A DNA stretch of 58,321 nt from an uncultured Candidatus Saccharibacteria bacterium (GTDB lineage Bacteria > Patescibacteriota > Minisyncoccia > Phycocordibacterales > DATDWN01). The number at the start of each line of letters is the position of its first letter. Position 1 is the stretch's first letter. Where the stretch lies: the NCBI GenBank assembly GCA_964596875.1, contig CAZQVT010000003.1, forward strand, positions 1 through 58,321, written 5' to 3'. This document shows, in pieces, positions 1 through 58,321 of this stretch. The notes below the pieces were generated by a model that was not told the origin of the DNA, made no database searches, and saw only the letters and a program-made list of their open reading frames with translations. The position numbers were made by a program, and so were the translations under genes.

Positions 1-6
1 GCATAA

Positions 7-47
7 GTAAAAGAAAACACCCTTGATTAAAGGGTGTTTTCTTTTAC
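7..47. terminator. Perfect 18-bp stem-loop, terminator-like in either direction
   Basis: GTAAAAGAAAACACCCTT (7-24) is the exact reverse complement of AAGGGTGTTTTCTTTTAC (30-47). T-rich 3' arm. Lies at the window edge, before GC-rich element copy A. Confidence 0.5.
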
Positions 48-169
48 TTGTTGCGAGGACAGCAAAGCATCAGTTTGCTTTGCGTCAGGACTTGCAGACC
101 GGAGCCATGTCGCCTTGCGACAGGCGAGGTGGGGTCGCAGAAATTTTGTAATCAAAATTATCTGTGACC
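46..169 (+). repeat. GC-rich structured intergenic element, copy A
   Basis: Starts ACTTGTTGCGAGG, close to copy C's ACTTGTGCGAGG. Contains AGACCGGAGCCA and ends in the conserved long hairpin GGTCGCAGAAATTTTG-TAAT-CAAAATTATCTGTGACC (133-169). GC clearly above flanking DNA. Confidence 0.6.
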
Positions 170-184
170 AAGACTATCCGAATT

Positions 185-1627
185 TTAGACTTTTTCTACA
201 ATACCGAACTCCTCAAAAACAGTCATATAGAGACTTACTACCCTTTTGGCTTCCCTGTCGTTTAACTTAAACTCTACTCCATCATGAGCTATCTGGTTTC
301 TCACTCTATGAGCTTCCCAAGCATTATCCAAAGTTAAAAAGTCTGAAGGATCTACAGCTTTTAATTTATCTCCTACTGTTTCACCCGGCAAAGACATTTT
401 TTCAAGCAAGTCATACAACATAATGTCCGCCTCCATAATAGCAAGTCTCCAGTCGCTTTCGTTTGGAGAGTTTAACCCGTCCAAAACTTTTGCCCATCTT
501 GAGTTTATCAAAGGTTTTTCTTCGACTCTTTCTTTTATACCATTTGGATAAAGTCTTTCCCTTTCTTCGGTTCTTAGTTTTACGATTGCTTTATATAAAT
601 AAGTAATCAATCCGGCAAAAAATAATCCGAGCAGAACGAGTAAGTATTTCAAAAAGGTTGCCAAATTTAATACAAAAGTAAGAAATTTTATAAAAAAGTT
701 TGGTTCAACTTCTTCTACATAATTCAAATCGTTTTCAGAAACCCAACCATCCATGCCGTTATCAAACTTTACATGAAAAAATCTAACACCATCTACAACG
801 ATGGGACCCTCGATTATCTCTCCAGCAACTCCACTGTTTACTGTTCCTAAAAGTTCACCCCCTGGTGTCGCATATAGTTTTGTACCATTTTTATTTGTAG
901 AAACACTTCCACCTATCAGAGTCGGCATTTTTGAAAGTGGTGTTCTCTTTCCATCAAGCATACTATCCAGTGCATCTTCACTAACCCAGCCTTCTGTTCC
1001 ATCATCAAAACGAACGTGCCAATATTTTACTCCGTCTTTTACAAGAGGTCCTTCCAAAATAGTTGCTTTACTGCCTGCAGGTACTTTTGTTATCTCACCT
1101 TCACCAGGAGCCGAGTAAACTGCCGTTTCTTTGTTTGTCTCTACTGGCGTGCCAATAAGGCTAGACATTTGAGTCATAGGGGTCAGTTTCTGAGGAAGGT
1201 TCGCAATATCATCTTCTTTCATCCACCCAGTACTGCCATCCTCAAACTTTACCTGCCAATATTTTTCTCCATTTATAGTAACTGGACCACCAACAATAGT
1301 CCCCTTGTCACCAAGTTTTTTTGTACCCAAAACTTTACCACCAGGAGTAGAATAAAAATTTGCTCCATCATTTGTAACTACAAATTTTGATCCTATAGGA
1401 TTAATAAGGGAAGATATTGGTCTTGTGGTAGATAAAACTAGACCTTTCGGTGTAAACGCTTTCCACCCCAATGAAAAGAACTTACTACCACTTACCATCG
1501 ACAAAAAACCATTTACTAACATAGAAATAATCATGAACGCAAAAATTACCGCAAATATTTCTACAAAAGGATCAAATGGTGAAGGAGGCGCTGGTTTTTC
1601 AGCTGCTGGTTTTTTTTCATCTGCCAT
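185..1627 (-). CDS. Two-TM membrane protein: three SH3b-like repeats between the TM segments plus a C-terminal HEPN-like (Rx4H) domain
   Basis: 480-aa ORF. Hydrophobic segments near aa 20-45 and 325-365. Three repeats end in KYWQVKFEDGSTGWMKEDDI / KYWHVRFDDGTEGWVSEDAL / RFFHVKFDNGMDGWVSENDL. C-terminus carries AWEAHRVRNQIAHD. Confidence 0.8.
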   Translation of the reverse strand: MADEKKPAAEKPAPPSPFDPFVEIFAVIFAFMIISMLVNGFLSMVSGSKFFSLGWKAFTPKGLVLSTTRPISSLINPIGSKFVVTNDGANFYSTPGGKVLGTKKLGDKGTIVGGPVTINGEKYWQVKFEDGSTGWMKEDDIANLPQKLTPMTQMSSLIGTPVETNKETAVYSAPGEGEITKVPAGSKATILEGPLVKDGVKYWHVRFDDGTEGWVSEDALDSMLDGKRTPLSKMPTLIGGSVSTNKNGTKLYATPGGELLGTVNSGVAGEIIEGPIVVDGVRFFHVKFDNGMDGWVSENDLNYVEEVEPNFFIKFLTFVLNLATFLKYLLVLLGLFFAGLITYLYKAIVKLRTEERERLYPNGIKERVEEKPLINSRWAKVLDGLNSPNESDWRLAIMEADIMLYDLLEKMSLPGETVGDKLKAVDPSDFLTLDNAWEAHRVRNQIAHDGVEFKLNDREAKRVVSLYMTVFEEFGIVEKV

Positions 1628-1664
1628 ACCCTACATTATACAACAAAAATATTTCGAAACTAGA

Positions 1665-3089
1665 TTACTCGTTTAGAAACTTTTTTGAAATAGAGAAAAG
1701 AATATTTTCTGCATTGTGAGGCGCCATTATTTGTATACCCAAAGGAAGTGTCACTCCATTTTCAACAACATTTCCTGAAGGAATAGATATCGCTGGTATG
1801 CCAACTATGTTTGCTGGAACTGTAAAAATATCTTCTAGATATAGTGCAAGAGGGTCGTTTGCCTTTTCACCTATTTTAAATGCTGGACCAGTTGTAGTTG
1901 GAGTAAGAATTGCATCGACTTCTGAAAAAGCGCTGGCAAAATCTTTTGAAATAGTTTGTCTAACCTGCAAAGCCTTATTATAGTAAGCATCATGATACCC
2001 TGCAGACAATACATATGTTCCAATAAGGATTCTTCTTCTTGTTTCTTTTCCGAAACCAACACCCCTGGTTTTCATGTAGTCTTCTAGCAAGTTATTTCCA
2101 TCTACATGCAAACCAAACCTAACACCATCAAAGCGAGCCAGGTTAGACGAAGCCTCAGCCGGCATAATAATATAATAGACTGCCAAAGAATATTCTATAT
2201 TTGGAAGTTTTATATCTTTGATTTCATAACCTAGACTCTCTAGTTTTTTTACAGAATCATCAAAAACTTTTCTGGCCTCTGGCTTCATACCTCCTTTTTC
2301 TAAAATGTGATACGGCACACCTATTACCATTTTATTTTTTACTTCCTTTTTAGGATAAGTTGTTTCGTCAATTGTTGTACTGTCCATTTTATCCTCACCA
2401 GAAATTACATTAAATAGTATTTCAGAATCAGTAGCTGTTTTTGTTATAGGTCCAATAACATCAAGAGAAGACCCTAGAGCCATAAGTCCATATCTTGAAA
2501 CACTTCCATATGTAGGTTTCAGTCCAACAAGCCCACAAAAAGATGCTGGCTCTCTAACACTTCCACCAGTATCTGAACCTAGCGCCGCCAAGGCCCCATC
2601 CATTGCAACAGATGCAACCGAACCTCCAGATGAACCTCCAGAAACTCTGGTTAAATCTTTCGGGTTTTTTGTAACTCCATAGGCTGAGTTTTCTGTAGAA
2701 CTACCCATAGCAAACTCGTCCATGTTTACTCTACCCAGAAAAACTGCACCAGCATTTTTCAATTTTTCTATAACTGTTGCATCATAAACCGCGGTAAATC
2801 CTTCCAGTATTTTTGATCCAGATGTTGCCTTTTTACCTTTTATTAAAATATTGTCTTTTATTGCAAGTGGAATTCCCAAAAGTGGTGCGGTTTCGCCTTT
2901 TGCAATTTTTTTATCTGCTTCATCTGCCTGGATCAAAACGTCCTCGTAAACTTCCAAGTATGCGTTTACATCCGAGTTCACTTCTTTTATTTTGTTTAAA
3001 TAGACTTCAGCCAGTTCCCTAGCAGAAAAAACTTTTTTATCCAAAGACTCTCTCGCTTCCTTTATTGTAAGTTTAGAAATATCGATCAT
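1665..3089 (-). CDS. gatA: Glutamyl/aspartyl-tRNA amidotransferase subunit A
   Basis: 474 aa. Amidase signature GGSSGGS with surrounding GatA-like sequence. Immediately downstream of gatC. Confidence 0.95.
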   Translation of the reverse strand: MIDISKLTIKEARESLDKKVFSARELAEVYLNKIKEVNSDVNAYLEVYEDVLIQADEADKKIAKGETAPLLGIPLAIKDNILIKGKKATSGSKILEGFTAVYDATVIEKLKNAGAVFLGRVNMDEFAMGSSTENSAYGVTKNPKDLTRVSGGSSGGSVASVAMDGALAALGSDTGGSVREPASFCGLVGLKPTYGSVSRYGLMALGSSLDVIGPITKTATDSEILFNVISGEDKMDSTTIDETTYPKKEVKNKMVIGVPYHILEKGGMKPEARKVFDDSVKKLESLGYEIKDIKLPNIEYSLAVYYIIMPAEASSNLARFDGVRFGLHVDGNNLLEDYMKTRGVGFGKETRRRILIGTYVLSAGYHDAYYNKALQVRQTISKDFASAFSEVDAILTPTTTGPAFKIGEKANDPLALYLEDIFTVPANIVGIPAISIPSGNVVENGVTLPLGIQIMAPHNAENILFSISKKFLNE

Positions 3090-3093
3090 AAAT

Positions 3094-3372
3094 TTATAGG
3101 ATTTTTTTAACCCTTAAGAAATTACCTTCTCTACCAGGTGCGTTATTCAAAATATCTTCTGTATACTCGTTATCTTCGTTTGTAGGAGCATCTTCTCTTA
3201 GAACATTTTTTAGAACTGGCTTATTTAAAACTTCCCCAGAAGAAACCTCCTGAATCTGTCCTATATACGCCAAAATAGAGTCGAGTTCTTTGGTTAGACT
3301 TTCTGCTTCCCCGTCTGTTATTTCTATTCTTGCCAAATTTGCCAGGTTCTTAATTTCTTCTTTATTAACCAT
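3094..3372 (-). CDS. gatC: Glutamyl/aspartyl-tRNA amidotransferase subunit C
   Basis: 92 aa. N-terminus IKNLANLARIEITDGEAESL...LDSILAYIGQIQEV is typical GatC. 4-nt gap to gatA. Confidence 0.9.
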   Translation of the reverse strand: MVNKEEIKNLANLARIEITDGEAESLTKELDSILAYIGQIQEVSSGEVLNKPVLKNVLREDAPTNEDNEYTEDILNNAPGREGNFLRVKKIL

Positions 3373-3419
3373 ATATTTCTATGTATTTATATTGGGATAA
3401 TAGCAGATTTGCACCAATA

Positions 3420-5911
<2,492 letters not shown>

Positions 5912-5912
5912 A

Positions 5913-6503
5913 TTACTGAAGACGATTAAACAAGCTTTCTGAAATCTGGAAGGTCTTTGATAGTACACCCTGTGTCCAGTATATAGTAATTGTGACCCTC
6001 ACTTCTTCGTTTGCAACAATACTCTGAATCGAGATCGATCTTCTAAAACCTGAATCCGTCCAACCGTTTGTGTAACCATACAAACCTTTTGTTGCACTAT
6101 TCGTAACAGTATCTTGCAACAAGTTCCTACAGTTTGCACCATCTACCGCACAATCAGTTACGGTATTTGCACCAGAATCTATTCTACAAGTTTTTCCCGT
6201 ACCACAAGGACCACTTCCTGCCCCACCTGAAGACGTAACTATTCCGTCCAACCAAGTATTCGGACTCGGACTCACAGTATTTATATATGCTAAACCATTT
6301 TCATCTCTCTTATTTTTTATAAACTCCATTGCATCCTGTGTAAGATAAAACGCTACCATCTGGTTTTTAGCAGTTATTGATGATTTCAAACTGTTTTGCA
6401 CAGCAGTGAAACCGGCCAAAATAGAAAGCGACAAAATACTTACAGCAACAAGTGTCTCTACAAGAGTAAAACCTATTTTTTTGTTTTGGTTTTTATGATT
6501 CAT
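5913..6503 (-). CDS. Minor pilin (prepilin-type N-terminal cleavage/methylation domain)
   Basis: N-terminus NKKIG/FTLVETLVAVSILS (G-1, F+1, E+5). 196 aa. Confidence 0.75.
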   Translation of the reverse strand: MNHKNQNKKIGFTLVETLVAVSILSLSILAGFTAVQNSLKSSITAKNQMVAFYLTQDAMEFIKNKRDENGLAYINTVSPSPNTWLDGIVTSSGGAGSGPCGTGKTCRIDSGANTVTDCAVDGANCRNLLQDTVTNSATKGLYGYTNGWTDSGFRRSISIQSIVANEEVRVTITIYWTQGVLSKTFQISESLFNRLQ

Positions 6504-6505
6504 GG

Positions 6506-7078
6506 CTATTTTGTATCAAACTGTCTTTGAGATACCGTTGTCTGCAAAACAAAATTTGTCCTACTTGTTGCTTTTGTTCCAGCATATCCATCAATAACAA
6601 TTATCACTTTTGGCTGTGATAAGTCGAATGTACCAAGAGATGGTTCATATGGTGTGGATCCTAAAACACGAAATGTAACAGTTGATATATTTACATCAGT
6701 TCCAGTAACAAATATATCTGAGCCACCATTTACTGTTCTAGCTATCCTAGAACCAACCAATTTATATATTACTCTGTTGCCATTAAAGTCTGTTATCGCA
6801 ATAGATGATGCTCCGGAAGCACAATCTCTAGGTGATGTTGAAACACCCGCAGTAATATCACAATGATAATCCTTTCCAAAACGAATCGTTCTCGTCATGG
6901 CTTCCAATGATAGATTTAGATTATCCATCACAGAACGCATTGATTGAGACTTTCTATTTGAATCAAATACAGTGTATATGGAACTACTAACCATAAGCAT
7001 AATTACTGAAAAAATTGAAATCGAAACCATTATTTCAATTAAAGTAAAACCCTTTGTGCTTTTTTTACCATTCAGCAT
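6506..7078 (-). CDS. Minor pilin (prepilin-type N-terminus)
   Basis: N-terminus STKG/FTLIEIMVSISIFS. 190 aa. Confidence 0.75.
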   Translation of the reverse strand: MLNGKKSTKGFTLIEIMVSISIFSVIMLMVSSSIYTVFDSNRKSQSMRSVMDNLNLSLEAMTRTIRFGKDYHCDITAGVSTSPRDCASGASSIAITDFNGNRVIYKLVGSRIARTVNGGSDIFVTGTDVNISTVTFRVLGSTPYEPSLGTFDLSQPKVIIVIDGYAGTKATSRTNFVLQTTVSQRQFDTK

Positions 7079-7082
7079 GAAT

Positions 7083-7661
7083 TTATTGTATAGTTACCTG
7101 TCCAGTTACTTCAATATTAACATAAACACTCTTGTTTTTTGGCGAACTTAATTGAATCCTCGCCGAGTTAACAGTTCCGTAAGTATTTGTGCCACTGCTA
7201 TTTGTAAAATACATCCTAGCATCAGGACTTGGGCGCAAAAAAGTAATATTTACACCGGTCGCGCCCGATGGTACTGGCAAAGCTGGAGGACAAATAGTAG
7301 AATCACACACTCCTGAAATTATAACTCCGTTTCTTAATATTACTTGTTCTACAGACTCACCACTGTCATAAGCGTTATTATTATTCAAATCAACAAATAT
7401 ACGATAACTATTTGGCACACTACTATTTAAATAAATGCCATAAGCTGAACTAAATGTCCCACTGTTTACAGCAGTCTCTTTTACATTTATTCCGTAAGTT
7501 TGTGCTTGTCTAATAGCAATAGCCATCTCTTGTGCAGCACCAGATACCGCAAGATTGTCATTAAAACCTGTATAATTCCAAAAAACTACAGATAAAATAA
7601 CGCTAATTATAGAAACTGATACCAACAACTCTAATACTGTAAATGCTTTATTATGTTTCAT
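7083..7661 (-). CDS. Minor pilin (prepilin-type N-terminus, Ala at -1; FimT/GspH-like size)
   Basis: N-terminus HNKA/FTVLELLVSVSIISV. 192 aa. Confidence 0.7.
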   Translation of the reverse strand: MKHNKAFTVLELLVSVSIISVILSVVFWNYTGFNDNLAVSGAAQEMAIAIRQAQTYGINVKETAVNSGTFSSAYGIYLNSSVPNSYRIFVDLNNNNAYDSGESVEQVILRNGVIISGVCDSTICPPALPVPSGATGVNITFLRPSPDARMYFTNSSGTNTYGTVNSARIQLSSPKNKSVYVNIEVTGQVTIQ

Positions 7662-7664
7662 ATT

Positions 7665-8510
7665 TTAACTACCCAAAAAACTAGATATGTTCATTATGTC
7701 TACTCTACTAAGAAAAACTATAATCGTCCCTGCAATTAAAAATGGTGCAAAAGGCAATTCGGAACTCATGCCTATATTCTGTCCTCGCTTTAACACCTTG
7801 TAGTTTATTAAAAGTAAAATACTCCAAAGTGCTCCCATCCAAAAGCCCAAAACCACAGAACCCAAACCGTATGAAAAGCCAAGCAGAGCACCGATGCCAA
7901 AGGCAAGCTTAGCATCACCAAAACCCATCCATCTTCCGCTTGAAACTACCCACAAAAAAGCGAAAGGTAGAAATAGAAGCACTGGAGATAACAAATCAAA
8001 CCAATCTTCTTTTCCCAATTGAGGATATTTTAAATACATGAAGAACAATAATTTTAAAAGTCCGAGAAATATAAAAGTGTACACAAATGCATTTGGGATA
8101 ATTTTATGTCTGTAGTCATAAATAGTGATAACGATAAGTATACTGAAGACTACACAATAATATATTCCAAGTACCCAGGAAAATATTAAGCCATTTTGCA
8201 TACTACTAAAAACATTCCAAAGGTAGATTTGTCTTAAAACAACACCAACGAAAACAAAACCAGTAGTAATCTCCACCAATGGATACTGCCAAGATATTTT
8301 GCTCTTACATACGCGACATCTACCTTTCAGAAAAAGAAAACTAAAGACTGGCACTAGGTCGTACCATTTTAGAGGAGTGTCACAGTTAAAGCATTTTGAC
8401 CTACCAGATGAAACTGAAAGCCCACTGTTGTATCTCAAACCCAGCACATTAAGAAAACTGCCTATTAATGTTCCCAGAACAAACACTAGAATAAAAAATA
8501 ATAGGTTCAT
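7665..8510 (-). CDS. pilD: Prepilin peptidase (A24 family)
   Basis: 281 aa polytopic membrane protein. CxxC...CxxC (CFNCDTPL...CRVCKSK) and the GFGDAKL aspartyl motif. Confidence 0.9.
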   Translation of the reverse strand: MNLLFFILVFVLGTLIGSFLNVLGLRYNSGLSVSSGRSKCFNCDTPLKWYDLVPVFSFLFLKGRCRVCKSKISWQYPLVEITTGFVFVGVVLRQIYLWNVFSSMQNGLIFSWVLGIYYCVVFSILIVITIYDYRHKIIPNAFVYTFIFLGLLKLLFFMYLKYPQLGKEDWFDLLSPVLLFLPFAFLWVVSSGRWMGFGDAKLAFGIGALLGFSYGLGSVVLGFWMGALWSILLLINYKVLKRGQNIGMSSELPFAPFLIAGTIIVFLSRVDIMNISSFLGS

Positions 8511-8545
8511 ATTTTATCTCAATTTCAAAAAATCAATTTTGGACC

Positions 8546-9010
8546 TTAACTACAGTTGTATGGATTTGCAGTCTGACAAACCCACAAACCTCCAGACTGT
8601 CCTGAAGGTGCTACATCACAAGTTCTTGTAGCAGCTGTATAGTCTACGCACCAATATCTACCGTCACTCAACTGAGCCCATGCTTTCCATCCTGCCTGCC
8701 CACTTCCGCCACAGTTACCTGTCGTTCTGTTTTTTGTTGCTGAAACCACCATAGCGTCAATATTTGCATTTGGAGTTTGGTTAGTACAAATACCTGTCCA
8801 TGACCCACCAGTTACAATATCATAGTATATCTGTGCAATCGGTATTATTGCATTCAATTGAGATTTCGTCTTTGCGTCTTGTGCTTTTACACTAGAATTC
8901 CTCAAAGATGCCAGGACTACAGAAGAAAGAACACCTATGATTGCAATAACAACTAGCAACTCGATAAGTGTAAAACCTCTACCAAAAATATTCCCCGAAT
9001 TTTTAATCAT
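8546..9010 (-). CDS. Type IV pilin (paralogue 2)
   Basis: GRG/FTLIELLVVIAIIGVLSSVVLASL. C-terminal Cys pairs form a disulfide-bonded D-region-like tail. 154 aa. Confidence 0.85.
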   Translation of the reverse strand: MIKNSGNIFGRGFTLIELLVVIAIIGVLSSVVLASLRNSSVKAQDAKTKSQLNAIIPIAQIYYDIVTGGSWTGICTNQTPNANIDAMVVSATKNRTTGNCGGSGQAGWKAWAQLSDGRYWCVDYTAATRTCDVAPSGQSGGLWVCQTANPYNCS

Positions 9011-9086
9011 AAGTAATTGTAATAATAATAACTAAGTATATTATAGTCTATTTTAAATATATTTCACCCTAGATATGTTGATATCG

Positions 9087-9119
9087 TGGTTTTTCTTTTG
9101 TTACAAAAGAAAAACCACC
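9087..9119 (-). terminator. Perfect 15-bp A/U-rich stem-loop downstream of the first pilin gene (possible attenuator)
   Basis: GTGGTTTTTCTTTTG-TTA-CAAAAGAAAAACCAC. No clean U-tract follows on either strand, so terminator function is uncertain. Confidence 0.35.
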
Positions 9120-9157
9120 CAAAGGGTAGTTTTTCAAGAAGAAATTTAGGTTAGTGA

Positions 9158-9610
9158 CTATCCGCAAGTTACGTCTGTAGTTGCACTAAGTGCATTGGCA
9201 GTTGTAGTTGCAGTACCTGTACTATCTACACAGTAACCAACTGATGAAACAGTTTTAAGAGGAGCCATGATCGCCCAACCAGCCGCAGTATCGTTACATG
9301 TTACAGTTGTAGAAGTCCATATAGCGTCATTACCGATTGTTGCAGATGCACCTGCTGCTGCAGCAGCTGCAGCTGTAGCCTTTGCAATATTACCATCAGC
9401 ACAAACGTTAGCGTATGTACCACTATCATTATCGTATCTCAACTCAGCTTGTGCTCTTGTACCGTTTAGGTTTGATTTGATTGCTGCATCAGCACCTTTT
9501 GATCTAGCAGTGTTTAGAGAAGCCAATACAACTGATGACAATATACCGATAATCGCGATAACAACTAGCAACTCGATAAGTGTAAAACCTCTTTTAAGAC
9601 TATTTTTCAT
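9158..9610 (-). CDS. pilA: Type IV pilin (probable major pilin, paralogue 1)
   Basis: KRG/FTLIELLVVIAIIGILSSVVLASLNTARSKG. Internal poly-Ala and Cys pairs. 150 aa. Preceded by a 274-nt non-coding gap, suggesting its own promoter. Confidence 0.85.
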   Translation of the reverse strand: MKNSLKRGFTLIELLVVIAIIGILSSVVLASLNTARSKGADAAIKSNLNGTRAQAELRYDNDSGTYANVCADGNIAKATAAAAAAAGASATIGNDAIWTSTTVTCNDTAAGWAIMAPLKTVSSVGYCVDSTGTATTTANALSATTDVTCG

Positions 9611-9800
9611 ATTTAAATTAATTAATATTATTTTACTAAATTCTTATAATGTAATTTTATTGTTTTCGACCACCCGGTCTCTTGTCGAGACTTCCCCGTT
9701 TTATCTAAACGAATAAGTATATTATACAACTCTATTTAGACTATTAAAGTGGGGCTGTGGATAATAACTTGTACAATTTGTGCGGAATTCGATGTTGAGA

Positions 9801-9851
9801 GTTAGAAATATGAGAAACCTTACTTATAGTAAGGTGACGATTATTTCTAAC
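9801..9851. other. Compound inverted repeat between pilC and the pilin gene
   Basis: GTTAGAAATA (9801-9810) pairs with TATTTCTAAC (9842-9851). Inner CCTTACT-TAT-AGTAAGG. No U-tract. Confidence 0.3.
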
Positions 9852-9884
9852 TCGAGAACGAGAAGTTCGCCAAATTTAAAAGTT

Positions 9885-11093
9885 TTACCCTGCTGAAGCG
9901 ATGTTATAGATTGGCATCAGAACCGCAGCAAGTAGGAATCCAACCCCCAAACCAAGTGCTACGATCATTACAGGCTCAATAAGACCGACTAGAGTATCTA
10001 CAGCACCTGTAACTTCACGTTGATAGAACTTTGATAGAGATTTTAAAATATTACCAAGTTCTCCTGTTTCTTCTCCAACTTTGATCATTTGAGTTAATAA
10101 GGGTGGGATTTCTTTACCATGTTCTGAAAATGCGTCGGAAAGTGGTGTACCCTCTTTTACTCTTGCTAGTGCAGTTACAAGAATAGACTGATAAATTCTG
10201 TTATCCACGACGGCAGATGTTATTTCCAAAGCCTTGAGGATTGGGATACCACTAATTATCATGGTATTTAAGTTGTCAGATATTCTAGACAAGTATAGTT
10301 TTCTATACAAACTTCCAATGTATGGCAAATCCAATTTTAACCTGTCTATGTACAACTTGCCTTCTTCTGTAACTGCAAACCTCCATGCCAAATAAACTGC
10401 TACAACAGTAACAAAGGCAATGATTATTATGTGGTTTACAAAAAGGTCACTCACCCACAATACTATTTTCGTATATATTGGAACATCTTGACCTGAATCC
10501 TTAATCATTAACGCGATTTTTGGAATAATCACAGTAAACATCAACACCATCACTCCCATAAAAGTAAGAATAATAAATGCAGGATAAATCAAAGCATTTT
10601 TTGCCTTTGATGTTACTTCATAAGTTCTATCCATGTAGTCAGCAAGGTAGTTGAAAATTTCATCTAATTTACCTGACTCTTCTCCAGACTTAACCATGTT
10701 TACATAAAAATCAGAGAATGCATCTGGATATTTTGCGATTGCGTTTGAAATGGAACTTCCACCCTGAATATCTTCCGAGATTGTTATAAGATATTTCTTT
10801 AAATTTATATTTTCAACCTGATCACTAAGCAGTCTAAAGACTCTCAATGCTGAAACTTGTGCTTGAAAAAGTGTAGCAATCTGTCTAGATAGAATAACGA
10901 TATCCTTGTTGGATATTTTATTGAAAAAAGAAAAAAGTGGAACTTTTAACTTTTTATCTTCCTCTGAAGTTATAGAAGAAATAATGAGCCCACTCTTTTG
11001 GAGTTGATTTATTGCAATATCAGCATTAAAAGCCTCGATAGTTCCGAATCTTTGCTCTCCAGTATTTGTTATGGCTTTATATTTATAAATCAT
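9885..11093 (-). CDS. pilC: Type IV pilus platform protein (GspF/PilC family)
   Basis: 402 aa. Duplicated T2SF domain architecture with three hydrophobic blocks. Position between pilT and the pilin. Confidence 0.9.
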   Translation of the reverse strand: MIYKYKAITNTGEQRFGTIEAFNADIAINQLQKSGLIISSITSEEDKKLKVPLFSFFNKISNKDIVILSRQIATLFQAQVSALRVFRLLSDQVENINLKKYLITISEDIQGGSSISNAIAKYPDAFSDFYVNMVKSGEESGKLDEIFNYLADYMDRTYEVTSKAKNALIYPAFIILTFMGVMVLMFTVIIPKIALMIKDSGQDVPIYTKIVLWVSDLFVNHIIIIAFVTVVAVYLAWRFAVTEEGKLYIDRLKLDLPYIGSLYRKLYLSRISDNLNTMIISGIPILKALEITSAVVDNRIYQSILVTALARVKEGTPLSDAFSEHGKEIPPLLTQMIKVGEETGELGNILKSLSKFYQREVTGAVDTLVGLIEPVMIVALGLGVGFLLAAVLMPIYNIASAG

Positions 11094-11098
11094 ATCTT

Positions 11099-12166
11099 TT
11101 ATAACATTCTATCAAGACCCTTGGCATTTTGTGTATACAAATATGCATTTTCAATAGAAATCTCTCCGGCTCTAACAAGATCTGCCAAATATCTGTTTAG
11201 ATCGATCATACCTTGATCCGAACTTGTTTCTATAACCGAAGGAATTTCGTGAATTCTTCCCTCACGAATCAGGTTTGCTACGGCATTGTTGTTTATTAGA
11301 AGTTCAACTGCAGGAACTAAACCTTTTGAAACCGAAGGGATCAGTCTTTGTGAAAAAACTCCAAGCAAACTTCCAGAAAGTTGTGATCTTATTTGTTTCT
11401 GTGCGACTGTATCAAATGAATCTATAATACGATCAATAGTTTGTGCAGCATTGTTTGTGTGTAGTGTAGAAAAAACCAAGTGTCCTGTTTCTGCAGCAGT
11501 TACTGCGGCCGAAATATCCTCCGGAGTTCGCATTTCTCCGATCATTAGAACATCAATATCCTGTCGTAAGGCTCCCTGCAATGCAGTGTGAAAGTCTGGA
11601 GTATCCTCCAAAACCTCTCGCTGGTCGATAATTGACTTTTTTGAGTCAAAAACATACTCAACTGGATCTTCAATAGTAACAATATGGGCCAATCTTTCTT
11701 GGTTTATCATTTCAATCATAGCAGCAAGTGTTGTACTTTTTCCTTGACCAGTTGGACCTACAACTAGAAAGAAACCTTGTTTTCTTCTTGTAAAAGTTTC
11801 AAGAATAGATGGAATCTTTAACTCTTGCAAAGTTTTTATATTTTTTGGAATAAGTCTTAGTGCAATACTTATTTTTCCAAACCTATAAAAAGCATTTCCT
11901 CGAAATCTTATTTCTGTCTCACTTAGATAAGAAAAATCTACCTCCTTTTTGTTCTGAAAAACTTCTTTTTTAACATCGTCGAGAAGGCTGTCTAACACAC
12001 CCTTCATGTCTGCATGAGTAAAAACTGGATAGTTTTCAAGCGGTATCAAAATACCGTTAGCACGAATAATCGGCTTTCTACCCTCTGACAAGTGTAAATC
12101 AGAAGCACCCTCTCCAGTCATGACTGAAACCAAACCTTCAAAATCTTTTTTATAATCTGCAGACAT
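11099..12166 (-). CDS. pilT: Twitching-motility retraction ATPase
   Basis: 355 aa. Walker A GPTGQGKST, Walker B DVLMIGEMR, His box TGHLVFSTLHT, PilT-type AVANLIREGR motif. Confidence 0.92.
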   Translation of the reverse strand: MSADYKKDFEGLVSVMTGEGASDLHLSEGRKPIIRANGILIPLENYPVFTHADMKGVLDSLLDDVKKEVFQNKKEVDFSYLSETEIRFRGNAFYRFGKISIALRLIPKNIKTLQELKIPSILETFTRRKQGFFLVVGPTGQGKSTTLAAMIEMINQERLAHIVTIEDPVEYVFDSKKSIIDQREVLEDTPDFHTALQGALRQDIDVLMIGEMRTPEDISAAVTAAETGHLVFSTLHTNNAAQTIDRIIDSFDTVAQKQIRSQLSGSLLGVFSQRLIPSVSKGLVPAVELLINNNAVANLIREGRIHEIPSVIETSSDQGMIDLNRYLADLVRAGEISIENAYLYTQNAKGLDRML

Positions 12167-12559
12167 TTATTTTTTCTTATTTTTATAAATTGATAAAACC
12201 TTATCCACAACTTCTGAAGGAATCATTGTAGCTTTTATTATATAACCATCTACACCTATTGCTTTTGCCTTGTCTTCATCATCGGCTTGGTTTGTAAGCA
12301 TTATTACAACTGCCTTTGGCAATAACTTCTCTTCGCGAATTTTTTTAAGAAGTTCTAAACCATCCATACCAGGCATGATTATGTCCATTAAAACCATATC
12401 GTAGTCAGAATTTGCTTTTATTTTTTCTAAAGCAGAAATCCCATTCGAAGCAGTGTCGATTTCTAAACCTGACTTTTTAAACTTCAAAAGATACATATCC
12501 AAAAGGAACTTGTCATCATCCACCAAAAGTATTTTTAAGTTTTTTTGAGTTTCAGTCAT
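12167..12559 (-). CDS. Stand-alone CheY-like receiver domain protein
   Basis: 130 aa. LLVDDD acidic pocket, phospho-acceptor context VLMDIIMPGMDG, MLTN, conserved Lys in IIKA. Abuts pilT with no gap. Confidence 0.9.
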   Translation of the reverse strand: MTETQKNLKILLVDDDKFLLDMYLLKFKKSGLEIDTASNGISALEKIKANSDYDMVLMDIIMPGMDGLELLKKIREEKLLPKAVVIMLTNQADDEDKAKAIGVDGYIIKATMIPSEVVDKVLSIYKNKKK

Positions 12560-12589
12560 ATTTTATTCAGAATAATTAATGCAGAAATA

Positions 12590-14314
12590 TTATAACATGT
12601 TAACTTCCTCAAAAGGAATTTGCTGGTTCATAGATTTGATTATTGCGTCTTCCTTCATGGTTATCATTCCACGAGATCTTACTATTTTTCCTATCTCTAT
12701 TTCATTTGCTCCCTTTAGAACCGCAGTCTCAAGTTCCTTATCCATTTCAAAAACTTCCATTACCGCCTGTCTACCTCTTGTACCATTTGGACACTCAGCA
12801 CTCTGACCTAATTTATATACCTTTTCCTTTAAACCAAGTTCAGTTAAGTATTTAGGTGGCAAGTCACTAAACTGTTTTTCAATCATAACCTTCAAACTTC
12901 CCTCAATGACCTCCTCCTTACCAGCCCCAGGACAAAGTGCAGAAGTAAGTCTCTGTGCGATAGCCAAAATAAGTGTTGGCGCAATAAGATAAGGATCCAC
13001 ACCCATATCTATAAGTCTAGGAATAACGCCTATAGCAGTGTTGGTGTGGATAGTAGAAAGAACCAAGTGACCAGTAAGAGCGGCTTGTATGGCCAACTGT
13101 GCCGTTTCCTTGTCTCGAATCTCTCCCACCATGATTACGTCTGGGTCCTGACGAAGAGTAGTACGCAAACCCGTAGCAAATGTGTAACCAATATCAGCCT
13201 GAACTTGTGACTGTGATATTCCTTCAATGTTGTACTCGATAGGATCTTCAAGCGAAAGTACGTTTTGATGCTCTCTGTCCACCTCCTTTAGCATAGAATA
13301 TAGTGTAGTTGTCTTTCCAGAACCAGTTGGACCAGAAATCAAAATCAGTCCGTATGGTTTTTTTATCGCCTTACGTATCATTTTTATGTTTGTCTCACTC
13401 AAACCAAGATCATCTAGACCTTTCACGCCTTTTTCTTGATCCAAAAGTCTCATCACAACTTTTTCACCAAAATATGTTGGAAATGTAGATACACGAAAGT
13501 CGATCTTTCTGTCATCTATTCTCGTAGTGAAACGACCGTCCTGCGGTTTTCTTTTTTCATCAAGACGCATTTCACTTAAAATCTTTATACGTGCAACCAC
13601 TGCCGGATGCACCTTAGATGGCAGCATTAAACTTGTATTCATTTGGCCATCAACACGAAATCTAACTTTTACATTTTCTCTCCATGGTTCTATGTGTACA
13701 TCTGAAGCATTGCCATCCGTGGCATAACGCAAAATAGTAGCTACAATTTTTGTAACCGGAGCGTCTTCGGCAAGTTGAGTGTCTTGTGCAGAAGTATCAG
13801 TATTTTCCGCCTTTACTCTTTCTTCTGCTAGACTTGTTTCTATTTTAAGTTCATTTTCAAGTTCTGAAAGTGATTTTGAAACTTCAGCAGTAAAACCCTT
13901 GTACTGAGCAAATACTTTTTCATAATCTGTCTCAGTTATTAAAAATATTTTAAACGGTAACCCAGTTTTTGATGAAATAAAATTTAATGCGTCTCTTGCC
14001 TCTATATCGTCGGGATTTACCATACCCACTTCAAGCACACCTTTTGTCACCGCAACAGGCACAAAATGGTAGTGAGCAGCTGAATCCTCTGGAATATATT
14101 TCAAAATTTTTTCTGTAATAACTGCTGTGCCTAGATTTTTTGTTGGAATATCAAAATACTCACCTTTTGCAAGTAAAATATCATGCGGAGGAATTCCACG
14201 TCGTATTAAAACTTGTTCGATAGTTGATCCAGAAGATACCGCCTCTTCTTTTATGGCATCAGTATCCTTTTTATCTAGCAAGCCTTTTTGTACCAATATT
14301 TGAATAATATCCAT
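12590..14314 (-). CDS. pilB: Type IV pilus assembly ATPase (GspE/PilB family, with N-terminal GSPII/MshEN-like domain)
   Basis: 574 aa. Walker A GPTGSGKTT, VIMVGEIRD, TGHLVLSTIHT. Only a partial tetracysteine motif. Confidence 0.92.
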   Translation of the reverse strand: MDIIQILVQKGLLDKKDTDAIKEEAVSSGSTIEQVLIRRGIPPHDILLAKGEYFDIPTKNLGTAVITEKILKYIPEDSAAHYHFVPVAVTKGVLEVGMVNPDDIEARDALNFISSKTGLPFKIFLITETDYEKVFAQYKGFTAEVSKSLSELENELKIETSLAEERVKAENTDTSAQDTQLAEDAPVTKIVATILRYATDGNASDVHIEPWRENVKVRFRVDGQMNTSLMLPSKVHPAVVARIKILSEMRLDEKRKPQDGRFTTRIDDRKIDFRVSTFPTYFGEKVVMRLLDQEKGVKGLDDLGLSETNIKMIRKAIKKPYGLILISGPTGSGKTTTLYSMLKEVDREHQNVLSLEDPIEYNIEGISQSQVQADIGYTFATGLRTTLRQDPDVIMVGEIRDKETAQLAIQAALTGHLVLSTIHTNTAIGVIPRLIDMGVDPYLIAPTLILAIAQRLTSALCPGAGKEEVIEGSLKVMIEKQFSDLPPKYLTELGLKEKVYKLGQSAECPNGTRGRQAVMEVFEMDKELETAVLKGANEIEIGKIVRSRGMITMKEDAIIKSMNQQIPFEEVNML

Positions 14315-14358
14315 ATTTTGTTTGATTTTAAAATACCGAAAATGCGGAAGAATTTAGT

Positions 14359-14664
14359 CTAATCAGAACCGATTTTTGAAAATGGATTATCTCTACCCTG
14401 TTCTTCATCCTGTATAGAAGTAGTTATGTCTACAAGATTTGTAAACAAAGTCGAAGAAAAGATATCTTTTTTAATTTCTACTGACTCTAGCTTGTCAGCA
14501 AGAATTATTACGTCTTGTCCAACGGCTGCAGTAATTACAGGATTACCGTCTGCATCCAAAGGCACATCTACCTCTCCAAAAATAGTTGAATACACCACAA
14601 AACCCAAAACTCCTAGTATTAGCAGGGTCATTATTAGTTTTTGTGTGCTTGGTGATACGTTCAT
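14359..14664 (-). CDS. Small single-TM protein in the PilP position
   Basis: 101-aa ORF with one N-terminal TM (LIMTLLILGVLGFVVY). Assigned by position only, with no recognisable motif. Confidence 0.55.
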   Translation of the reverse strand: MNVSPSTQKLIMTLLILGVLGFVVYSTIFGEVDVPLDADGNPVITAAVGQDVIILADKLESVEIKKDIFSSTLFTNLVDITTSIQDEEQGRDNPFSKIGSD

Positions 14665-14665
14665 A

Positions 14666-15223
14666 TTATCTTAGTGAATATGTATTAGCTTCTAAAGCAA
14701 ACTCCATTACTCCCGCCTGACCAGTTTTAGAAAGTGGTCCTGGAATTATGTTTAAACTAACTACATCTATCAAACTTAAACTGTACTCCACATCTTCCAA
14801 AAAATTCAAAAACTGGTCGTAATTTCCAGAAAGATGCATTGTTACACCGGTAGTTTTGTGAGAGCCAATGTGGCTTGCACCTGTAACATCTTGATTGTTA
14901 GGATCATTTTCAGAAAGTTTAAAATCTTTAATTACAACCCCATATCTTTCACCTACAACACTCAAGTTGTTCAACATTGAAATAGCATCTATTTTTTCAG
15001 GAATTATTTTATTTAGTCTTTCAATTTCATCCGGTGAAATACTATTGTATTCAGCCAAAACAGCCTCTCTTTTTTCTTTTATTTCTTTTACCTTACTTAA
15101 AACTTTAGTGAATTCTGCTTTTTCAGCAGTTTTCATCTTAATCTCAACAGTAAGTGGCTTAATGTACATAAAATACATTCCTACACAGATTGCTATTACA
15201 GTTATGGATAAGATTGATTTCAT
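14666..15223 (-). CDS. pilO: PilO-like pilus alignment protein
   Basis: 185 aa. N-terminal TM, then a coiled-coil-like segment and an alpha/beta core. Follows the pilN-like gene with a 1-nt gap. Confidence 0.5.
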   Translation of the reverse strand: MKSILSITVIAICVGMYFMYIKPLTVEIKMKTAEKAEFTKVLSKVKEIKEKREAVLAEYNSISPDEIERLNKIIPEKIDAISMLNNLSVVGERYGVVIKDFKLSENDPNNQDVTGASHIGSHKTTGVTMHLSGNYDQFLNFLEDVEYSLSLIDVVSLNIIPGPLSKTGQAGVMEFALEANTYSLR

Positions 15224-15224
15224 A

Positions 15225-15827
15225 TTATTGGTTTACGCTTAAGGAATCTATTGCTTTTCTATATGACAACAAATTTGAGTCTATATTGGAAGTAAATTGA
15301 AATTTAATACTACCCACAGCATCCAAACCTATGTTAGAAAAAGTTGGGTTTTTAACATACTCACTTTCAGTAAATATTTGTTGTTGTCTTGCTAGTGCAT
15401 TGTAAGACTGAACCTCGCCATTTATTTTAATAGTTGGAGAACCAGTTTTGTTTGAATAAACCAGATCGTTAAATTTTAATTTTTTAACCGATAATTCTCC
15501 CAACAAAAGAAGCATTCTTGAGTTTACGAGATGTTTTTCGAGTAAGTTTGAGGCAGTGTCTATTCTAGAATTTGCATCTAGAAGTTCTTTTATTTTATCT
15601 GGAAGAATTGCAGACCTAGCATCTTCCAACTGTTTATTTGCTTCTGCTATTTGCTTTACAATTAAGTTTTTATAAAAATACAGTCCCCCGTACAAAAGTG
15701 CGGTAACAATAAAAACTATAGTCGCTGCGAGTGTAAAAATATCTGTGTCGTGAACCACATTTACCTTTTCTACCTCACCTGCCACCGGTTTTTTGGGAAT
15801 AAAAGAAGTTTGAAAATTAGGCTGCAT
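15225..15827 (-). CDS. pilN: PilN-like pilus alignment protein
   Basis: 200 aa. Short cytoplasmic N-terminus (SFIPKKP), single TM, coiled-coil segment. Directly downstream of pilM. Confidence 0.5.
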   Translation of the reverse strand: MQPNFQTSFIPKKPVAGEVEKVNVVHDTDIFTLAATIVFIVTALLYGGLYFYKNLIVKQIAEANKQLEDARSAILPDKIKELLDANSRIDTASNLLEKHLVNSRMLLLLGELSVKKLKFNDLVYSNKTGSPTIKINGEVQSYNALARQQQIFTESEYVKNPTFSNIGLDAVGSIKFQFTSNIDSNLLSYRKAIDSLSVNQ

Positions 15828-15884
15828 ACTAAAACAATTATAGTATATGAAAAAATAAAAAACTATATAAACTGTGTATAAAAA

Positions 15885-17015
15885 CTAACCAATTTCCTGC
15901 AATCGTCGCAATGCAACTCCAACAGCCACAGCAAACTCTGGACCTGTTTCTTTTAGTATTTGTTCTAGAAACGCAGGTGCTACAACTTTTGAAAATGGAT
16001 CTCCGGCTATAACATCTGTTTCCAAAATATCCTTAGCAAAAGGCGCAACACCCTTTAAAGCACTGCCGCCACCAACTAAAAGCACCTTACTAACGTCTCT
16101 TTTGTATTTCTTTTGATAAGAGAGAATAAATCTGTCCGCTTCTGAAAAGATGTAATTTAGTGTAAATGACGCTACATTTTTTAGAGCAATACCGTTTATT
16201 TCTCCTAGCAACCCCTTGTCTCTCTTTAGGTATTCTGCGTCACTAAGCGATATTCCCAAAGCCTTTGAAAGCTCGTTGGTTATATCGTATGAACCTCTTT
16301 CTATCATGTGTGAGGCTCTCAGTATTCCCTTTTCTACCATATACAGTTTTGTACTTGATGCCCCCATATCAACGACTAAAACTGGTTTCACTTCATCATC
16401 TAGGGTTGAACGCATTGTGCTGAAAATTTCTATCTCGAAAAAACCAACGTCCAAACCGGTTTTTGTAATAATATTTTTATATTTATTTAAAGTGTCATTG
16501 TGCAAAGCAACAATAAGCACTTCTAGTTGTGGTTTCGGCTTTTCTACTCCAGGAGCCACCTCCTCCTCTACTTGTCCTGGATTTTTCTCTTGAGGGATAA
16601 CATACCAATCCAAAGTTACTTCAGATATCGGCACTGGAACATATTTTCTTGCTTCGATAGGCACCATATTGTCCAAGTCCTTTTTAGGAACTTCCGGTAG
16701 GTTTATAACGGCCATAAGACTGGATGAAAAAGGAATAGCGACTCCACAAGACATTGTGGTAATGTTCACCTCTTTTTCTTTTAGCATGTCATTTATTGCC
16801 TCGATAATCTTTTCTTGTGGAAGACTGACTGATTCACCAACACCCTTTCCGGTGTATGGACCCAAAGCCAGTTCGCCATAAGTTTCAAGCACCGCATGAC
16901 CATTTTTGCGAGTTATTTGAACTATCTTTATAGAAGAAGAACCTATATCAATACCTAGAACACTTTGGCTCTTTTTATTGAACAAATCAGTAAATTTGGA
17001 TAGAAAATCTGCCAT
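15885..17015 (-). CDS. pilM: Actin-like ATPase PilM
   Basis: 376 aa. LGIDIGSSSIKIV and VVDMGASSTK phosphate motifs of the FtsA/PilM fold. First gene of the locus. Confidence 0.85.
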   Translation of the reverse strand: MADFLSKFTDLFNKKSQSVLGIDIGSSSIKIVQITRKNGHAVLETYGELALGPYTGKGVGESVSLPQEKIIEAINDMLKEKEVNITTMSCGVAIPFSSSLMAVINLPEVPKKDLDNMVPIEARKYVPVPISEVTLDWYVIPQEKNPGQVEEEVAPGVEKPKPQLEVLIVALHNDTLNKYKNIITKTGLDVGFFEIEIFSTMRSTLDDEVKPVLVVDMGASSTKLYMVEKGILRASHMIERGSYDITNELSKALGISLSDAEYLKRDKGLLGEINGIALKNVASFTLNYIFSEADRFILSYQKKYKRDVSKVLLVGGGSALKGVAPFAKDILETDVIAGDPFSKVVAPAFLEQILKETGPEFAVAVGVALRRLQEIG

Positions 17016-17067
17016 AAATATATATGGATAATTGTAACATAAGGAGTATTATATTGATAAGCACAAA

Positions 17068-17724
17068 ATGTTAGAAACAATAAAAAACTTAATTTCCAAA
17101 GTCTTTGACTTTGTTCTACCACCAAGATCTGACTACGAGATAGTTTTGAGACTTACCGAAGACGATATTGTTTCCCTACCCAAAAGTAGCAGAGTGTTGG
17201 ATGCAGACTGGATAACACCTTTATTTCAATATAAAGACAAAAAAGTTAAAGCGATAATATGGGAACTTAAATACAAGGAAAATACAAAACCCTTGGATAC
17301 TTTAGGTAAACTATTTTATGATGAAATATTAAATATTATTTCTGACATAGTAATTTTCAACAAAAACGCACAGTTCCTTTTAATACCCGTACCGATGACC
17401 GAAAAAGCCAGAATTCAAAGAGGTTACAACCAGAGCGAACTCATTGCTAAATCAATTTTGGAAAATGATACCCAAAGAATGCTGGTTTACGCCCCACAAT
17501 GGTTTAAAAAAACAAAAGACACTCCAAAACAAAGTCACAGTGACACAAAAGAAGAAAGAATGAAAAATTTAGAGAATTGTTTCGAAGCAAATCCAAACGT
17601 CGAAGGTAAATATGTTTTTCTTATAGACGATGTCGTGACGACTGGAAGCACACTACGAGAAGCAAAAAAGACTCTGGCAAGTTCCGATGCAGAAGATGTT
17701 TACGGATTTACTATTGCACACTAA
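17068..17724 (+). CDS. comF: ComF-family phosphoribosyltransferase-fold competence protein
   Basis: 218 aa. C-terminal PRTase motif VFLIDDVVTTGSTL. Divergent from pilM. Confidence 0.8.
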   Translation: MLETIKNLISKVFDFVLPPRSDYEIVLRLTEDDIVSLPKSSRVLDADWITPLFQYKDKKVKAIIWELKYKENTKPLDTLGKLFYDEILNIISDIVIFNKNAQFLLIPVPMTEKARIQRGYNQSELIAKSILENDTQRMLVYAPQWFKKTKDTPKQSHSDTKEERMKNLENCFEANPNVEGKYVFLIDDVVTTGSTLREAKKTLASSDAEDVYGFTIAH

Positions 17725-17727
17725 ATG

Positions 17728-17817
17728 CGGAGCCGGATGGATTCGAACCATCGGTACCTTATTAAAGGGTACACCTCTTTAGCAAAGAGGCACGTTAGAC
17801 CACTCTGACACGGCTCC
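17728..17817 (-). tRNA. tRNA-Ser(GCU)
   Basis: Hand-folded cloverleaf: acceptor GGAGCCG/CGGCTCC, anticodon stem CCTCT/AGAGG with loop TTGCTAA, long variable arm, T-arm GATGG-TTCGAAT-CCATC, discriminator G. Confidence 0.9.
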
Positions 17818-17880
17818 AATAAGCCACAGATTATCATATTTAGAGCATTTTATAAAATATGTTATATTGTCTTCTGTAAA

Positions 17881-17967
17881 GGATAGGTGGATGAGTGGCT
17901 TAAATCAACGGTTTACTAAACCGTCGTAGGGTAAAACCTACCGAGAGTTCGAATCTCTCCCTATCCG
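17881..17967 (+). tRNA. Class II (Ser-type) tRNA with anticodon loop UUACUAA, read as tRNA-Ser(ACU)
   Basis: Acceptor GGATAGG/CCTATCC, D-arm GAT..ATC, anticodon stem ACGGT/ACCGT with 7-nt loop TTACTAA, long variable arm CGTAGGGTAAAACCTACC, T-arm GAGAG-TTCGAAT-CTCTC, discriminator G. Confidence 0.8.
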
Positions 17968-17973
17968 CAATAA

Positions 17974-18006
17974 ACAAAAACCACCCTCTCGGGTGATTTT
18001 TGTTTA
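17974..18006. terminator. Bidirectional intrinsic terminator
   Basis: AAAAACCACCC-TCTC-GGGTGATTTTT between the convergent tRNA (+) and the 1347-aa gene (-). Confidence 0.6.
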
Positions 18007-18009
18007 TTG

Positions 18010-21000
18010 CTAATTCTGTCCTGCGACTCTTTCTTGTAGATACTTGATAATCAGATATATGTTTGCGATGTTCTTTCTGTAATCATCATCTGTCATTGCT
18101 ACTGTAGATTTAGTTAGATAGTTTGCTGCAACCCAACCATCTACTCCTGAAGCAAAGTTTACTTTCCACCAAGTTAGACTATTTGCGTATCCTGGACCCG
18201 AAGTGATAGTTCCTGTCTTACCTGTTCTTTGTGAACCAAGGTATCTACCTCCAGCACTACTTCTAACTGAAACTGTTGTAGTCGTTTTAACTTTGTCTCC
18301 TACTTTTAATGAAGTTGGTGGAGGTGGTGTAGGTGAAGAGTTACTTACTGTTACAGAACGAGAGTCTGAAGTAGTTTGATTTCCCTCTACATCTCTTGCT
18401 GTTGCTGTAACTTTATGTGATCCGTTACTTGCAGCGAGTGTATTCCATGATATTGAATATGGGGCAGTCGTATCTTCCGGAAGAAGATTTACTCCATCAA
18501 GTTTAAACTGTACTCCTACAACTCCCTTGTCATCTTCTGCATTTGCTGAAACTATAACAGTATTTGAAACTGTAGAACCAGATGTCGGAGAAGTAAGAGA
18601 AACTGTTGGTGGAACAATTGTGACTACATCATTTTGAACCCTTACAACAACAACTCCTGACTCTTGCAAGTTACCTGTTAGGTCTCTAGCAACTGCTGTA
18701 ACAGAGTGACTACCGTTTGAAACTGAACTAGTATTCCAACTTATAGAATAAGGTTCAACATTGTCTTCTGAAAGAATGCTTACCCCATCCACTTTAAACT
18801 GAACACCAGCAACTCCTACGTCATCAGAGGCTTCTGCAGACAAACTTATAGTAGAATTTGCTTCAGAATTATATTCTGGTGATGTGACATTTACTGTAGG
18901 CTTTGTTGTATCACCCACATCCGGAACTGAAATAGTTACCGTAACACTAGATGAAGTTTGTGTGTTACCTGCAGCATCTCTTGCAACTGCTGTTAGCGTA
19001 TGAGGCCCTTCCGACGCATTTGTTGTATCCCAGATAGTTGAGTATGCAGAAGTTGTGTCTTCTGTGTTTAGGTTTGCACCATCTAGTTTAAACTGTACTC
19101 CTACAACTCCAACATTATCTGTAGCATCTGCTGAAACTAGTATTGGAACTCCCTTAATAGCAGTGTAAGAAGAAGGTGCTGTAAGTGTAACTGTTGGTTT
19201 TGTAGTATCTGTTGTTCCGCCAGATGACTGAGTTTCATCTGCACCAACATCATATGCAGAGCCTAATGGTCTTGTTTGGTTATCAAAGTCATTTGTAACT
19301 GAAACTGCAACGCCCTTATCTATTGCACTTGTTGCTCCCGAAGTTAGGTGTAGATCCCCTGTTGTTGGAGAAACAAACATAGATGAAACTGCATTTATAA
19401 CATTGTTACCAAGTGTTGCTGTCGCACCATCTCGTGCCGTTATGAGTCCATCAATTAGGTTGTTCTTTATATCAACTCCAGTTGTTCTAGAAAATCTGTA
19501 CTCAACTGAATTTGGATACATTCCTGAACTTATGATTGTGTTGTTGTAAACTTTTGTACTTGGTGAATCAAACACAGCAACTGGAACATCGAAGAATGAT
19601 TGTCCGCTCGCTCTGTAGATAAAATTGTTTGCGATAACACCTCGAGCGTGGTCAGTTAGAGTTCCGTTACTTACGGGTGCTTGAGCTGTTTTAGTGTTAT
19701 CTAGACCCAAACTTATATCTCGATGGTTGTTTATAAATGTATTTCTTTCAACAATTGTGTCACTACTACCATTCCAGAAAAGAACTGCTGGACCAACTAA
19801 ACCACTGTTTGATCTAAAGTTTTTAAATGTGTTACCTCTAACTACCCAGTTTTTACCGTAGTGAACATCTAGACCGTTAGTGTAAGTGTCAGAAGCATAA
19901 GTTGTGTATTCAAGTATTGAGTTTTCCAAAATACCATTATCAACTCCCTGGCCATTGGTTGGATTGTTCTTTATAAACTGATCACCTATATCAGTTATTC
20001 GAAGATTTCGGAAAGTTGGATTATCTACTCCACTGTTTGCGATAATACCGTGTTGAGAAATATTTCTAATAGTCATATCAGAAATAGTTACCCCCTTAAC
20101 ATTATCCATCCAAAAACCGAAGTTAATATTTCCAGTCATTCCATTTCCCTGAACAATTGTTGTGTCTCTTCCAGAACCTTTTATAGTTACATTTGAAATG
20201 TTTTGTGGAAGATAAAGTGCATCTGTAAGGTTGTATGTACCGTTTGCAAGAACTATAGTTTGGTTTGAAGTAAGGTTTGCTACAGCAGTTTTTAGTTGAT
20301 CTATTGTAGAAACATTTACTGTTCCACCTGTAGTACTACTTGGGTTTACAACTACAGAGTCACTCGCAGTTCCTCCTGCACCTGTACAACTAACTACAAA
20401 TGTTCTACCTGCCTCGATAGCAGATGTTGTTTGTGTTCCCGTAAGTCCAGAATATGCACCAGGGTTTACAGAACAACTTGTAGCATTTGTTGAAGTCCAA
20501 GTAAGTGAAACTCCGCTTGTTGCAGGGACAGAGATAGGGCCATCTGAACCGTTTGCTTTTATATCTGCTGTTGGAGATTGAACAGTAACTGAATTTACAG
20601 TTACAGACACACTGTCACTCGCAGTTCCTCCTGCACCAGTACATGACAATGTATATGTTGTACTTGATGTCGGAGTCACTGATTGTGTTCCACTAGTTCC
20701 TGAAAGTCCTCCAGTTAATGTACAACTTGTAGCGTTTGTAGAAGACCATGACAGTGTTATCGCAGTTTTAGAATTTATAGTTACAGGCAAATCACTTCCG
20801 TTTACTTTCAAGTCTGCTGTAGGTTGCTGTGTAGTTGGTGCAGTTCCAACATTAACTTGGTATACATGAATATCTCTACCGATCGCCATATAAAACTTTT
20901 TAGTTGCTGGGTCATATGTGGCACTAGTAATAGAAGGAGCTGAACCTGAGTTGTTTATATCTGAAAGTTTCCAGGTTGCATAAGGTCGCAAATCCCAAGG

Positions 21001-22053
21001 GTTTTTTATTCCATTTTTAACAGCCAAAAGATCATTTGCATCATATGCCCAAACTTGATGAATGTATGGCCAACCGTGTGTACCCTTACTTAGACTTGTA
21101 GGGTCATAACAGTATATGACTTGACCATTCCATCCAGGCACTGGTTGTCTGTCTAGGGCAGGGTCAGTAGTTCCCTCTCCATAACAAAATGTAGTTGCAT
21201 GTCTACCCACAAACAGAACTGTTCTAGTTCCCGCAGGAAATGCTGCGCCGCCCAACTGATCTGCTCCTGAAAACAACGTATTAGCCTGAGAATATCCTCC
21301 AAGAGTTTGGTATTCACCAGGATAGCCAACAAGCAATTTAGTTGCAGCAGAACTAACTCCAAGTTGGTCTGGGTCAAAAACAGTAAGTGAAGGACCAAAA
21401 CTTGTTCTACCGATAATTGGTATTCCCATTTGACCTGTAAATGCAGGTGCTCCAAGCAAACTTCTCCACTCTGCAGGCACTATGCCCATATATCCTGATT
21501 GCATTCCAACTCTATCCGTTGGAGAAGAATTCGATCCAGTCAATGCACCAACTCTAAAAGGCCCGGCTTGTGAAGTCATGTTAGGAGTCATGGTAAAATG
21601 CGAACCCACAGCAGTACCACCAGCATCATAGTAAGGATACATTGTTACAATAAGTTTATTATTCCAAACCAAAGTACCTCCTGGATTGAAACCATTAACA
21701 TCTCCAGGATTAACAGCCAACTTATTTGTTACTGCAGTACATGGCATTTGCACCGTACCAGTTCCTCCAATAGCAGGAATACTTACTCTTGCTATCATGT
21801 CATACCAGTCATGACATCCGAAATAAATAGATTGACCATCTGCACCCATACCTAGTCCAAAAGATCCGTAATCAAGGCTGTTGTTCGCATTGTCATATGC
21901 AGGTACGGTAAATTTACCCAAATAAACCATATCTGCTTGTTGAACTAGAGGTTGTGTTGTCGGGGAAACAGTTTGAGCTACTGCAAATGCTGGACTTACA
22001 ATAGATGCTAATAATGAAAACAAGGTTGATAAGGCTATTAAGGTTTTTTTCAT
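18010..22053 (-). CDS. Large secreted multidomain surface protein
   Basis: 1347 aa. N-terminal signal peptide (MKKTLIALSTLFSLLASIVSPAFAVAQ). Two ~85-aa repeats with SW(S/T)STNATSC. PbH1-like beta-helix turns (ISDMTIRN, NSILEY, VVRGNTFKN, VERNTFINN, IANNFIY, VYNNTII). Three ~95-aa repeats (TKPTV...DDVGVxGVQFKxDG...). C-terminal WWKVNFASGVDGWVAANYL. The N-terminal ~400 aa is unassigned. Confidence 0.85.
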   Translation of the reverse strand: MKKTLIALSTLFSLLASIVSPAFAVAQTVSPTTQPLVQQADMVYLGKFTVPAYDNANNSLDYGSFGLGMGADGQSIYFGCHDWYDMIARVSIPAIGGTGTVQMPCTAVTNKLAVNPGDVNGFNPGGTLVWNNKLIVTMYPYYDAGGTAVGSHFTMTPNMTSQAGPFRVGALTGSNSSPTDRVGMQSGYMGIVPAEWRSLLGAPAFTGQMGIPIIGRTSFGPSLTVFDPDQLGVSSAATKLLVGYPGEYQTLGGYSQANTLFSGADQLGGAAFPAGTRTVLFVGRHATTFCYGEGTTDPALDRQPVPGWNGQVIYCYDPTSLSKGTHGWPYIHQVWAYDANDLLAVKNGIKNPWDLRPYATWKLSDINNSGSAPSITSATYDPATKKFYMAIGRDIHVYQVNVGTAPTTQQPTADLKVNGSDLPVTINSKTAITLSWSSTNATSCTLTGGLSGTSGTQSVTPTSSTTYTLSCTGAGGTASDSVSVTVNSVTVQSPTADIKANGSDGPISVPATSGVSLTWTSTNATSCSVNPGAYSGLTGTQTTSAIEAGRTFVVSCTGAGGTASDSVVVNPSSTTGGTVNVSTIDQLKTAVANLTSNQTIVLANGTYNLTDALYLPQNISNVTIKGSGRDTTIVQGNGMTGNINFGFWMDNVKGVTISDMTIRNISQHGIIANSGVDNPTFRNLRITDIGDQFIKNNPTNGQGVDNGILENSILEYTTYASDTYTNGLDVHYGKNWVVRGNTFKNFRSNSGLVGPAVLFWNGSSDTIVERNTFINNHRDISLGLDNTKTAQAPVSNGTLTDHARGVIANNFIYRASGQSFFDVPVAVFDSPSTKVYNNTIISSGMYPNSVEYRFSRTTGVDIKNNLIDGLITARDGATATLGNNVINAVSSMFVSPTTGDLHLTSGATSAIDKGVAVSVTNDFDNQTRPLGSAYDVGADETQSSGGTTDTTKPTVTLTAPSSYTAIKGVPILVSADATDNVGVVGVQFKLDGANLNTEDTTSAYSTIWDTTNASEGPHTLTAVARDAAGNTQTSSSVTVTISVPDVGDTTKPTVNVTSPEYNSEANSTISLSAEASDDVGVAGVQFKVDGVSILSEDNVEPYSISWNTSSVSNGSHSVTAVARDLTGNLQESGVVVVRVQNDVVTIVPPTVSLTSPTSGSTVSNTVIVSANAEDDKGVVGVQFKLDGVNLLPEDTTAPYSISWNTLAASNGSHKVTATARDVEGNQTTSDSRSVTVSNSSPTPPPPTSLKVGDKVKTTTTVSVRSSAGGRYLGSQRTGKTGTITSGPGYANSLTWWKVNFASGVDGWVAANYLTKSTVAMTDDDYRKNIANIYLIIKYLQERVAGQN

Positions 22054-22153
22054 AATTTGAATTAATTTTTAATATGGGGTAATTATAACACTTTAAATTG
22101 TGTGCAAACAACTGATACAAATCCAAAAACTATAGTACAATGTATTTTCTATC

Positions 22154-23314
22154 ATGGACTACAACAAAATTTCACTACAAAAACACAAGAAACTAAAAGG
22201 TAAACTTGGCATTCATTCAAAAATACCTATAAAAAATAGAAATGACTTGTCTGTTGCCTATACACCTGGTGTAGCAGAAGTTTCGAGAGTTTTAGCAAAA
22301 AATAAAAACCTCGCAAAGGACCTGACCTTAAAGTCTAACTCTGTTGCAGTTATTTCAGACGGTTCAGCAGTACTTGGGCTTGGCAATATTGGACCATACG
22401 GAGCACTCCCTGTTATGGAAGGCAAAGCTATACTTTTCAAAGAGTTCGGAGGTGTTGAAGCTTACCCTATATGTCTAGATACCCAGGACATAGAAGAAAT
22501 AATTAAAACAATAAAAAACATCTCGGTTGGTTTTGGTGGTATAAACCTAGAAGACATTTCTGCACCAAGATGTTTTGAAATAGAAGAACGACTAAAAAAT
22601 GAACTTGATATTCCAGTAATGCACGATGACCAACATGGCACAGCGATTGTTGTTTTGTCTGCACTTATAAATGCTCTGAAGGTTGTAAAGAAAGAAAAAG
22701 AAAATGTAAAACTTGTTGTAAACGGCGCTGGCTCTGCAGCAATTGCGATCACTAAGTTACTTATTGCTTACGGTTTCAATGCCAAAAAATTAATAATGGT
22801 AGATAGCAAAGGCAGTATTCACAAAAAAAGAACTGATCTAAACAAATACAAAGGACAGATCGCGGAGCTGACAAATGCAGAAATGAAGGATGGAGGTTTA
22901 AAAGAAGCACTAGTTGATGCAGATATCTTTGTCGGAGTGTCAGTTGCAGATGTTTTAAAACCTGAGTGGGTAGAAACTATGGCAAAAGATCCGATAGTTA
23001 TTGCAATGGCAAATCCAAATCCTGAAATAAGTTTTACAAATGCAAAAAAAACAAAAATCAAAGTTTTTGGCACTGGAAGAAGTGACCTCCCTAACCAAAT
23101 AAACAATGTTTTGGTTTTTCCTGGTATCTTTCGAGGTGCACTAGATAGTGGGGCAAAACAAATCACCGAAGAAATGAAACTCGCTAGCGCAAAAGCAATA
23201 GCAAACCTTGTTTCCAAAAAAGAACTTTCTGCTAACTATATAATCCCCAATCCTTTCGATAAACGTGTCGCAAAAGCAGTCGCAAATGCGGTAAAAAAGG
23301 CAACTAAAAAGTAA
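22154..23314 (+). CDS. NAD(P)-dependent malic enzyme (short form)
   Basis: 386 aa. AYTPGVA, GTAIVVLSALINALK and dinucleotide fold VVNGAGSAAIA, typical of bacterial malic enzymes lacking the PTA domain. Confidence 0.9.
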   Translation: MDYNKISLQKHKKLKGKLGIHSKIPIKNRNDLSVAYTPGVAEVSRVLAKNKNLAKDLTLKSNSVAVISDGSAVLGLGNIGPYGALPVMEGKAILFKEFGGVEAYPICLDTQDIEEIIKTIKNISVGFGGINLEDISAPRCFEIEERLKNELDIPVMHDDQHGTAIVVLSALINALKVVKKEKENVKLVVNGAGSAAIAITKLLIAYGFNAKKLIMVDSKGSIHKKRTDLNKYKGQIAELTNAEMKDGGLKEALVDADIFVGVSVADVLKPEWVETMAKDPIVIAMANPNPEISFTNAKKTKIKVFGTGRSDLPNQINNVLVFPGIFRGALDSGAKQITEEMKLASAKAIANLVSKKELSANYIIPNPFDKRVAKAVANAVKKATKK

Positions 23315-23385
23315 CCCAAATCCTAGATTTATCAAGTCTTGTAATGGCCCCTCTTTAGGAGTAAGGTTTCGCTAAGTAACCAATA

Positions 23386-23405
23386 CCTCCTTATGGAGGC
23401 TTTTT
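23386..23405 (+). terminator. Weak intrinsic terminator after the malic enzyme gene
   Basis: CCTCC-TTAT-GGAGG followed by CTTTTT. Ends 8 nt before the next ATG. Confidence 0.45.
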
Positions 23406-23412
23406 CATTTAC

Positions 23413-24645
23413 ATGGCAACTACCAAGGAAAAATTTGAAAGACTAACCGAAGAAATCAAAAATGGCGGTGATATTTCTATTATCAACCTTATGGAGTGTC
23501 TGGTTGAAAAAGCTCACAAAACTAGAGTTTCTGACATTCACATAGACCCAACTCCTGAAAGTGTTCGGGTTCGTTTTCGTATAGACGGAGTTCTACAAGA
23601 AGCCTACGACTTCCCTAAAACTATCCATAATGAAATTATCTCCAGAATAAAGGTTTTATCAAAACTTCGCACCGACGAACACCAGACGACCCAGGACGGA
23701 CGTTTTCGATACGAATTCCCCGACTCAAAAGAATTCGTAGATCTTAGAGTATCTATAGTCCCAACATATCACGGTGAAAACTGTGTAATGCGACTTTTGT
23801 CTGACAAGGCAGAACATTACAGTTTGGATAGTTTAGGTTTTAGCCCGGAGGACCAAAAGAAAATTCTAACTGCCATGAAAAAACCAAACGGCATGATACT
23901 TTCTACAGGTCCTACTGGCTCAGGAAAAACTACAACTCTTTACACACTTATTAAAATGCTAAACTCTCCTGAAGTTTCGATAGTTACTATTGAAGACCCT
24001 ATCGAATATGCAGTAGAAGATATAGAACAAATCCAAGTAAATGCAAAAAGCGGACTAACATTTGCAAATGGACTTAGAAGTATTTTGCGACAGGACCCAA
24101 ATATTATTATGGTGGGAGAAATAAGAGACAGCGAAACTGCAACTATCGCAGTAAACACTGCCCTAACTGGTCACCTACTTCTTTCCACTCTACACACCAA
24201 CGACGCCGCGACAACTCTTCCGAGACTTTTGGATATGGGCATAGAGGAGTACCTTGTTGCATCTACTGTAAGTATTGCAATAGGACAAAGACTAGTTAGA
24301 AAAATATGCGAAGAATGTAAACAGAAAGTGGAAATGACCGAAGCTTTGAAAACAAGTCTGCAAGATAGTCCTTTTGCAAAACTCACAAAAGATACTGACG
24401 AGTTCTGGAAAGGCGCTGGTTGTAAAAAATGTGGCAAGAGTGGTTTTTCTGGAAGAATCTCTATAAACGAGATCCTGGTCGCGGATGAAAAAATAAAAGA
24501 AGCTATACTAAAAAAAGTATCTGCTTCTGAAATAAAAAGAATTGCTGTAGAAAATGGAATGACAACAATACTAGAAGACGGATATAAAAAAGTAGTTTCG
24601 GGACTTACAACACTCGAGGAAATACTTAGAGTTGTACACGAATAA
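23413..24645 (+). CDS. Second GspE/PilB-family secretion ATPase (short, no N-terminal MshEN domain)
   Basis: 410 aa. Walker A GPTGSGKTT, IIMVGEIRD, TGHLLLSTLHT, complete tetracysteine motif CEECKQK...CKKCGKSG. Confidence 0.9.
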   Translation: MATTKEKFERLTEEIKNGGDISIINLMECLVEKAHKTRVSDIHIDPTPESVRVRFRIDGVLQEAYDFPKTIHNEIISRIKVLSKLRTDEHQTTQDGRFRYEFPDSKEFVDLRVSIVPTYHGENCVMRLLSDKAEHYSLDSLGFSPEDQKKILTAMKKPNGMILSTGPTGSGKTTTLYTLIKMLNSPEVSIVTIEDPIEYAVEDIEQIQVNAKSGLTFANGLRSILRQDPNIIMVGEIRDSETATIAVNTALTGHLLLSTLHTNDAATTLPRLLDMGIEEYLVASTVSIAIGQRLVRKICEECKQKVEMTEALKTSLQDSPFAKLTKDTDEFWKGAGCKKCGKSGFSGRISINEILVADEKIKEAILKKVSASEIKRIAVENGMTTILEDGYKKVVSGLTTLEEILRVVHE

Positions 24646-24646
24646 T

Positions 24647-25807
24647 ATGAAAAAATACATCGATAAATTTTCTAAATCTTTAAAAGATTTAAATAAAAAA
24701 TACAGTAAAAAAACAAGTAAAAATTCAAAGGTTTTTGCATACTTCAAAAATTCTACCTATTCAAGAATGTCTACAAAAGACCAGACATTCTTTGTAAAAA
24801 GACTTTCATTTTTGATCAAAGCAGGTATACCAGTTTTGGACAGTCTACAGATGATAAAAGACCAGACAAAAAAGAAAAGTTATGCAAAAGTTCTAGACAA
24901 AATAATCGCTGATGTTGCAAACGGTCAAAACCTTTCCAACAGTCTCGCAAAGTTCCCAAGCATGTTTAGTGAGTTTTCTATAAATATTATTAGTTTCGGT
25001 GAGTCGAGTGGAATACTTTCTGAAAACCTAGACTACTTAGCAGACGAACTCAAAAAGAAAAACGCACTTAGAAAAAAAGTTGTGGGTGCATTTGTTTACC
25101 CTATCGTAGTAACTGTAGCAACTTTTGGGATTACAGGTTTTCTTATGGTCTATCTTTTCCCTAAAATAATGCCAGTTTTTCAAAGTCTGCACATGAAACT
25201 TCCGGTTTCAACTAGAATAGTAATATTTTTAAGTAACTTTATTAGATTTAATAGTTTATATATTTTCCTAGGTCTTGCACTCTTCATATCAGGTTTTATA
25301 TATCTAATGAAAAAAAGTTTACTCTTTAGATACTATTTTGATAAATCAATTCTTAAAATACCGGCTATAGGAAACATTGTTCGAGATTACAATCTCGCAA
25401 ACTCTACCAGAACAATAGGCCTACTACTAAAAGGTGGCGTCACAGTTAGTGAAGCGATCCCTATAGCAGAAAAAACTAGTAGCAACCTTATATACAAGCA
25501 GGAATTCAAAAGGCTTACAGAAAACGCAAACCGTGGAGAGAAAATTTCGGTCTATCTTGGATCTAGACCTGACTTGTTTCCAGAAATTTTATCCCAGATA
25601 GTTTCTGTTGGAGAAAGAAGTGGAAACCTTTCAAACTCCCTAATATATCTTTCTGAACTATACGAAACTCAAGTTGACGACTTCACGAAAAACTTGGGAA
25701 ACCTTATCGAACCAGCACTTATGATTTTCATGGGAATTCTAGTAGGTTTTATTGCCATATCTATAATCACTCCTATATATAGTATTACCCAAAACCTACA
25801 TGGATAG
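24647..25807 (+). CDS. Second GspF/PilC-family platform protein
   Basis: Start taken at the ATG (MKKYIDKF) 1 nt after the ATPase stop; the track's 24632 start is TTG. T2SF-like repeats and 3 hydrophobic blocks. Confidence 0.85.
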   Translation: MKKYIDKFSKSLKDLNKKYSKKTSKNSKVFAYFKNSTYSRMSTKDQTFFVKRLSFLIKAGIPVLDSLQMIKDQTKKKSYAKVLDKIIADVANGQNLSNSLAKFPSMFSEFSINIISFGESSGILSENLDYLADELKKKNALRKKVVGAFVYPIVVTVATFGITGFLMVYLFPKIMPVFQSLHMKLPVSTRIVIFLSNFIRFNSLYIFLGLALFISGFIYLMKKSLLFRYYFDKSILKIPAIGNIVRDYNLANSTRTIGLLLKGGVTVSEAIPIAEKTSSNLIYKQEFKRLTENANRGEKISVYLGSRPDLFPEILSQIVSVGERSGNLSNSLIYLSELYETQVDDFTKNLGNLIEPALMIFMGILVGFIAISIITPIYSITQNLHG

Positions 25808-26270
25808 TTTAAAGTTCAAAAAAAATAATGGCTTTACTCTAATAGAAGTTTTGATAACTCTAGGAATACTGGCAATAGTTGGCACAACATTTTCGATAAT
25901 TGATATAAACAATTTTAGAGGAGACTCTTTCAGATCTGAAGTAAGCACTATTGGCACTGCGCTTCAAACCGCCAGAGCAAACTCGTTTAACAATATTAAC
26001 CAGAAAAAACACGGTGTGGCATTTAACCCGAGTGGCATAAATGGATACGTAATATTTGAGGGGAATTCTTATGCTGACAGAGATACAACAAAAGACGTAG
26101 TCATAAACCCCACATACACTGTTGTGTTTGCTGTATCTGCACCAACAGAAATTACTTTTGACCAACTTAGTGGCAATGCAAACTATAACGGCAATATTGT
26201 TTTAACCGACCCACAAAGAGGCGTTACCGCAATAATACAAACAAACAATGAAGGCAAAATCTCTTGGTAA
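25800..26270 (+). CDS. Pseudopilin (prepilin-type N-terminus; GspH/FimT-like size)
   Basis: KKNNG/FTLIEVLITLGILAIVG. Start ATG overlaps the upstream stop (ATGGATAG). Confidence 0.75.
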   Translation: MDSLKFKKNNGFTLIEVLITLGILAIVGTTFSIIDINNFRGDSFRSEVSTIGTALQTARANSFNNINQKKHGVAFNPSGINGYVIFEGNSYADRDTTKDVVINPTYTVVFAVSAPTEITFDQLSGNANYNGNIVLTDPQRGVTAIIQTNNEGKISW

Positions 26271-27786
26271 AAAACAAGGTTTTTCTACTTTGGAATTAAT
26301 GATTGCTTTGGCGCTCATTTCGATTGTCTTAGTTGGTGCCATAGGCGGAAACTTTATTGCACAATACTGGTCTTTGGTAAGTCAGACATCAAATGAGGGT
26401 TTATACAAAACGAAAACAAAACTAGAAGACCTGCGATCCCTTATAAAACAGGATTTTTACAGTGCTGTTTCTAGTGCCCCCATAGCATCTGTTGACCCAA
26501 CTGACCCAGCAGATGCCTCATGTATAAACGGAGGTCTTTGTTATTTTATAGAGAGCAATATAACCGACATATCTTCTTGCTCGAAGTTTGTCGAATCAAA
26601 AGTAAAGTGGCAAGTTCAAAACTATCCCGAAACCACGACTTCCCTTTTCACAAACCTAACTAACTCACAAGAAATTATAAATCGTGGTGGTGACTGTCTT
26701 TTGGATGTGCCAAACGGCAACTGGGAAACAAACAACCCAGCTAGTGTTGGACTACAAACTTACACCGGAGGAAAGCAGTTTACCAGCGTAGATGTTCTAC
26801 ACAAAAAAATATATGCGACAACAAACACCTTTCCCTCTTTTTTAATCTTTGATGAACCAAGTACAGTTGGAAACAATCCAACTTTAGTAAGTAGTTATGA
26901 TTTAAAACTCAATTCTTTTTCTCTAAAAATAAATGCCGTTGATGTAGAAGAGGATCTAAGTACCGGAAGGAAATATGCTTTTGTTGCAGTGGCGACCACC
27001 ACAAAACAACTTGCAGTTTTTGATATCACCGACAGCAGTTCCCCAGACTTGAAAGCGCAGATAACTCTACAAAACGTAGACCAGTTTGGTTCATACCCAG
27101 AAGGATATCGTCTGTATGTTTACGGACAAAGGCTTTACATAACCGTCCGAGAAACAACCGGAAATGAGTTTCATATTTTTGATATCAGCACACCAACATT
27201 GCCCACAGAAATTGGTAATGGTTTTGAATTAAACAGAACTGTAAATGACCTAGTTGTGAGAGATCAAAAAATAAATGGCGCCACAAAAAGACTTGTGTTT
27301 CTCGCTTCAGATTCAAACGTAAAAGAGCTTGGAGTTTTGGATGTTACCGGAGATGCGATATCTGAAATTGCCTCAGTTGACCTACCTGGAATATATGACG
27401 GTCTTTCACTAAACCTATTAGGTAGAAATTTGTATTTTGGAAGACAGAGTAATCCATCTGGACCAGAGTTGTTTGTATTTGATATTACAAACCCAAGTGT
27501 TTCCCTACCAATAAAAAATTCTGGCGAAGCGGGTACAAATATTACCTCAATAAAAGTTTCTGGAAAATATGCGTTTATTGGCACAAATAAAGTCGGTGAA
27601 GAATTTCAGGTATGGGATAGTGAGTTTTCAAACTGGAGTGCAACAACTGCGAACGTAGGTAGATTTAAATTTTACTCTTTCACAAATCTTGCACCGCTTG
27701 GTTTTGATATAGATAGCAACTGGATCTATGCAGTAAGTAACCAGAATACGACAGACAAACTGCAAGTCTTATACACGACACCGTAA
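26248..27786 (+). CDS. Large pseudopilin with C-terminal LVIVD-like beta-propeller
   Basis: 512 aa. KKQG/FSTLELMIALALISIVL, followed by repeated blades QLAVFDITDSSSP, EFHIFDISTPTLP, ELGVLDVTGD, ELFVFDITNPS, EEFQVWDSEF. Confidence 0.75.
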   Translation: MKAKSLGKKQGFSTLELMIALALISIVLVGAIGGNFIAQYWSLVSQTSNEGLYKTKTKLEDLRSLIKQDFYSAVSSAPIASVDPTDPADASCINGGLCYFIESNITDISSCSKFVESKVKWQVQNYPETTTSLFTNLTNSQEIINRGGDCLLDVPNGNWETNNPASVGLQTYTGGKQFTSVDVLHKKIYATTNTFPSFLIFDEPSTVGNNPTLVSSYDLKLNSFSLKINAVDVEEDLSTGRKYAFVAVATTTKQLAVFDITDSSSPDLKAQITLQNVDQFGSYPEGYRLYVYGQRLYITVRETTGNEFHIFDISTPTLPTEIGNGFELNRTVNDLVVRDQKINGATKRLVFLASDSNVKELGVLDVTGDAISEIASVDLPGIYDGLSLNLLGRNLYFGRQSNPSGPELFVFDITNPSVSLPIKNSGEAGTNITSIKVSGKYAFIGTNKVGEEFQVWDSEFSNWSATTANVGRFKFYSFTNLAPLGFDIDSNWIYAVSNQNTTDKLQVLYTTP

Positions 27787-28259
27787 TGAAAAATATAAAT
27801 ACTAAAAAAGGGTTTACTTTGGTAGAAACAATGATATATATTGCCTTATTTGGCATTGTTATTTATGGCGCTTTTGTTGGTGCGTATAATCTTTTAGAAG
27901 GAGGAAAAAGAAATATAAACACTGCCAAAATTGAAGAAGAAGGAACTTTTATAAATAGAAAAATAAACTGGGCATTAACAGGAGCAACAAATGTTACTGT
28001 AACTTCTGGGGGAACAAAAATAACAATTACCAGACCTGATTTAGGACCACAGAGTCCCCTTGTCATTTCAGAAACTGGCAGCAACATGACTATCACTCGT
28101 GGCACTGGTAGTGAAACAGAGTTAAACAATGACCGATTCCACATAAGCGGAACTCAGTTTGTTTACACAGCCGGTGCAGGAGGTAGACCCCCATCAATCT
28201 CTGCAACATTCAAGGTTGAGGAAAAGGTATTTAGTTTCAGAAATTACCTGAGACAATAG
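27786..28259 (+). CDS. Pseudopilin (prepilin-type N-terminus)
   Basis: TKKG/FTLVETMIYIALFGIV. Start overlaps the upstream stop (TAATG). 157 aa. Confidence 0.75.
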   Translation: MKNINTKKGFTLVETMIYIALFGIVIYGAFVGAYNLLEGGKRNINTAKIEEEGTFINRKINWALTGATNVTVTSGGTKITITRPDLGPQSPLVISETGSNMTITRGTGSETELNNDRFHISGTQFVYTAGAGGRPPSISATFKVEEKVFSFRNYLRQ

Positions 28260-28321
28260 TCGTTGATTTTTAGTTAGAAATGGGCTATATTTTAACCCTT
28301 GATAATTAATTCGAATAACTT

Positions 28322-28900
28322 ATGGCAATGCTAGATTACAGTGAAATAACAGAGCGAAAATACATCGTTTTCAATGGTGAACCATGGGAAGTACTATCTT
28401 CACACGTTTTCCGAAAGCAACAGAGAAAACCTGTTAACGCAACAAAACTTAAAAACCTTATAACTGGAAAAGTTACAGAGCAATCTTTCCATGTTTCTGA
28501 AAAGGTAGAAGAGGCAGAAATAGACTCAAAAGAAGCAAAATACCTATACAACAACAAAGGTGAATACTGGTTCTGTGACCCTAGTAACCCGGCTGATAGA
28601 TTTTCATTAAGTGACGACCTTATGGGACCTAGAGGAAAGTTTCTAAAAGTTAACACTATTATCGAAGTTCTATCTTTTGAGGAGACTACAATAGGGGTAA
28701 AAATGCCTATTAAAGTAGAGCTAAAAGTAGTTGAGGCTCATCCAGCAGTTAAAGGAAACACTGCCCAAGGAGGCACAAAAACAGTGAAACTAGAGACAGG
28801 TGCAGAGATACAGGTTCCTATGTTTATAAAGGAAGGTGAAATAGTGAGAGTAAACTCTGAAACTGGTGAATATACAGAACGAGCCGTCGCCGGGTTCTAG
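28322..28900 (+). CDS. efp: Elongation factor P
   Basis: 192 aa. GEPWEV..., three-domain EF-P pattern, C-terminal GEIVRVNSETGEYTERA. The loop that normally reads KPGKG reads RKQQRKP. Confidence 0.9.
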   Translation: MAMLDYSEITERKYIVFNGEPWEVLSSHVFRKQQRKPVNATKLKNLITGKVTEQSFHVSEKVEEAEIDSKEAKYLYNNKGEYWFCDPSNPADRFSLSDDLMGPRGKFLKVNTIIEVLSFEETTIGVKMPIKVELKVVEAHPAVKGNTAQGGTKTVKLETGAEIQVPMFIKEGEIVRVNSETGEYTERAVAGF

Positions 28901-28941
28901 ATAAGAAAAAAGCCTCCAATGGAGGCTTTTTTCTTATCTAG
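28897..28941. terminator. Bidirectional intrinsic terminator (21-bp perfect palindrome)
   Basis: CTAGATAAGAAAAAAGCCTCC-AAT-GGAGGCTTTTTTCTTATCTAG, overlapping the efp stop. Confidence 0.7.
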
Positions 28942-28975
28942 AACTACCCATGATTTTTTATGATAAAATCAAAGT

Positions 28976-29383
28976 ATGGACACAGTATCTAAGATAAAAT
29001 CCTTGAACTTACCTTTCGGTAAATATATGGTATTTGGTAGCGCGGTAATGGAACTGCATAACATAAGAAAAGCAAAAGATATTGATCTTTTAATAAATGA
29101 GGAATTATATAAAGAACTTAGAAAAAATGGATGGAGTAGAAAATGGAACTTTAAAAGAGTCCTGACATGCAAGGCAGTAAAAAAAGATAGCGTTGAAGCT
29201 TTCACAAACTTAAAGTGGAAAAACTATCAGTTTGAAACTGAGGACTTAATTAGAAATGCGGAAAATATAAATGGAGTTCCGTTTATGAAGTTAGAAGATT
29301 ATTTAGAATATAAAAAACACCTGCCAAGGGAAAAAGATAAAAATGATGTTATCTTAATGCAAAATTTTTTGAAAACCCAATAA
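28976..29383 (+). CDS. Small protein with minimal nucleotidyltransferase-like motif
   Basis: 135 aa. FGSAVMELHNIRKAKDIDLL fits the G[SG]-x(9-13)-D-x-D pattern of pol-beta-fold NTases. No other support. Confidence 0.5.
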   Translation: MDTVSKIKSLNLPFGKYMVFGSAVMELHNIRKAKDIDLLINEELYKELRKNGWSRKWNFKRVLTCKAVKKDSVEAFTNLKWKNYQFETEDLIRNAENINGVPFMKLEDYLEYKKHLPREKDKNDVILMQNFLKTQ

Positions 29384-29426
29384 AACACAAAGAACCTCTT
29401 AGGATTTTTGGCAAAGGTCGCGTATA

Positions 29427-29485
29427 AAATAAAAAACATATTCCGAGGCTTACAGATAGTACGGTGAGAATATGTTTTTTATTTT
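29427..29485. terminator. Long inverted repeat between convergent genes
   Basis: AAAATAAAAAACATATTC (29427-29444) is the exact reverse complement of GAATATGTTTTTTATTTT (29468-29485). 23-nt loop. Confidence 0.5.
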
Positions 29486-29515
29486 AGACGATGAGATTTG
29501 TCAAAAAGACAAGAG

Positions 29516-29716
29516 CTATCTTGAGACATACGGCAAGAGTCCCATGAAGCGAGCGTGTTTTATCGCCATAGCTAAATTTCTCTGGTTCTTTGCAGTAACA
29601 CCAGTTCTCTTTCTAGAAATCATTCTAGCGTGAGGATTTAGAAACTTCTTAAGAAGCTCTACATCCTTGTAGTCTATGTGCTTTATATTATTCTCGGTAA
29701 AGTAACAATTTTTCAT
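29516..29716 (-). CDS. rpsR: 30S ribosomal protein S18
   Basis: 66 aa. IDYKDVELLKKFL...RKRTGVTAKNQR. Classic rpsF-ssb-rpsR order. Confidence 0.9.
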   Translation of the reverse strand: MKNCYFTENNIKHIDYKDVELLKKFLNPHARMISRKRTGVTAKNQRNLAMAIKHARFMGLLPYVSR

Positions 29717-29732
29717 ATTTTTAATTTTATTT

Positions 29733-30170
29733 TTAAAATGGTATGTCTTCTGGGTTAATCTCTTCTTCTGGGTACTCTATTGTGTCCAATGCTTTCTTAT
29801 CATCCTCTGCCGGTGCTCCTCCAAAACTTGGTGCCACACCATCTCTTTTCGGACCAAACTGCATAGTGTCTACAACAACCTCTGTTCTGTATTTCTTTAC
29901 TCCTGAGGCATCGTCCCAACTTCTAGTTTGCATTCTACCTTCAACCAAAATTGATGAACCCTTTCTCATGTATTGTCCAACGATCTCTGCCTGTCTTCCG
30001 AACACTACTACATTGTGATAATCTACATTTTCTTGTTTAACACCATTTTTATCTTTCCAAACTCTATTCGTAGCAACTGAAAAACTTGCAACCTTTACTC
30101 CTGACGGTAGAGACTTTACCTCTGGGTCTCGAGTCAAGTTACCTATTATCATTGCTTTGTTTAGATACAT
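29733..30170 (-). CDS. ssb: Single-stranded DNA-binding protein
   Basis: 145 aa. MYLNKAMIIGNLTRDPE OB fold and acidic tail ending DIPF. Confidence 0.92.
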   Translation of the reverse strand: MYLNKAMIIGNLTRDPEVKSLPSGVKVASFSVATNRVWKDKNGVKQENVDYHNVVVFGRQAEIVGQYMRKGSSILVEGRMQTRSWDDASGVKKYRTEVVVDTMQFGPKRDGVAPSFGGAPAEDDKKALDTIEYPEEEINPEDIPF

Positions 30171-30180
30171 ATTTTTTAGA

Positions 30181-30699
30181 TTATGCTACCACTGCTTCGT
30201 CTGCACTTTTTTCTACCTCTTCTGAAACAGAATCATCTACAGAAGCATCAACTGCTTCTTCAAAGTCCTCTTCCTTATCATCAAACTTCTTCGCTTTGTC
30301 TTCTGACTTTAGTTTCATCTTTCCATTAAGCAGAGTATTTTCTCTAACAGTTTTTATGATTAGGTGTCTTAGAACATCTGGACTTTCATCAAGCATCTTT
30401 TTAACAAGCTTAACTGCATCCTTTCCTAGTTCAAATTTTACCCATCCAAAGTAGCCTTCGTTTGCCTTAAATCTGTTTGTTTGAACAACCTTAACCATTG
30501 GGTAAGCTAGGTCGATTAGAACAGGGTCCTCATCTGAAATAATAGTTGCACCAAAAGAAACTAGGGCTTCTTTTATTGCTGAAACCTTACCTGGAACTTG
30601 TTCCGCTGAAAGTGTAGGAACAAGCAAAAAAGAGGCTTCATACACTGCTGTACTGCCCAGATCTGCCCCTGTATTTGTGTCGTTTAATTGTGTATCCAT
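30181..30699 (-). CDS. rpsF: 30S ribosomal protein S6 with long acidic C-terminal extension
   Basis: Start moved to the ATG (MDTQ...); the track start at 30735 is TTG and overlaps tatD. YEASFLLVP...GYFGWVKFE core, then an Asp/Glu-rich tail. Confidence 0.8.
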   Translation of the reverse strand: MDTQLNDTNTGADLGSTAVYEASFLLVPTLSAEQVPGKVSAIKEALVSFGATIISDEDPVLIDLAYPMVKVVQTNRFKANEGYFGWVKFELGKDAVKLVKKMLDESPDVLRHLIIKTVRENTLLNGKMKLKSEDKAKKFDDKEEDFEEAVDASVDDSVSEEVEKSADEAVVA

Positions 30700-30721
30700 G
30701 AAGTAGAGGCTATCATAATAA

Positions 30722-31546
30722 TCATAAAGAGGCAAGGGTCTCTTTTATGACTGGAAAATGTCTTAAAGTATTGTCAAATAAGGCCTTTTTTATGGTCTCC
30801 ACAGACTCCCCTTTTATCTCGGCTATTTTCTCTACAATAAGGGGTATATACAACGGTGAGTTTCTTTTGCCTCTATGCGGAACAGGAGCCACAAAAGGGG
30901 CATCTGTCTCTGCCATAAGTTGCTCCAGAGGAGTAAGTTGTACCAACTCGTCATAGTCCTTTGTGAAAGTCACAACCCCAGTAAAAGAGACGCTAAAACC
31001 TATATTTATAAACCTCTGCAAAATCTCTTTGTTGCCAGCAAAAAAATGAACGTTTCCCTTCAACTCCCCGCCAGATATTTTGAAATGATGTTCCAGTATT
31101 TGTAGTGCATCTAGATATGCATCATATGAACCCTTTTTATCTCTTACGTGTATCATTAGTGGCTTTTTTAAATCCAAAGCCAAATCAACATGATATTCAA
31201 AAACAGTCTTTTGTATTAGTTTGAGTTCGTGCTCATCACCTTCCATTCTAAAATAATCTAAACCGCACTCACCTATCGCAACCACTTTTTTGTCACTAGC
31301 TAGCTTTCTAAGGTGTTCGTCGAAGACAGAGTCTGGTCCCAAATCCCCGGGGTGCTGTCCAATGCATGCAAAAATATTTTCGTGTTCTTTAGCAAGTTTT
31401 ACGCACTCTTTTGAAGACACTAAGTCTGTGCCCACTACAATAGTTCCTATGTTATTTTTTTTAAGTTTCTTTATTTCTTCTTCTCTATCTTCATCAAAGT
31501 CAGGAAAATATAGATGCGAATGTATATCAAAATATTCTAATTTCAT
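30722..31546 (-). CDS. tatD: TatD-family metal-dependent hydrolase
   Basis: 274 aa. DIHSHL, IGECGLDY, HVRD and ETDAPF motifs. Confidence 0.9.
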   Translation of the reverse strand: MKLEYFDIHSHLYFPDFDEDREEEIKKLKKNNIGTIVVGTDLVSSKECVKLAKEHENIFACIGQHPGDLGPDSVFDEHLRKLASDKKVVAIGECGLDYFRMEGDEHELKLIQKTVFEYHVDLALDLKKPLMIHVRDKKGSYDAYLDALQILEHHFKISGGELKGNVHFFAGNKEILQRFINIGFSVSFTGVVTFTKDYDELVQLTPLEQLMAETDAPFVAPVPHRGKRNSPLYIPLIVEKIAEIKGESVETIKKALFDNTLRHFPVIKETLASL

Positions 31547-31547
31547 T

Positions 31548-32963
31548 TTATTTTCTTAAAAACAATGGTGCCTCTGGTTTTTTGTTTGCCTTAACAATGT
31601 CAATTATTTTTTTTGAAGTTCCCGGCAAAAAAGGTTCTAACATGTGCCCAATCTGGCCAACATTTTTAACTAAATGTTGTATTAATTCTTTATCCTTTGA
31701 TTCCCAAGGTTTCTTCTCTTGTATTTCCCTGTCTAAATCCCCTATTTTCTCCCACACATAATTTATGACTAAATCATTCCTGAACTCAGACATCTTTTCA
31801 TCAATATAATCCTTAAAAATATAACTAAAATTTGCTTCACTTAAAGGCTCAATGTTGTCCTCCGCTAATTTCATAACTCTTGAAACAAGATTACCCAGAC
31901 CATTCGCCAGGTCAGCATTGTATAACTCTTTAACTCTTTCCAAAGTTACATCACTGTCTTCAAATGGATGTATGTGACGTAGAAGAAAATATCTAACTGC
32001 ATCTGTTCCGTATTCATTTACAAGAGCGTATGGACTTATCACATTGCCCAAAGACTTACTCATTTTTTGTCCGCCTGATGTTATAAAACCGTGGTACACA
32101 ACCCTGTCTGTATTTTTTATATCTGCAGACATTAACATCGCTTGCCACATTATAGATTGAAATCTAACTTGGTCTTTTCCGGCAACCTGCACAGTCTCAC
32201 CTTCTATCCAAAACTTTTTAAAGTTCCCGTTTTCATCCGGCCAACCTAAAGTTGAAATGTAGTTTGTAAGCGCATCAAACCAAACGTACATTACCTGCGC
32301 CTCGTCCCCAGGAACAGGTATACCCCAAGAAAGTCTTTCTTTTTCTCTAGAAATACTAAAATCCTCCAACCCATTTTTTACAAAGTTTATCGCTTCTTCT
32401 CTTCTCCAGTCCGGTAAAATAGAGTTGTCGTTTTGTAAGTATTCTAAAAGTTTATCTCCGTAGTTACTTAGTCTGAAAAAATAATTTTCCTCTTCAATTT
32501 TTTTTATTTCTAGATGTGGGTGTATCAAACACTTACCCACTTCGTTTAAATCTTTTTCAGTTTTAAAAGATTCACAACCAACACAGTAGTCCCCAGTATA
32601 TGACTTTTTATATATATCTCCTTTTGCATCACATCTTTTCCATATTTCCTGTGCTGCCTTTATGTGGTTTTCATCAGTTGTACGAACAAAAGTGTCATTT
32701 GAAAGGTCGAGTAATTCTTTTAGTTTTTGAAACTCAAGGGAAAAGTGGTCAACGTATTCCTTTACATCCTTACCCTCTTTTTGACTTGCTTCCCATATTT
32801 TTTGGCCATGCTCGTCAGTACCTGTAGTAAAAAAGACCTCATCTCCTTTTAGACGTTTATATCTTGCTATTGCATCTGCATTCACTATCTCCGTAGCAAA
32901 CCCTATATGTGGGTCAGAATTAACGTAGGGCAGAGTGGTGGTAATATAGAAATTTTTAGACAT
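31548..32963 (-). CDS. metG: Methionine--tRNA ligase (short form, no C-terminal tRNA-binding domain)
   Basis: 471 aa. PYVNSDPHIGFA (HIGH region) and KMSKSLGN. Confidence 0.93.
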   Translation of the reverse strand: MSKNFYITTTLPYVNSDPHIGFATEIVNADAIARYKRLKGDEVFFTTGTDEHGQKIWEASQKEGKDVKEYVDHFSLEFQKLKELLDLSNDTFVRTTDENHIKAAQEIWKRCDAKGDIYKKSYTGDYCVGCESFKTEKDLNEVGKCLIHPHLEIKKIEEENYFFRLSNYGDKLLEYLQNDNSILPDWRREEAINFVKNGLEDFSISREKERLSWGIPVPGDEAQVMYVWFDALTNYISTLGWPDENGNFKKFWIEGETVQVAGKDQVRFQSIMWQAMLMSADIKNTDRVVYHGFITSGGQKMSKSLGNVISPYALVNEYGTDAVRYFLLRHIHPFEDSDVTLERVKELYNADLANGLGNLVSRVMKLAEDNIEPLSEANFSYIFKDYIDEKMSEFRNDLVINYVWEKIGDLDREIQEKKPWESKDKELIQHLVKNVGQIGHMLEPFLPGTSKKIIDIVKANKKPEAPLFLRK

Positions 32964-32975
32964 AACTTAACACTA

Positions 32976-34043
32976 CTAGGATTGGTTCATTCTTTCAATA
33001 GCCTCGATTTTGTTCTTTTCAAAGTCATCAAAAAACTCGATTATTATAGACGCTACAGGAACTGACAAAATAAGTCCCATAAAACCTGCCAGTTCCCAAC
33101 CAGCTGCCAAAGCCAAAATAGAAACTACCGGAGAAACACCTACAACTTTTTTAACAACCAAAGGATATATAAGTTGGTTTTCTAGTTGGTGTATAAAAAT
33201 ATACAAGAATGTTATAGCAATAGCAGATGAGAATCCCCCAGTAACAAAAGAGATCATTATAGCTGGAATTGCAGCAAGTATTGGACCGAAAAGTGGGATG
33301 ATTTCAAAAGCCGCAGCTAACACAGCCAAAAGTAGTGCGTTTGGAACTCTGAAAAGTGCGAGTGGTAAGTAAACTAGCATTCCGATAATAACTGCAAGCA
33401 CTAGTTGTCCCTGCATCCAAAGACCAATCTTTTTTTGAGATCGTTTCCAAAGGTCTACAACATAACCTTCATGTTTTAGTGTTGTTATCGCTTTCAAAAA
33501 CTTACCCACTCCATCCTCCTCTACCGCCAAATAAAATGAAAGTATAACCGTCAAAAGAAAACTCAGGATTCCACCGAAAATAGTAGTGACACTTCCAAAG
33601 GTATTCATTGTTATACCCGTGATCAAAGTATTTATCTGACCAATTGCCTTTTCCAAATCAAAACTATTTGTTATTCCGGCAATAATAGGTTGAGAAGAAA
33701 GGTAACTGTCGTTTATGATAACATCAGGATTAAAATACTTTGATGAGTTTTGCAAAAAATCTGTTGATTCTGAAAGCAAAGGTAGAAGCAAAAAGAAAAT
33801 AGTTCCAACAAAACATATCGCAACTGTAAGATAAATTAGGATAACTCCAAATAGTCTTGGGACTCCTTTTCTTTGAAACCATCGTGTTCCCGGCTCTACT
33901 GCTGAAGCAATAACAATAGAAAGCAAAATCACCAAAAGCAGATCCTTTAAAACAAAACCTAGTGCAAACAACAAAACGACCACAATAAATTTTGTAATAG
34001 TTCCCAAACTTATACTAATAGTAGTATTTTCTTTTAGATTCAT
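32976..34043 (-). CDS. AI-2E (PerM/UPF0118) family transporter
   Basis: 355-aa polytopic membrane protein. IPLFGPILAAIPA and the length are typical of the family. Confidence 0.85.
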   Translation of the reverse strand: MNLKENTTISISLGTITKFIVVVLLFALGFVLKDLLLVILLSIVIASAVEPGTRWFQRKGVPRLFGVILIYLTVAICFVGTIFFLLLPLLSESTDFLQNSSKYFNPDVIINDSYLSSQPIIAGITNSFDLEKAIGQINTLITGITMNTFGSVTTIFGGILSFLLTVILSFYLAVEEDGVGKFLKAITTLKHEGYVVDLWKRSQKKIGLWMQGQLVLAVIIGMLVYLPLALFRVPNALLLAVLAAAFEIIPLFGPILAAIPAIMISFVTGGFSSAIAITFLYIFIHQLENQLIYPLVVKKVVGVSPVVSILALAAGWELAGFMGLILSVPVASIIIEFFDDFEKNKIEAIERMNQS

Positions 34044-34089
34044 GATTTGCTTTTACTAATACTAACACCGCAACCTTCTTTTGTTAAAT

Positions 34090-35415
34090 TTACTTTACAA
34101 GTTGTTCTCTGACGTATTTTACAAGTTCCTCAACAGACATTCTTTTTTGCTCGCCCGTATCTCTGTCGCGCACTGTTACACCTGCATCTTTTTCAATAGT
34201 TTCAAAATCTACCGTAACACACCATGGCGTACCTATTTCATCCTGTCTTCTATATCTTTTTCCAATATTTCCGTTATCATCAAACATAACCGCGCCAAAT
34301 TCTTTTTTAAGTTCAGAATAAATTTCTCTTGCTTTGTTTACCAAATCCGGCTTGTTTTTAAGTAGTGGAAAAACAGCGATCTTTATAGGAGCAATAGATG
34401 GTTTAAAAGCGAGATAAACTCTAGTTTCATCTCCCAAAACATCTTCTCTATATGCTGAGACTAAAACCGCAAGCAGAGTTCTGCCGTGGCCAAAAGATGG
34501 CTCGATAACATGTGGAATAAATCTCTGTTTAGTTTCTTCATCAAAGAAAGATAGATCCACACCAGAACCAGACGAATGACTTCTCAGATCGTGGTCAGTT
34601 CTATAAGCCAGTCCATACAACTCTTTTTTACCAAATGGATAATCAAACTCGAAATCTATTGTTCTCTTTGAATAAAAGGCTCTGTCTTCTCCTGAAACTT
34701 CTAGTTCATGCACCATGTCTTTGTTTAGCCCTACCCTTTCTACCCATCTGTGCATTTCTTTTCTCCACATTTCAAAATACTCTTCCCATTTTTCCTCTCG
34801 AACAAAATATTCAAACTCCATAAGGTCAAACTCGCGAACTCTAAAAAGAAAATCTCTTGGAGCAATTTCATTTCTGTAAGCCTTGCCTATTTGTGCAATA
34901 CCGAAAGGTAAATCTGGATGTACAGTATCTAAAATATTTTTGAAGTTTAAAAACATTCCAGGAGCGATTTCACCACGTAGGTACGCAGTTGTGTCTCCAC
35001 TACTCCCCATATTGACTGGGAACATTAGATTAAATGCTTTTTCCTCACCAAGTTTTCCTCCACAGTCTGGACAAACTTTTTTATCTTCTAGATGATCCGC
35101 ACGAAAACGATGATGACATTTTTCACACTCTACGACTGGATCAGAAAAACCAGCAAGATGTCCACTTGCTTTCCAAACCGCCTCTGGAACCAAAGTTGGT
35201 GTAGATATACCAAAAATATTATCTTGCTCAGATACAAAATGTTTCCACCAAAGTTGTTTTATGTTGTATGAAAGTTCAGAGCCATATGGACCGTAGTCCC
35301 ATGTGCCCGCAAGTCCACCATATATTTCAGAACCTTGAAACACAAAGCCTCTCCTTTTACATAGAGATATGATCTTCTCCATTAGATTTTCGTTCTTTTC
35401 AGTTGCCATATACAA
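34090..35415 (-). CDS. Glycine--tRNA ligase (class II, homodimeric type)
   Basis: 441 aa. RRGFVFQGSEIYGGLAGTWDYGPYG, FRNEIAPR, anticodon-binding C-terminus. Confidence 0.93.
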   Translation of the reverse strand: MYMATEKNENLMEKIISLCKRRGFVFQGSEIYGGLAGTWDYGPYGSELSYNIKQLWWKHFVSEQDNIFGISTPTLVPEAVWKASGHLAGFSDPVVECEKCHHRFRADHLEDKKVCPDCGGKLGEEKAFNLMFPVNMGSSGDTTAYLRGEIAPGMFLNFKNILDTVHPDLPFGIAQIGKAYRNEIAPRDFLFRVREFDLMEFEYFVREEKWEEYFEMWRKEMHRWVERVGLNKDMVHELEVSGEDRAFYSKRTIDFEFDYPFGKKELYGLAYRTDHDLRSHSSGSGVDLSFFDEETKQRFIPHVIEPSFGHGRTLLAVLVSAYREDVLGDETRVYLAFKPSIAPIKIAVFPLLKNKPDLVNKAREIYSELKKEFGAVMFDDNGNIGKRYRRQDEIGTPWCVTVDFETIEKDAGVTVRDRDTGEQKRMSVEELVKYVREQLVK

Positions 35416-35452
35416 GCATAGTACCCCATAAACCTATTTGATTCAAACGAGA

Positions 35453-37357
35453 CTATTTTACAACTGTTTCCTTTCCAAAAGTGTATGAAGCATCAGAGAA
35501 CCTAGTATTGACCGGAAGAGCACTTGTTTTGACCTCCTTTTCTGTGTACGTGTCAGTTGCCAGCATATCCACTGCCGAAGTTAGATTTGGTACAGAACCC
35601 ACTTGAACAACACTCGGTGTTAGTCCCACCTTAAAGTAAACTTGTTTAGGTGAATTTACAAAACCACTACCTGCTGTAACTGGACCGATATCCCATATAA
35701 CTATTCTGGTGTCTGAGTTGTATGAAATTTTTTCTGTAGATGGAGAAGTCTCACCTTTCCAGAAGACTCCTTGTGGCAACTCTGCCCTAGCCACTGTCCC
35801 TTTCAAATCAGAAGTTGTGTTTGTAACCACCCAGTTAATAGTATATGTTGTTTCCTTATCTGCCTTTGGTGGGACAGTACCCGTGTTAGTAAATGGTCCA
35901 GAATCTCGCAAGGCTTTAGAAGTTATACTAGCAACTGTTGATATTTTAATCACAACGTCTTGTGTAGAGTTCACTACACCACCATCTCTTCCAGAGCGAT
36001 TCCCTGTCATAGAAATTTTCAAATTTATAAATGGATTTTTTATAAACTTTGGTTGCACAAGGTTTGACAAAGAACCAACAGACAATGCAATATCACCGGA
36101 ATCCCCAGGAGCAATATCTGCCAAGGAAGCATTTTCATTTTTTGTCCATGTAGCAAGATCATTTAGTGAACTATAGTATCCACCTGCCATTACATTTACT
36201 TTGCTTTCATCAAGAGCATTACCTGTCAAAACTATTTGTATATTTGCATCAGTAATCTTGTCAGGAAGTGTATTCTGCCATTTAACATTTACCGGAATAG
36301 AATCCCCTACGGTTCCAACAGAATTATTTCCCGCACGAACATTTAGGTCGAAAAATGATTTTCTTAGTCCCATAGTAATAGTGTTTGAAACTAAAACTGT
36401 ATCAAAATCATACACAGACCCACTTTTGTTGCCCGCAGAAATTCTAAACGAACGGTCTTCCATATTTTGACCAACCAAAGCCCCAACAATATCAAACTTC
36501 TTTTTGTCTCCATTTTTCAAATCACCCAAACTCCAAACTGAATCATTTCTCACTGGTTTTATAGTAGAACTTTTATAGGTAAAGCCGTACGGATAATCTA
36601 TCTTTACCAAGAGATCCTTTATAGGAACGGTAGAGTTTGAAGTAACCTCTACTGTCATTGTTATATCCTGACCAGAATTAATTTCTTTTGGATATTTTAC
36701 GTCCAGCAAAATAGGAGATGAGCCAATGATCACATCATAAGTTTTTTCCTTAGAGAAAACTGCATTTGAACCCTTTACTTTGTATTCTATTCTAAATGAG
36801 AAAGTTTTTATGGAATCCTTTTCACCAAAAAGTGCTACCCTCACACCATGCTCTGCTGAGCCACCTTTTGGTACAACCCCTAGGTTTATTTCTTCATGTG
36901 TAATATCTTTTTCATCCTCGCCAACCGTCATTGCTCCCTCAGGATAAGTAATAAACAAAGTGGACTCCTCCAAATCAGTACGGTTTCCATTTACAATAGA
37001 TAGACCTATAGACAACTCTTCGCCAGAAGAAACAGATGTTGGGGCAATTATGTCTACACTTAAGTTGTTTGATGAGATCATATTTATCCCCCCAAAGAAA
37101 ATAAATACCGCAATCCCAATAGATACAACGAAAAAGAGTAGCGAACCGACCAAAAACTTATTAAAAAATGAGTTGTTTCTTTTCACAATAGTTTCTGGTG
37201 ATATAGAATAATCCGGTTTATCTCCCCACGAAGAAGGAACGTCAAACTCCTTTGGTTCAACTGCAGTTCTTTTTTCTTTCGGTATGAGTTTTTCGTTTCT
37301 AGAATATAGGTTTCTCTTTAGCCTATCAATGCTACTTTCATTTGGATCTTGTTCCAT
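35453..37357 (-). CDS. Membrane-anchored protein of unknown function with repeated beta-sandwich-like segments
   Basis: 634-aa ORF. Charged cytoplasmic N-terminus, one TM (FLVGSLLFFVVSIGIAVFIFF), then Ser/Thr/Val-rich beta-type sequence. No catalytic motif recognised. Confidence 0.7.
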   Translation of the reverse strand: MEQDPNESSIDRLKRNLYSRNEKLIPKEKRTAVEPKEFDVPSSWGDKPDYSISPETIVKRNNSFFNKFLVGSLLFFVVSIGIAVFIFFGGINMISSNNLSVDIIAPTSVSSGEELSIGLSIVNGNRTDLEESTLFITYPEGAMTVGEDEKDITHEEINLGVVPKGGSAEHGVRVALFGEKDSIKTFSFRIEYKVKGSNAVFSKEKTYDVIIGSSPILLDVKYPKEINSGQDITMTVEVTSNSTVPIKDLLVKIDYPYGFTYKSSTIKPVRNDSVWSLGDLKNGDKKKFDIVGALVGQNMEDRSFRISAGNKSGSVYDFDTVLVSNTITMGLRKSFFDLNVRAGNNSVGTVGDSIPVNVKWQNTLPDKITDANIQIVLTGNALDESKVNVMAGGYYSSLNDLATWTKNENASLADIAPGDSGDIALSVGSLSNLVQPKFIKNPFINLKISMTGNRSGRDGGVVNSTQDVVIKISTVASITSKALRDSGPFTNTGTVPPKADKETTYTINWVVTNTTSDLKGTVARAELPQGVFWKGETSPSTEKISYNSDTRIVIWDIGPVTAGSGFVNSPKQVYFKVGLTPSVVQVGSVPNLTSAVDMLATDTYTEKEVKTSALPVNTRFSDASYTFGKETVVK

Positions 37358-37389
37358 GACAATAATTATAACATTATTTTATTTCAAAA

Positions 37390-37968
37390 CTACAGATGAC
37401 TTGCTTTAAGTGCCTTGTTTATTATACCAACTAAAACTATTTTATTTTCTTTTGTACTTAAAAGTACTTCCTTGTCCCAGTTTTCTCCTAAAAAGATAGA
37501 GGTGTTTTCATCTTTTACTACGTACCCAAGTTTGTCTAAAACTCTAATAACCATTAAGACTTCGAACTCCGAGGTTAAATCTTCCTCCATCTCTTTCAAA
37601 AATTGTAGTCCATTTTTCACTACAGAAAATAATTCTTTTTGAGGTAACTCTCCCTGTATCATTTGCATCAGAACAAAGCCTATTTGCGACAAGACTTTAT
37701 GTGCATAAACAGGTGAGTCAAAATAAAATGAACCGTTTGCAACAGCATTAGTTATTTTCCAACCACCCTTACCTTTTACAGCCGAAACTGAAATGTTTGC
37801 ATACTCTTGTAATGCGGGACGCAGTTTAGAGACATACAACCTCGCTGAACGAGCAGAGGCAATGATTAGCCCCAAGTCTGAAGTCAAAATGTGCAACAAA
37901 ACATTCGCCTCTCCAAAAGGTGTTCTTTTCAAAATAATCCCTTCGGTAGTGTAGATGTGATACGACAT
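37390..37968 (-). CDS. recO: DNA repair protein RecO (divergent)
   Basis: Start moved to the ATG (MSYHIYTTEGIILKRTPFGEANVLLHILT...). N-terminal OB-fold sequence is RecO-like. The track start is GTG. Confidence 0.7.
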   Translation of the reverse strand: MSYHIYTTEGIILKRTPFGEANVLLHILTSDLGLIIASARSARLYVSKLRPALQEYANISVSAVKGKGGWKITNAVANGSFYFDSPVYAHKVLSQIGFVLMQMIQGELPQKELFSVVKNGLQFLKEMEEDLTSEFEVLMVIRVLDKLGYVVKDENTSIFLGENWDKEVLLSTKENKIVLVGIINKALKASHL

Positions 37969-38036
37969 TGTTTTCTTATGAGAGTAGCGAATTTGAAACA
38001 CAAGAAGTGCCCTTGTGGTGCGACATTCAAAAATAT

Positions 38037-41000
38037 TTATAGCACAACAGAAAATGAAGTCTCTCCGTCACCAAGTTCTACAACATAAGTTTGTTTATCT
38101 TCTGAAAAACTTACTTCTGAAACGCCAGTTGGTGTTTTTATCATTTCTGCATACTCTTCAATTATTTGTTTTTTGTCAGATGTAACAACAAGTTTTATAA
38201 CTTCATTAGGATTTAATTTTTCTGTTTTTCTAGCATCTTGAACAGCCCGAATAATATCTCGGGCCACACCTTCTTTTACCAGTTCCTCCGTCAAAGTAGT
38301 ATCGAGTTTTAATTCTGTTCCAACTTTAACTTCTTTTACATTTACTTCATCAGCAATAATAAGTAGAAGGTCCTGAGAAAAATCTTTTGCAACTATAAGT
38401 GATGAAAGTGGTTGGCGAACCTTATGTCCAGATTTTTGTCTAAGTTCCAAACTCGCAGTTACCACCTCTCTAACATTTTTCATGTTTTCCAAAAGTTCCC
38501 CGTCTACACTTCCCGCTTCTGGCCAAGTTTCCAAATGCACACTTTCCTGCATTCCGTTTGTTTTCATTTTTTGAAACACCTCCTCAGCAAAGAAGGGTGT
38601 AAATGGCGCCATGTATTTTGCAAGTTCAATAAGCACAAAAGAAGTTGTAGCCAATGCCTCGTTCTTTTCATCCACATTTTCCGACTTAAACCTGTCTCTT
38701 GAACGACGAACATACCAAGTAGAAAAGTCATTTACAAAGTCTCGCAAGGGTCTCGCCGACTCGAATACTTGGTATTTCTCCAAAGATTTTGTTCCACCCA
38801 GGATTAACTCATTTAATCTAGATAGAATCCACTTATCCAAAACGTTTTTACTTGTATTATTTGGTGAAGTTTTATCGTCTTTATATAGTTCGTAAAACGC
38901 TACAATGTTTAGAAGTGGATTGAAAACTTTTTTCACTATCTCATCTACAGTTTTTTCATCAAAGTTTTTAGAATCCCCAGGTTGGTTTACCATGTACATC
39001 CAGAGCCGCAAAGCATCCACGCCGTATTTGTTCATGAGTTCCCATGGGTCTAAAATGTTTCCAACAGATTTAGACATTTTTTTGCCATCCTTATCTAGAA
39101 TATGTCCCAGACAAATAACATTTTTATATGCTCGTCCCTTGCCCATAAGTACACCGATAGCGTGCAGTGTATAAAACCATCCGCGTGTTTGATCTATTGC
39201 TTCCGAAATAAAATCTGCAGGATAAGCAAGTTCTTCTTTATTCCAAGGATAATGATCCTGTGCAAAAGGCATCGAACCAGAGTCAAACCAAACATCCATA
39301 ACTTCTTTTACACGAGTTAACTTGTTTCCATTCTCATTCACAAGTTCGACGCCATCTATATATGGTTTATGCAAGTCAGTTTCATATTTTTCGTTGTGTG
39401 GAAGTTCTACAAAATCCAGTTCGTGCACCTCAGCGTTTTTTATAAATTCCTCTTTTGCATAGCCAAAATCTATAGTTTGTTTTCTGTTATAACCCATCCC
39501 CGCAGACTCTAGGGCCCAAGATGTATGTTCATGAGTAACAAAAAGTATTACTTCATTAGTATTTTTACTTTCTGTCTCATACAGAAACTCACCCGTTCTA
39601 ACTTTTACATCCGCCAGGTTTTCTGCTCCGCCCGCACGAACATCAAAAATATCTTCATCGCTTTTTACAAGTTCGTGATACACATCTACAGATTTTCCAC
39701 TCAGGCTTCCTAGATCATGCTCACCAAGTCTTTCATCAAAAGTCAGCCTATCTTCACCTAGATCGAGTTCCTTCAAAACTATTTGTGCAGTTTCTTTTGT
39801 TCGTACAAAAGGTGATGCGATTATTTTTGTAATACCTTTTTCTTTTAAGATTTTTACTGAATCCAAAACCTGTTGTTTGCCTTTTTCTGTTAGGTGAAAA
39901 TCATCATCTTTTTTGCAACTCAAGATGTTTGCAACATTGTGCCCTCCTTCACCATGACGGATTATGAAGTATTTATTTGTAGATTTCTTAGAATATTTTT
40001 TCAAATCTTCCAAACCGCCTATTACTTTTCTGTTGCCATTTTCATCCTGCCAAATAGGTAGAGGAGTTCCCCAATATCTTTCACGACTTATTGCCCAGTC
40101 TTTTATCTCTCTTAACCATTCTCCAAAACGACCCTCTTTTATATGCGCTGGTTCCCAACCTATATTTTCATTTTCTTTTACTAACGTATCGCGCAAACTA
40201 GACATTTTTATATACCAAGAATCTCTTGCGTAGTAGATAAGAGGAGTTTTACATCTCCAACAATGTGGATATGAGTGCTCGTATTTTTCTTTTTTGAAAA
40301 GCAGTCCCTTGTGAGCCAAATCTTTTATAATATCCACCGCGACCTCTTCATCTTTTACAAATCGCCCAGATAGAAAGTCCATTTCATCTAGAAATGTTCC
40401 ATCGTCTTTTACCAAATGATATTTTGGAAGGCCTATTTGTGTCCCCAAAACGAAGTCGTCCTGTCCGTACATTACAGCAGTATGAACAATACCAGTACCA
40501 TCTGTAGTTGTAACGAAGTCTGCTTCGTATACCTTGTAAGCTTTTTGAAAACTTTCTGGATTTTTATCAGCAAATTTTTGAGAAAGATATGGGTACAGTG
40601 GTTCATATTCCATACCAACCATTTCGCTACCTTTGTGCTCTGCAACAACTTCATAAGGTTCTGTAATAACTGAAAGTCTCTCTTTCGCCAAAACAAATAT
40701 ATCGTCCCCAACTTTTGCTTCAACATAATCTACATCCTTACCTACTGCCAACCCTACATTTCCAGGAAGAGTCCACGGAGTTGTAGTCCAAGCCAAAAAG
40801 TATGCGTTTGGAAATGCTTTTATTTTAAACTTTGCAGTTACAGAAAGATCCTTATCATCTTGATACCCTTGTGCTAGTTCATGTGACGAAAGAGCAGTTC
40901 CACATCGCGGACACCAAGGTAAAACTTTATAGTCTTTATACAACAAACCTTTTTCTTCTACTGTTTTTAAAATATTCCAAACAGACTCAATAAAAGGAGT

Positions 41001-41456
41001 ATCGAAAGTATAGTATGCGTCTTTTTTATCTACCCAGTATCCTATTCTGTCGGTAAATTTTTCCCATTCTTCAATGTATTCAAATACACTGTCTTTACAC
41101 TGTTTGTTAAAGGCCTCAACACCATATTGTTCTATTTCTTTTTTAGATTTAAGTCCCAACTTTTTTTCTATCTGAAGTTCTACAGGTAAACCATGTGTGT
41201 CCCAACCAGCCTTTCTTCGCACATAAAAGCCCTGCATTGTTTTAAAACGCGGAATAATATCCTTGAAAACTCTGGCTGCCAAATGGTGGAGTGCAGGTCT
41301 CGCGTTTGCTGTTGGAGGACCTTCATAGAAAACAAACTTCCCTCGCGGAGAATCTTTTTTCAAAGTTTTTTTAAAAACTTCTTTTTCCTGCCAAAACTTT
41401 AGAACTTCTTCTTCTTTTAGAGCAGTTTGTGATTTTTGTACTTCTTTCTCGTTCAT
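38037..41456 (-). CDS. ileS: Isoleucine--tRNA ligase (Thermus/type-2-like) with internal histidine-phosphatase domain insertion
   Basis: Start taken at the ATG (MNEKEV) behind GAGGA; the track start at 41468 is TTG. [8 protein letters not shown], CP1 editing [10 protein letters not shown]...[42 protein letters not shown]. RHG...[10 protein letters not shown]...THEH insert at ~39515-39974. Confidence 0.93.
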   Translation of the reverse strand: [1139 protein letters not shown]

Positions 41457-41477
41457 AATATTCCTCAATATTAATTT

Positions 41478-41680
41478 TTAATAAAATAAAATCCGTCCTC
41501 ACCAAACAAAAAGTTGTTTAGCAAGGACGGATTTCGTTCCGTGGTACCACCTTGTTTTCCGGCTTTATACCAGACTCATTACAGCTTTAACGGGCTTACC
41601 CGTTGGGTTCTACGGCCTATCTGCTTTCTTCCCAAAGCTCGGAGTTGATTGCTCCTCTACGCTATTAAAAATAGCATAGC
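41478..41680 (-). promoter_or_regulatory. T-box riboswitch leader of ileS (Ile, AUC specifier) with terminator/antiterminator
   Basis: Minus strand shows AGC-GUAGA-GGAG-CAAUCAA-CUCC-GA-GCU (GA/K-turn-like motif plus hairpin with AUC in the loop). Then UUGGG...CCCAA and CGGG-UAAG-CCCG. T-box AACAAGGUGGUACCACGG (41535-41556). Terminator AAAUCCGUCCU...GGACGGAUUUUAUUUU (41488-41534). Confidence 0.75.
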
Positions 41681-41704
41681 ACAAAATATCCTGTAGATAA
41701 AGGG

Positions 41705-42130
41705 CTACCTGCCACATGCAGACCCTCTGTAACAATTATTACCAGATTTAAAAATTTCAAAACTCTTAAATGGAGTCAGTCTTACCATATCTACAACTGC
41801 TGTCAAAAAAAGCAGAGTAACGAAAATTAAAAAAATATTTTTAACTAACCCATAATTCTTTGTATCTAACCATTTCTGAAATCGTTTTGCGAAAAGGATA
41901 AAAATTATTACAGAGGCTATACCAAAAGGAAAAACTAACATAGAGTATAGAAAACTAACCATTCCGAACGGGACAAAAAGACCTATAAAACCAGCAAATT
42001 TACTCCAAAATGGAATAAAAACTCCATCTACCAAATAAATAGAGTCTAAATTTATATAAAGAATAGTTAGTAAAACCCACCAGAACCAAATGTTTGATAA
42101 AATTTTACTTACTGTTGTTTTTTCGTTCAT
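41705..42130 (-). CDS. Small polytopic membrane protein, unknown function
   Basis: 141-aa ORF with about 4 hydrophobic segments. No motif recognised. Confidence 0.55.
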   Translation of the reverse strand: MNEKTTVSKILSNIWFWWVLLTILYINLDSIYLVDGVFIPFWSKFAGFIGLFVPFGMVSFLYSMLVFPFGIASVIIFILFAKRFQKWLDTKNYGLVKNIFLIFVTLLFLTAVVDMVRLTPFKSFEIFKSGNNCYRGSACGR

Positions 42131-42140
42131 AAATATATTA

Positions 42141-43805
42141 TTACATTTTTTCTGGAATCTTTATGCCTAATAAGGTGAGCCCGTTTGTCATTATCTGAAC
42201 AAAACTTTCTGTAATCGCCAGGCGATATGGTGAAGAAATATCTGTTTCATCTATTATTTTTGAATGAGCGTAGAAACTATTGAACTCCCCAGCAAGTTCT
42301 GTAAGGTATGTAGTTATATAGTGCGGTGCGTATTCCAAACCTGCTCTTTCTACCACAGATGGAAATCTTTCCAACTCTCTTTCTAGGTTTGTAGTTTCCC
42401 AGTTTTCAGGCATAACTTTTGAGACAGACACTATACTGTGCGCTTTTTTCAAAATTGAGTTTGCTCGAACAGTCGCATACTGAAGATAAGGACCAGAATC
42501 CCCTTCAAAAGAAATCGATTTGTCAAAATCAAAAATAATATCACCTCCAATAGACTGTCGTAGTATTGTGTATTTGATTGCACCTATAGAAACGATTTCA
42601 GCAACTAGCCCCTTCTCACTCTCGTGAACCTCAGAGTCTTTCATTTTTTCTAATATTTTTTCTTTTACGGCATGTATCAGACTTTCAGCTGTTATTATGT
42701 TTCCTGTTCTTGATGACATCTTTCCTTCTGGCAAACGCAACATGCCATGCGAGATATGTTTTGTTTTCTTTGCCAGGTCGGGGAAAACTAGAGACATCGC
42801 TTTTAGCAAAACTTTAAAGTATTCGTTTATTTCGTTTCCAGTTACGACAATAGACACATCATACGGATACGTATCGTATTTAAGTTTAGCGAGCCCCAAT
42901 TCCTTGGCTTCATATGTAGGCAAACCTTCTTTGTTTATAAAAACTCTAGTGTGAAGTTTTTTATCGTAGTTTTCGCCCTTAAAAACTACTGCACCCTCAC
43001 TTTTTTCAAAAATACTACCTACATTTTTTTCTACAGTTTCTTTTCCAAAATCCGCCACCTCACTTTCAAAAAAGTAGTGATCAAACTTTGTGCCAAGTAT
43101 TTTATACATCACCTCAAAATATAAAAGTGATTTTCTTCTACCATCTTCATACAAGTCGTTTATTTCTGCATCTGTGTGGTCGTATATTTTTTTGTTTATA
43201 TCAATAATCTCTTTTTTTGCCTCTTCGTTTTCAGTATATGCCTTATGACCCTCTGCATATGCCTGCATAAGGTCTGTGCCTTTTTTCATAGACCAAACAG
43301 CCTTGGCCACATGAAGCCCTACATCTCCCTGGTAGTTTGCTCTTTGTATTTCTGCTCCATTTGCCTCCATTACTCTAGCCAAGGACTCACCTATTACGTT
43401 TGGCATCAAATGCCCTATATGAAATTCCTTGAATGGGTTTGGGTCAGTGTATTCAATAATAACCTTTTGGCTATTTAGATTTTTATTTTTTCCAAAACTT
43501 CCACCTTCAGAAATTATTTTTGAAATATTTTCTGAATAATATTTTTTATCAAAAAAGAAGTTTATAAAACCTGGAGCAGCAATAGTTGTGCCGAAAATAT
43601 TTCGAGCCTCGAGTTTGCTTTTTATTTCACCGGCAAGATACATTGGCAGCTGATCCAACTCTTTTGCATACGACATTGCAACCACAGTAGAATAATCCCC
43701 CTTTTCTTTATGTGTTGGCACAGTCAAAACCACAACTGGGGTTTCTACTCCAAGTTCGTTTAGTATGTCCTCAATAGCCTTTACTATTTTTTCCTTCATT
43801 GCCAC
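42141..43805 (-). CDS. argS: Arginine--tRNA ligase
   Basis: 554 aa. NPFKEFHIGHL (HIGH region) and the C-terminal DALR-type anticodon-binding domain ending in ...KM. Confidence 0.93.
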   Translation of the reverse strand: MAMKEKIVKAIEDILNELGVETPVVVLTVPTHKEKGDYSTVVAMSYAKELDQLPMYLAGEIKSKLEARNIFGTTIAAPGFINFFFDKKYYSENISKIISEGGSFGKNKNLNSQKVIIEYTDPNPFKEFHIGHLMPNVIGESLARVMEANGAEIQRANYQGDVGLHVAKAVWSMKKGTDLMQAYAEGHKAYTENEEAKKEIIDINKKIYDHTDAEINDLYEDGRRKSLLYFEVMYKILGTKFDHYFFESEVADFGKETVEKNVGSIFEKSEGAVVFKGENYDKKLHTRVFINKEGLPTYEAKELGLAKLKYDTYPYDVSIVVTGNEINEYFKVLLKAMSLVFPDLAKKTKHISHGMLRLPEGKMSSRTGNIITAESLIHAVKEKILEKMKDSEVHESEKGLVAEIVSIGAIKYTILRQSIGGDIIFDFDKSISFEGDSGPYLQYATVRANSILKKAHSIVSVSKVMPENWETTNLERELERFPSVVERAGLEYAPHYITTYLTELAGEFNSFYAHSKIIDETDISSPYRLAITESFVQIMTNGLTLLGIKIPEKM

Positions 43806-43849
43806 ATAATAGCACCTGATGAACTCTTTATAAAGTTCTCACTTACTGG

Positions 43850-45022
43850 CTATTTTCTTAAAATAGAGTTTATTTTTCTCGCAATATTTACGAAATCTCT
43901 TTCTTTTTTACCTCTTGTAGTTTCTGCTGCAGAACCAAGTCTTATTCCTGAAGGGTCCATCGGTGATCTTGTCTCTCTCGGAATAGTATTTTTGTTTACA
44001 ATAATCCCAGCCTTCTCTAGTTTAGTACTTGCATCCTTTCCAGATATTCCCTTTCCATCCATCCAAGTATCCATCAGAACTAAATGCGAGTCTGTACCTC
44101 CAGAAATAATTTTCCAACCAAGATTCTTTAACTCCTTAGCCAAAGCATCTGCATTTTTTACAACTTGTTTTGCATATTTTTTAAATGCTGGGGAGTCGGC
44201 CTCCTTTAGTGCAACAGCAACTGCTGCTATCTGGTTTAAGTGTGGACCACCTTGAAGCCCTGGAAAAACTGCACGGTCTATTTTTTTATATATTTCTCTT
44301 TCGTCTATTTTAGAAAATATCATTGCTGACCTTGGACCTCGAAGTGTTTTGTGAACTGTTGTTGTTACTACATCTGCATATAAAAATGGTGATGGATATT
44401 CTCCTCCTGCCACCAATCCTCCAAAGTGAGACATATCAACCATAAGATATGCGCCGACAGAGTCAGCTATTTGTCTAAACTTTTTAAAGTCCACAACTCT
44501 TGGATACGCCGTAAACCCAGCAACAATTATTTGTGGTTTTTCTTTTTCTGCAATTTTAGCGATTTCGTCGTAGTCTATTTTTTCATCCAAACTACTTACG
44601 CCAAAAGGTACCTGCACCCAAGCCTTTCCAGTCATTGAAACTTTATGACCGTGTGTTAAGTGTCCCCCGTGTTCCAAACTCATTCCCATTATTTTAGAAC
44701 CTAGTGGAACGATACCGACATACACAGCAAGGTTTGCTGGCGAACCTGAAAGTGGCTGAACATTCACATGCCATTTTTTATCTGAAAGTTTGAAAAGTTT
44801 CAAGGCTCTTTGTTTGCAAAGTGACTCAATCTTGTCGACTATTTCATTTCCACCATAGTATCTTGCGTTAGGATATCCTTCGGCATATTTGTTTGTCAGT
44901 TCTGAACCCAAAGCTTCTAAAACATCTTTTGAAACATAGTTTTCTGAGGCAATTAAATTAATAACTTTTTTCTGTCTTTTCTTTTCAGTATCTATTAGCT
45001 TTTTTATTTGTGTGTCTTTCAT
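43850..45022 (-). CDS. glyA: Serine hydroxymethyltransferase
   Basis: 390 aa. LIASENY, TTTVHKTLRGPR (PLP lysine context). Confidence 0.95.
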   Translation of the reverse strand: MKDTQIKKLIDTEKKRQKKVINLIASENYVSKDVLEALGSELTNKYAEGYPNARYYGGNEIVDKIESLCKQRALKLFKLSDKKWHVNVQPLSGSPANLAVYVGIVPLGSKIMGMSLEHGGHLTHGHKVSMTGKAWVQVPFGVSSLDEKIDYDEIAKIAEKEKPQIIVAGFTAYPRVVDFKKFRQIADSVGAYLMVDMSHFGGLVAGGEYPSPFLYADVVTTTVHKTLRGPRSAMIFSKIDEREIYKKIDRAVFPGLQGGPHLNQIAAVAVALKEADSPAFKKYAKQVVKNADALAKELKNLGWKIISGGTDSHLVLMDTWMDGKGISGKDASTKLEKAGIIVNKNTIPRETRSPMDPSGIRLGSAAETTRGKKERDFVNIARKINSILRK

Positions 45023-45095
45023 ACCCTATATGATAGTTTAAACCGGATAAAAAACAAACATTGCTAGCCCCCTATTTCCGGGCTATAATCTTGTT

Positions 45096-46007
45096 ATGAA
45101 AAAACCCGAAGAAAGGACTCCAGACAGCCAGTACAAGCAATTATTAAGAGATATTTTAGAAAAGGGTGTTAGAACTCCAAGCCAACAAGGCACCGATGCA
45201 ATTACCCTGATTGCTCCTAACCCAATGAGGTTCAAACTAGAAAATGGATTCCCGATGATTACCGAAAGAAATATGAATCCGAAAGTAAATGAAAATTTAC
45301 CAGTAACTGTATGGCAACAAGCAATTGGTGAAATTTGTGGTTTTATTAATGGAGCAAGAACGGTAGAAAAACTTGAGGAGTTTGGTTGCTATTGGTGGAA
45401 ATCTTGGGCAACTCCAGAAAAATGTGCAAAACGCGGATTGGAACCTGGCGATCTAGGGCCCGGATCCTACGGCGCTGGCTTTCACGACTTCCCGACTTCA
45501 GAAGGGCCAAGTTTTAACCAGTTCAAACATATTGTTGAACAAATAATCGAAGAACCTCAACTGAGAACGCATTTTGTAAGTCCGTGGATACCACAATACA
45601 TCGGCAGAGGAAAAGGCAAACAACAAAAAGTTGTTGTGGCACCTTGTCATGGCTGGGTAAATATTAGAATAATAGACGGAAAACTAACACTCCATATGAT
45701 GCAGAGATCTGGTGATGTACCGGTTGGTGTTCCATCAAATATGATTCAATACGCTGCACTGGCAATGATGATTGCACACGTAACCAATACAACCGCATAT
45801 GAATTTGTGCATAGTATTTCTGATGCACATATTTATGTAGACCAAATTCCTGCAGTTGAAACTATGCTATCTAGAGAAGACCGAGTATTCCCAACAGTCA
45901 CAATGAACAAAGACAAGAATGACTTGTTTGCATTTAGAAAAGAAGATTTCGAATTAACAGATTACAACCCACATCCAGGGATAAAGGCCATACCTGTTGC
46001 AATCTAA
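45096..46007 (+). CDS. thyA: Thymidylate synthase (ThyA family, divergent)
   Basis: 303 aa. VAPCHGW (catalytic Cys), MQRSGDVPVGVPSNMIQYA, SDAHIY, C-terminal PHPGIKAIPVAI. Confidence 0.8.
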   Translation: MKKPEERTPDSQYKQLLRDILEKGVRTPSQQGTDAITLIAPNPMRFKLENGFPMITERNMNPKVNENLPVTVWQQAIGEICGFINGARTVEKLEEFGCYWWKSWATPEKCAKRGLEPGDLGPGSYGAGFHDFPTSEGPSFNQFKHIVEQIIEEPQLRTHFVSPWIPQYIGRGKGKQQKVVVAPCHGWVNIRIIDGKLTLHMMQRSGDVPVGVPSNMIQYAALAMMIAHVTNTTAYEFVHSISDAHIYVDQIPAVETMLSREDRVFPTVTMNKDKNDLFAFRKEDFELTDYNPHPGIKAIPVAI

Positions 46008-46012
46008 AAATT

Positions 46013-46492
46013 ATGTCAGAAAATAAGTTCATAAATATTTCTGCCGTTAGAAGAGAAGACCAAAAAGTCGTAATGGAAGAAATAAAAAAAGAAGGTCATT
46101 GTCCTTTTTGTGCTGAAAATATAAACAAATACCACAAAAACCCAATCATTAAGGAGGGTGAGTTTTGGATACTTACTGAAAATCAATGGCCTTATGAAAA
46201 AATAAAACACCAACTTTTAGCAATCTATAAAACGCATATTGAACATATTAAGGAAATGGACCCAAAAGCTGGGAGTGAGCTGATTGAGATGTTTGCAGAA
46301 GAAACAAAAAAAAGAAAAATTCCCGGAGGAGGTGTTGCGATGCGTTTTGGGAGTAACCCAGAATATGGAAATTACGGCAGTAGTGTATTACATATTCACG
46401 CACACTTAATAGAACCAGACTTGGAAAAACTTGAGGAATCTGAAGCTTGGAAGTTTAAATTTGGACAACCAAAGAACTATAAGAAAAAATAA
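46013..46492 (+). CDS. HIT-family nucleotide hydrolase/transferase (native, AT-rich copy)
   Basis: 159 aa. CPFC near the N-terminus and histidine triad VLHIHAHLI. Confidence 0.8.
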   Translation: MSENKFINISAVRREDQKVVMEEIKKEGHCPFCAENINKYHKNPIIKEGEFWILTENQWPYEKIKHQLLAIYKTHIEHIKEMDPKAGSELIEMFAEETKKRKIPGGGVAMRFGSNPEYGNYGSSVLHIHAHLIEPDLEKLEESEAWKFKFGQPKNYKKK

Positions 46493-46501
46493 ATTCTTTG
46501 T

Positions 46502-46529
46502 TTGACAACTTTATATAAAAAATTATAAC
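46502..46529 (+). promoter_or_regulatory. Sigma-70-like promoter candidate upstream of the GC-rich gene
   Basis: TTGACA (46502-46507), 16-nt spacer, TATAAC (46524-46529). GGGAGG RBS at 46552-46557. Confidence 0.35.
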
Positions 46530-46564
46530 CTCATATCGGAACCAGACTGCTGGGAGGCAAACCC

Positions 46565-47149
46565 GTGACACCGATACTGGTAATACCCGGAATAAGCGAC
46601 CCCGCTACGCTTGCGTGCATCGCACGATCACGCAGGTACGGACAGTACGTGAAGGCGGTGGAGAACGCCCTTGCGGGCGTTTGCCCCTTCTGCACTGTAG
46701 ACAGAACCTACAACCAGGTAATCGCCGAAAACGAGCACTGGTACGCGTGGCCGTGTCGGCCAGCCGAGAACCACACGTTCTTCCACATCCTTTTCGTGCC
46801 GAAACGCCACGTGAAGGACTCAGAAGAACTGAGCGACGAGGAGACCATGGCTCTCTGGGGTCACGGTGGCATCAGAAGAGAAGTTCGACAAATGCACGGC
46901 TACAAGAGCCGGGGCACCCTGATGCGTGACGGTGACGCCACCTTGTCGGCCGGGACCATCCAACACCTGCACATCCACGACATGGTACTGGCTGGTACTG
47001 GACGAGTCGAGTCGCCCTTCTACAAGGGGCTCGAGTCGGAGCACGAAGGCATTCGACGGGCTCAGGTCTTCGAGAAACTCCGGACGGGTACCCTCGTTCA
47101 CGAACTCACACCCGAAGAACACGATCTCGTCACAGGACGAGTCTCCTAG
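46565..47149 (+). CDS. HIT-family protein (GC-rich xenologue of the adjacent gene)
   Basis: 194 aa. GTG start 7 nt after GGGAGG. CPFC, FHILFVPKRHV, triad QHLHIHDMV, colinear with the 46013-46492 product. Confidence 0.75.
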   Translation: MTPILVIPGISDPATLACIARSRRYGQYVKAVENALAGVCPFCTVDRTYNQVIAENEHWYAWPCRPAENHTFFHILFVPKRHVKDSEELSDEETMALWGHGGIRREVRQMHGYKSRGTLMRDGDATLSAGTIQHLHIHDMVLAGTGRVESPFYKGLESEHEGIRRAQVFEKLRTGTLVHELTPEEHDLVTGRVS

Positions 47150-47173
47150 CCGTCCGGCGACTGGAATATGACT

Positions 47174-47209
47174 TGCCCGCTTCTTGCGAAGCGGGCATTT
47201 CCTTTTATT
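47174..47209 (+). terminator. Intrinsic terminator of the GC-rich gene
   Basis: TGCCCGCTTC-TTGC-GAAGCGGGCA followed by TTTCCTTTTATT. Overlaps the stop of the convergent deaminase gene. Confidence 0.6.
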
Positions 47210-48038
47210 GTTCTATATAAATAATTTCAATTCCCTTACTTCTTAAAATAGTTTCTTGATCTAACATTTGATATCCCCCACCATAATATATTTTTTTAAT
47301 ACCAGAAAAAGCAATTTGTTTTGCGCAAAGCGAGCACGGGAAAATTGTCACGTACAAAGAAGTTCCATCAAGAGCAATTCCCTGCCTTGCAGCATCTGCA
47401 ATTAGTCTCGCTTCCGAGTGAATCGCTGTTGCAATATCGGTTCCAACACCTTTGTGTAAAGTATTTCGTGGATCACCATCTGCATATGGAGAATGTGGGC
47501 TAGGTAAATGTTCGTTATGAGCAACAAGCAAAACTTTCCCATTTTTAATTACTGCAGAAGCAACTCTCCTCCACCAGTCTGAACTTTTTTCTGCCTCCAG
47601 TTTTAGGTTGTTTAATATTTCCTTATCAAAAAAATCTCTAGAAATTTTTTGGTCAGCATCCACTGGTTTTTCTTCCATAGTTTTATGTTTATCCCAGCGT
47701 AAAAAAACTGAATCGAATATTACATTTTGGCCAGCAAAATATTTCTCACTAAGTTCCTGCATTATGTCCTCGTTCGGCATAACTATCTCTAGTTTTTTTG
47801 TAGACAAAGTATTCAAAGTTGGAACATCTAAAATATTAACTGATGGAAGAAGATGCCAACTCTCTATACTTTTTTTAATTAGTTCTGGATTCAATTCGCG
47901 TATCTCTTTTGAAAGATACGTGAATTCAGAAATGATGTCTTTGCCAAGAACATACAAGTTATGATCCTTATATTTATCAAAAAATCTCCTGTAACCCTCA
48001 TGAAGAACTGGTACGTAAGCTATTATGATTTTTTCCAT
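47205..48038 (-). CDS. dCMP (deoxycytidylate) deaminase domain fused to a ~150-aa N-terminal domain of unknown function
   Basis: 277 aa. C-terminal HSEARLI...PCSLCAKQI zinc motifs (HAE/PCxxC type). N-terminal IIAYVPVLHEGYRRFF... is unassigned. Confidence 0.85.
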   Translation of the reverse strand: MEKIIIAYVPVLHEGYRRFFDKYKDHNLYVLGKDIISEFTYLSKEIRELNPELIKKSIESWHLLPSVNILDVPTLNTLSTKKLEIVMPNEDIMQELSEKYFAGQNVIFDSVFLRWDKHKTMEEKPVDADQKISRDFFDKEILNNLKLEAEKSSDWWRRVASAVIKNGKVLLVAHNEHLPSPHSPYADGDPRNTLHKGVGTDIATAIHSEARLIADAARQGIALDGTSLYVTIFPCSLCAKQIAFSGIKKIYYGGGYQMLDQETILRSKGIEIIYIEQ

Positions 48039-48040
48039 AT

Positions 48041-48643
48041 TTATCCTTTTACTTCCGCAAGAACTTCTTCAATTACTTTCATTATTTTTGGAGTTAAAGT
48101 TTGGCCCATTTTTTTTGCGGTGCCTATTTGGAGTAGTCTTATTTTTGCACTAGTTGATGTTGTAGCCCTTGGCTCCAAAACCACAACCTTACCGCAGTAT
48201 TTTTTTAATTCCTTAAGTTGAGCCGGACTATATGTTTGTTTAGTTGCAATTAAGATGTCAGGATTAATTGCCTTAATCAAGGACCACTTTGGATCTTTTA
48301 GTTCCTTTAGAAAAACCACATCTACATATCGAAGATGAGTTAACATTTCAAGTCTTTCACCCTCAGGGACCACAGGTCTCTCTGGACCTTTTCTGTGCTT
48401 AACCTTTTTGTCACTATCTACACCAACAACAAGCAAATCACCGTGCTCTTTTGCTTCTTTCAAATATCTTCCATGACCAACGTGTATCATATCAAAAGTT
48501 CCCTGTGTTAAAACTATTTTTAAACCCAAACCCTTACAATGATCGATTAATGTTTTAATTTTTTTATAGTCAGTAACAATCCTTCCGTCAGAATTATTTT
48601 CAGAAAATTGACCCTTGTTTTTGATTAATGATGAGTGTTTCAT
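48041..48643 (-). CDS. Cytidylyltransferase-family nucleotidyltransferase (HxGH; RfaE-II/TagD/RibL-like)
   Basis: 200 aa. GTFDMIHVGHGRYL (HxGH) and TSTSAKIR (ISTS-type motif). 2-nt gap to the deaminase gene. Confidence 0.75.
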   Translation of the reverse strand: MKHSSLIKNKGQFSENNSDGRIVTDYKKIKTLIDHCKGLGLKIVLTQGTFDMIHVGHGRYLKEAKEHGDLLVVGVDSDKKVKHRKGPERPVVPEGERLEMLTHLRYVDVVFLKELKDPKWSLIKAINPDILIATKQTYSPAQLKELKKYCGKVVVLEPRATTSTSAKIRLLQIGTAKKMGQTLTPKIMKVIEEVLAEVKG

Positions 48644-48701
48644 GTTTGTTTATTAATAGTATACAATCTACTGAAAGCAGTATAGATTAACGCAAACTAA
48701 C

Positions 48702-49208
48702 ATGTCAAACTTATCCCAAAAACCCATAATTAGCATAATAGCTGCAATTAGTGAAAAAAATAGGGCAATTGGCCATAAAAATCGCTTATTATGGAAGATA
48801 GATGGAGACCTACCACGATTCAAAAAACTTACCACTGGCCACCCTATTATTATGGGCAGGATTACTTTCGATACAATAGGAAGACCCCTACCAAATCGGA
48901 CAAATATTATTATATCTAGATCAAAAGTAGTTTATCCTGAATATCCAGATTTAATCATAGCGAATGACATAGAAAGCGCGTTAAATATCGCAAAAAATTA
49001 TGATAATGATGAAATATTTATTATTGGTGGCGGACAAATATATTCTGCCGGGATTAGTTATGCGGATAGACTATACCTAACAGTAGTGCACAACGAACCA
49101 GAAGCCGATACTTTTTTCCCAGAATATTCAAATTTCACAAAAGAAATTTACAGAGAAGAACACAATGAGTTTGATCCTAAATTTACTTATCTTACATTAG
49201 AAAAATAA
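48702..49208 (+). CDS. folA: Dihydrofolate reductase
   Basis: 168 aa. IIAAISEKNRAIG...LLWKIDGDLPRFKKLTTGHPIIMGR...IIGGGQIY. Confidence 0.9.
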   Translation: MSNLSQKPIISIIAAISEKNRAIGHKNRLLWKIDGDLPRFKKLTTGHPIIMGRITFDTIGRPLPNRTNIIISRSKVVYPEYPDLIIANDIESALNIAKNYDNDEIFIIGGGQIYSAGISYADRLYLTVVHNEPEADTFFPEYSNFTKEIYREEHNEFDPKFTYLTLEK

Positions 49209-49236
49209 AACCCCTTTCGGGGTTTTATTTTTTGTA
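49207..49236. terminator. Bidirectional intrinsic terminator
   Basis: AAAACCCC-TTTC-GGGGTTTT followed by ATTTTTT, between convergent folA and rplK. Confidence 0.7.
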
Positions 49237-49251
49237 TTTTTAGAATCAAAT

Positions 49252-49674
49252 TTATTTTATATCAACTCCCATACTTCGTGCTGAGCCTGCAATAATTTTC
49301 ATAGCTGCCTCAACATCATTTGCATTCAAGTCTCCCATTTTCTTTTCAGCGATCTCTTTTAGTTGTGCTTTTGAAAGACTACCTACTTTTGAAACATTAT
49401 TTTTACCTGAACCTTTCTCCTTTCCAAGAGCCTTTAGAATAAGAGCTGATGCTGGAGATGTTTTAAGTACGAATGTAAATGTTCTGTCCTCATAAACTGA
49501 CACCTCTACTGGAACAGTCTCACCTATCATTTTTTGTGTAGCATCGTTGAATTGTTTTACGAATTCAGCAATGTTAACACCAGCCTGTCCAAGAGCAGGT
49601 CCAAGTGGTGGAGCAGGAGTTGCCTTACCTCCAGTCGCCAACAGTTTTAGTTTTTTTACTACCTTTTTTGCCAT
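49252..49674 (-). CDS. rplK: 50S ribosomal protein L11
   Basis: 140 aa. [26 protein letters not shown]. Confidence 0.93.
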
Positions 49675-49717
49675 AATTTTGTTTTGTTACATTACTATAA
49701 ATCCCCTTTTTTTGCAA

Positions 49718-50263
49718 TTAAATCTTTTTTACCTGTAAGAAGTCCAATTCTACCGGAGTCTCCCGACCAAACATCGCAACCAAAACCTTAACCTTGCCTC
49801 TTTCTTCATCCACTTCTGAAACCTTACCGTCGAGGTCTTTAAACGGACCGTCTACTATAGTAATAGCGTCGTTTATCTGTAGGTCAATCTTATGCTTAAC
49901 ATTGCCTGAATCCATTCTCTTGAACAGATCATCAATTTCTTTTTTATCTATTGGAACTGGGTAAACACCTGAACCAACGAAACCAGTAACTCTAGGAGTG
50001 TTTCTTACTACGAACCATGAATCTTCAGTCACGATCATATCTACCAAAATGTATCCCGGGTAGATCTTTTCCTCTTCTTCTATTCTTTTTCCGCCCTTAA
50101 TCTTGATTTTCTTCTCAGTTGGAACGATAACATTAAAAATTTTGTCCTCCATTCCCAAAGATTCTATACGCTGTTTCAGGTTACGCATAACGGCATTCTC
50201 ATACCCCGCGTAAGTGTGAACAACATACCAGTTTCTTGTGTTATGTGATTGTTGTTTTGCCAT
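49718..50263 (-). CDS. nusG: Transcription termination/antitermination factor NusG
   Basis: 181 aa. WYVVHTYAGYEN NGN domain and C-terminal KOW (GPFKDLDGKVSEVD). Confidence 0.93.
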   Translation of the reverse strand: MAKQQSHNTRNWYVVHTYAGYENAVMRNLKQRIESLGMEDKIFNVIVPTEKKIKIKGGKRIEEEEKIYPGYILVDMIVTEDSWFVVRNTPRVTGFVGSGVYPVPIDKKEIDDLFKRMDSGNVKHKIDLQINDAITIVDGPFKDLDGKVSEVDEERGKVKVLVAMFGRETPVELDFLQVKKI

Positions 50264-50283
50264 AATAAATTAAATATAGATTA

Positions 50284-50463
50284 TTAAATTACAAACTTTT
50301 CAAGAACTAGTTTTAACAAATAGTCGAAAAATCCCAAGAAGAATGAAACGAAAAATGAAACGATTACTACAACTAGGGTAAAAGCAGCAGCCTGGTTTTT
50401 TGTAGGCCAAGATACATGACTTAGTTCCCCTTTTGTGTCCTTTAGATATGTGATTAGACTCAT
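50284..50463 (-). CDS. secE: Preprotein translocase subunit SecE (not in the supplied ORF track)
   Basis: Hand translation: MSLITYLKDTKGELSHVSWPTKNQAAAFTLVVVIVSFFVSFFLGFFDYLLKLVLEKFVI*. It has the E-L-x-x-V-x-WP motif plus a single TM. Canonical position upstream of nusG. Confidence 0.75.
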   Translation of the reverse strand: MSLITYLKDTKGELSHVSWPTKNQAAAFTLVVVIVSFFVSFFLGFFDYLLKLVLEKFVI

Positions 50464-50487
50464 AGTTTTAAATTTAGCCTGGTAGTA

Positions 50488-50512
50488 AAAAACCCCTCGG
50501 GGGGTTATTTAC
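50488..50512 (-). terminator. Intrinsic terminator after the SIMPL-domain gene
   Basis: Minus strand reads AACCCCCCGAGGGGUU followed by UUUUUA. Confidence 0.7.
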
Positions 50513-50544
50513 TATACTACTTTATATACCTACTTTAGTCAATA

Positions 50545-51369
50545 CTACCGTATTTCGTATGTAATAGTCACGTTTGAAACTATCTTGTTTTCACCGGTTG
50601 GTACAGACGGTGTTGCTTGTGCAGACATTACAGCACCTATACCACCCTTGGCGTCCATAGCAGATTCTCTGTACATTATTGGATAAGCACCGTCTCCATT
50701 CTCGTAAAAGTTCACAACTGTGTCTAGTTTTACACCAAGAGTTTTAGATAATACTTTTGCTTTTGCTTTTGCATCTGCAACCGCCTTTTCTCTTGCTTCT
50801 GCTTTTACTTTTTCTAGGTCATCAACAACAAAATCTAGACCAGAAATATTTGAGGCTCCAAGTTCACCTACCTTTGTAAGTGCTTCACCAGCCTTGTCTG
50901 TATTTCTAACCTTTACAGAGATAGACTGTGACACTTCGTAGCCCACCAAAATTTGTTTTCCTGGAGGACAGTATAGGTTTGTACAAGCAACCTGGTTGTA
51001 CTCATACTTTGGATTTGAATAGTAACTTGTAGTTTTTACATCTTTATCGTCGATGCCCATAGATTTAATAGCATCTAGAATAGAGTTTATTTTTTTTGTC
51101 GCTTTGTCTTGCGCTTCTTTTACAGTTTTACCATCTTCATTTACACTAAATGAAAAAGATGCTGTGTCTGGAACAGCCAAAACTTCGCCCGTACCATTTA
51201 CAGCTATTACGTTTGAAGGATATACACCCTTACCTATATAAGACAGTTCTTTCAAAGAAGAAAGAACCTTAACTCCCAAAAAAACTGCGAGCAAAACTAC
51301 TGCCCAAAGCACAGCTTTTGACAGTCTATTTTTCTGCACTCCATCCATACTATTTAAAAATTCGTTCAT
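50545..51369 (-). CDS. SIMPL/DUF541-domain protein with N-terminal membrane anchor
   Basis: 274 aa. TM AVLWAVVLLAVFLGV. Family-like layout with a lysine/alanine-rich helix and C-terminal VSNVTITYEI. Confidence 0.7.
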   Translation of the reverse strand: MNEFLNSMDGVQKNRLSKAVLWAVVLLAVFLGVKVLSSLKELSYIGKGVYPSNVIAVNGTGEVLAVPDTASFSFSVNEDGKTVKEAQDKATKKINSILDAIKSMGIDDKDVKTTSYYSNPKYEYNQVACTNLYCPPGKQILVGYEVSQSISVKVRNTDKAGEALTKVGELGASNISGLDFVVDDLEKVKAEAREKAVADAKAKAKVLSKTLGVKLDTVVNFYENGDGAYPIMYRESAMDAKGGIGAVMSAQATPSVPTGENKIVSNVTITYEIR

Positions 51370-51428
51370 TTGTTTATTTTTAATTGATAATTCTTCTAAA
51401 TGATAATGACTATTCTAGCACGGTTTCA

Positions 51429-51962
51429 TTACAACTTATATTCATAATTTTTAAATAGTCGGATCGATAGATAAGAAACACAGACTCCCAGTAAAACTCC
51501 GAAAAGTACATCACTTAGCCAGTGGACACCTAGATATAGTCTGGAAATGGAAACTAAGGTTGCCAGCGAAATAGAGAAGAAAACAAAAATCCTTCTATGA
51601 AAGTTGCTCAAAGACCTGCTAAAAATATAGTTGAGCATAATAAAGAAAACTACACTTATAGTTGCGTGCCCGCTAGGCAAACTTCCCCCATGTGCAACAA
51701 AAACTGAATCCAAAGGCCTTGCCGTGTTGAATAAATACTTAAGTATATAGACTGTTACAGTGGTGAAACCAATAGTTGAAAGAAACAAAACAGAATACTT
51801 TAAACCTCGTATTCTATAAATCAAAAAACTCACAGCAAGCAGAAGTAAAACAAAGCCCACAGAAACATTAAAAACGGTAGTGAGTAAATACATGAACTCG
51901 GTTATATCTGGAGTTCTAGTAGAAACAAAAAAGTTTTGAACTATTATGTTTAGATTTTGCAT
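51429..51962 (-). CDS. PAP2-family phosphatase (undecaprenyl-diphosphatase-like)
   Basis: 177 aa. KYLFNTARP, PSGHA, SRLYLGVHWLSDV (three PAP2 motifs). Confidence 0.8.
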   Translation of the reverse strand: MQNLNIIVQNFFVSTRTPDITEFMYLLTTVFNVSVGFVLLLLAVSFLIYRIRGLKYSVLFLSTIGFTTVTVYILKYLFNTARPLDSVFVAHGGSLPSGHATISVVFFIMLNYIFSRSLSNFHRRIFVFFSISLATLVSISRLYLGVHWLSDVLFGVLLGVCVSYLSIRLFKNYEYKL

Positions 51963-51983
51963 TGAAACAATATTAGCATTTAT

Positions 51984-52850
51984 TTACTTTGGTTCCCATC
52001 TTGCAAAAATCCCGCAAGATAACAGTCTTTCTCCAGAAGTTTCTTGTATTAGTAACTCTCCAAATGTATTTGCTCCCCCTAAATCTCCAAAGACACCTTG
52101 AAGTATCTGCCCGTAGGTTACACTTGAATAAACCGAGGCATACCCATTCAACAACACTCCAACAGGTTTTTCGGAAAGAATCTTTTTCAGCCTCAATAAA
52201 AGTGGAACTAGGTCTTCCTCTATTTTCCAAATTTTATCATTTGTTCCTCTGCCATACACTGGTGGATCCAAAACTATCACGTCGTATTTTGCACCTCTTT
52301 TAATTTCTCTTTCAACAAACTTTCTAACATCATCTACGATAAACCTAACACTTTTATCTCCAAACCCGCTGTCTTCTAGATTCTTTTTTGCATGATCTAC
52401 TGCATACTTTGAAGCATCGAGGTGAACAACTTCTCCACCAGCCTTTACACACGCTAAAGTTGCACCCCCCGTATGAGCAAAAAGATTTAGAACTTTTATT
52501 TGTCTTTTTGAGCCCACTATTTTATCTTCTAGCCACTTCCAGTTCTCAGCTTGTTCTGGAAAAAGCCCTAAATGTTTTGATGGTAACAATTTCAAGTTGA
52601 AAACAAAGTTTTCAAAATTAATCTGCCATTCATCAGATAGACCAGCTTTCTTTGTCCATCTTCCTGCCTTTTGTCCGTGTGCAAAAACTGCACTGGCCTT
52701 ATTCCACTCTGAGTCATCCATTCTCTTATCCCAAAGCGCCTGACTATCTGGTCTGCGCAAAATATACTCTCCGTATCTTTCTAGTTTCTCCCCATTGCCA
52801 CTATCTAAAAGTTCGTAAGATTTACTTTTGTTTGTGATTAATATTTCCAT
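51984..52850 (-). CDS. Class I SAM-dependent methyltransferase (RlmI/RlmK-like)
   Basis: 288 aa. VLNLFAHTGGATLA (motif I) and YDVIVLDPPVYG (motif IV). Confidence 0.75.
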   Translation of the reverse strand: MEILITNKSKSYELLDSGNGEKLERYGEYILRRPDSQALWDKRMDDSEWNKASAVFAHGQKAGRWTKKAGLSDEWQINFENFVFNLKLLPSKHLGLFPEQAENWKWLEDKIVGSKRQIKVLNLFAHTGGATLACVKAGGEVVHLDASKYAVDHAKKNLEDSGFGDKSVRFIVDDVRKFVEREIKRGAKYDVIVLDPPVYGRGTNDKIWKIEEDLVPLLLRLKKILSEKPVGVLLNGYASVYSSVTYGQILQGVFGDLGGANTFGELLIQETSGERLLSCGIFARWEPK

Positions 52851-52852
52851 TT

Positions 52853-53380
52853 TTATTTAATACCCGTTACCAAAAAAGAAACCTTTCGTGGTCTGTCATG
52901 ATCTAGTTCTACCAACATTATCTCCTGCCATCTACCTTTATGAATCTTGCCTTCTTCGACTATAAAGTTAACAAATGGATGAATCATGAGGGCTTGTGCA
53001 TGTGCATGTCCATTTACACACTCTTGTATTACACCATTTTCGTCTGGCTCGCAAAGATGTGTATTTCTTTTACCAGTTTCATTTCCCTTTTGAGCTATAT
53101 CGTTGTGACCGTAGTCATGCATTGGACTAGCAAAATCATCTAGAACTTTTCGCAAATCTGCAGTGTAGCCTATTTCCTCACTTGGCCCAATTAGATTTTT
53201 CTCGTTTTCATTTACCCACAAACCACAAGTCGTATGATGTGTCTGGACTAAAATACTACCCCTTTTTATACCAGAGTTTAGAATAGCTTTTTCCACATCA
53301 GAAGTTATAGTTATAAACTGTTGTCGATACTTTGTCTGATATTCTTTTGTTTCTAAATGAGCAAAATATTTTCCTTCCAT
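52853..53380 (-). CDS. YjbQ/UPF0047-family protein
   Basis: 175 aa. VQTHHTTCGLWVNENE and GRWQEIMLVELDHDRPRKV match the family pattern. Contains a ~30-aa internal insertion. Confidence 0.75.
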   Translation of the reverse strand: MEGKYFAHLETKEYQTKYRQQFITITSDVEKAILNSGIKRGSILVQTHHTTCGLWVNENEKNLIGPSEEIGYTADLRKVLDDFASPMHDYGHNDIAQKGNETGKRNTHLCEPDENGVIQECVNGHAHAQALMIHPFVNFIVEEGKIHKGRWQEIMLVELDHDRPRKVSFLVTGIK

Positions 53381-53466
53381 ATAAAGAATATTATAACTTA
53401 CCCAAGATCAAATAAAAGATAGTTGTTAAGGTATCTGATAAGGAGGTCTTGCGCGATAGCCCCCGA

Positions 53467-55221
53467 CTATCGCTCACCAATTTGCTGTCTCCACATAGCG
53501 TAGTAAAGCCCCTTATCTTTAAGTAACTCTTCGTGAGTTCCGGATTCAGAAACGACTCCTTTTTCCAAAACATATATTTTATCTGCATGCATAATAGTTG
53601 AAAGTCTGTGTGCCACCAAAACAGTTATATGTTCTTTTGTGCTTGTAACGTCTCGCACTGTCTTTGTTATTTCCTCCTCTGTTATAGAATCTAGTGAAGA
53701 AGTAGCCTCATCAAAAACTAAAAGTGTAGGTTTTCTAAGTAGCGCTCTTGCAATAGACAATCTTTGTTTTTCTCCACCAGATATTTTAACACCCCCTTCA
53801 CCAATAACAGTATCCAAACCTTTTTCTGCTCTCTTCATAAGAGAATCACAAGCACTTCTATGAAGTACGTCCATACATTCTGCATCTGTTGCATCTGGAT
53901 TTACGAACAAGAGATTTTCTCTAATAGTCCCGGCAAAAAGTTGGGTATCTTGTGTCACGAAACCAATCTGACTTCTCAAATCATTTAAGTTTATCTCTTT
54001 CGAATCAATCCCATTATAAGAAACTGAACCATTTACTGGGTTGTATAAACTTACGATAAGTTTAACTACACTAGTTTTGCCAGAGCCGGACGGACCCACA
54101 AAAGCAACCGTATCACCCTTTTTAATTTTTAAAGAAATGTTGTCTACGGCATTTGCAACAGCATTATTGTAAGAAAAAGAAACTTCCTTGAATTCTATCT
54201 CTTCTAAGTTTCCTAAATGTTTTGAATCTTTAGGAATCGGTTCTACTGGAGTGTCTATTATTTCTCTATATTTCTTTAATGAAACCTGAGTTTCTCTATA
54301 TATATTCATAATATTTCCAAGCATCTGAAGTGGCTCAAAAACAAAGAAAGAATAAATGAGCAGTGAGAAAAACTGACCTACGGTAATTATTCCCTTGAAA
54401 ATTAGTATAAACATAAACAACTGTATTGCTGTTCTCAAAAAGTTTATGATCGTGCCTTGAATAAAACTTATACTTCTTATGTATTTAAGTTTTTGTAGTT
54501 CAAGATTTAGAATTTTTTGAGTAGTGCTATTTAGTCTTCCTATTTCTTGTTCGCTAAGACCTAGACTCTTTACTAACTCAATATTTCTCAAAGACTCTGT
54601 AGTTGAACCGGCAAGTGCAACTGTTTCTTTTACGATTCTCTCTTGAATATTTTTTACTTTTTTTGATAAAAAGTAGATAACAAAACCGATAATAGGTGCT
54701 GTTAGACCGTATGCCAAAGCAATACCCCAGTAAAGGTTTATGGCGTAGATAGTAACGAATATAAAACCAACCAAAGAAACAAAAACTATATTTATTATGT
54801 TAGTAATAAGATTTTCTGAGTCAGTTCTAGATTTCTGAAGCAGGTTTAAAGTTTCCCCACTTCTCTGATCTTCAAAAACTCTATACGGCAAAGCCAGCGA
54901 ATGTTTTACCCCGTCTGCATATAGTTCAGCGCCAAGCCTTTTTGTAATTGAGTTCAAGTAAAAATCCTGAAAGTTTTTAGCGACTCTAGATATAAAAGCC
55001 ATACCTATAGTCAAAAGGAGTAGTTTTGAAACACCAGTTAGAAACTCTGCAAAAGTAAACTGTCCAAACTTTGTAGCATAGTTATCTACAACAAGCCGAA
55101 AAACGTAAGGGTCAAGAAGTGAAAAAATCTGATTTACAGATGCCAAAAAAAGCACAAGTAAACACATTCTCCAGTATTTTTTTAAATATTTCCAAAGTAT
55201 ATCCATATTACATATTTGCAT
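53467..55221 (-). CDS. ABC exporter, fused permease-ATPase (MsbA/type I exporter-like)
   Basis: 584 aa. Six-TM N-terminal half, Walker A GPSGSGKTS, signature ISGGEKQR, Walker B LLVFDEATS. An alternative ATG at 55206 would remove the overlap with the upstream gene. Confidence 0.9.
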   Translation of the reverse strand: MQICNMDILWKYLKKYWRMCLLVLFLASVNQIFSLLDPYVFRLVVDNYATKFGQFTFAEFLTGVSKLLLLTIGMAFISRVAKNFQDFYLNSITKRLGAELYADGVKHSLALPYRVFEDQRSGETLNLLQKSRTDSENLITNIINIVFVSLVGFIFVTIYAINLYWGIALAYGLTAPIIGFVIYFLSKKVKNIQERIVKETVALAGSTTESLRNIELVKSLGLSEQEIGRLNSTTQKILNLELQKLKYIRSISFIQGTIINFLRTAIQLFMFILIFKGIITVGQFFSLLIYSFFVFEPLQMLGNIMNIYRETQVSLKKYREIIDTPVEPIPKDSKHLGNLEEIEFKEVSFSYNNAVANAVDNISLKIKKGDTVAFVGPSGSGKTSVVKLIVSLYNPVNGSVSYNGIDSKEINLNDLRSQIGFVTQDTQLFAGTIRENLLFVNPDATDAECMDVLHRSACDSLMKRAEKGLDTVIGEGGVKISGGEKQRLSIARALLRKPTLLVFDEATSSLDSITEEEITKTVRDVTSTKEHITVLVAHRLSTIMHADKIYVLEKGVVSESGTHEELLKDKGLYYAMWRQQIGER

Positions 55222-55687
55222 CCATGCCTCCCCACAAATTCATGGTACTAATTTTCAGACCATTTGATTTTTCATACAAGAATAGTTGCATTCTATACGC
55301 AGAAAAATTTCTTAATATATTTATCATATGCTCAGCAACTGTAGCTTTTCCATAAAAATCTACTTCCTTTGAAAAGTCAGCATCTGAAAACTTTGAGAAG
55401 TTTTCTTTCATGTCAGCGAGTTCTATATCCATCTTCTCTGCAAAGTTTTCTATAGTTACTAATTTTCTGAAATCATCATATTCTCCCCATGCCTTAACAT
55501 CACCCACCTGTATAGATTTCATAATTCCAGAACCCACTGCAGAAATATATTGCATAAGTTCAAGGGTACTTCTCTGTGCTGGAGTTGGTCTATATTCCGC
55601 CATTTCAGGTGTAACTTTCGCCCCTAAATGTTTTATAATCCTCACTTCATTTTCAAGTGATTTTATGAAATTTTCTTTTGTATACAT
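55208..55687 (-). CDS. Hypothetical helical protein (possibly DinB-like bundle)
   Basis: 159-aa ORF co-oriented with and overlapping the ABC exporter start. Assignment is weak. Confidence 0.5.
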   Translation of the reverse strand: MYTKENFIKSLENEVRIIKHLGAKVTPEMAEYRPTPAQRSTLELMQYISAVGSGIMKSIQVGDVKAWGEYDDFRKLVTIENFAEKMDIELADMKENFSKFSDADFSKEVDFYGKATVAEHMINILRNFSAYRMQLFLYEKSNGLKISTMNLWGGMDANM

Positions 55688-55760
55688 ATTTTATTTTAGT
55701 TAATGAAAACCAGTATAGCATAAAATGCTATTTGATTTATAAAAAGTTTCACCTTTATTT

Positions 55761-55845
55761 TGGTGCCCAGGGGGAGACTCGAACTCCCACACCTTACGGC
55801 ACACCCACCTCAAGGGTGCTTGGCTACCAATTACAACACCTGGGC
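55761..55845 (-). tRNA. tRNA-Leu(GAG), CCA encoded
   Basis: Acceptor GCCCAGG/CCTGGGC, anticodon stem CACCC/GGGTG with loop TTGAGGT, long variable arm, T-arm GGGAG-TTCGAGT-CTCCC, A73, CCA. Confidence 0.92.
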
Positions 55846-55952
55846 AACACACATTTGAGTATAATTTTTTTTACCTAATTTTTCAATAAAACTAGATTTA
55901 TCTTGATTTTTCTGTTATAAATTGATTACCTGAAATTTATTTCGGGTTAGAT

Positions 55953-56026
55953 GGTGGCTATGGTGTAGCGGTAGCACGCGAGCTTGTGGAGCTCTCTGTC
56001 TGGGTTCGACTCCCAGTAGCCACCCA
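55953..56026 (+). tRNA. tRNA-His(GUG) with encoded G-1
   Basis: Extra 5' G opposite the discriminator C. Acceptor GTGGCTA/TAGCCAC, anticodon loop TTGTGGA, T-arm CTGGG-TTCGACT-CCCAG. Confidence 0.9.
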
Positions 56027-56055
56027 AAAAAACGTGAGAAACGCTGAGCGTTTCT
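56027..56055 (-). terminator. Stem-loop with U-tract (best read on the minus strand)
   Basis: AGAAACGC-TGA-GCGTTTCT (56037-56055). On the minus strand it is followed by CACGUUUUUU. Lies between tRNA-His and repeat copy B. Confidence 0.5.
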
Positions 56056-56074
56056 AGAGTATATTTTTTGTGTA

Positions 56075-56176
56075 GGCTACTGGGAGTCGAAAGACGGAGA
56101 CCGCGAAGCCAGCCGAAGGCTGTGGTCGAGTCGGGGTCGAGAAAATTTGTGCGGCAAATTATTCGTGACCGACCCC
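56075..56176 (+). repeat. GC-rich structured intergenic element, copy B
   Basis: GAGTC-GAAA-GAC hairpin, AGACCGCGAAGCCA, GGCTGTGGTCGAGTC, and the long hairpin GGGGTCGAGAAAATTTG-TGCGG-CAAATTATTCGTGACCGACCCC. Its first 17 nt are the exact reverse complement of the tRNA-His 3' end. Confidence 0.6.
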
Positions 56177-56182
56177 AAAACA

Positions 56183-56206
56183 AAAAATCCCTTTCGGGAT
56201 TTTTTG
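56183..56206. terminator. Bidirectional intrinsic terminator (rplS on minus; tRNA-His/copy B on plus)
   Basis: AAAAAATCCC-TTTC-GGGATTTTTT immediately after the rplS stop. Confidence 0.7.
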
Positions 56207-56207
56207 T

Positions 56208-56624
56208 TTATTCTGCCTTTGCCTCTTCCTTTGCTTCAACTGGTGCTTCCTCTTCTGAAACTACAGCGTCTGGAAGTTCCTTTATATTTCTCATTTGTCT
56301 TCTGATTTCTTTCGCAGCCTTGTCTCTGATGTGGTAAAGTTTTGCTCGTCTTACTTTTGATCTCTTTAGAGTCTCGATAGAATCAATCATTGGAGAGTAT
56401 AGTGGGAAAATTTTCTCTACTCCTACTCCTGAAGCAACTCGTCTAACTGTAAATGTCGCTCCAGCCTCCTTTCCGTGTTTAACAGCAATAACTAGACCCT
56501 CAAAAGCCTGAAGTCTTGTCTTACCTTTTTCAACAATTTTCTGCCAAACACGAATAGTATCTCCAGATCTCAAATCTAGATTTTTTCTGTCTGCAACTTT
56601 TACCGGTGATTGAACTGTCGTCAT
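56208..56624 (-). CDS. rplS: 50S ribosomal protein L19 with Glu/Ala-rich C-terminal extension
   Basis: 138 aa. RSGDTIRVWQKIVEKGKTRLQAFEGLVIA...FTVRR core. Confidence 0.92.
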   Translation of the reverse strand: MTTVQSPVKVADRKNLDLRSGDTIRVWQKIVEKGKTRLQAFEGLVIAVKHGKEAGATFTVRRVASGVGVEKIFPLYSPMIDSIETLKRSKVRRAKLYHIRDKAAKEIRRQMRNIKELPDAVVSEEEAPVEAKEEAKAE

Positions 56625-56647
56625 AAGAACTCTAATCTAACATAGGT

Positions 56648-57367
56648 TTAATGACTTTGCAACGCCTCTATAGCCCGCTCAAAATCTGCTGGATATGGAG
56701 CAGTAACCACATGTTCTTCACCTGAGAGATCATGAAAACTTATCGTTTTAGAGTGAAGTGCTAACCTCATAAAACCAAGTGAATTTTCTTCACTTTTTCC
56801 ATACAAACTGTCACATACAATCGGATAGTTTATCGCCTTAAAATGAACCCTGATCTGATGCGTTCTGCCGGTTTTAGGCATTGCCTCCACAAAAGTAAAA
56901 CCTTGCCCTCTTTTTATAACTTTATATTCAGTAACGGCCTCTCTCTCCTCACCTCTTCCTCCTCTTTGTGCTGTCCATTTTCTAAAATCCGAACTACTTC
57001 TACTTATTGGTCTATCTATAGTACCCTCATCATTTTTTAATTCCCCTACTAAAAACGCTTCGTAAACTTTTTTTGTTTCTCTGTTTTGAAATTGTTTTTT
57101 TAAATTTTCAAATGATTCCTGAGTTTTGGCAACCAGCATTACTCCAGATGTTTCTCTGTCCAATCTGTGAACAATTCCAGACCTCAAGATTTCATTGCCG
57201 TGGCTATCTCTGCCTGGCTCACCCACATCTTTTATTTCAGGATATTTTGAAAGCAACCAGTCCACCAAAGTGTTTTCTTTAGTTTTTCCATCACCATGCA
57301 CTACAAGTCCCGCTGGCTTATTTATTACCAATACATCTTTATTTTCGTATAAAATAGTTGGTTCCAT
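56648..57367 (-). CDS. RluA-family pseudouridine synthase (no S4 domain)
   Basis: HRLDRETSGVMLVAK catalytic motif and GRTHQIRVH. Start taken at MEPTIL (ATG 57367), 1 nt after the uppS stop; the track start at 57397 overlaps uppS. Confidence 0.88.
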   Translation of the reverse strand: MEPTILYENKDVLVINKPAGLVVHGDGKTKENTLVDWLLSKYPEIKDVGEPGRDSHGNEILRSGIVHRLDRETSGVMLVAKTQESFENLKKQFQNRETKKVYEAFLVGELKNDEGTIDRPISRSSSDFRKWTAQRGGRGEEREAVTEYKVIKRGQGFTFVEAMPKTGRTHQIRVHFKAINYPIVCDSLYGKSEENSLGFMRLALHSKTISFHDLSGEEHVVTAPYPADFERAIEALQSH

Positions 57368-57368
57368 A

Positions 57369-58064
57369 TTATTTACCCATTCGTCTATCCCTTTCATTAT
57401 ACTCTTCTATAATTTTTTCAAACTCTTCTTTTGAAAAATCAGGCCAGAGAGTATCAGTAAAAAATAGTTCACTGTAGACCCCTTGCCAAGGTAAAAAACC
57501 AGACAGTCGCATCTCCCCTGAGGTACGAATAATTATGTCTGGATCAGGCATGTCTTCGGTTTGCAGATGTTTAGCAAAATATTCTTCTGTTATTTTTTCT
57601 TCTGTCGGATTTTCAGAAACTATTTTTTTAACCGCAGAAAGTATTTCTGCCCTACCTCCATAGTTTAGTGCAAAGTAAACATGTGGACCTTTGTTATTTT
57701 TAGTTTTATCTTTTGAATCTAGAAAATCTTTTTGCAGTTGTGAAGAAAACCTACTCAAGTCACCCACAAAATGTAAAACTCCTCCTTCTTTGTGAAAATA
57801 TTCAAGCTCACTTTTAATAAACTTACCTATAAGGCCAACAAGATGACCGACTTCTTCTTCTGTTCTGTTCCAGTTTTCAGTAGAAAATGTGTAAAAAATA
57901 ATATGCTCAATCCCCAAGTCTCTCGCCCAAAGAACTGTATTTTTAAGTGTTTCCCCTCCTTTTGTATGACCTTCAAATAGATGTAGACTATTTTGTTTGG
58001 CCCATCTTCTGTTGCCATCCATTATTATACCCACACATTTTGGTATTCTATTTTTTTCACTCAT
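57369..58064 (-). CDS. uppS: Undecaprenyl-diphosphate synthase (cis-prenyltransferase)
   Basis: 231 aa. GIIMDGNRRWA, FSTENWNR, IRTSGEMRLSGFLPWQ. Confidence 0.93.
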   Translation of the reverse strand: MSEKNRIPKCVGIIMDGNRRWAKQNSLHLFEGHTKGGETLKNTVLWARDLGIEHIIFYTFSTENWNRTEEEVGHLVGLIGKFIKSELEYFHKEGGVLHFVGDLSRFSSQLQKDFLDSKDKTKNNKGPHVYFALNYGGRAEILSAVKKIVSENPTEEKITEEYFAKHLQTEDMPDPDIIIRTSGEMRLSGFLPWQGVYSELFFTDTLWPDFSKEEFEKIIEEYNERDRRMGK

Positions 58065-58117
58065 TCAAAAAATAATACAGTATTTTGTATAAATTATCTA
58101 ATAAAAATAATAAATTG

Positions 58118-58223
58118 GCACTTGTGGTCAAACACACTATTCATGTAGTCAGGAATCTTTTTATATTGAAAAAGTTCCCGACCCGGTCTCGCGCCGTAGC
58201 GCTCCGACTCGCACTTGTGGTCA
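58118..58223 (+). repeat. 13-nt perfect direct repeat pair GCACTTGTGGTCA (58118-58130 and 58211-58223)
   Basis: Exact match read directly from the sequence. The second copy lies inside repeat copy C. An inverted CACAAGT lies at 58284-58290. Confidence 0.6.
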
Positions 58224-58293
58224 CGCATAAAATCTTGCTAGATTTTTGCGCGACCCCGGCTCGGCTCGACAGCCTGCGCCTCGCACAAGTACG
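58177..58293 (-). repeat. GC-rich structured intergenic element, copy C (opposite orientation to A and B)
   Basis: Minus strand reads ACTTGTGCGAGG..GGCTGTCGAGCCGAGCC, then GGGGTCGCGCAAAAATCT-AGCAA-GATTTTATGCGTGACC, then ACAAGTGCGAGTC-GGAGCGCTACGGCGCGA-GACCGGGTCGGG. Confidence 0.6.
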
Positions 58294-58296
58294 AAA

Positions 58297-58317
58297 AAAT
58301 CTGCATTTAGCAGATTT
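58297..58317 (-). terminator. Intrinsic terminator of an upstream minus-strand gene outside the window
   Basis: AAATCTGC-ATTTA-GCAGATTT. On the minus strand it is followed by UUUUUCG. Confidence 0.5.
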
Positions 58318-58321
58318 ATTT

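Follow-up and report, generated by a model that had tools for sequence, protein, structure and literature searches.

The locus described here raises the question of what a bacterium that already encodes a type IV pilus locus (locus 1) might build with a second, minimal set of filament genes. The source organism is an ultrasmall bacterium of the CPR/Parcubacteria type, and the stretch of DNA analysed (hereafter the window) spans 58,321 nucleotides. Five plus-strand ORFs at positions 23413-28259 constitute the second module (Table 1). The initial annotation described these as co-directional and coupled, and its coordinates and junctions all proved to be exact. The ATPase-2 stop codon (TAA, 24643-24645) is separated by a single T at 24646 from the platform-2 ATG at 24647. 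Platform-2 could alternatively start at an in-frame TTG (24632), in which case it would overlap the end of ATPase-2. Platform-2 and pA meet at ATGGATAG (25800-25807), pA and pB overlap by 23 nt (26248-26270), and pB and pC are joined by TAATG at 27784-27788. This arrangement is not due to chance, as dozens of independent genomes share the identical gene order.

Table 1. Positions of the second pilus module, its flanking elements and the related genes of the window.
Feature	Coordinates	Strand	Support or remark
PilD prepilin peptidase, locus 1	7665-8510	-	Pfam A24_N_bact 7e-31, Peptidase_A24 2e-11
Second tandem major-type pilin, locus 1	8546-9010		pE profile match in N-terminal helix only
Major-type pilin (150 aa), locus 1	9158-9610	-	pE profile E 5e-13, model positions 4-117 of 160
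PilT retraction ATPase, locus 1	11099-12166	-	NCBIfam pilT_fam 402.6 bits (cut-off 319)
ComFC-like gene	17068-17724		position as first annotated
Malic enzyme	22154-23314		upstream flank of module
Terminator-like hairpin and T-run (CCTCC-TTAT-GGAGG CTTTTT)	23386-23407	+	ends 6 nt before ATPase-2 start
ATPase-2, PilB/GspE-type extension ATPase core (410 aa)	23413-24645	+	Pfam T2SSE 2e-122
Platform-2, GspF/PilC-type polytopic membrane platform (386 aa)	24647-25807	+	Pfam T2SSF 4e-53, two domains
pA, minor prepilin (156 aa), leader MDSLKFKKNNG/FTLIE	25800-26270	+	N_methyl 33.5 bits (cut-off 21.2)
pB, modular prepilin (512 aa), leader MKAKSLGKKQG/FSTLE	26248-27786	+	Pfam LVIVD 2e-11
pC, minor prepilin (157 aa), leader MKNINTKKG/FTLVE	27786-28259	+	N_methyl 30.1 bits
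EF-P	28322-28900		downstream flank of module

The hairpin preceding ATPase-2 probably closes the malic enzyme transcript and delimits the module on its upstream side. Downstream of the hairpin there is no convincing sigma-70-like promoter, and promoter-like sites in this region are fewer than in shuffled sequences (12 versus 20.8). Likewise, the 98-nt leader shows no excess of structure over its shuffles (z -0.62), and the leader region yields no match to Rfam.

ATPase-2 consists of an N2 domain and a C-terminal ATPase domain, with T2SSE aligned over residues 20-406 and no MshEN/N1 domain detected by Pfam. It carries Walker A (GPTGSGKTT at 166), Asp box, Walker B and His box motifs and a full CxxC...CxxC zinc motif (CEEC299-302 and CKKC337-340), whereas only C461 and C508 of the tetracysteine motif are left in PilB1 of locus 1. 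Pfam and the motif residues thus agree with the earlier description of this pair of ATPases. Searches of PDB sequences returned Thermus PilF (343 bits), Myxococcus PilB (338 bits) and Vibrio EpsE (322-329 bits). More than 8000 homologs were found, of which the best 120 are all approximately 405-425 aa in length with 70-88% identity. The two T2SSF domains of platform-2 bear out its assignment as a GspF-type protein.

That the module is a distinct system rather than a recent duplicate of locus 1, as originally proposed, is upheld by both identity and phylogeny. ATPase-2 is 42% identical to PilB1 but 70-72% identical to the ATPases of two related loci (L001 and L003) and up to 88% to its closest homologs. 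Similarly, platform-2 shares 27% identity with PilC1 of locus 1 and 59-61% with its L001 and L003 orthologs. In a neighbour-joining tree (382 core columns, 86 taxa, 200 bootstraps; ComGA, MshE and Tad references not included), the PilB1 lineage splits off in 200/200 replicates. By these sequence comparisons, the module is an old paralog of locus 1. Within the tree, the short ATPases group as a derived clade (167/200; 185/200 when PilM-linked intermediates are added) nested among long, MshEN-bearing and PilM-linked CPR ATPases.

The long-ATPase relatives combine MshEN and T2SSE domains with a genuine PilM_2 protein. PilM linkage is found for 0/29 short versus 21/35 long ATPases, counts that are not phylogenetically independent. 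One PilM-containing cluster (L044) has the order long ATPase, platform, pA, pB (LVIVD), pC, pD, PilM and pE, with pE in five tandem copies and a pB ortholog that has an N_methyl motif and four LVIVD repeats (8e-39). The nesting of the short ATPase within this group indicates that the minimal layout arose by reduction. The probable ancestor is a CPR pilus lineage with PilM encoded in its cluster and an MshEN N-domain on its ATPase, features that would have been lost together in the Parcubacteria branch.

All three products encoded downstream of platform-2 have the prepilin N-termini first ascribed to them, with a short leader (9-11 aa), Gly-1, Phe+1 and Glu+5. The N_methyl score of pB (20.1 bits) falls 1 bit below the cut-off, but its G/FSTLE motif is intact. 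Two of the pilins are recognized by profiles of their orthologs (23 for pA and 19 for pC, each matching at 5.8e-42). pA is weakly GspH/FimU/ComGD-like (GspH E 0.008), and its gene heads the pilin genes of the module at 16/18 informative loci. The model of pC produced by AlphaFold2 (pLDDT 90.2) has a lollipop fold, with a helix at residues 12-64 and an eight-strand beta domain, for which there is no significant fold match in PDB.

The most distinctive component is pB, in which an alpha1 helix (residues 14-68) and a small pilin head (76-138) precede a seven-bladed LVIVD-type beta-propeller (165-509). The head is predicted to be disulfide-bonded, with four conserved cysteines at residues 92, 98, 111 and 150. 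An AlphaFold2 model built with 76 homologs (pLDDT 93.1, pTM 0.88) places 28 strands in seven blades and confidently predicts a pilin-propeller fusion. Homologs of pB (n=123) are all approximately 500 aa in length and restricted to CPR bacteria. A Foldseek search of PDB recovered only generic seven-bladed WD40/EPTP propellers (TM ~0.6), which provide no clue to a ligand. In type IVa pili of Myxococcus and Pseudomonas, four minor pilins, including a cap that lacks Glu5, and a large beta-propeller or vWA adhesin initiate pilus assembly and occupy the tip. The module differs from such pili in that its machinery lacks PilMNOPQ. Fusion of the propeller to a pilin N-terminus resembles the modular pilins of Streptococcus sanguinis, such as its vWA pilin PilB, and not PilY1, a separate non-pilin protein to which pB has neither sequence similarity nor a specific Foldseek match.

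A seven-gene operon with wide conservation in Parcubacteria encodes, in this order, an ATPase, a platform, pA, pB (propeller), pC, pD (Glu5-less cap) and pE (major pilin), and the module corresponds to its first five genes. Among 18 short-ATPase loci whose downstream sequence extends for 5.5 kb or more, pA and pB are each present in 16, pC in 12, pD in 14 and pE in 15, and all five pilins occur together in 11 by strict BLAST criteria. Some relatives carry other surface modules, including VWA (1011 aa, L019) or SpaA_2/VWA (1650 aa, L092) proteins in the pD slot and a 588-aa prepilin with Ig-like domains (L021). Divergence is also far quicker in the pilins than in the motor (identities to L003 of 26-36% and 72%, respectively). 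Given the pilin-propeller fusion, the VWA, SpaA and Ig-like modules of relatives and this rapid divergence, pB is most likely a tip adhesin for contact with other cells.

In the window and its close relatives, including L090, pD and pE are absent beside the module, presumably through loss from the operon or relocation. Measured against the seven-gene form, all three pilins of the module are therefore of the minor (tip) type. L090 has the identical five-gene layout with 86% ATPase identity to the window, and pN is far below pS in all five genes (dN/dS ~0.04-0.11, values that are rough as dS is saturated at ~2; the neighbouring malic enzyme gives 0.08). The five genes are thus under purifying selection and appear to be still functional.

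No peptidase, PilM, PilN, PilO or PilT is encoded within the module, as was first noted. The initial annotation proposed that PilD must be borrowed from locus 1. This enzyme, the sole A24 peptidase of the window, presumably processes pA, pB and pC. Because a PilD gene is absent within 10 kb in all 34 relatives with a short ATPase, reliance on a peptidase encoded elsewhere is general. This proposal stands but is incomplete, since the module must also take pD and pE from another locus or from the pilins of locus 1. Because the major and cap pilins are missing from the module, filament formation cannot be assumed from the window alone. If retraction occurs at all, PilT of locus 1, the only retraction ATPase in the window, could perform it.

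We favour the interpretation, with a probability of roughly 0.6, that the module specifies the motor, the platform and three tip pilins of a second type IV pilus in reduced form, a system typical of CPR bacteria of the Parcubacteria type. Several other explanations were weighed against it. One is a ComG-like competence pseudopilus, a short filament that catches DNA for delivery to ComEA/ComEC and thereby feeds a nucleotide-auxotrophic cell or enables transformation. Its layout is indeed that of the monoderm comGA-GG system, with an ATPase lacking N1, a platform and pilins, and without PilMNO, a dedicated PilT or a secretin; ComG also has one major and four minor pilins and a prepilin peptidase encoded elsewhere, and some relatives of the module carry exactly an ATPase, a platform and five pilins. 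Furthermore, pA weakly matches the ComGD model (E 1.7e-6), the window encodes a ComFC-like protein, SSB and RecO, and competence genes are enriched in CPR bacteria (PMC11665869).

The details point elsewhere and make this explanation unlikely. The ComGA score of ATPase-2 (263 bits, cut-off 300) is no better than that of PilB1 (269 bits) and far below its GspE and PilB scores. Scores for ComGB (157 bits, cut-off 240) and ComGD are also below cut-off, and none of the three surpasses the paralogs of locus 1. The nested position of ATPase-2 in the tree indicates that the ComG-like layout reflects convergent reduction from an MshEN/PilM-type pilus. The major pilin is encoded first in the comG operon and last in relatives of the module, and neither the 350-residue propeller nor the VWA and SpaA modules of relatives have a ComG counterpart. 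There is no linkage to comEA or comEC, and neither these genes nor dprA are found in the window. Proximity of comF had been offered as a hint of DNA uptake, but in the window, L005 and L090 the ComFC-like gene forms a divergent pair with locus-1 pilM, and no such gene lies close to the module in the remaining loci examined. This pattern ties the gene to locus 1. Finally, T4P-2 mutants of TM7x retain wild-type competence (PMC12206443).

Another explanation is that the module is an alternative motor and tip cassette that places a pA-pB-pC tip above the major pilin of locus 1, such that two distinct pili draw on one pilin pool. The genes are under purifying selection in the window and L090 even though pD and pE are not beside them, and in this clade the module lies only ~6 kb from locus 1. 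Moreover, locus 1 encodes two major-type pilins, one of which gives a pE profile match covering 70% of the length and is, speculatively, a candidate shaft subunit for the module, and its last minor pilin weakly matches the pD profile (7e-5). However, the window covers just 58 kb of the genome, and pD and pE may sit elsewhere, just as TM7x splits its machinery and pilins (PMC12206443). Pilin genes do disperse in this clade, as in L005, where the ATPase and platform genes remain but no pilin genes adjoin them. On balance, a shared shaft seems quite unlikely.

It is more doubtful still that the module is a T2SS-like piston, in which a short pseudopilus of a monoderm drives exoproteins in their folded state, for example the large surface proteins of neighbouring genes, across the wall or S-layer. 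The top NCBIfam models are GspE (498 bits) and GspF (282 bits, cut-off 424), pA is weakly GspH-like, and the tetracysteine motif resembles that of EpsE. Surface proteins with Sec signals are encoded divergently upstream in the window (1347 aa), L001 (1241 aa) and L003 (831 aa, with a CAP-domain protein). Nevertheless, the GspE and GspF scores fall below their equivalog cut-offs, and PilB (475 bits, also below cut-off) and PilF score equivalently. The earlier comparison with ComG and T2SS therefore holds for the architecture but not for the family models, none of which reaches its cut-off. The window encodes no secretin and no GspC, GspL or GspM, and ATPase-2 lacks the GspL-binding N1 domain. 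Neighbourhoods vary widely, and L090 has the same module without an upstream surface protein. The canonical T4a-type, long-pilus major pilin of relatives (pE) better fits an external pilus.

A decaying remnant of the seven-gene operon is hardly credible: two of seven genes are missing and other relatives are eroded further (only pA among the pilins in L008, none in L005), but the five ORFs are intact and translationally coupled, their catalytic motifs are complete, their dN/dS values resemble that of the malic enzyme gene, and the layout is preserved in L090.

The reading that we prefer, a second and reduced type IV pilus, is also suggestive of a mechanism. After cleavage of their short class III leaders by PilD of locus 1, pA, pB and pC together with a Glu5-less cap pilin would assemble on the platform as a priming or tip complex. 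The hexameric short ATPase would then drive the platform to insert major pilin beneath this complex. The filament might thus be pushed out through the envelope of a lineage that we take to be monoderm-like, with the pB propeller exposed at its tip or close to it, where it would act as an adhesin towards a partner cell or a surface.

The closest precedent is Nanosynbacter lyticus TM7x, in which pilB2, pilC2 and five pilins produce a thin pilus that aids attachment to the host, whereas twitching and competence do not require it (Grossman et al. 2025, ISME J, PMC12206443). As described there, a second ATPase and platform without their own PilT or PilD accompany a complete T4P-1 locus (pilMNO-pilB-pilT-pilC-pilins-pilD) in a CPR genome. 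The one major and four minor pilins include PilX2, which has a seven-bladed beta-propeller, and machinery and pilin genes can sit at separate loci. The two systems also differ. PilB2 has 592 aa and is accompanied by PilM2, PilN2 and PilO2, whereas ATPase-2 has 410 aa and lacks both MshEN and PilMNO partners. PilX2 has RCC1 repeats in its propeller and is reported to lack a predicted PilD signal, whereas pB has LVIVD repeats and a canonical G/F...E5 sequence. T4P locus 2 was found only in Saccharibacteria clade G1 (PMC12206443), and we liken the two from the published description, such that transfer of function is by analogy. Between the two roles originally suggested, DNA uptake and host attachment, the propeller pilin, the VWA and SpaA modules of relatives and the TM7x precedent favour attachment as the predicted function. 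On our best reading, the module would be a reduced counterpart of the host-binding T4P-2 pilus of Saccharibacteria that depends on PilD of locus 1. A two-pilus arrangement has already been demonstrated in that related group, and the window would represent a reduced variant of it.

The five plus-strand genes at 23413-28259 (module 2) probably represent the second pilus of CPR bacteria in a reduced form that is widely conserved in Parcubacteria. The window has a GC content of approximately 36% and holds nearly all of its genes on the minus strand except at 22-29 kb, where the module encodes an ATPase (ATPase-2), a PilC/GspF-type platform protein (platform-2), and three prepilins (pA, pB, and pC). 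The five-gene layout and all four junctions described in the initial annotation are borne out by the open reading frames and the junction sequences. Specifically, the TAA of ATPase-2 is separated from the ATG of platform-2 by a single T at 24646, although an in-frame TTG provides an alternative start for platform-2. The platform-2/pA junction reads ATGGATAG at 25800-25807, pA and pB overlap by 23 nt (26248-26270), and pB and pC meet in the sequence TAATG (27784-27788).

Domain analysis likewise agrees with the earlier description of an ATPase lacking the MshEN domain, a GspF-type platform, and three prepilin N-termini. ATPase-2 carries the Pfam domain T2SSE without MshEN, and its Walker A, Asp box, Walker B, and His box motifs are all present. 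Its cysteine positions confirm a full CxxC...CxxC motif (CEEC at 299-302 and CKKC at 337-340), whereas the PilB of locus 1, the main type IV pilus locus of the window, retains two of the four cysteines. The closest PDB sequences are PilF, PilB, and EpsE, which match equally well. The prepilin leaders are 9-11 residues long with Gly-1, Phe+1, and Glu+5, and the cleavage motifs (G/FTLIE in pA, G/FSTLE in pB, and G/FTLVE in pC) identify class III signal peptides. In profile analysis, N_methyl matches pA and pC above its cut-off and pB about 1 bit below it.

Features of the window and domains of the pB protein (aa, amino acid positions)
Feature	Position	Strand	Remarks
ATPase-2	23413-24645	+	Pfam T2SSE 2e-122; MshEN absent
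platform-2	24632/24647-25807	+	PF00482 T2SSF, two stretches, 4e-53
pA	25800-26270	+	N_methyl 33.5 bits (cut-off 21.2)
pB, 512 aa	26248-27786	+	N_methyl 20.1 bits (cut-off 21.2); LVIVD repeats
pB alpha1 helix	aa 14-68		AlphaFold2
pB pilin head, four-stranded	aa 76-138		AlphaFold2
pB seven-bladed propeller, 28 strands	aa 165-509		AlphaFold2
pC	27786-28259	+	N_methyl 30.1 bits (cut-off 21.2)
Terminator-like hairpin	23386-23399
Palindromic hairpin	28890-28984		Rfam RmaA 39.8 bits (gathering score 57)
PilM	15885-17015	-	Locus 1
PilN-like	15225-15827	-	Locus 1; from position and BLAST conservation in relatives, without Pfam match
PilO	14666-15223	-	Locus 1; PF04350 21.7 bits, just below 22-bit cut-off
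PilB1 with MshEN	12590-14314	-	Locus 1
Receiver-domain protein	12167-12559	-	Between PilB1 and PilT; conserved in L005 and L090
Major-type pilin, 150 aa	9158-9610	-	Matched by pE profile, 70% of model, 5e-13
Major-type pilin, 154 aa	8546-9010	-	pE profile match confined to N-terminal helix
PilD	7665-8510	-	Prepilin peptidase, outside the module
Minor pilin	7083-7661	-	Matched by pA profile (1e-7)
Minor pilin	6506-7078	-	Matched by pC profile (1e-13)
Minor pilin	5913-6503	-
Minor pilin	5453-5968	-	171 aa, last of locus 1; weak pD profile match (7e-5)
tRNA-Ser(GCT)	17727-17817	-
tRNA-Ser, anticodon ACT	17881-17968	+	ARAGORN
1347-aa protein	18010-22053	-	Sec signal, beta-helix, three Big_7 Ig domains
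IleRS-like synthetase, 1143 aa	38037-41468	-	Class I; tRNA-synt_1, Anticodon_1; His_Phos_1 (6e-24) at aa 501-670

The module is preceded by a malic enzyme gene and then by a terminator-like hairpin, and is followed by efp. An Rfam scan of 21.9-29.6 kb yielded no match over the gathering threshold. The sub-threshold matches, which occur on both strands, all fall on a strong palindromic hairpin directly past efp that is probably a bidirectional terminator. A riboswitch in the 98-nt leader was considered and rejected because the leader exhibits no more structure than its shuffles. A promoter scan found fewer sites than in shuffled sequences, and CPR promoters may differ from those scanned for.

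Several other features of the window are worth recording. The gene for a 1347-aa protein, whose GC content is 0.39-0.41 compared to 0.36, has the ComFC/tRNA genes on one side and the malic enzyme gene on the other. The same position in the related locus L090 lacks this gene, which probably encodes a variable adhesin and may have been acquired. Two tRNA-Ser genes adjoin each other divergently; the one called with anticodon ACT, which is unusual, may be either miscalled or an atypical tRNA. An IleRS-like aminoacyl-tRNA synthetase carries a His_Phos_1 domain inserted between its catalytic halves. Finally, a cluster at ~45000-49300 encodes thymidylate synthase, a HIT-like protein, dCMP deaminase, a cytidylyltransferase, and DHFR, with GC content locally raised to 0.42.

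A survey of the neighbourhoods of homologs and of 80 species-level loci revealed a recurrent seven-gene operon encoding a short ATPase, a platform protein, and pilins pA through pE, with Sung-, Kaiser-, Colwell-, Doudna-, and Nomurabacteria among its named lineages. In these relatives, pA (~150 aa) is weakly GspH/ComGD-like, pB (~470-550 aa) carries an LVIVD propeller, and pC has ~160 aa. The cap pilin pD (~130 aa, "GF(V/I)AL...") lacks Glu5, and pE (~150-170 aa, "GGFTLIEILVVIGIIAILA...") is a canonical major pilin that forms the shaft. Where a short-ATPase locus has 5.5 kb or more of downstream sequence (18 loci), pA and pB each occur in 16, pC in 12, pD in 14, and pE in 15. The pA, pB, and pC proteins of the window are 31%, 26%, and 36-47% identical to their orthologs in L003 and L001, and the ortholog profiles match them with E values of ~1e-42. 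No pD or pE gene lies beside the module, since tblastn and profile HMM searches of the window find only locus-1 pilins. The three proteins earlier called pseudopilins are indeed prepilins, with the correction that all are tip-type and that the module has no shaft or cap pilin beside it. The module has most features of the superfamily of type IV filaments (TFF), namely an extension ATPase, a platform with duplicated T2SSF domains, class III prepilins, and a prepilin peptidase in the window, but not a major pilin of its own. The same five-gene form running directly into efp is found in L090, whose ATPase is 86% identical. The related locus L008 retains only pA, and L005 retains only the ATPase and platform genes, so that this clade is dispersing or losing its pilin genes.

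More than 8000 homologs of ATPase-2 are present in the database. The top 120 are all ~405-425 aa in length with 70-88% identity, and the named ones among them belong to Nomurabacteria, Parcubacteria, Paceibacterota, or Minisyncoccia, so that the source of the window is a CPR bacterium of Parcubacteria type. Taxonomy was taken only from named RIFCS/CG MAG labels, and the names of TPA_asm MAG records ("uncultured Candidatus Saccharibacteria", "Gammaproteobacteria") were set aside as unreliable. Within the window, ATPase-2 and platform-2 are 42% and 27% identical to their locus-1 counterparts PilB1 and PilC1, compared to 70-72% and 59-61% for their orthologs in L001 and L003. A tree of 86 ATPase cores, built by neighbour joining from 382 columns with PilT as the outgroup, sets the Parcubacteria PilB1 lineage apart in 200 of 200 bootstraps and puts ATPase-2 inside a short-ATPase clade in 167 of 200. 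This separation and the low paralog identity rule out a recent duplication of locus 1, as the initial annotation had argued. A tblastn search of plasmids was run for GspE references, and the tree includes E. coli pO157 GspE and K-12 HofB, with a Deinococcus match left out. NCBIfam equivalog scores stood in for the four-family phylogeny proposed in the initial annotation.

Homologs with at most 55% identity are mostly ~575 aa in length, and their additional N-terminus is an MshEN domain. The clusters encoding these long ATPases, from lineages including Magasanik-, Buchanan-, Falkow-, and Kerfeldbacteria, include a genuine PilM, and in many of them three small genes, of ~175, 180, and 110 aa, come after PilM. 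Intermediate loci, of which L044 is the clearest and L039 and L038 are similar, have the order long ATPase, platform, pA, large pilin, pC-like pilin, pD, PilM, and pE, where the large pilin is an LVIVD-propeller pB in L044 and a 988-aa prepilin in L039. These loci group with the short clade in 185 of 200 bootstraps. None of 29 short ATPases has a linked PilM, against 21 of 35 long ones (Fisher test 6.5e-8, with loci counted without phylogenetic correction), which suggests that the N-terminal domain and PilM were lost together. Such a joint loss fits the established contact of the PilB/GspE N-domain with PilM/GspL. In the Magasanikbacteria-type locus L044, PilM is followed by five tandem pE-type major pilin genes of 157-172 aa (16239-18929, plus strand), which may reflect pilin variation.

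Receiver-domain proteins are systematic companions of CPR pilus ATPases (L021 9506-11179, L025 9464-11173, L039 773-1159, and L044 9095-9469), and in relatives a gene of this kind sits immediately upstream of the gene for a long ATPase-2-like protein. The ATPase of L021, a locus within the short-ATPase clade, has gained the receiver domain as an N-terminal fusion according to Pfam, and L025 of the same clade is alike by sequence.

The AlphaFold2 model of pB, built with 76 homologs, has a pLDDT of 93.1 and a pTM of 0.88 and places a beta-propeller beyond the pilin head. Cysteines 92, 98, 111, and 150, in or just past the head domain, are shared by at least 91% of homologs, which suggests two disulfides. 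Of all regions the propeller varies most, at 47% mean identity compared to 57% in the helix, and within it blades 3-5 vary least. A Foldseek search of the PDB returned only generic eukaryotic WD40/EPTP propellers, giving no functional clue. The 123 homologs of ~500 aa come from uncultured metagenome or MAG sources, and the few named ones are Patescibacteria or Minisyncoccia. The model of pC, like that of pB, is a lollipop-shaped pilin (pLDDT 90) with no PDB match at E <0.1 by Foldseek, and pC could not be assigned to the GspI/J or PilV/W class. In other relatives, the pD slot is occupied by a 1011-aa protein with a pD-like N-terminus and a VWA domain (L019, 15235-18270) or a 1650-aa protein with SpaA_2 and VWA domains (L092, 15163-20115), and L021 has a 588-aa prepilin with Ig-like domains. 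Minor-pilin positions thus repeatedly carry adhesin-type modules, the same logic as in modular pilins and the PilY1 tip complex.

Locus 1 is a complete type IVa-like set that also includes PilC and a single PilT, and its two tandem major-type pilins are 40% identical with near-identical N-termini. Judged from the profile matches, its four minor pilins are remote paralogs of those in module 2, so that a core of four minor pilins is kept by both systems. It has the MshEN-bearing PilB and the PilM-PilN-PilO proteins of a canonical type IVa pilus, whereas the module has neither, and a dedicated PilT is absent from the module and from those of relatives. The module also has no PilD, which agrees with the earlier proposal that it borrows the enzyme of locus 1. 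We infer that this PilD acts on the module-2 pilins.

A close parallel is offered by Nanosynbacter lyticus TM7x, which makes two pili (Grossman et al. 2025, PMC12206443). Its T4P-1 is thick, essential, and powers twitching, whereas the thin T4P-2 helps the cell bind its host and is not needed for motility or competence (PMC12206443). The T4P-2 genes, reported in Saccharibacteria clade G1 only, include pilB2, pilC2, pilM2N2O2, and five pilins, among them the seven-bladed propeller pilin PilX2 (PMC12206443). Compared by gene content, lengths, and published description, both systems pair a second pilB/pilC with a complete T4P-1 locus and lack their own PilT and PilD. Both have a minor pilin with a seven-bladed beta-propeller, a likeness drawn from the fold model and the description, and T4P-2, like the relatives of the module, has one major and four minor pilins. 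However, PilB2 and PilM2 of TM7x have 592 and 350 aa, whereas the window ATPase has 410 aa and PilMNO is absent, and the propeller repeats are RCC1 in PilX2 and LVIVD in pB. No account of the Parcubacteria short-ATPase module turned up in our literature search. CPR go unmentioned in the reference TFF classification, and general papers on CPR genomes name only PilB, PilC, PilM, PilO, and competence genes.

We favour, with a probability of roughly 0.6, the reading that the module is a reduced second type IV pilus used for attachment. A tip complex would display the pB propeller as an adhesin toward a partner cell or surface, the PilD of locus 1 would process the module pilins, and the shaft and cap pilins would come from elsewhere. 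The view of the module in the initial annotation, as a distinct second filament system with a possible role in attachment, is largely upheld.

The other role raised there, DNA uptake, was suggested by the proximity of comF and now appears unlikely. The ComFC-like gene adjoins pilM of locus 1 divergently; this pairing with locus 1 holds for the window, L005, and L090, and elsewhere ComFC is not near the module, so comF was rejected as specific evidence for the module. No ComGC-like gene, comEA, comEC, or dprA was found within the 58-kb window. Scores to ComG models are weak (ComGA NF041000: ATPase-2 263 and PilB1 269, cut-off 300; ComGB NF041012: platform-2 157, cut-off 240), and competence in TM7x is independent of T4P-2 (PMC12206443).

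Attachment might also be served by a variant in which the motor and tip cassette of the window's clade polymerises a locus-1 pilin. We consider this variant quite unlikely, and within 58 kb it is inseparable from an arrangement with pD and pE sited elsewhere in the genome.

A secretion piston resembling that of a T2SS is improbable because its specific parts are missing: the secretin GspD and GspC/L/M were not found among the module neighbours or the larger window ORFs scanned, and are likewise absent from the modules of relatives. ATPase-2 lacks the GspL-binding N1 domain of GspE, scoring 498 against a cut-off of 630 for GspE (TIGR02533, alignment beginning at model position 103), and platform-2 scores 282 against 424 for GspF (TIGR02120). 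The score of ATPase-2 to the NCBIfam PilB model is also below its cut-off (475 versus 676). The proposed resemblance to ComG or T2SS layouts is real, but membership in either is contradicted by these scores and by the derivation of the short ATPases from MshEN/PilM-linked ones, indicating that the minimal ComG-like layout is convergent. Routine annotation of the module genes as GspE, GspF, or "type II secretion" is misleading. The notion of a decaying remnant is hardly tenable, given that pN is far below pS for all five genes relative to L090 (dN/dS ~0.04-0.11, rough values owing to saturated dS; 0.08 for the neighbouring malic enzyme gene), as is expected of a maintained module.

A bolder and quite tentative proposal is that short-ATPase, PilMNO-less modules form a type IV filament class of their own, confined to Parcubacteria-type CPR and specialised in partner recognition. 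An ATPase of N2 and CTD domains plus the platform alone would suffice for pilus assembly, and the tip pilins would be swappable modular adhesins (LVIVD propeller, VWA, or SpaA/Ig). In the window's clade, the motor and tip cassette would have come loose from the shaft and cap pilins it once had and would build a second kind of pilus from the locus-1 pool. If this is true, the joint loss of MshEN and PilM throughout the lineage is a natural experiment indicating that their interaction is dispensable for extension in a monoderm envelope. That a whole lineage lost the ATPase N-domain and PilM in step is comparative evidence on how PilB-type motors couple to the alignment complex.

Few uncultured bacteria of groundwater and sediments are as abundant as Parcubacteria and Paceibacteria. 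Under the favoured reading of a reduced attachment pilus, the module is a concrete and widely conserved candidate, with a propeller pilin and a minimal motor, for how such cells find and hold their partners. Its propeller domain (aa 161-512 of pB) would lend itself to binding or pull-down assays that could name the host organisms. With this module, the picture of two pili with two jobs, so far proven only in oral Saccharibacteria, would reach a far larger share of the CPR.

Follow-up and report, generated by a model that had tools for sequence, protein, structure and literature searches.

An apparently bifunctional isoleucyl-tRNA synthetase with a nested histidine-phosphatase domain in Patescibacteria

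Why does an isoleucyl-tRNA synthetase (IleRS) of the Patescibacteria carry a histidine phosphatase within its own polypeptide? Aminoacyl-tRNA synthetases (aaRSs) have been heavily studied, and their extra catalytic domains (editing domains, YbaK, AlaX) have exposed layers of translation quality control. To our knowledge, no phosphomonoester participates in aminoacylation. We analyzed the ileS locus of a 58,321-nt stretch of DNA from an uncultured Candidatus Saccharibacteria bacterium (hereafter the window), for which a preliminary description had reported such a domain and had suggested a bifunctional or phosphatase-regulated protein. Bifunctionality is strongly backed by the invariant catalytic residues of the domain, its predicted autonomous fold and the presence of a free ortholog beside ileS in related bacteria. 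The protein apparently combines an IleRS with a predicted active phosphomonoesterase, the two being evolutionarily tied.

Insertion site and host synthetase

The reading frame of ileS is unbroken (Table 1) and GC content is even over the region, as first noted, and the motifs quoted in the preliminary description all lie where they had been placed. The Pfam scan of the product returned the architecture that had been expected, tRNA-synt_1 interrupted by His_Phos_1. The span originally given for the insertion, 39378-40010 (aa 487-697), correctly brackets the insert, in which a basic linker (KKSTNKY) leads into the histidine-phosphatase domain and a return connector (FVELPHNEKY) leads out of it. 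The insert is flanked by WAISRERYWGTPLPIW and DLHKPYID, the latter following without a gap.

Table 1. Features of the ileS locus in the window
Feature	Position	Strand	Basis or conservation
recO-like gene, downstream of ileS in the conserved order	37390..38001	-	phmmer match to ORFs with Pfam RecO_N/RecO_C
ileS ORF, type-2 IleRS with nested phosphatase	38037..41468	-	1143 aa from TTG
IleRS C-terminal part, aa 696-1143	38037..39383	-	profile search and alignment
KMSKS	39066-39080	-	retained by 116/119 of the clade
Insert, aa 494-695	39384..39989	-	alignment and insert-only model
His_Phos_1 (PF00300) match, aa 501-670	39459..39968	-	Pfam, E=6e-24
H646, distal catalytic His, in VTHEH	39531..39533	-	139/139 copies
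E583, presumed general acid, in DERLGE	39720..39722	-	E in 127/139, D in 8/139 copies
R556, second phosphate-binding Arg, in SPFVRTKET	39801..39803	-	139/139 copies
RHG motif: R504, nucleophile H505, G506	39951..39959	-	R and H in 139/139 copies
IleRS N-terminal part, aa 1-493	39990..41468	-	profile search and alignment
CP2-3 linker WAISRERYWG	40068-40097	-	
Non-canonical HIGH signature ALHH	41283..41294	-	alignment
Start (ATG) of database protein P0009, the ileS product in 1139 aa	41454-41456		
141-aa membrane-protein ORF between argS and ileS	41705..42130	-	no match to insert HMM
argS, upstream of ileS in the conserved argS-(phosphatase)-ileS-recO order	42141..43805	-	

Aligned with Priestia megaterium IleRS2 (8c8w) by phmmer, query residues 10-493 pair with chain residues 6-478 and query residues 696-1050 with chain residues 485-850, so that about 202 residues stand in place of about 6. 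The replaced residues belong to the CP3 Zn-knuckle loop of type-2 IleRSs, in agreement with the original placement at the Zn-knuckle peptide of the Thermus-type enzyme. The insertion lies within CP3, immediately past the CP2-3 linker, which borders the tRNA-CCA/reveromycin pocket (PMC7191050, PMC7955072). It had been located inside the catalytic core; it does separate the motifs named, but it sits in the peripheral CP3 subdomain and not in the Rossmann core proper.

Outside the insert, the window protein is collinear with P. megaterium IleRS2 (8c8u/8c8v/8c8w; E ~1e-248) and Thermus thermophilus IleRS (1ile), and it shares their domain order (Rossmann, CP core, CP1 editing, CP2, CP3, Rossmann, anticodon, C-terminal). 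With domain boundaries defined after PMC7191050 and PMC7955072, the N-terminal part holds the first Rossmann half, the CP core, the CP1 editing domain, CP2, the CP2-3 linker and the first CP3 strand. The C-terminal part holds the remaining CP3 (DLHKPYID), the second Rossmann half (DVWFDSGS), the anticodon-binding domain and a DUF5915 C-terminal domain. The NCBIfam model for ileS, TIGR00392, identifies the protein as an isoleucine--tRNA ligase over both halves (879.7 bits against a cutoff of 621.4). It belongs to type 2, the eukaryote-like, mupirocin-tolerant class of bacterial IleRSs: the best PDB matches are P. megaterium IleRS2 (E 1e-248) and T. thermophilus IleRS (1e-233), those to IleRS1 structures being 1e-105 or weaker, and the LHKPYID motif of IleRS2 CP3 is found. 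The CP1 motifs WTTTPWTLP and GTGIVH, which mark the editing domain, show no variation in a 75-sequence alignment. The full-protein model reached a pLDDT of 87.8, and its IleRS core matched IleRS2 and T. thermophilus IleRS at a TMt of 0.81-0.91 in a fold search. The IleRS part appears fully equipped, with its editing domain, KMSKS, anticodon domain and C-terminal domain all intact.

Of the class I signatures, KMSKS is present, as in IleRS2, and HIGH is altered to ALHH. This exchange of HIGH positions 1 and 3 resembles the GVHH carried by the 8c8w mutant, whose PDB title describes an active, hyper-resistant IleRS2. The protein that bears the phosphatase also carries a natural HIGH alteration of the kind tied to mupirocin hyper-resistance. 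The protein scores below the models of acquired mupirocin resistance, MupA and MupB (NF000257 and NF000258; 790 and 797 bits against 1900), and below that of an IleRS with a GNAT domain (NF040702, ileS_w_GNAT; 321.9 against 1999 bits); Pfam gave no match to a GNAT domain in it.

In contrast to IleRS2 and 1ile, the window protein has lost its knuckle cysteines where the phosphatase occupies the CP3 loop, and they are missing throughout its clade. It is conceivable that the insert is a non-catalytic module, either a structural stand-in for the lost Zn knuckle or a phospho-ligand sensor modulating IleRS allosterically; the strong conservation of the junction residues N498, F686, P690, H691 and N692, which suggests fixed packing, would fit this explanation too. 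However, some other fused lineages retain a CxxC...CxxC knuckle alongside the insert, which is therefore not a knuckle replacement, and the catalytic set (nucleophilic and distal His, both Arg, acidic Glu) is conserved over 139 copies, a signature of catalysis rather than of binding alone. We regard a non-catalytic role as very unlikely.

Nothing was found in favour of an assembly chimera, a pseudogene or a mobile, intein-like selfish insertion without host function. The continuous reading frame and uniform composition speak against these; flanking repeats or a mobile-element signature were looked for at the insert borders and not found, and Pfam revealed no intein or endonuclease features in the ileS product, His_Phos_1 being alone. 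Moreover, all of the best 120 cluster representatives (57-84% identical) present the PF00133+PF00300 architecture, and a single peptide pattern retrieved it from at least 322 species-representative genomes of Patescibacteria. Since the same architecture recurs in hundreds of independent assemblies, assembly error and chance are excluded, and we give this group of explanations practically no credence. An insert-only word-indexed search, which returned 8 short proteins, had pointed to rarity; full-length and exhaustive searches overturned this, and the architecture is clade-wide in Parcubacteria/Paceibacteria. It is already present, without comment, in public annotations. The preliminary description knew of no described IleRS of this kind, and our full-text literature searches likewise turned up no account of an aaRS bearing such a phosphatase domain.

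Identity of the phosphatase domain

The insert, a branch-1 histidine phosphatase, matches His_Phos_1 with 85.2 bits (gathering cutoff 21.7) over profile positions 2-171 of 194. The preliminary description had recognized the full catalytic set of this branch (RHG, a second Arg in SPxxR, an acidic residue and a distal His) and judged it not decayed. These residues are indeed invariant or nearly so (Table 1) in a set of 139 copies that takes in free-standing enzymes as well as nested ones; S552 is likewise invariant (139/139) and N511 is found in 126 copies. Across 119 full-length relatives, the insert is 46% identical to that of the window, against 74% for the IleRS core. That the insert diverges while its catalytic residues stay fixed indicates specific purifying selection on these residues.

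Modelled by itself, the insert is predicted to fold autonomously into an alpha/beta, dPGM-like domain (pLDDT 94.2, pTM 0.91). Foldseek matched this model with a probability of 1.00 to PhoE, iPSP and Rv2419c. The nearest structures, all at a TM of ~0.75, are Bacillus PhoE/YhfR (1h2e, 1ebb), the phosphoserine phosphatase iPSP1 of Hydrogenobacter thermophilus (4ij5/4ij6), Mycobacterium tuberculosis Rv2419c (4qih) and a riboflavin-pathway HFP (9mmh). The insert shares the catalytic residues and the ~200-aa length class of these compact branch-1 phosphatases at 18-26% identity. Those enzymes act in metabolism as separate proteins on known small substrates, whereas the present phosphatase is either part of an aaRS chain or the product of a gene next to one. 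The domain is acidic (net charge ~-7, pI 5.6), and its specificity 'cap' is its least conserved region.

The insert falls below the curated cutoffs of the CobC alpha-ribazole phosphatase (TIGR03162; 56.1 against 162.9 bits), PspA phosphoserine phosphatase (NF045917; 47.1 against 350 bits) and SixA (TIGR00249; 36.0 against 74.5 bits) models. In a PADLOC search, which bears on a defence or antitoxin role, the insert had no match and the free form a marginal one only (E=4.6e-4). By E-value, the top NCBIfam match is the archaeal-type dPGM, and a moonlighting dPGM could contribute a step of glycolysis to a cell with a reduced genome. Yet the dPGM scores lie well under their cutoffs (NF038349, 73.5 against 225 bits; TIGR01258, pgm_1, 27.9 against 81.7 bits), the TMt to dPGM/BPGM is 0.52-0.62 against ~0.75 to the short phosphatases, and the operon context points to translation rather than glycolysis. 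A glycolytic role is hardly credible, and the modelled fold assigns the domain to the compact PhoE/phosphoserine-phosphatase-like type of branch 1 rather than to dPGM.

Two entries of the protein family databases offer partial precedents. NF040702, 'isoleucine--tRNA ligase, N-acetyltransferase domain-containing', joins an added enzyme domain to IleRS, and NF005567, 'bifunctional RNase H/acid phosphatase', fuses His_Phos_1 to an enzyme acting on nucleic-acid ends. In both the domains are appended and the partners or domains differ, whereas the phosphatase of the window is nested inside the catalytic domain.

Fused and free-standing forms

The phosphatase also exists as a free-standing ortholog of ~189 aa, a family of at least 2241 cluster representatives. 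In related lineages the gene order is argS-phosphatase-ileS-recO, with an insert-less ileS. The free gene lies directly upstream of ileS in four of four long contigs and in 42 of the 47 metagenome loci with sufficient downstream sequence (45 once inspected), while the phosphatases at these loci share only ~48% identity. Because the same phosphatase is a neighbouring separate gene in related bacteria, phosphatase and IleRS seem to belong together. Conversely, none of the genome loci with the fused form has a free copy (80/80), so that the two states are mutually exclusive. In the window, the slot held elsewhere by the free gene is occupied by a 141-aa membrane-protein ORF; an HMM of the insert did not match this ORF, which is not a phosphatase remnant.

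Fused and free forms make up one clade in the phosphatase-domain tree, with other His_Phos_1 proteins outside. The free-standing Patescibacteria proteins P0227, P0288 and P0375, whose genes sit between argS and ileS, fall within it, the closest fused/free pair being 72% identical. Proteins of this kind are annotated as 'histidine phosphatase family protein', 'broad specificity phosphatase PhoE' or 'putative phosphoglycerate mutase'. Another candidate stand-alone homolog, P0001, was discarded: its contig shows an IleRS fragmented by a frameshift. Both forms have in common a pre-strand 'N-K-Y' motif, all catalytic residues and the chromosomal neighbourhood. In contrast, the free form is a separate 189-aa polypeptide with a conserved 'S.WPE' that is absent from fused forms, and it is without their 'PLPHN' return connector. 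The phosphatase has switched between fused and free states more than once; an IleRS neighbor-joining tree mixes fused and free lineages and is too crude for counts of events.

Further His_Phos_1 copies are nested elsewhere in IleRS and in ValRS, several insertion sites and tandem copies being tolerated among relatives, and one in-frame ArgRS-phosphatase read-through was found. Among the best 150 relatives of the insert, class Ia aaRSs are the sole type of partner. The related domains nested in ValRS and fused to ArgRS suggest a wider role with class Ia synthetases.

Alternatively, the domain may be a hitch-hiking general small-molecule phosphatase (PhoE-like, phosphoserine or metabolite-repair) linked to aminoacylation by co-expression only. 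Its gene would have come to lie beside ileS by chance and been shifted into a permissive surface loop by local rearrangement, and its activity would have been kept since the free copy is gone. The nearest structures are broad or small-molecule phosphatases, the surface is acidic and the cap variable, the domain can sit at various sites and in varying copy number, CP3 is structurally variable among IleRSs anyway, and mutual exclusivity is expected if one copy of an essential activity is enough. This explanation accounts less well for a free gene that stays beside ileS in 45 of 47 loci despite ~48% identity among the phosphatases, for repeated fused/free switches, for the exclusive partnership with class Ia aaRSs among the best 150 relatives, or for more distant His_Phos_1 domains independently nested in ValRS and, in one case, fused to ArgRS. 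We consider chance linkage possible but rather unlikely. As to the functional tie itself, adjacency inside one phylum may partly be inherited gene order, and the structural neighbours of the insert, as small-molecule phosphatases, also weigh against it.

A phosphatase probably tied to IleRS

The explanation we favour, at a probability of roughly 0.6, is a two-enzyme polypeptide in which a type-2 IleRS and an intact phosphatase, kin to the free gene beside ileS, are functionally tied. The nested phosphatase would be descended from, or interchangeable with, the free gene upstream of ileS in sister Patescibacteria; in the lineage of the window it would have become nested within ileS and the free copy lost. 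By analogy with the superfamily, H505 would act as the nucleophile on a phosphomonoester and become a phospho-histidine intermediate, with the phosphate held by R504, R556, H646 and N511 and the leaving group protonated by E583. Gene fusion and conserved adjacency suggest that the phosphatase shares a process with IleRS.

Our preferred guess for the substrate is a nucleotide-type ligand at the synthetase, where the phosphatase might, for example, unblock a tRNA acceptor end that carries a 2'/3'-phosphate, or dephosphorylate a nucleotide product. A narrower version, in which it is a dedicated partner of the class Ia enzymes (IleRS, ValRS, ArgRS) acting on the tRNA acceptor end, strikes us as improbable. 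Such a partner would remove a 2'/3'-phosphate, or a (pyro)phosphate that toxSAS-type toxins had added or tRNases had left behind. Some observations count against the favoured explanation: an acidic insert (pI 5.6) does not favour broad RNA binding, the cap region varies most, and the multiple insertion sites and tandem copies speak against a hand-off to the synthetic site that depends on precise geometry.

What is new here is the free-standing ~189-aa ortholog adjoining an insert-less ileS in related lineages. A phosphatase nested in hundreds of species and adjacent as a separate gene in sister lineages provides Rosetta-stone evidence for a shared function, and it recurs in ValRS. Because free and fused forms are natural controls for each other, the system is directly testable. 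If the tRNA-end version were true, the synthetase would both 'heal' and charge tRNA, an unprecedented built-in repair or antitoxin activity. More generally, the substrate may reveal that translation in Patescibacteria includes tRNA-end repair, nucleotide clearing or a regulatory connection; alternatively, the protein may exemplify how reduced genomes park housekeeping enzymes in essential proteins.

The phosphatase nested in the window's isoleucyl-tRNA synthetase

The ileS reading frame of the window is continuous, and the database version of its product (P0009) starts at an ATG four codons into it. Pfam matches on this protein are tRNA-synt_1 in two pieces, Anticodon_1, DUF5915 and His_Phos_1, the last at aa 501-670 (E=6e-24, 85.2 bits against a cutoff of 21.7). 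A synthetase domain split by His_Phos_1 is what the preliminary description had expected, and all the motifs that it quoted were found in place. The NCBIfam ileS model TIGR00392 gives 879.7 vs 621.4 bits; the MupA/MupB type is the next most similar, by which we assign the protein to type-2 IleRS. When Priestia megaterium IleRS2 is aligned with phmmer, residues 10-493 of the window protein match chain positions 6-478 and residues 696-1050 match 485-850; about 202 residues (aa 494-695, nt 39384-39989) replace approximately six. GC content is even across the gene, and a search for repeats flanking the insert found none. The insert is real, and an assembly artefact is excluded.

The full-length protein was modelled with a pLDDT of 87.8 and a pTM of 0.79 (insert blocks 89-96), and the predicted core resembles solved IleRS structures with TMt from 0.81 (8c8v) to 0.91 (1ile). 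Modelled alone, the insert reached a pLDDT of 94.2 and a pTM of 0.91. The solved structures nearest to it are compact phosphatases (TM ~0.75), including Hydrogenobacter phosphoserine phosphatase, PhoE/YhfR, mycobacterial hydrolases, Rv2419c and a riboflavin-pathway phosphatase, whereas the longer dPGM/BPGM mutases score lower (TMt 0.52-0.62). The insert falls below every curated NCBIfam cutoff (CobC 56/163, PspA 47/350, SixA 36/74.5), and a role as dPGM was rejected on the same family tests (dPGM_arch 73.5/225).

In published domain maps, CP3 lies between CP2 and the second Rossmann half (residues 473-534 in Candida albicans IleRS and 459-526 in yeast IleRS). A Zn motif is present in Thermus thermophilus CP3, and CP3 topology varies among the three solved IleRS types (PMC7191050). 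The pocket of reveromycin A, which mimics the tRNA CCA end, is lined by the CP2-3 linker (yeast ARDWNVSRNRYWG; PMC7955072); the corresponding linker of the window protein, IKDWAISRERYWG, precedes CP3. From these maps, the insert lies within a known variable, peripheral subdomain that starts right after an element that binds the tRNA end. In the window's clade, D/E/N-G stand in place of the four knuckle cysteines; other insert-bearing IleRS lineages retain the CxxC...CxxC knuckle, and the phosphatase is therefore not simply a knuckle substitute.

The HIGH signature of class I synthetases reads ALHH in the window protein, and ALHH or GIHH in 104 of 119 clade members. Relative to the canonical motif, the first His and third Gly are swapped, as in the GVHH of P. 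megaterium IleRS2, whose structure 8c8w is described in PDB as a "mupirocin hyper-resistant HIGH motif mutant". The whole clade may have a natural hyper-resistance to inhibitors of the mupirocin type.

Features of the window and of related loci (percentages give conservation in 119 full-length relatives)
Feature	Position	Strand	Remark
ileS ORF	38037-41468	-	1143 aa
HIGH signature of IleRS	41283-41294	-	ALHH
argS	42141-43805		gene order argS-ileS-recO, as in other fused loci
recO-like gene	37390-38001		same gene order
Multi-pass membrane-protein ORF	41705-42130	-	141 aa, slot between argS and ileS
tRNA-Ser	17881-17968	+
tRNA-Ser	17727-17817	-
Small-ORF cluster	5456-9643	-	pilin-like N-termini (K/R-GFTLIE...)
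Small-ORF cluster	25767-28256	+	pilin-like N-termini (K/R-GFTLIE...)
CYTH and RVT_1/bAvd side loci	L083 6570-7160; L083 2890-3663; L085 10716-12078
Insert residues	R504, H505, G506		100%
Insert residue	N511		98%
Insert residue	S552		100%
Insert residue	R556		100%
Insert residue	E583		99%
Insert residue	H646		100%

Conservation and recurrence across Patescibacteria

Among the 90%-cluster representatives that match the whole protein, the best 120 all carry both PF00133 and PF00300 (57-84% identity, 1107-1184 aa), under source names that include Parcubacteria, Zambryskibacteria, Minisyncoccia, Pacebacteria and Patescibacteria. The pattern KKS[GTS]NKYF, which marks the N-terminal junction of the insert, was found in at least 322 species-representative genomes, among them Nomurabacteria, Campbellbacteria, Wolfebacteria and Paceibacterota. 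An exhaustive phmmer search with the insert only over 1.84 billion representatives returned 3864 matches at E≤1e-3, of which 413 reached E≤1e-10; in the top 150, many proteins have IleRS length and align at about residues 480-720. The nested phosphatase is a fixed, clade-wide feature and no accident of the window's contig.

The nucleophile of branch-1 histidine phosphatases is the His of RHG; the phosphate is surrounded by two Arg and another His, and an acidic residue donates the proton. The conserved residues of the insert form this canonical catalytic set. Identity to the window copy among the 119 relatives is 46% for the insert and 74% for the IleRS core. In a set of 139 copies that adds distant IleRS lineages, ValRS-embedded copies and free-standing proteins, R504, H505, S552, R556 and H646 are each kept in every copy and position 583 is E or D in 135. 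The domain is intact, and selection maintains it for catalysis.

Mapping His_Phos_1 copies with the insert HMM and Pfam scans showed that the window's insertion site is the dominant one among the representatives. Another IleRS (P0250, 1087 aa) has one copy behind the second Zn knuckle and another behind the "HYPF" loop, and its C-terminal end holds the start of a third (KFLFIRHGEGEHN). The "HYPF" site is also used in the IleRS P0223, and its equivalent in the ValRS P0246. A complete ValRS of 1538 aa (P0268, L166 703-5319), encoded on a contig of 47.8 kb, is interrupted by two copies; one follows "PQWF", and the other follows "WGHQIPVWY", at the equivalent of the window's site. An unassigned segment of ~280 aa (about aa 630-915) lies between them, and a PemK-family toxin gene is directly upstream. 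The four copies of a ValRS fragment (P0129) come from low-coverage contigs of ~3.9 kb and call for caution. Finally, one IleRS (P0212, 1066 aa) combines His_Phos_1 at the window's site with a GNAT acetyltransferase after "HFPF"; it also shows an in-frame match to an IS200-like Y1 transposase (Y1_Tnp, PF01797) at aa 340-461, in the CP1 region. The IleRS of CPR bacteria seems to be a hotspot in which enzyme domains become nested.

Free-standing orthologs and gene order

About thirty Met-initiated proteins of ~190-205 aa reach 130-215 bits with the insert HMM, more than the 83-108 bits of the ValRS-embedded copies. A profile of this free form matched at least 2241 cluster representatives, all single-domain PF00300 and named from Patescibacteria. 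All four long contigs with the free form have the order argS-phosphatase-ileS-recO, with the genes all in the same orientation and either overlapping or a few bases apart, and their ileS (818-987 aa) is without the insert. Among 80 metagenome loci retrieved with the profile, 47 free-form loci extend at least 1.5 kb downstream; ileS starts within 100 nt of the phosphatase in 39 and within 1.5 kb in three more. Inspection of the five apparent exceptions revealed a divergent IleRS ORF directly downstream in three, for a total of 45/47. Conversely, none of 80 fused-form genome loci has a free phosphatase within 4 kb of ileS, and argS is directly upstream of the fused gene. The window's 141-aa membrane ORF, in the slot that the free phosphatase occupies in other lineages, shows no match to the phosphatase HMM.

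In a neighbour-joining tree of phosphatase domains, the fused and free IleRS-associated copies form one clade, and ValRS-embedded, "site 2" and generic copies fall outside it. Several fused lineages branch from within free ones, and identity reaches 72% in the closest pair of a fused and a free copy (L152/L151). Gene order and tree together thus identify fusion and adjacency as two states of one association, between which there has been more than one switch. At one metagenome locus (L118 3381-5567), argS lacks a stop and its frame runs on through the phosphatase (...SPQQM/KRIELNNKYYIMRHG...) as a 729-aa ArgRS-phosphatase ORF with ileS directly after; a third fusion architecture and a sequencing error are the two explanations.

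Free-standing orthologs share an "S.WPE" motif soon after RHG...N (alignment A5; L082-L165), in place of which nested copies have a conserved "F.PLPHN" return connector; these motifs may mark surfaces for docking and for covalent attachment, respectively. One contig has a CYTH (triphosphate-tunnel) gene between the free phosphatase and ileS. Two genomes have RVT_1 (reverse-transcriptase) genes near the operon, one with a bAvd accessory gene, and these look like diversity-generating retroelements.

Elsewhere in the window, 64 nt separate two divergent type-II (long-arm) tRNA-Ser genes. The anticodon is an ordinary GCT in one and ACT (loop TTACTAA) in the other, with an A34 that is unusual for bacteria. 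The two small-ORF clusters look like type IV pilus/pseudopilin genes, which are typical of episymbiotic Patescibacteria.

Function and candidate substrates

The window protein combines an intact IleRS with an intact, autonomously folding branch-1 histidine phosphatase, and the two are evolutionarily tied. We regard these structural and evolutionary facts as close to certain. By analogy with the superfamily, the phosphatase would hydrolyze phosphomonoesters via phospho-H505 with E583 as general acid and, by Rosetta-stone logic, would share a function with IleRS and, in a wider sense, with class Ia synthetases. We assign a probability of roughly 0.6 to the full statement that this is a bifunctional enzyme whose active phosphatase is tied to IleRS. 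Because the catalytic residues are conserved in the free enzymes too, the domain is unlikely to have a purely structural or sensing role.

A nucleotide or tRNA end is a candidate substrate: the phosphatase partners exclusively enzymes that bind ATP/AMP and tRNA 3' ends, the insertion point follows the CCA-pocket linker, and toxin systems are known to block tRNA CCA ends by pyrophosphorylation (bioRxiv 10.1101/2021.04.30.441581; PMC11559606). However, the insert is acidic (net charge -7, pI 5.6), its specificity cap is poorly conserved, it occurs at several insertion points, in tandem arrays and also as a protein of its own, and its structural relatives are small-molecule phosphatases. The same four observations keep alive the idea of a housekeeping phosphatase that merely hitch-hikes with the synthetase, which we nevertheless consider doubtful.

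IleRS2 and His_Phos_1 are known families, and public databases already contain proteins that combine them, annotated generically as, for example, "class I tRNA ligase family protein" or "isoleucyl-tRNA synthetase". The nearest precedents are the NCBIfam models "ileS with GNAT domain" and "bifunctional RNase H/acid phosphatase". In the searchable full-text literature, which covers part of the subscription journals, we found no description of an aminoacyl-tRNA synthetase with a histidine-phosphatase domain or of the argS-phosphatase-ileS association. The preliminary description, which proposed a phosphatase domain within a bifunctional IleRS, was essentially right. To it we add the free ortholog beside ileS, the recurrence in ValRS and the presence in at least 322 species, which turn a curiosity into a well-supported functional association.
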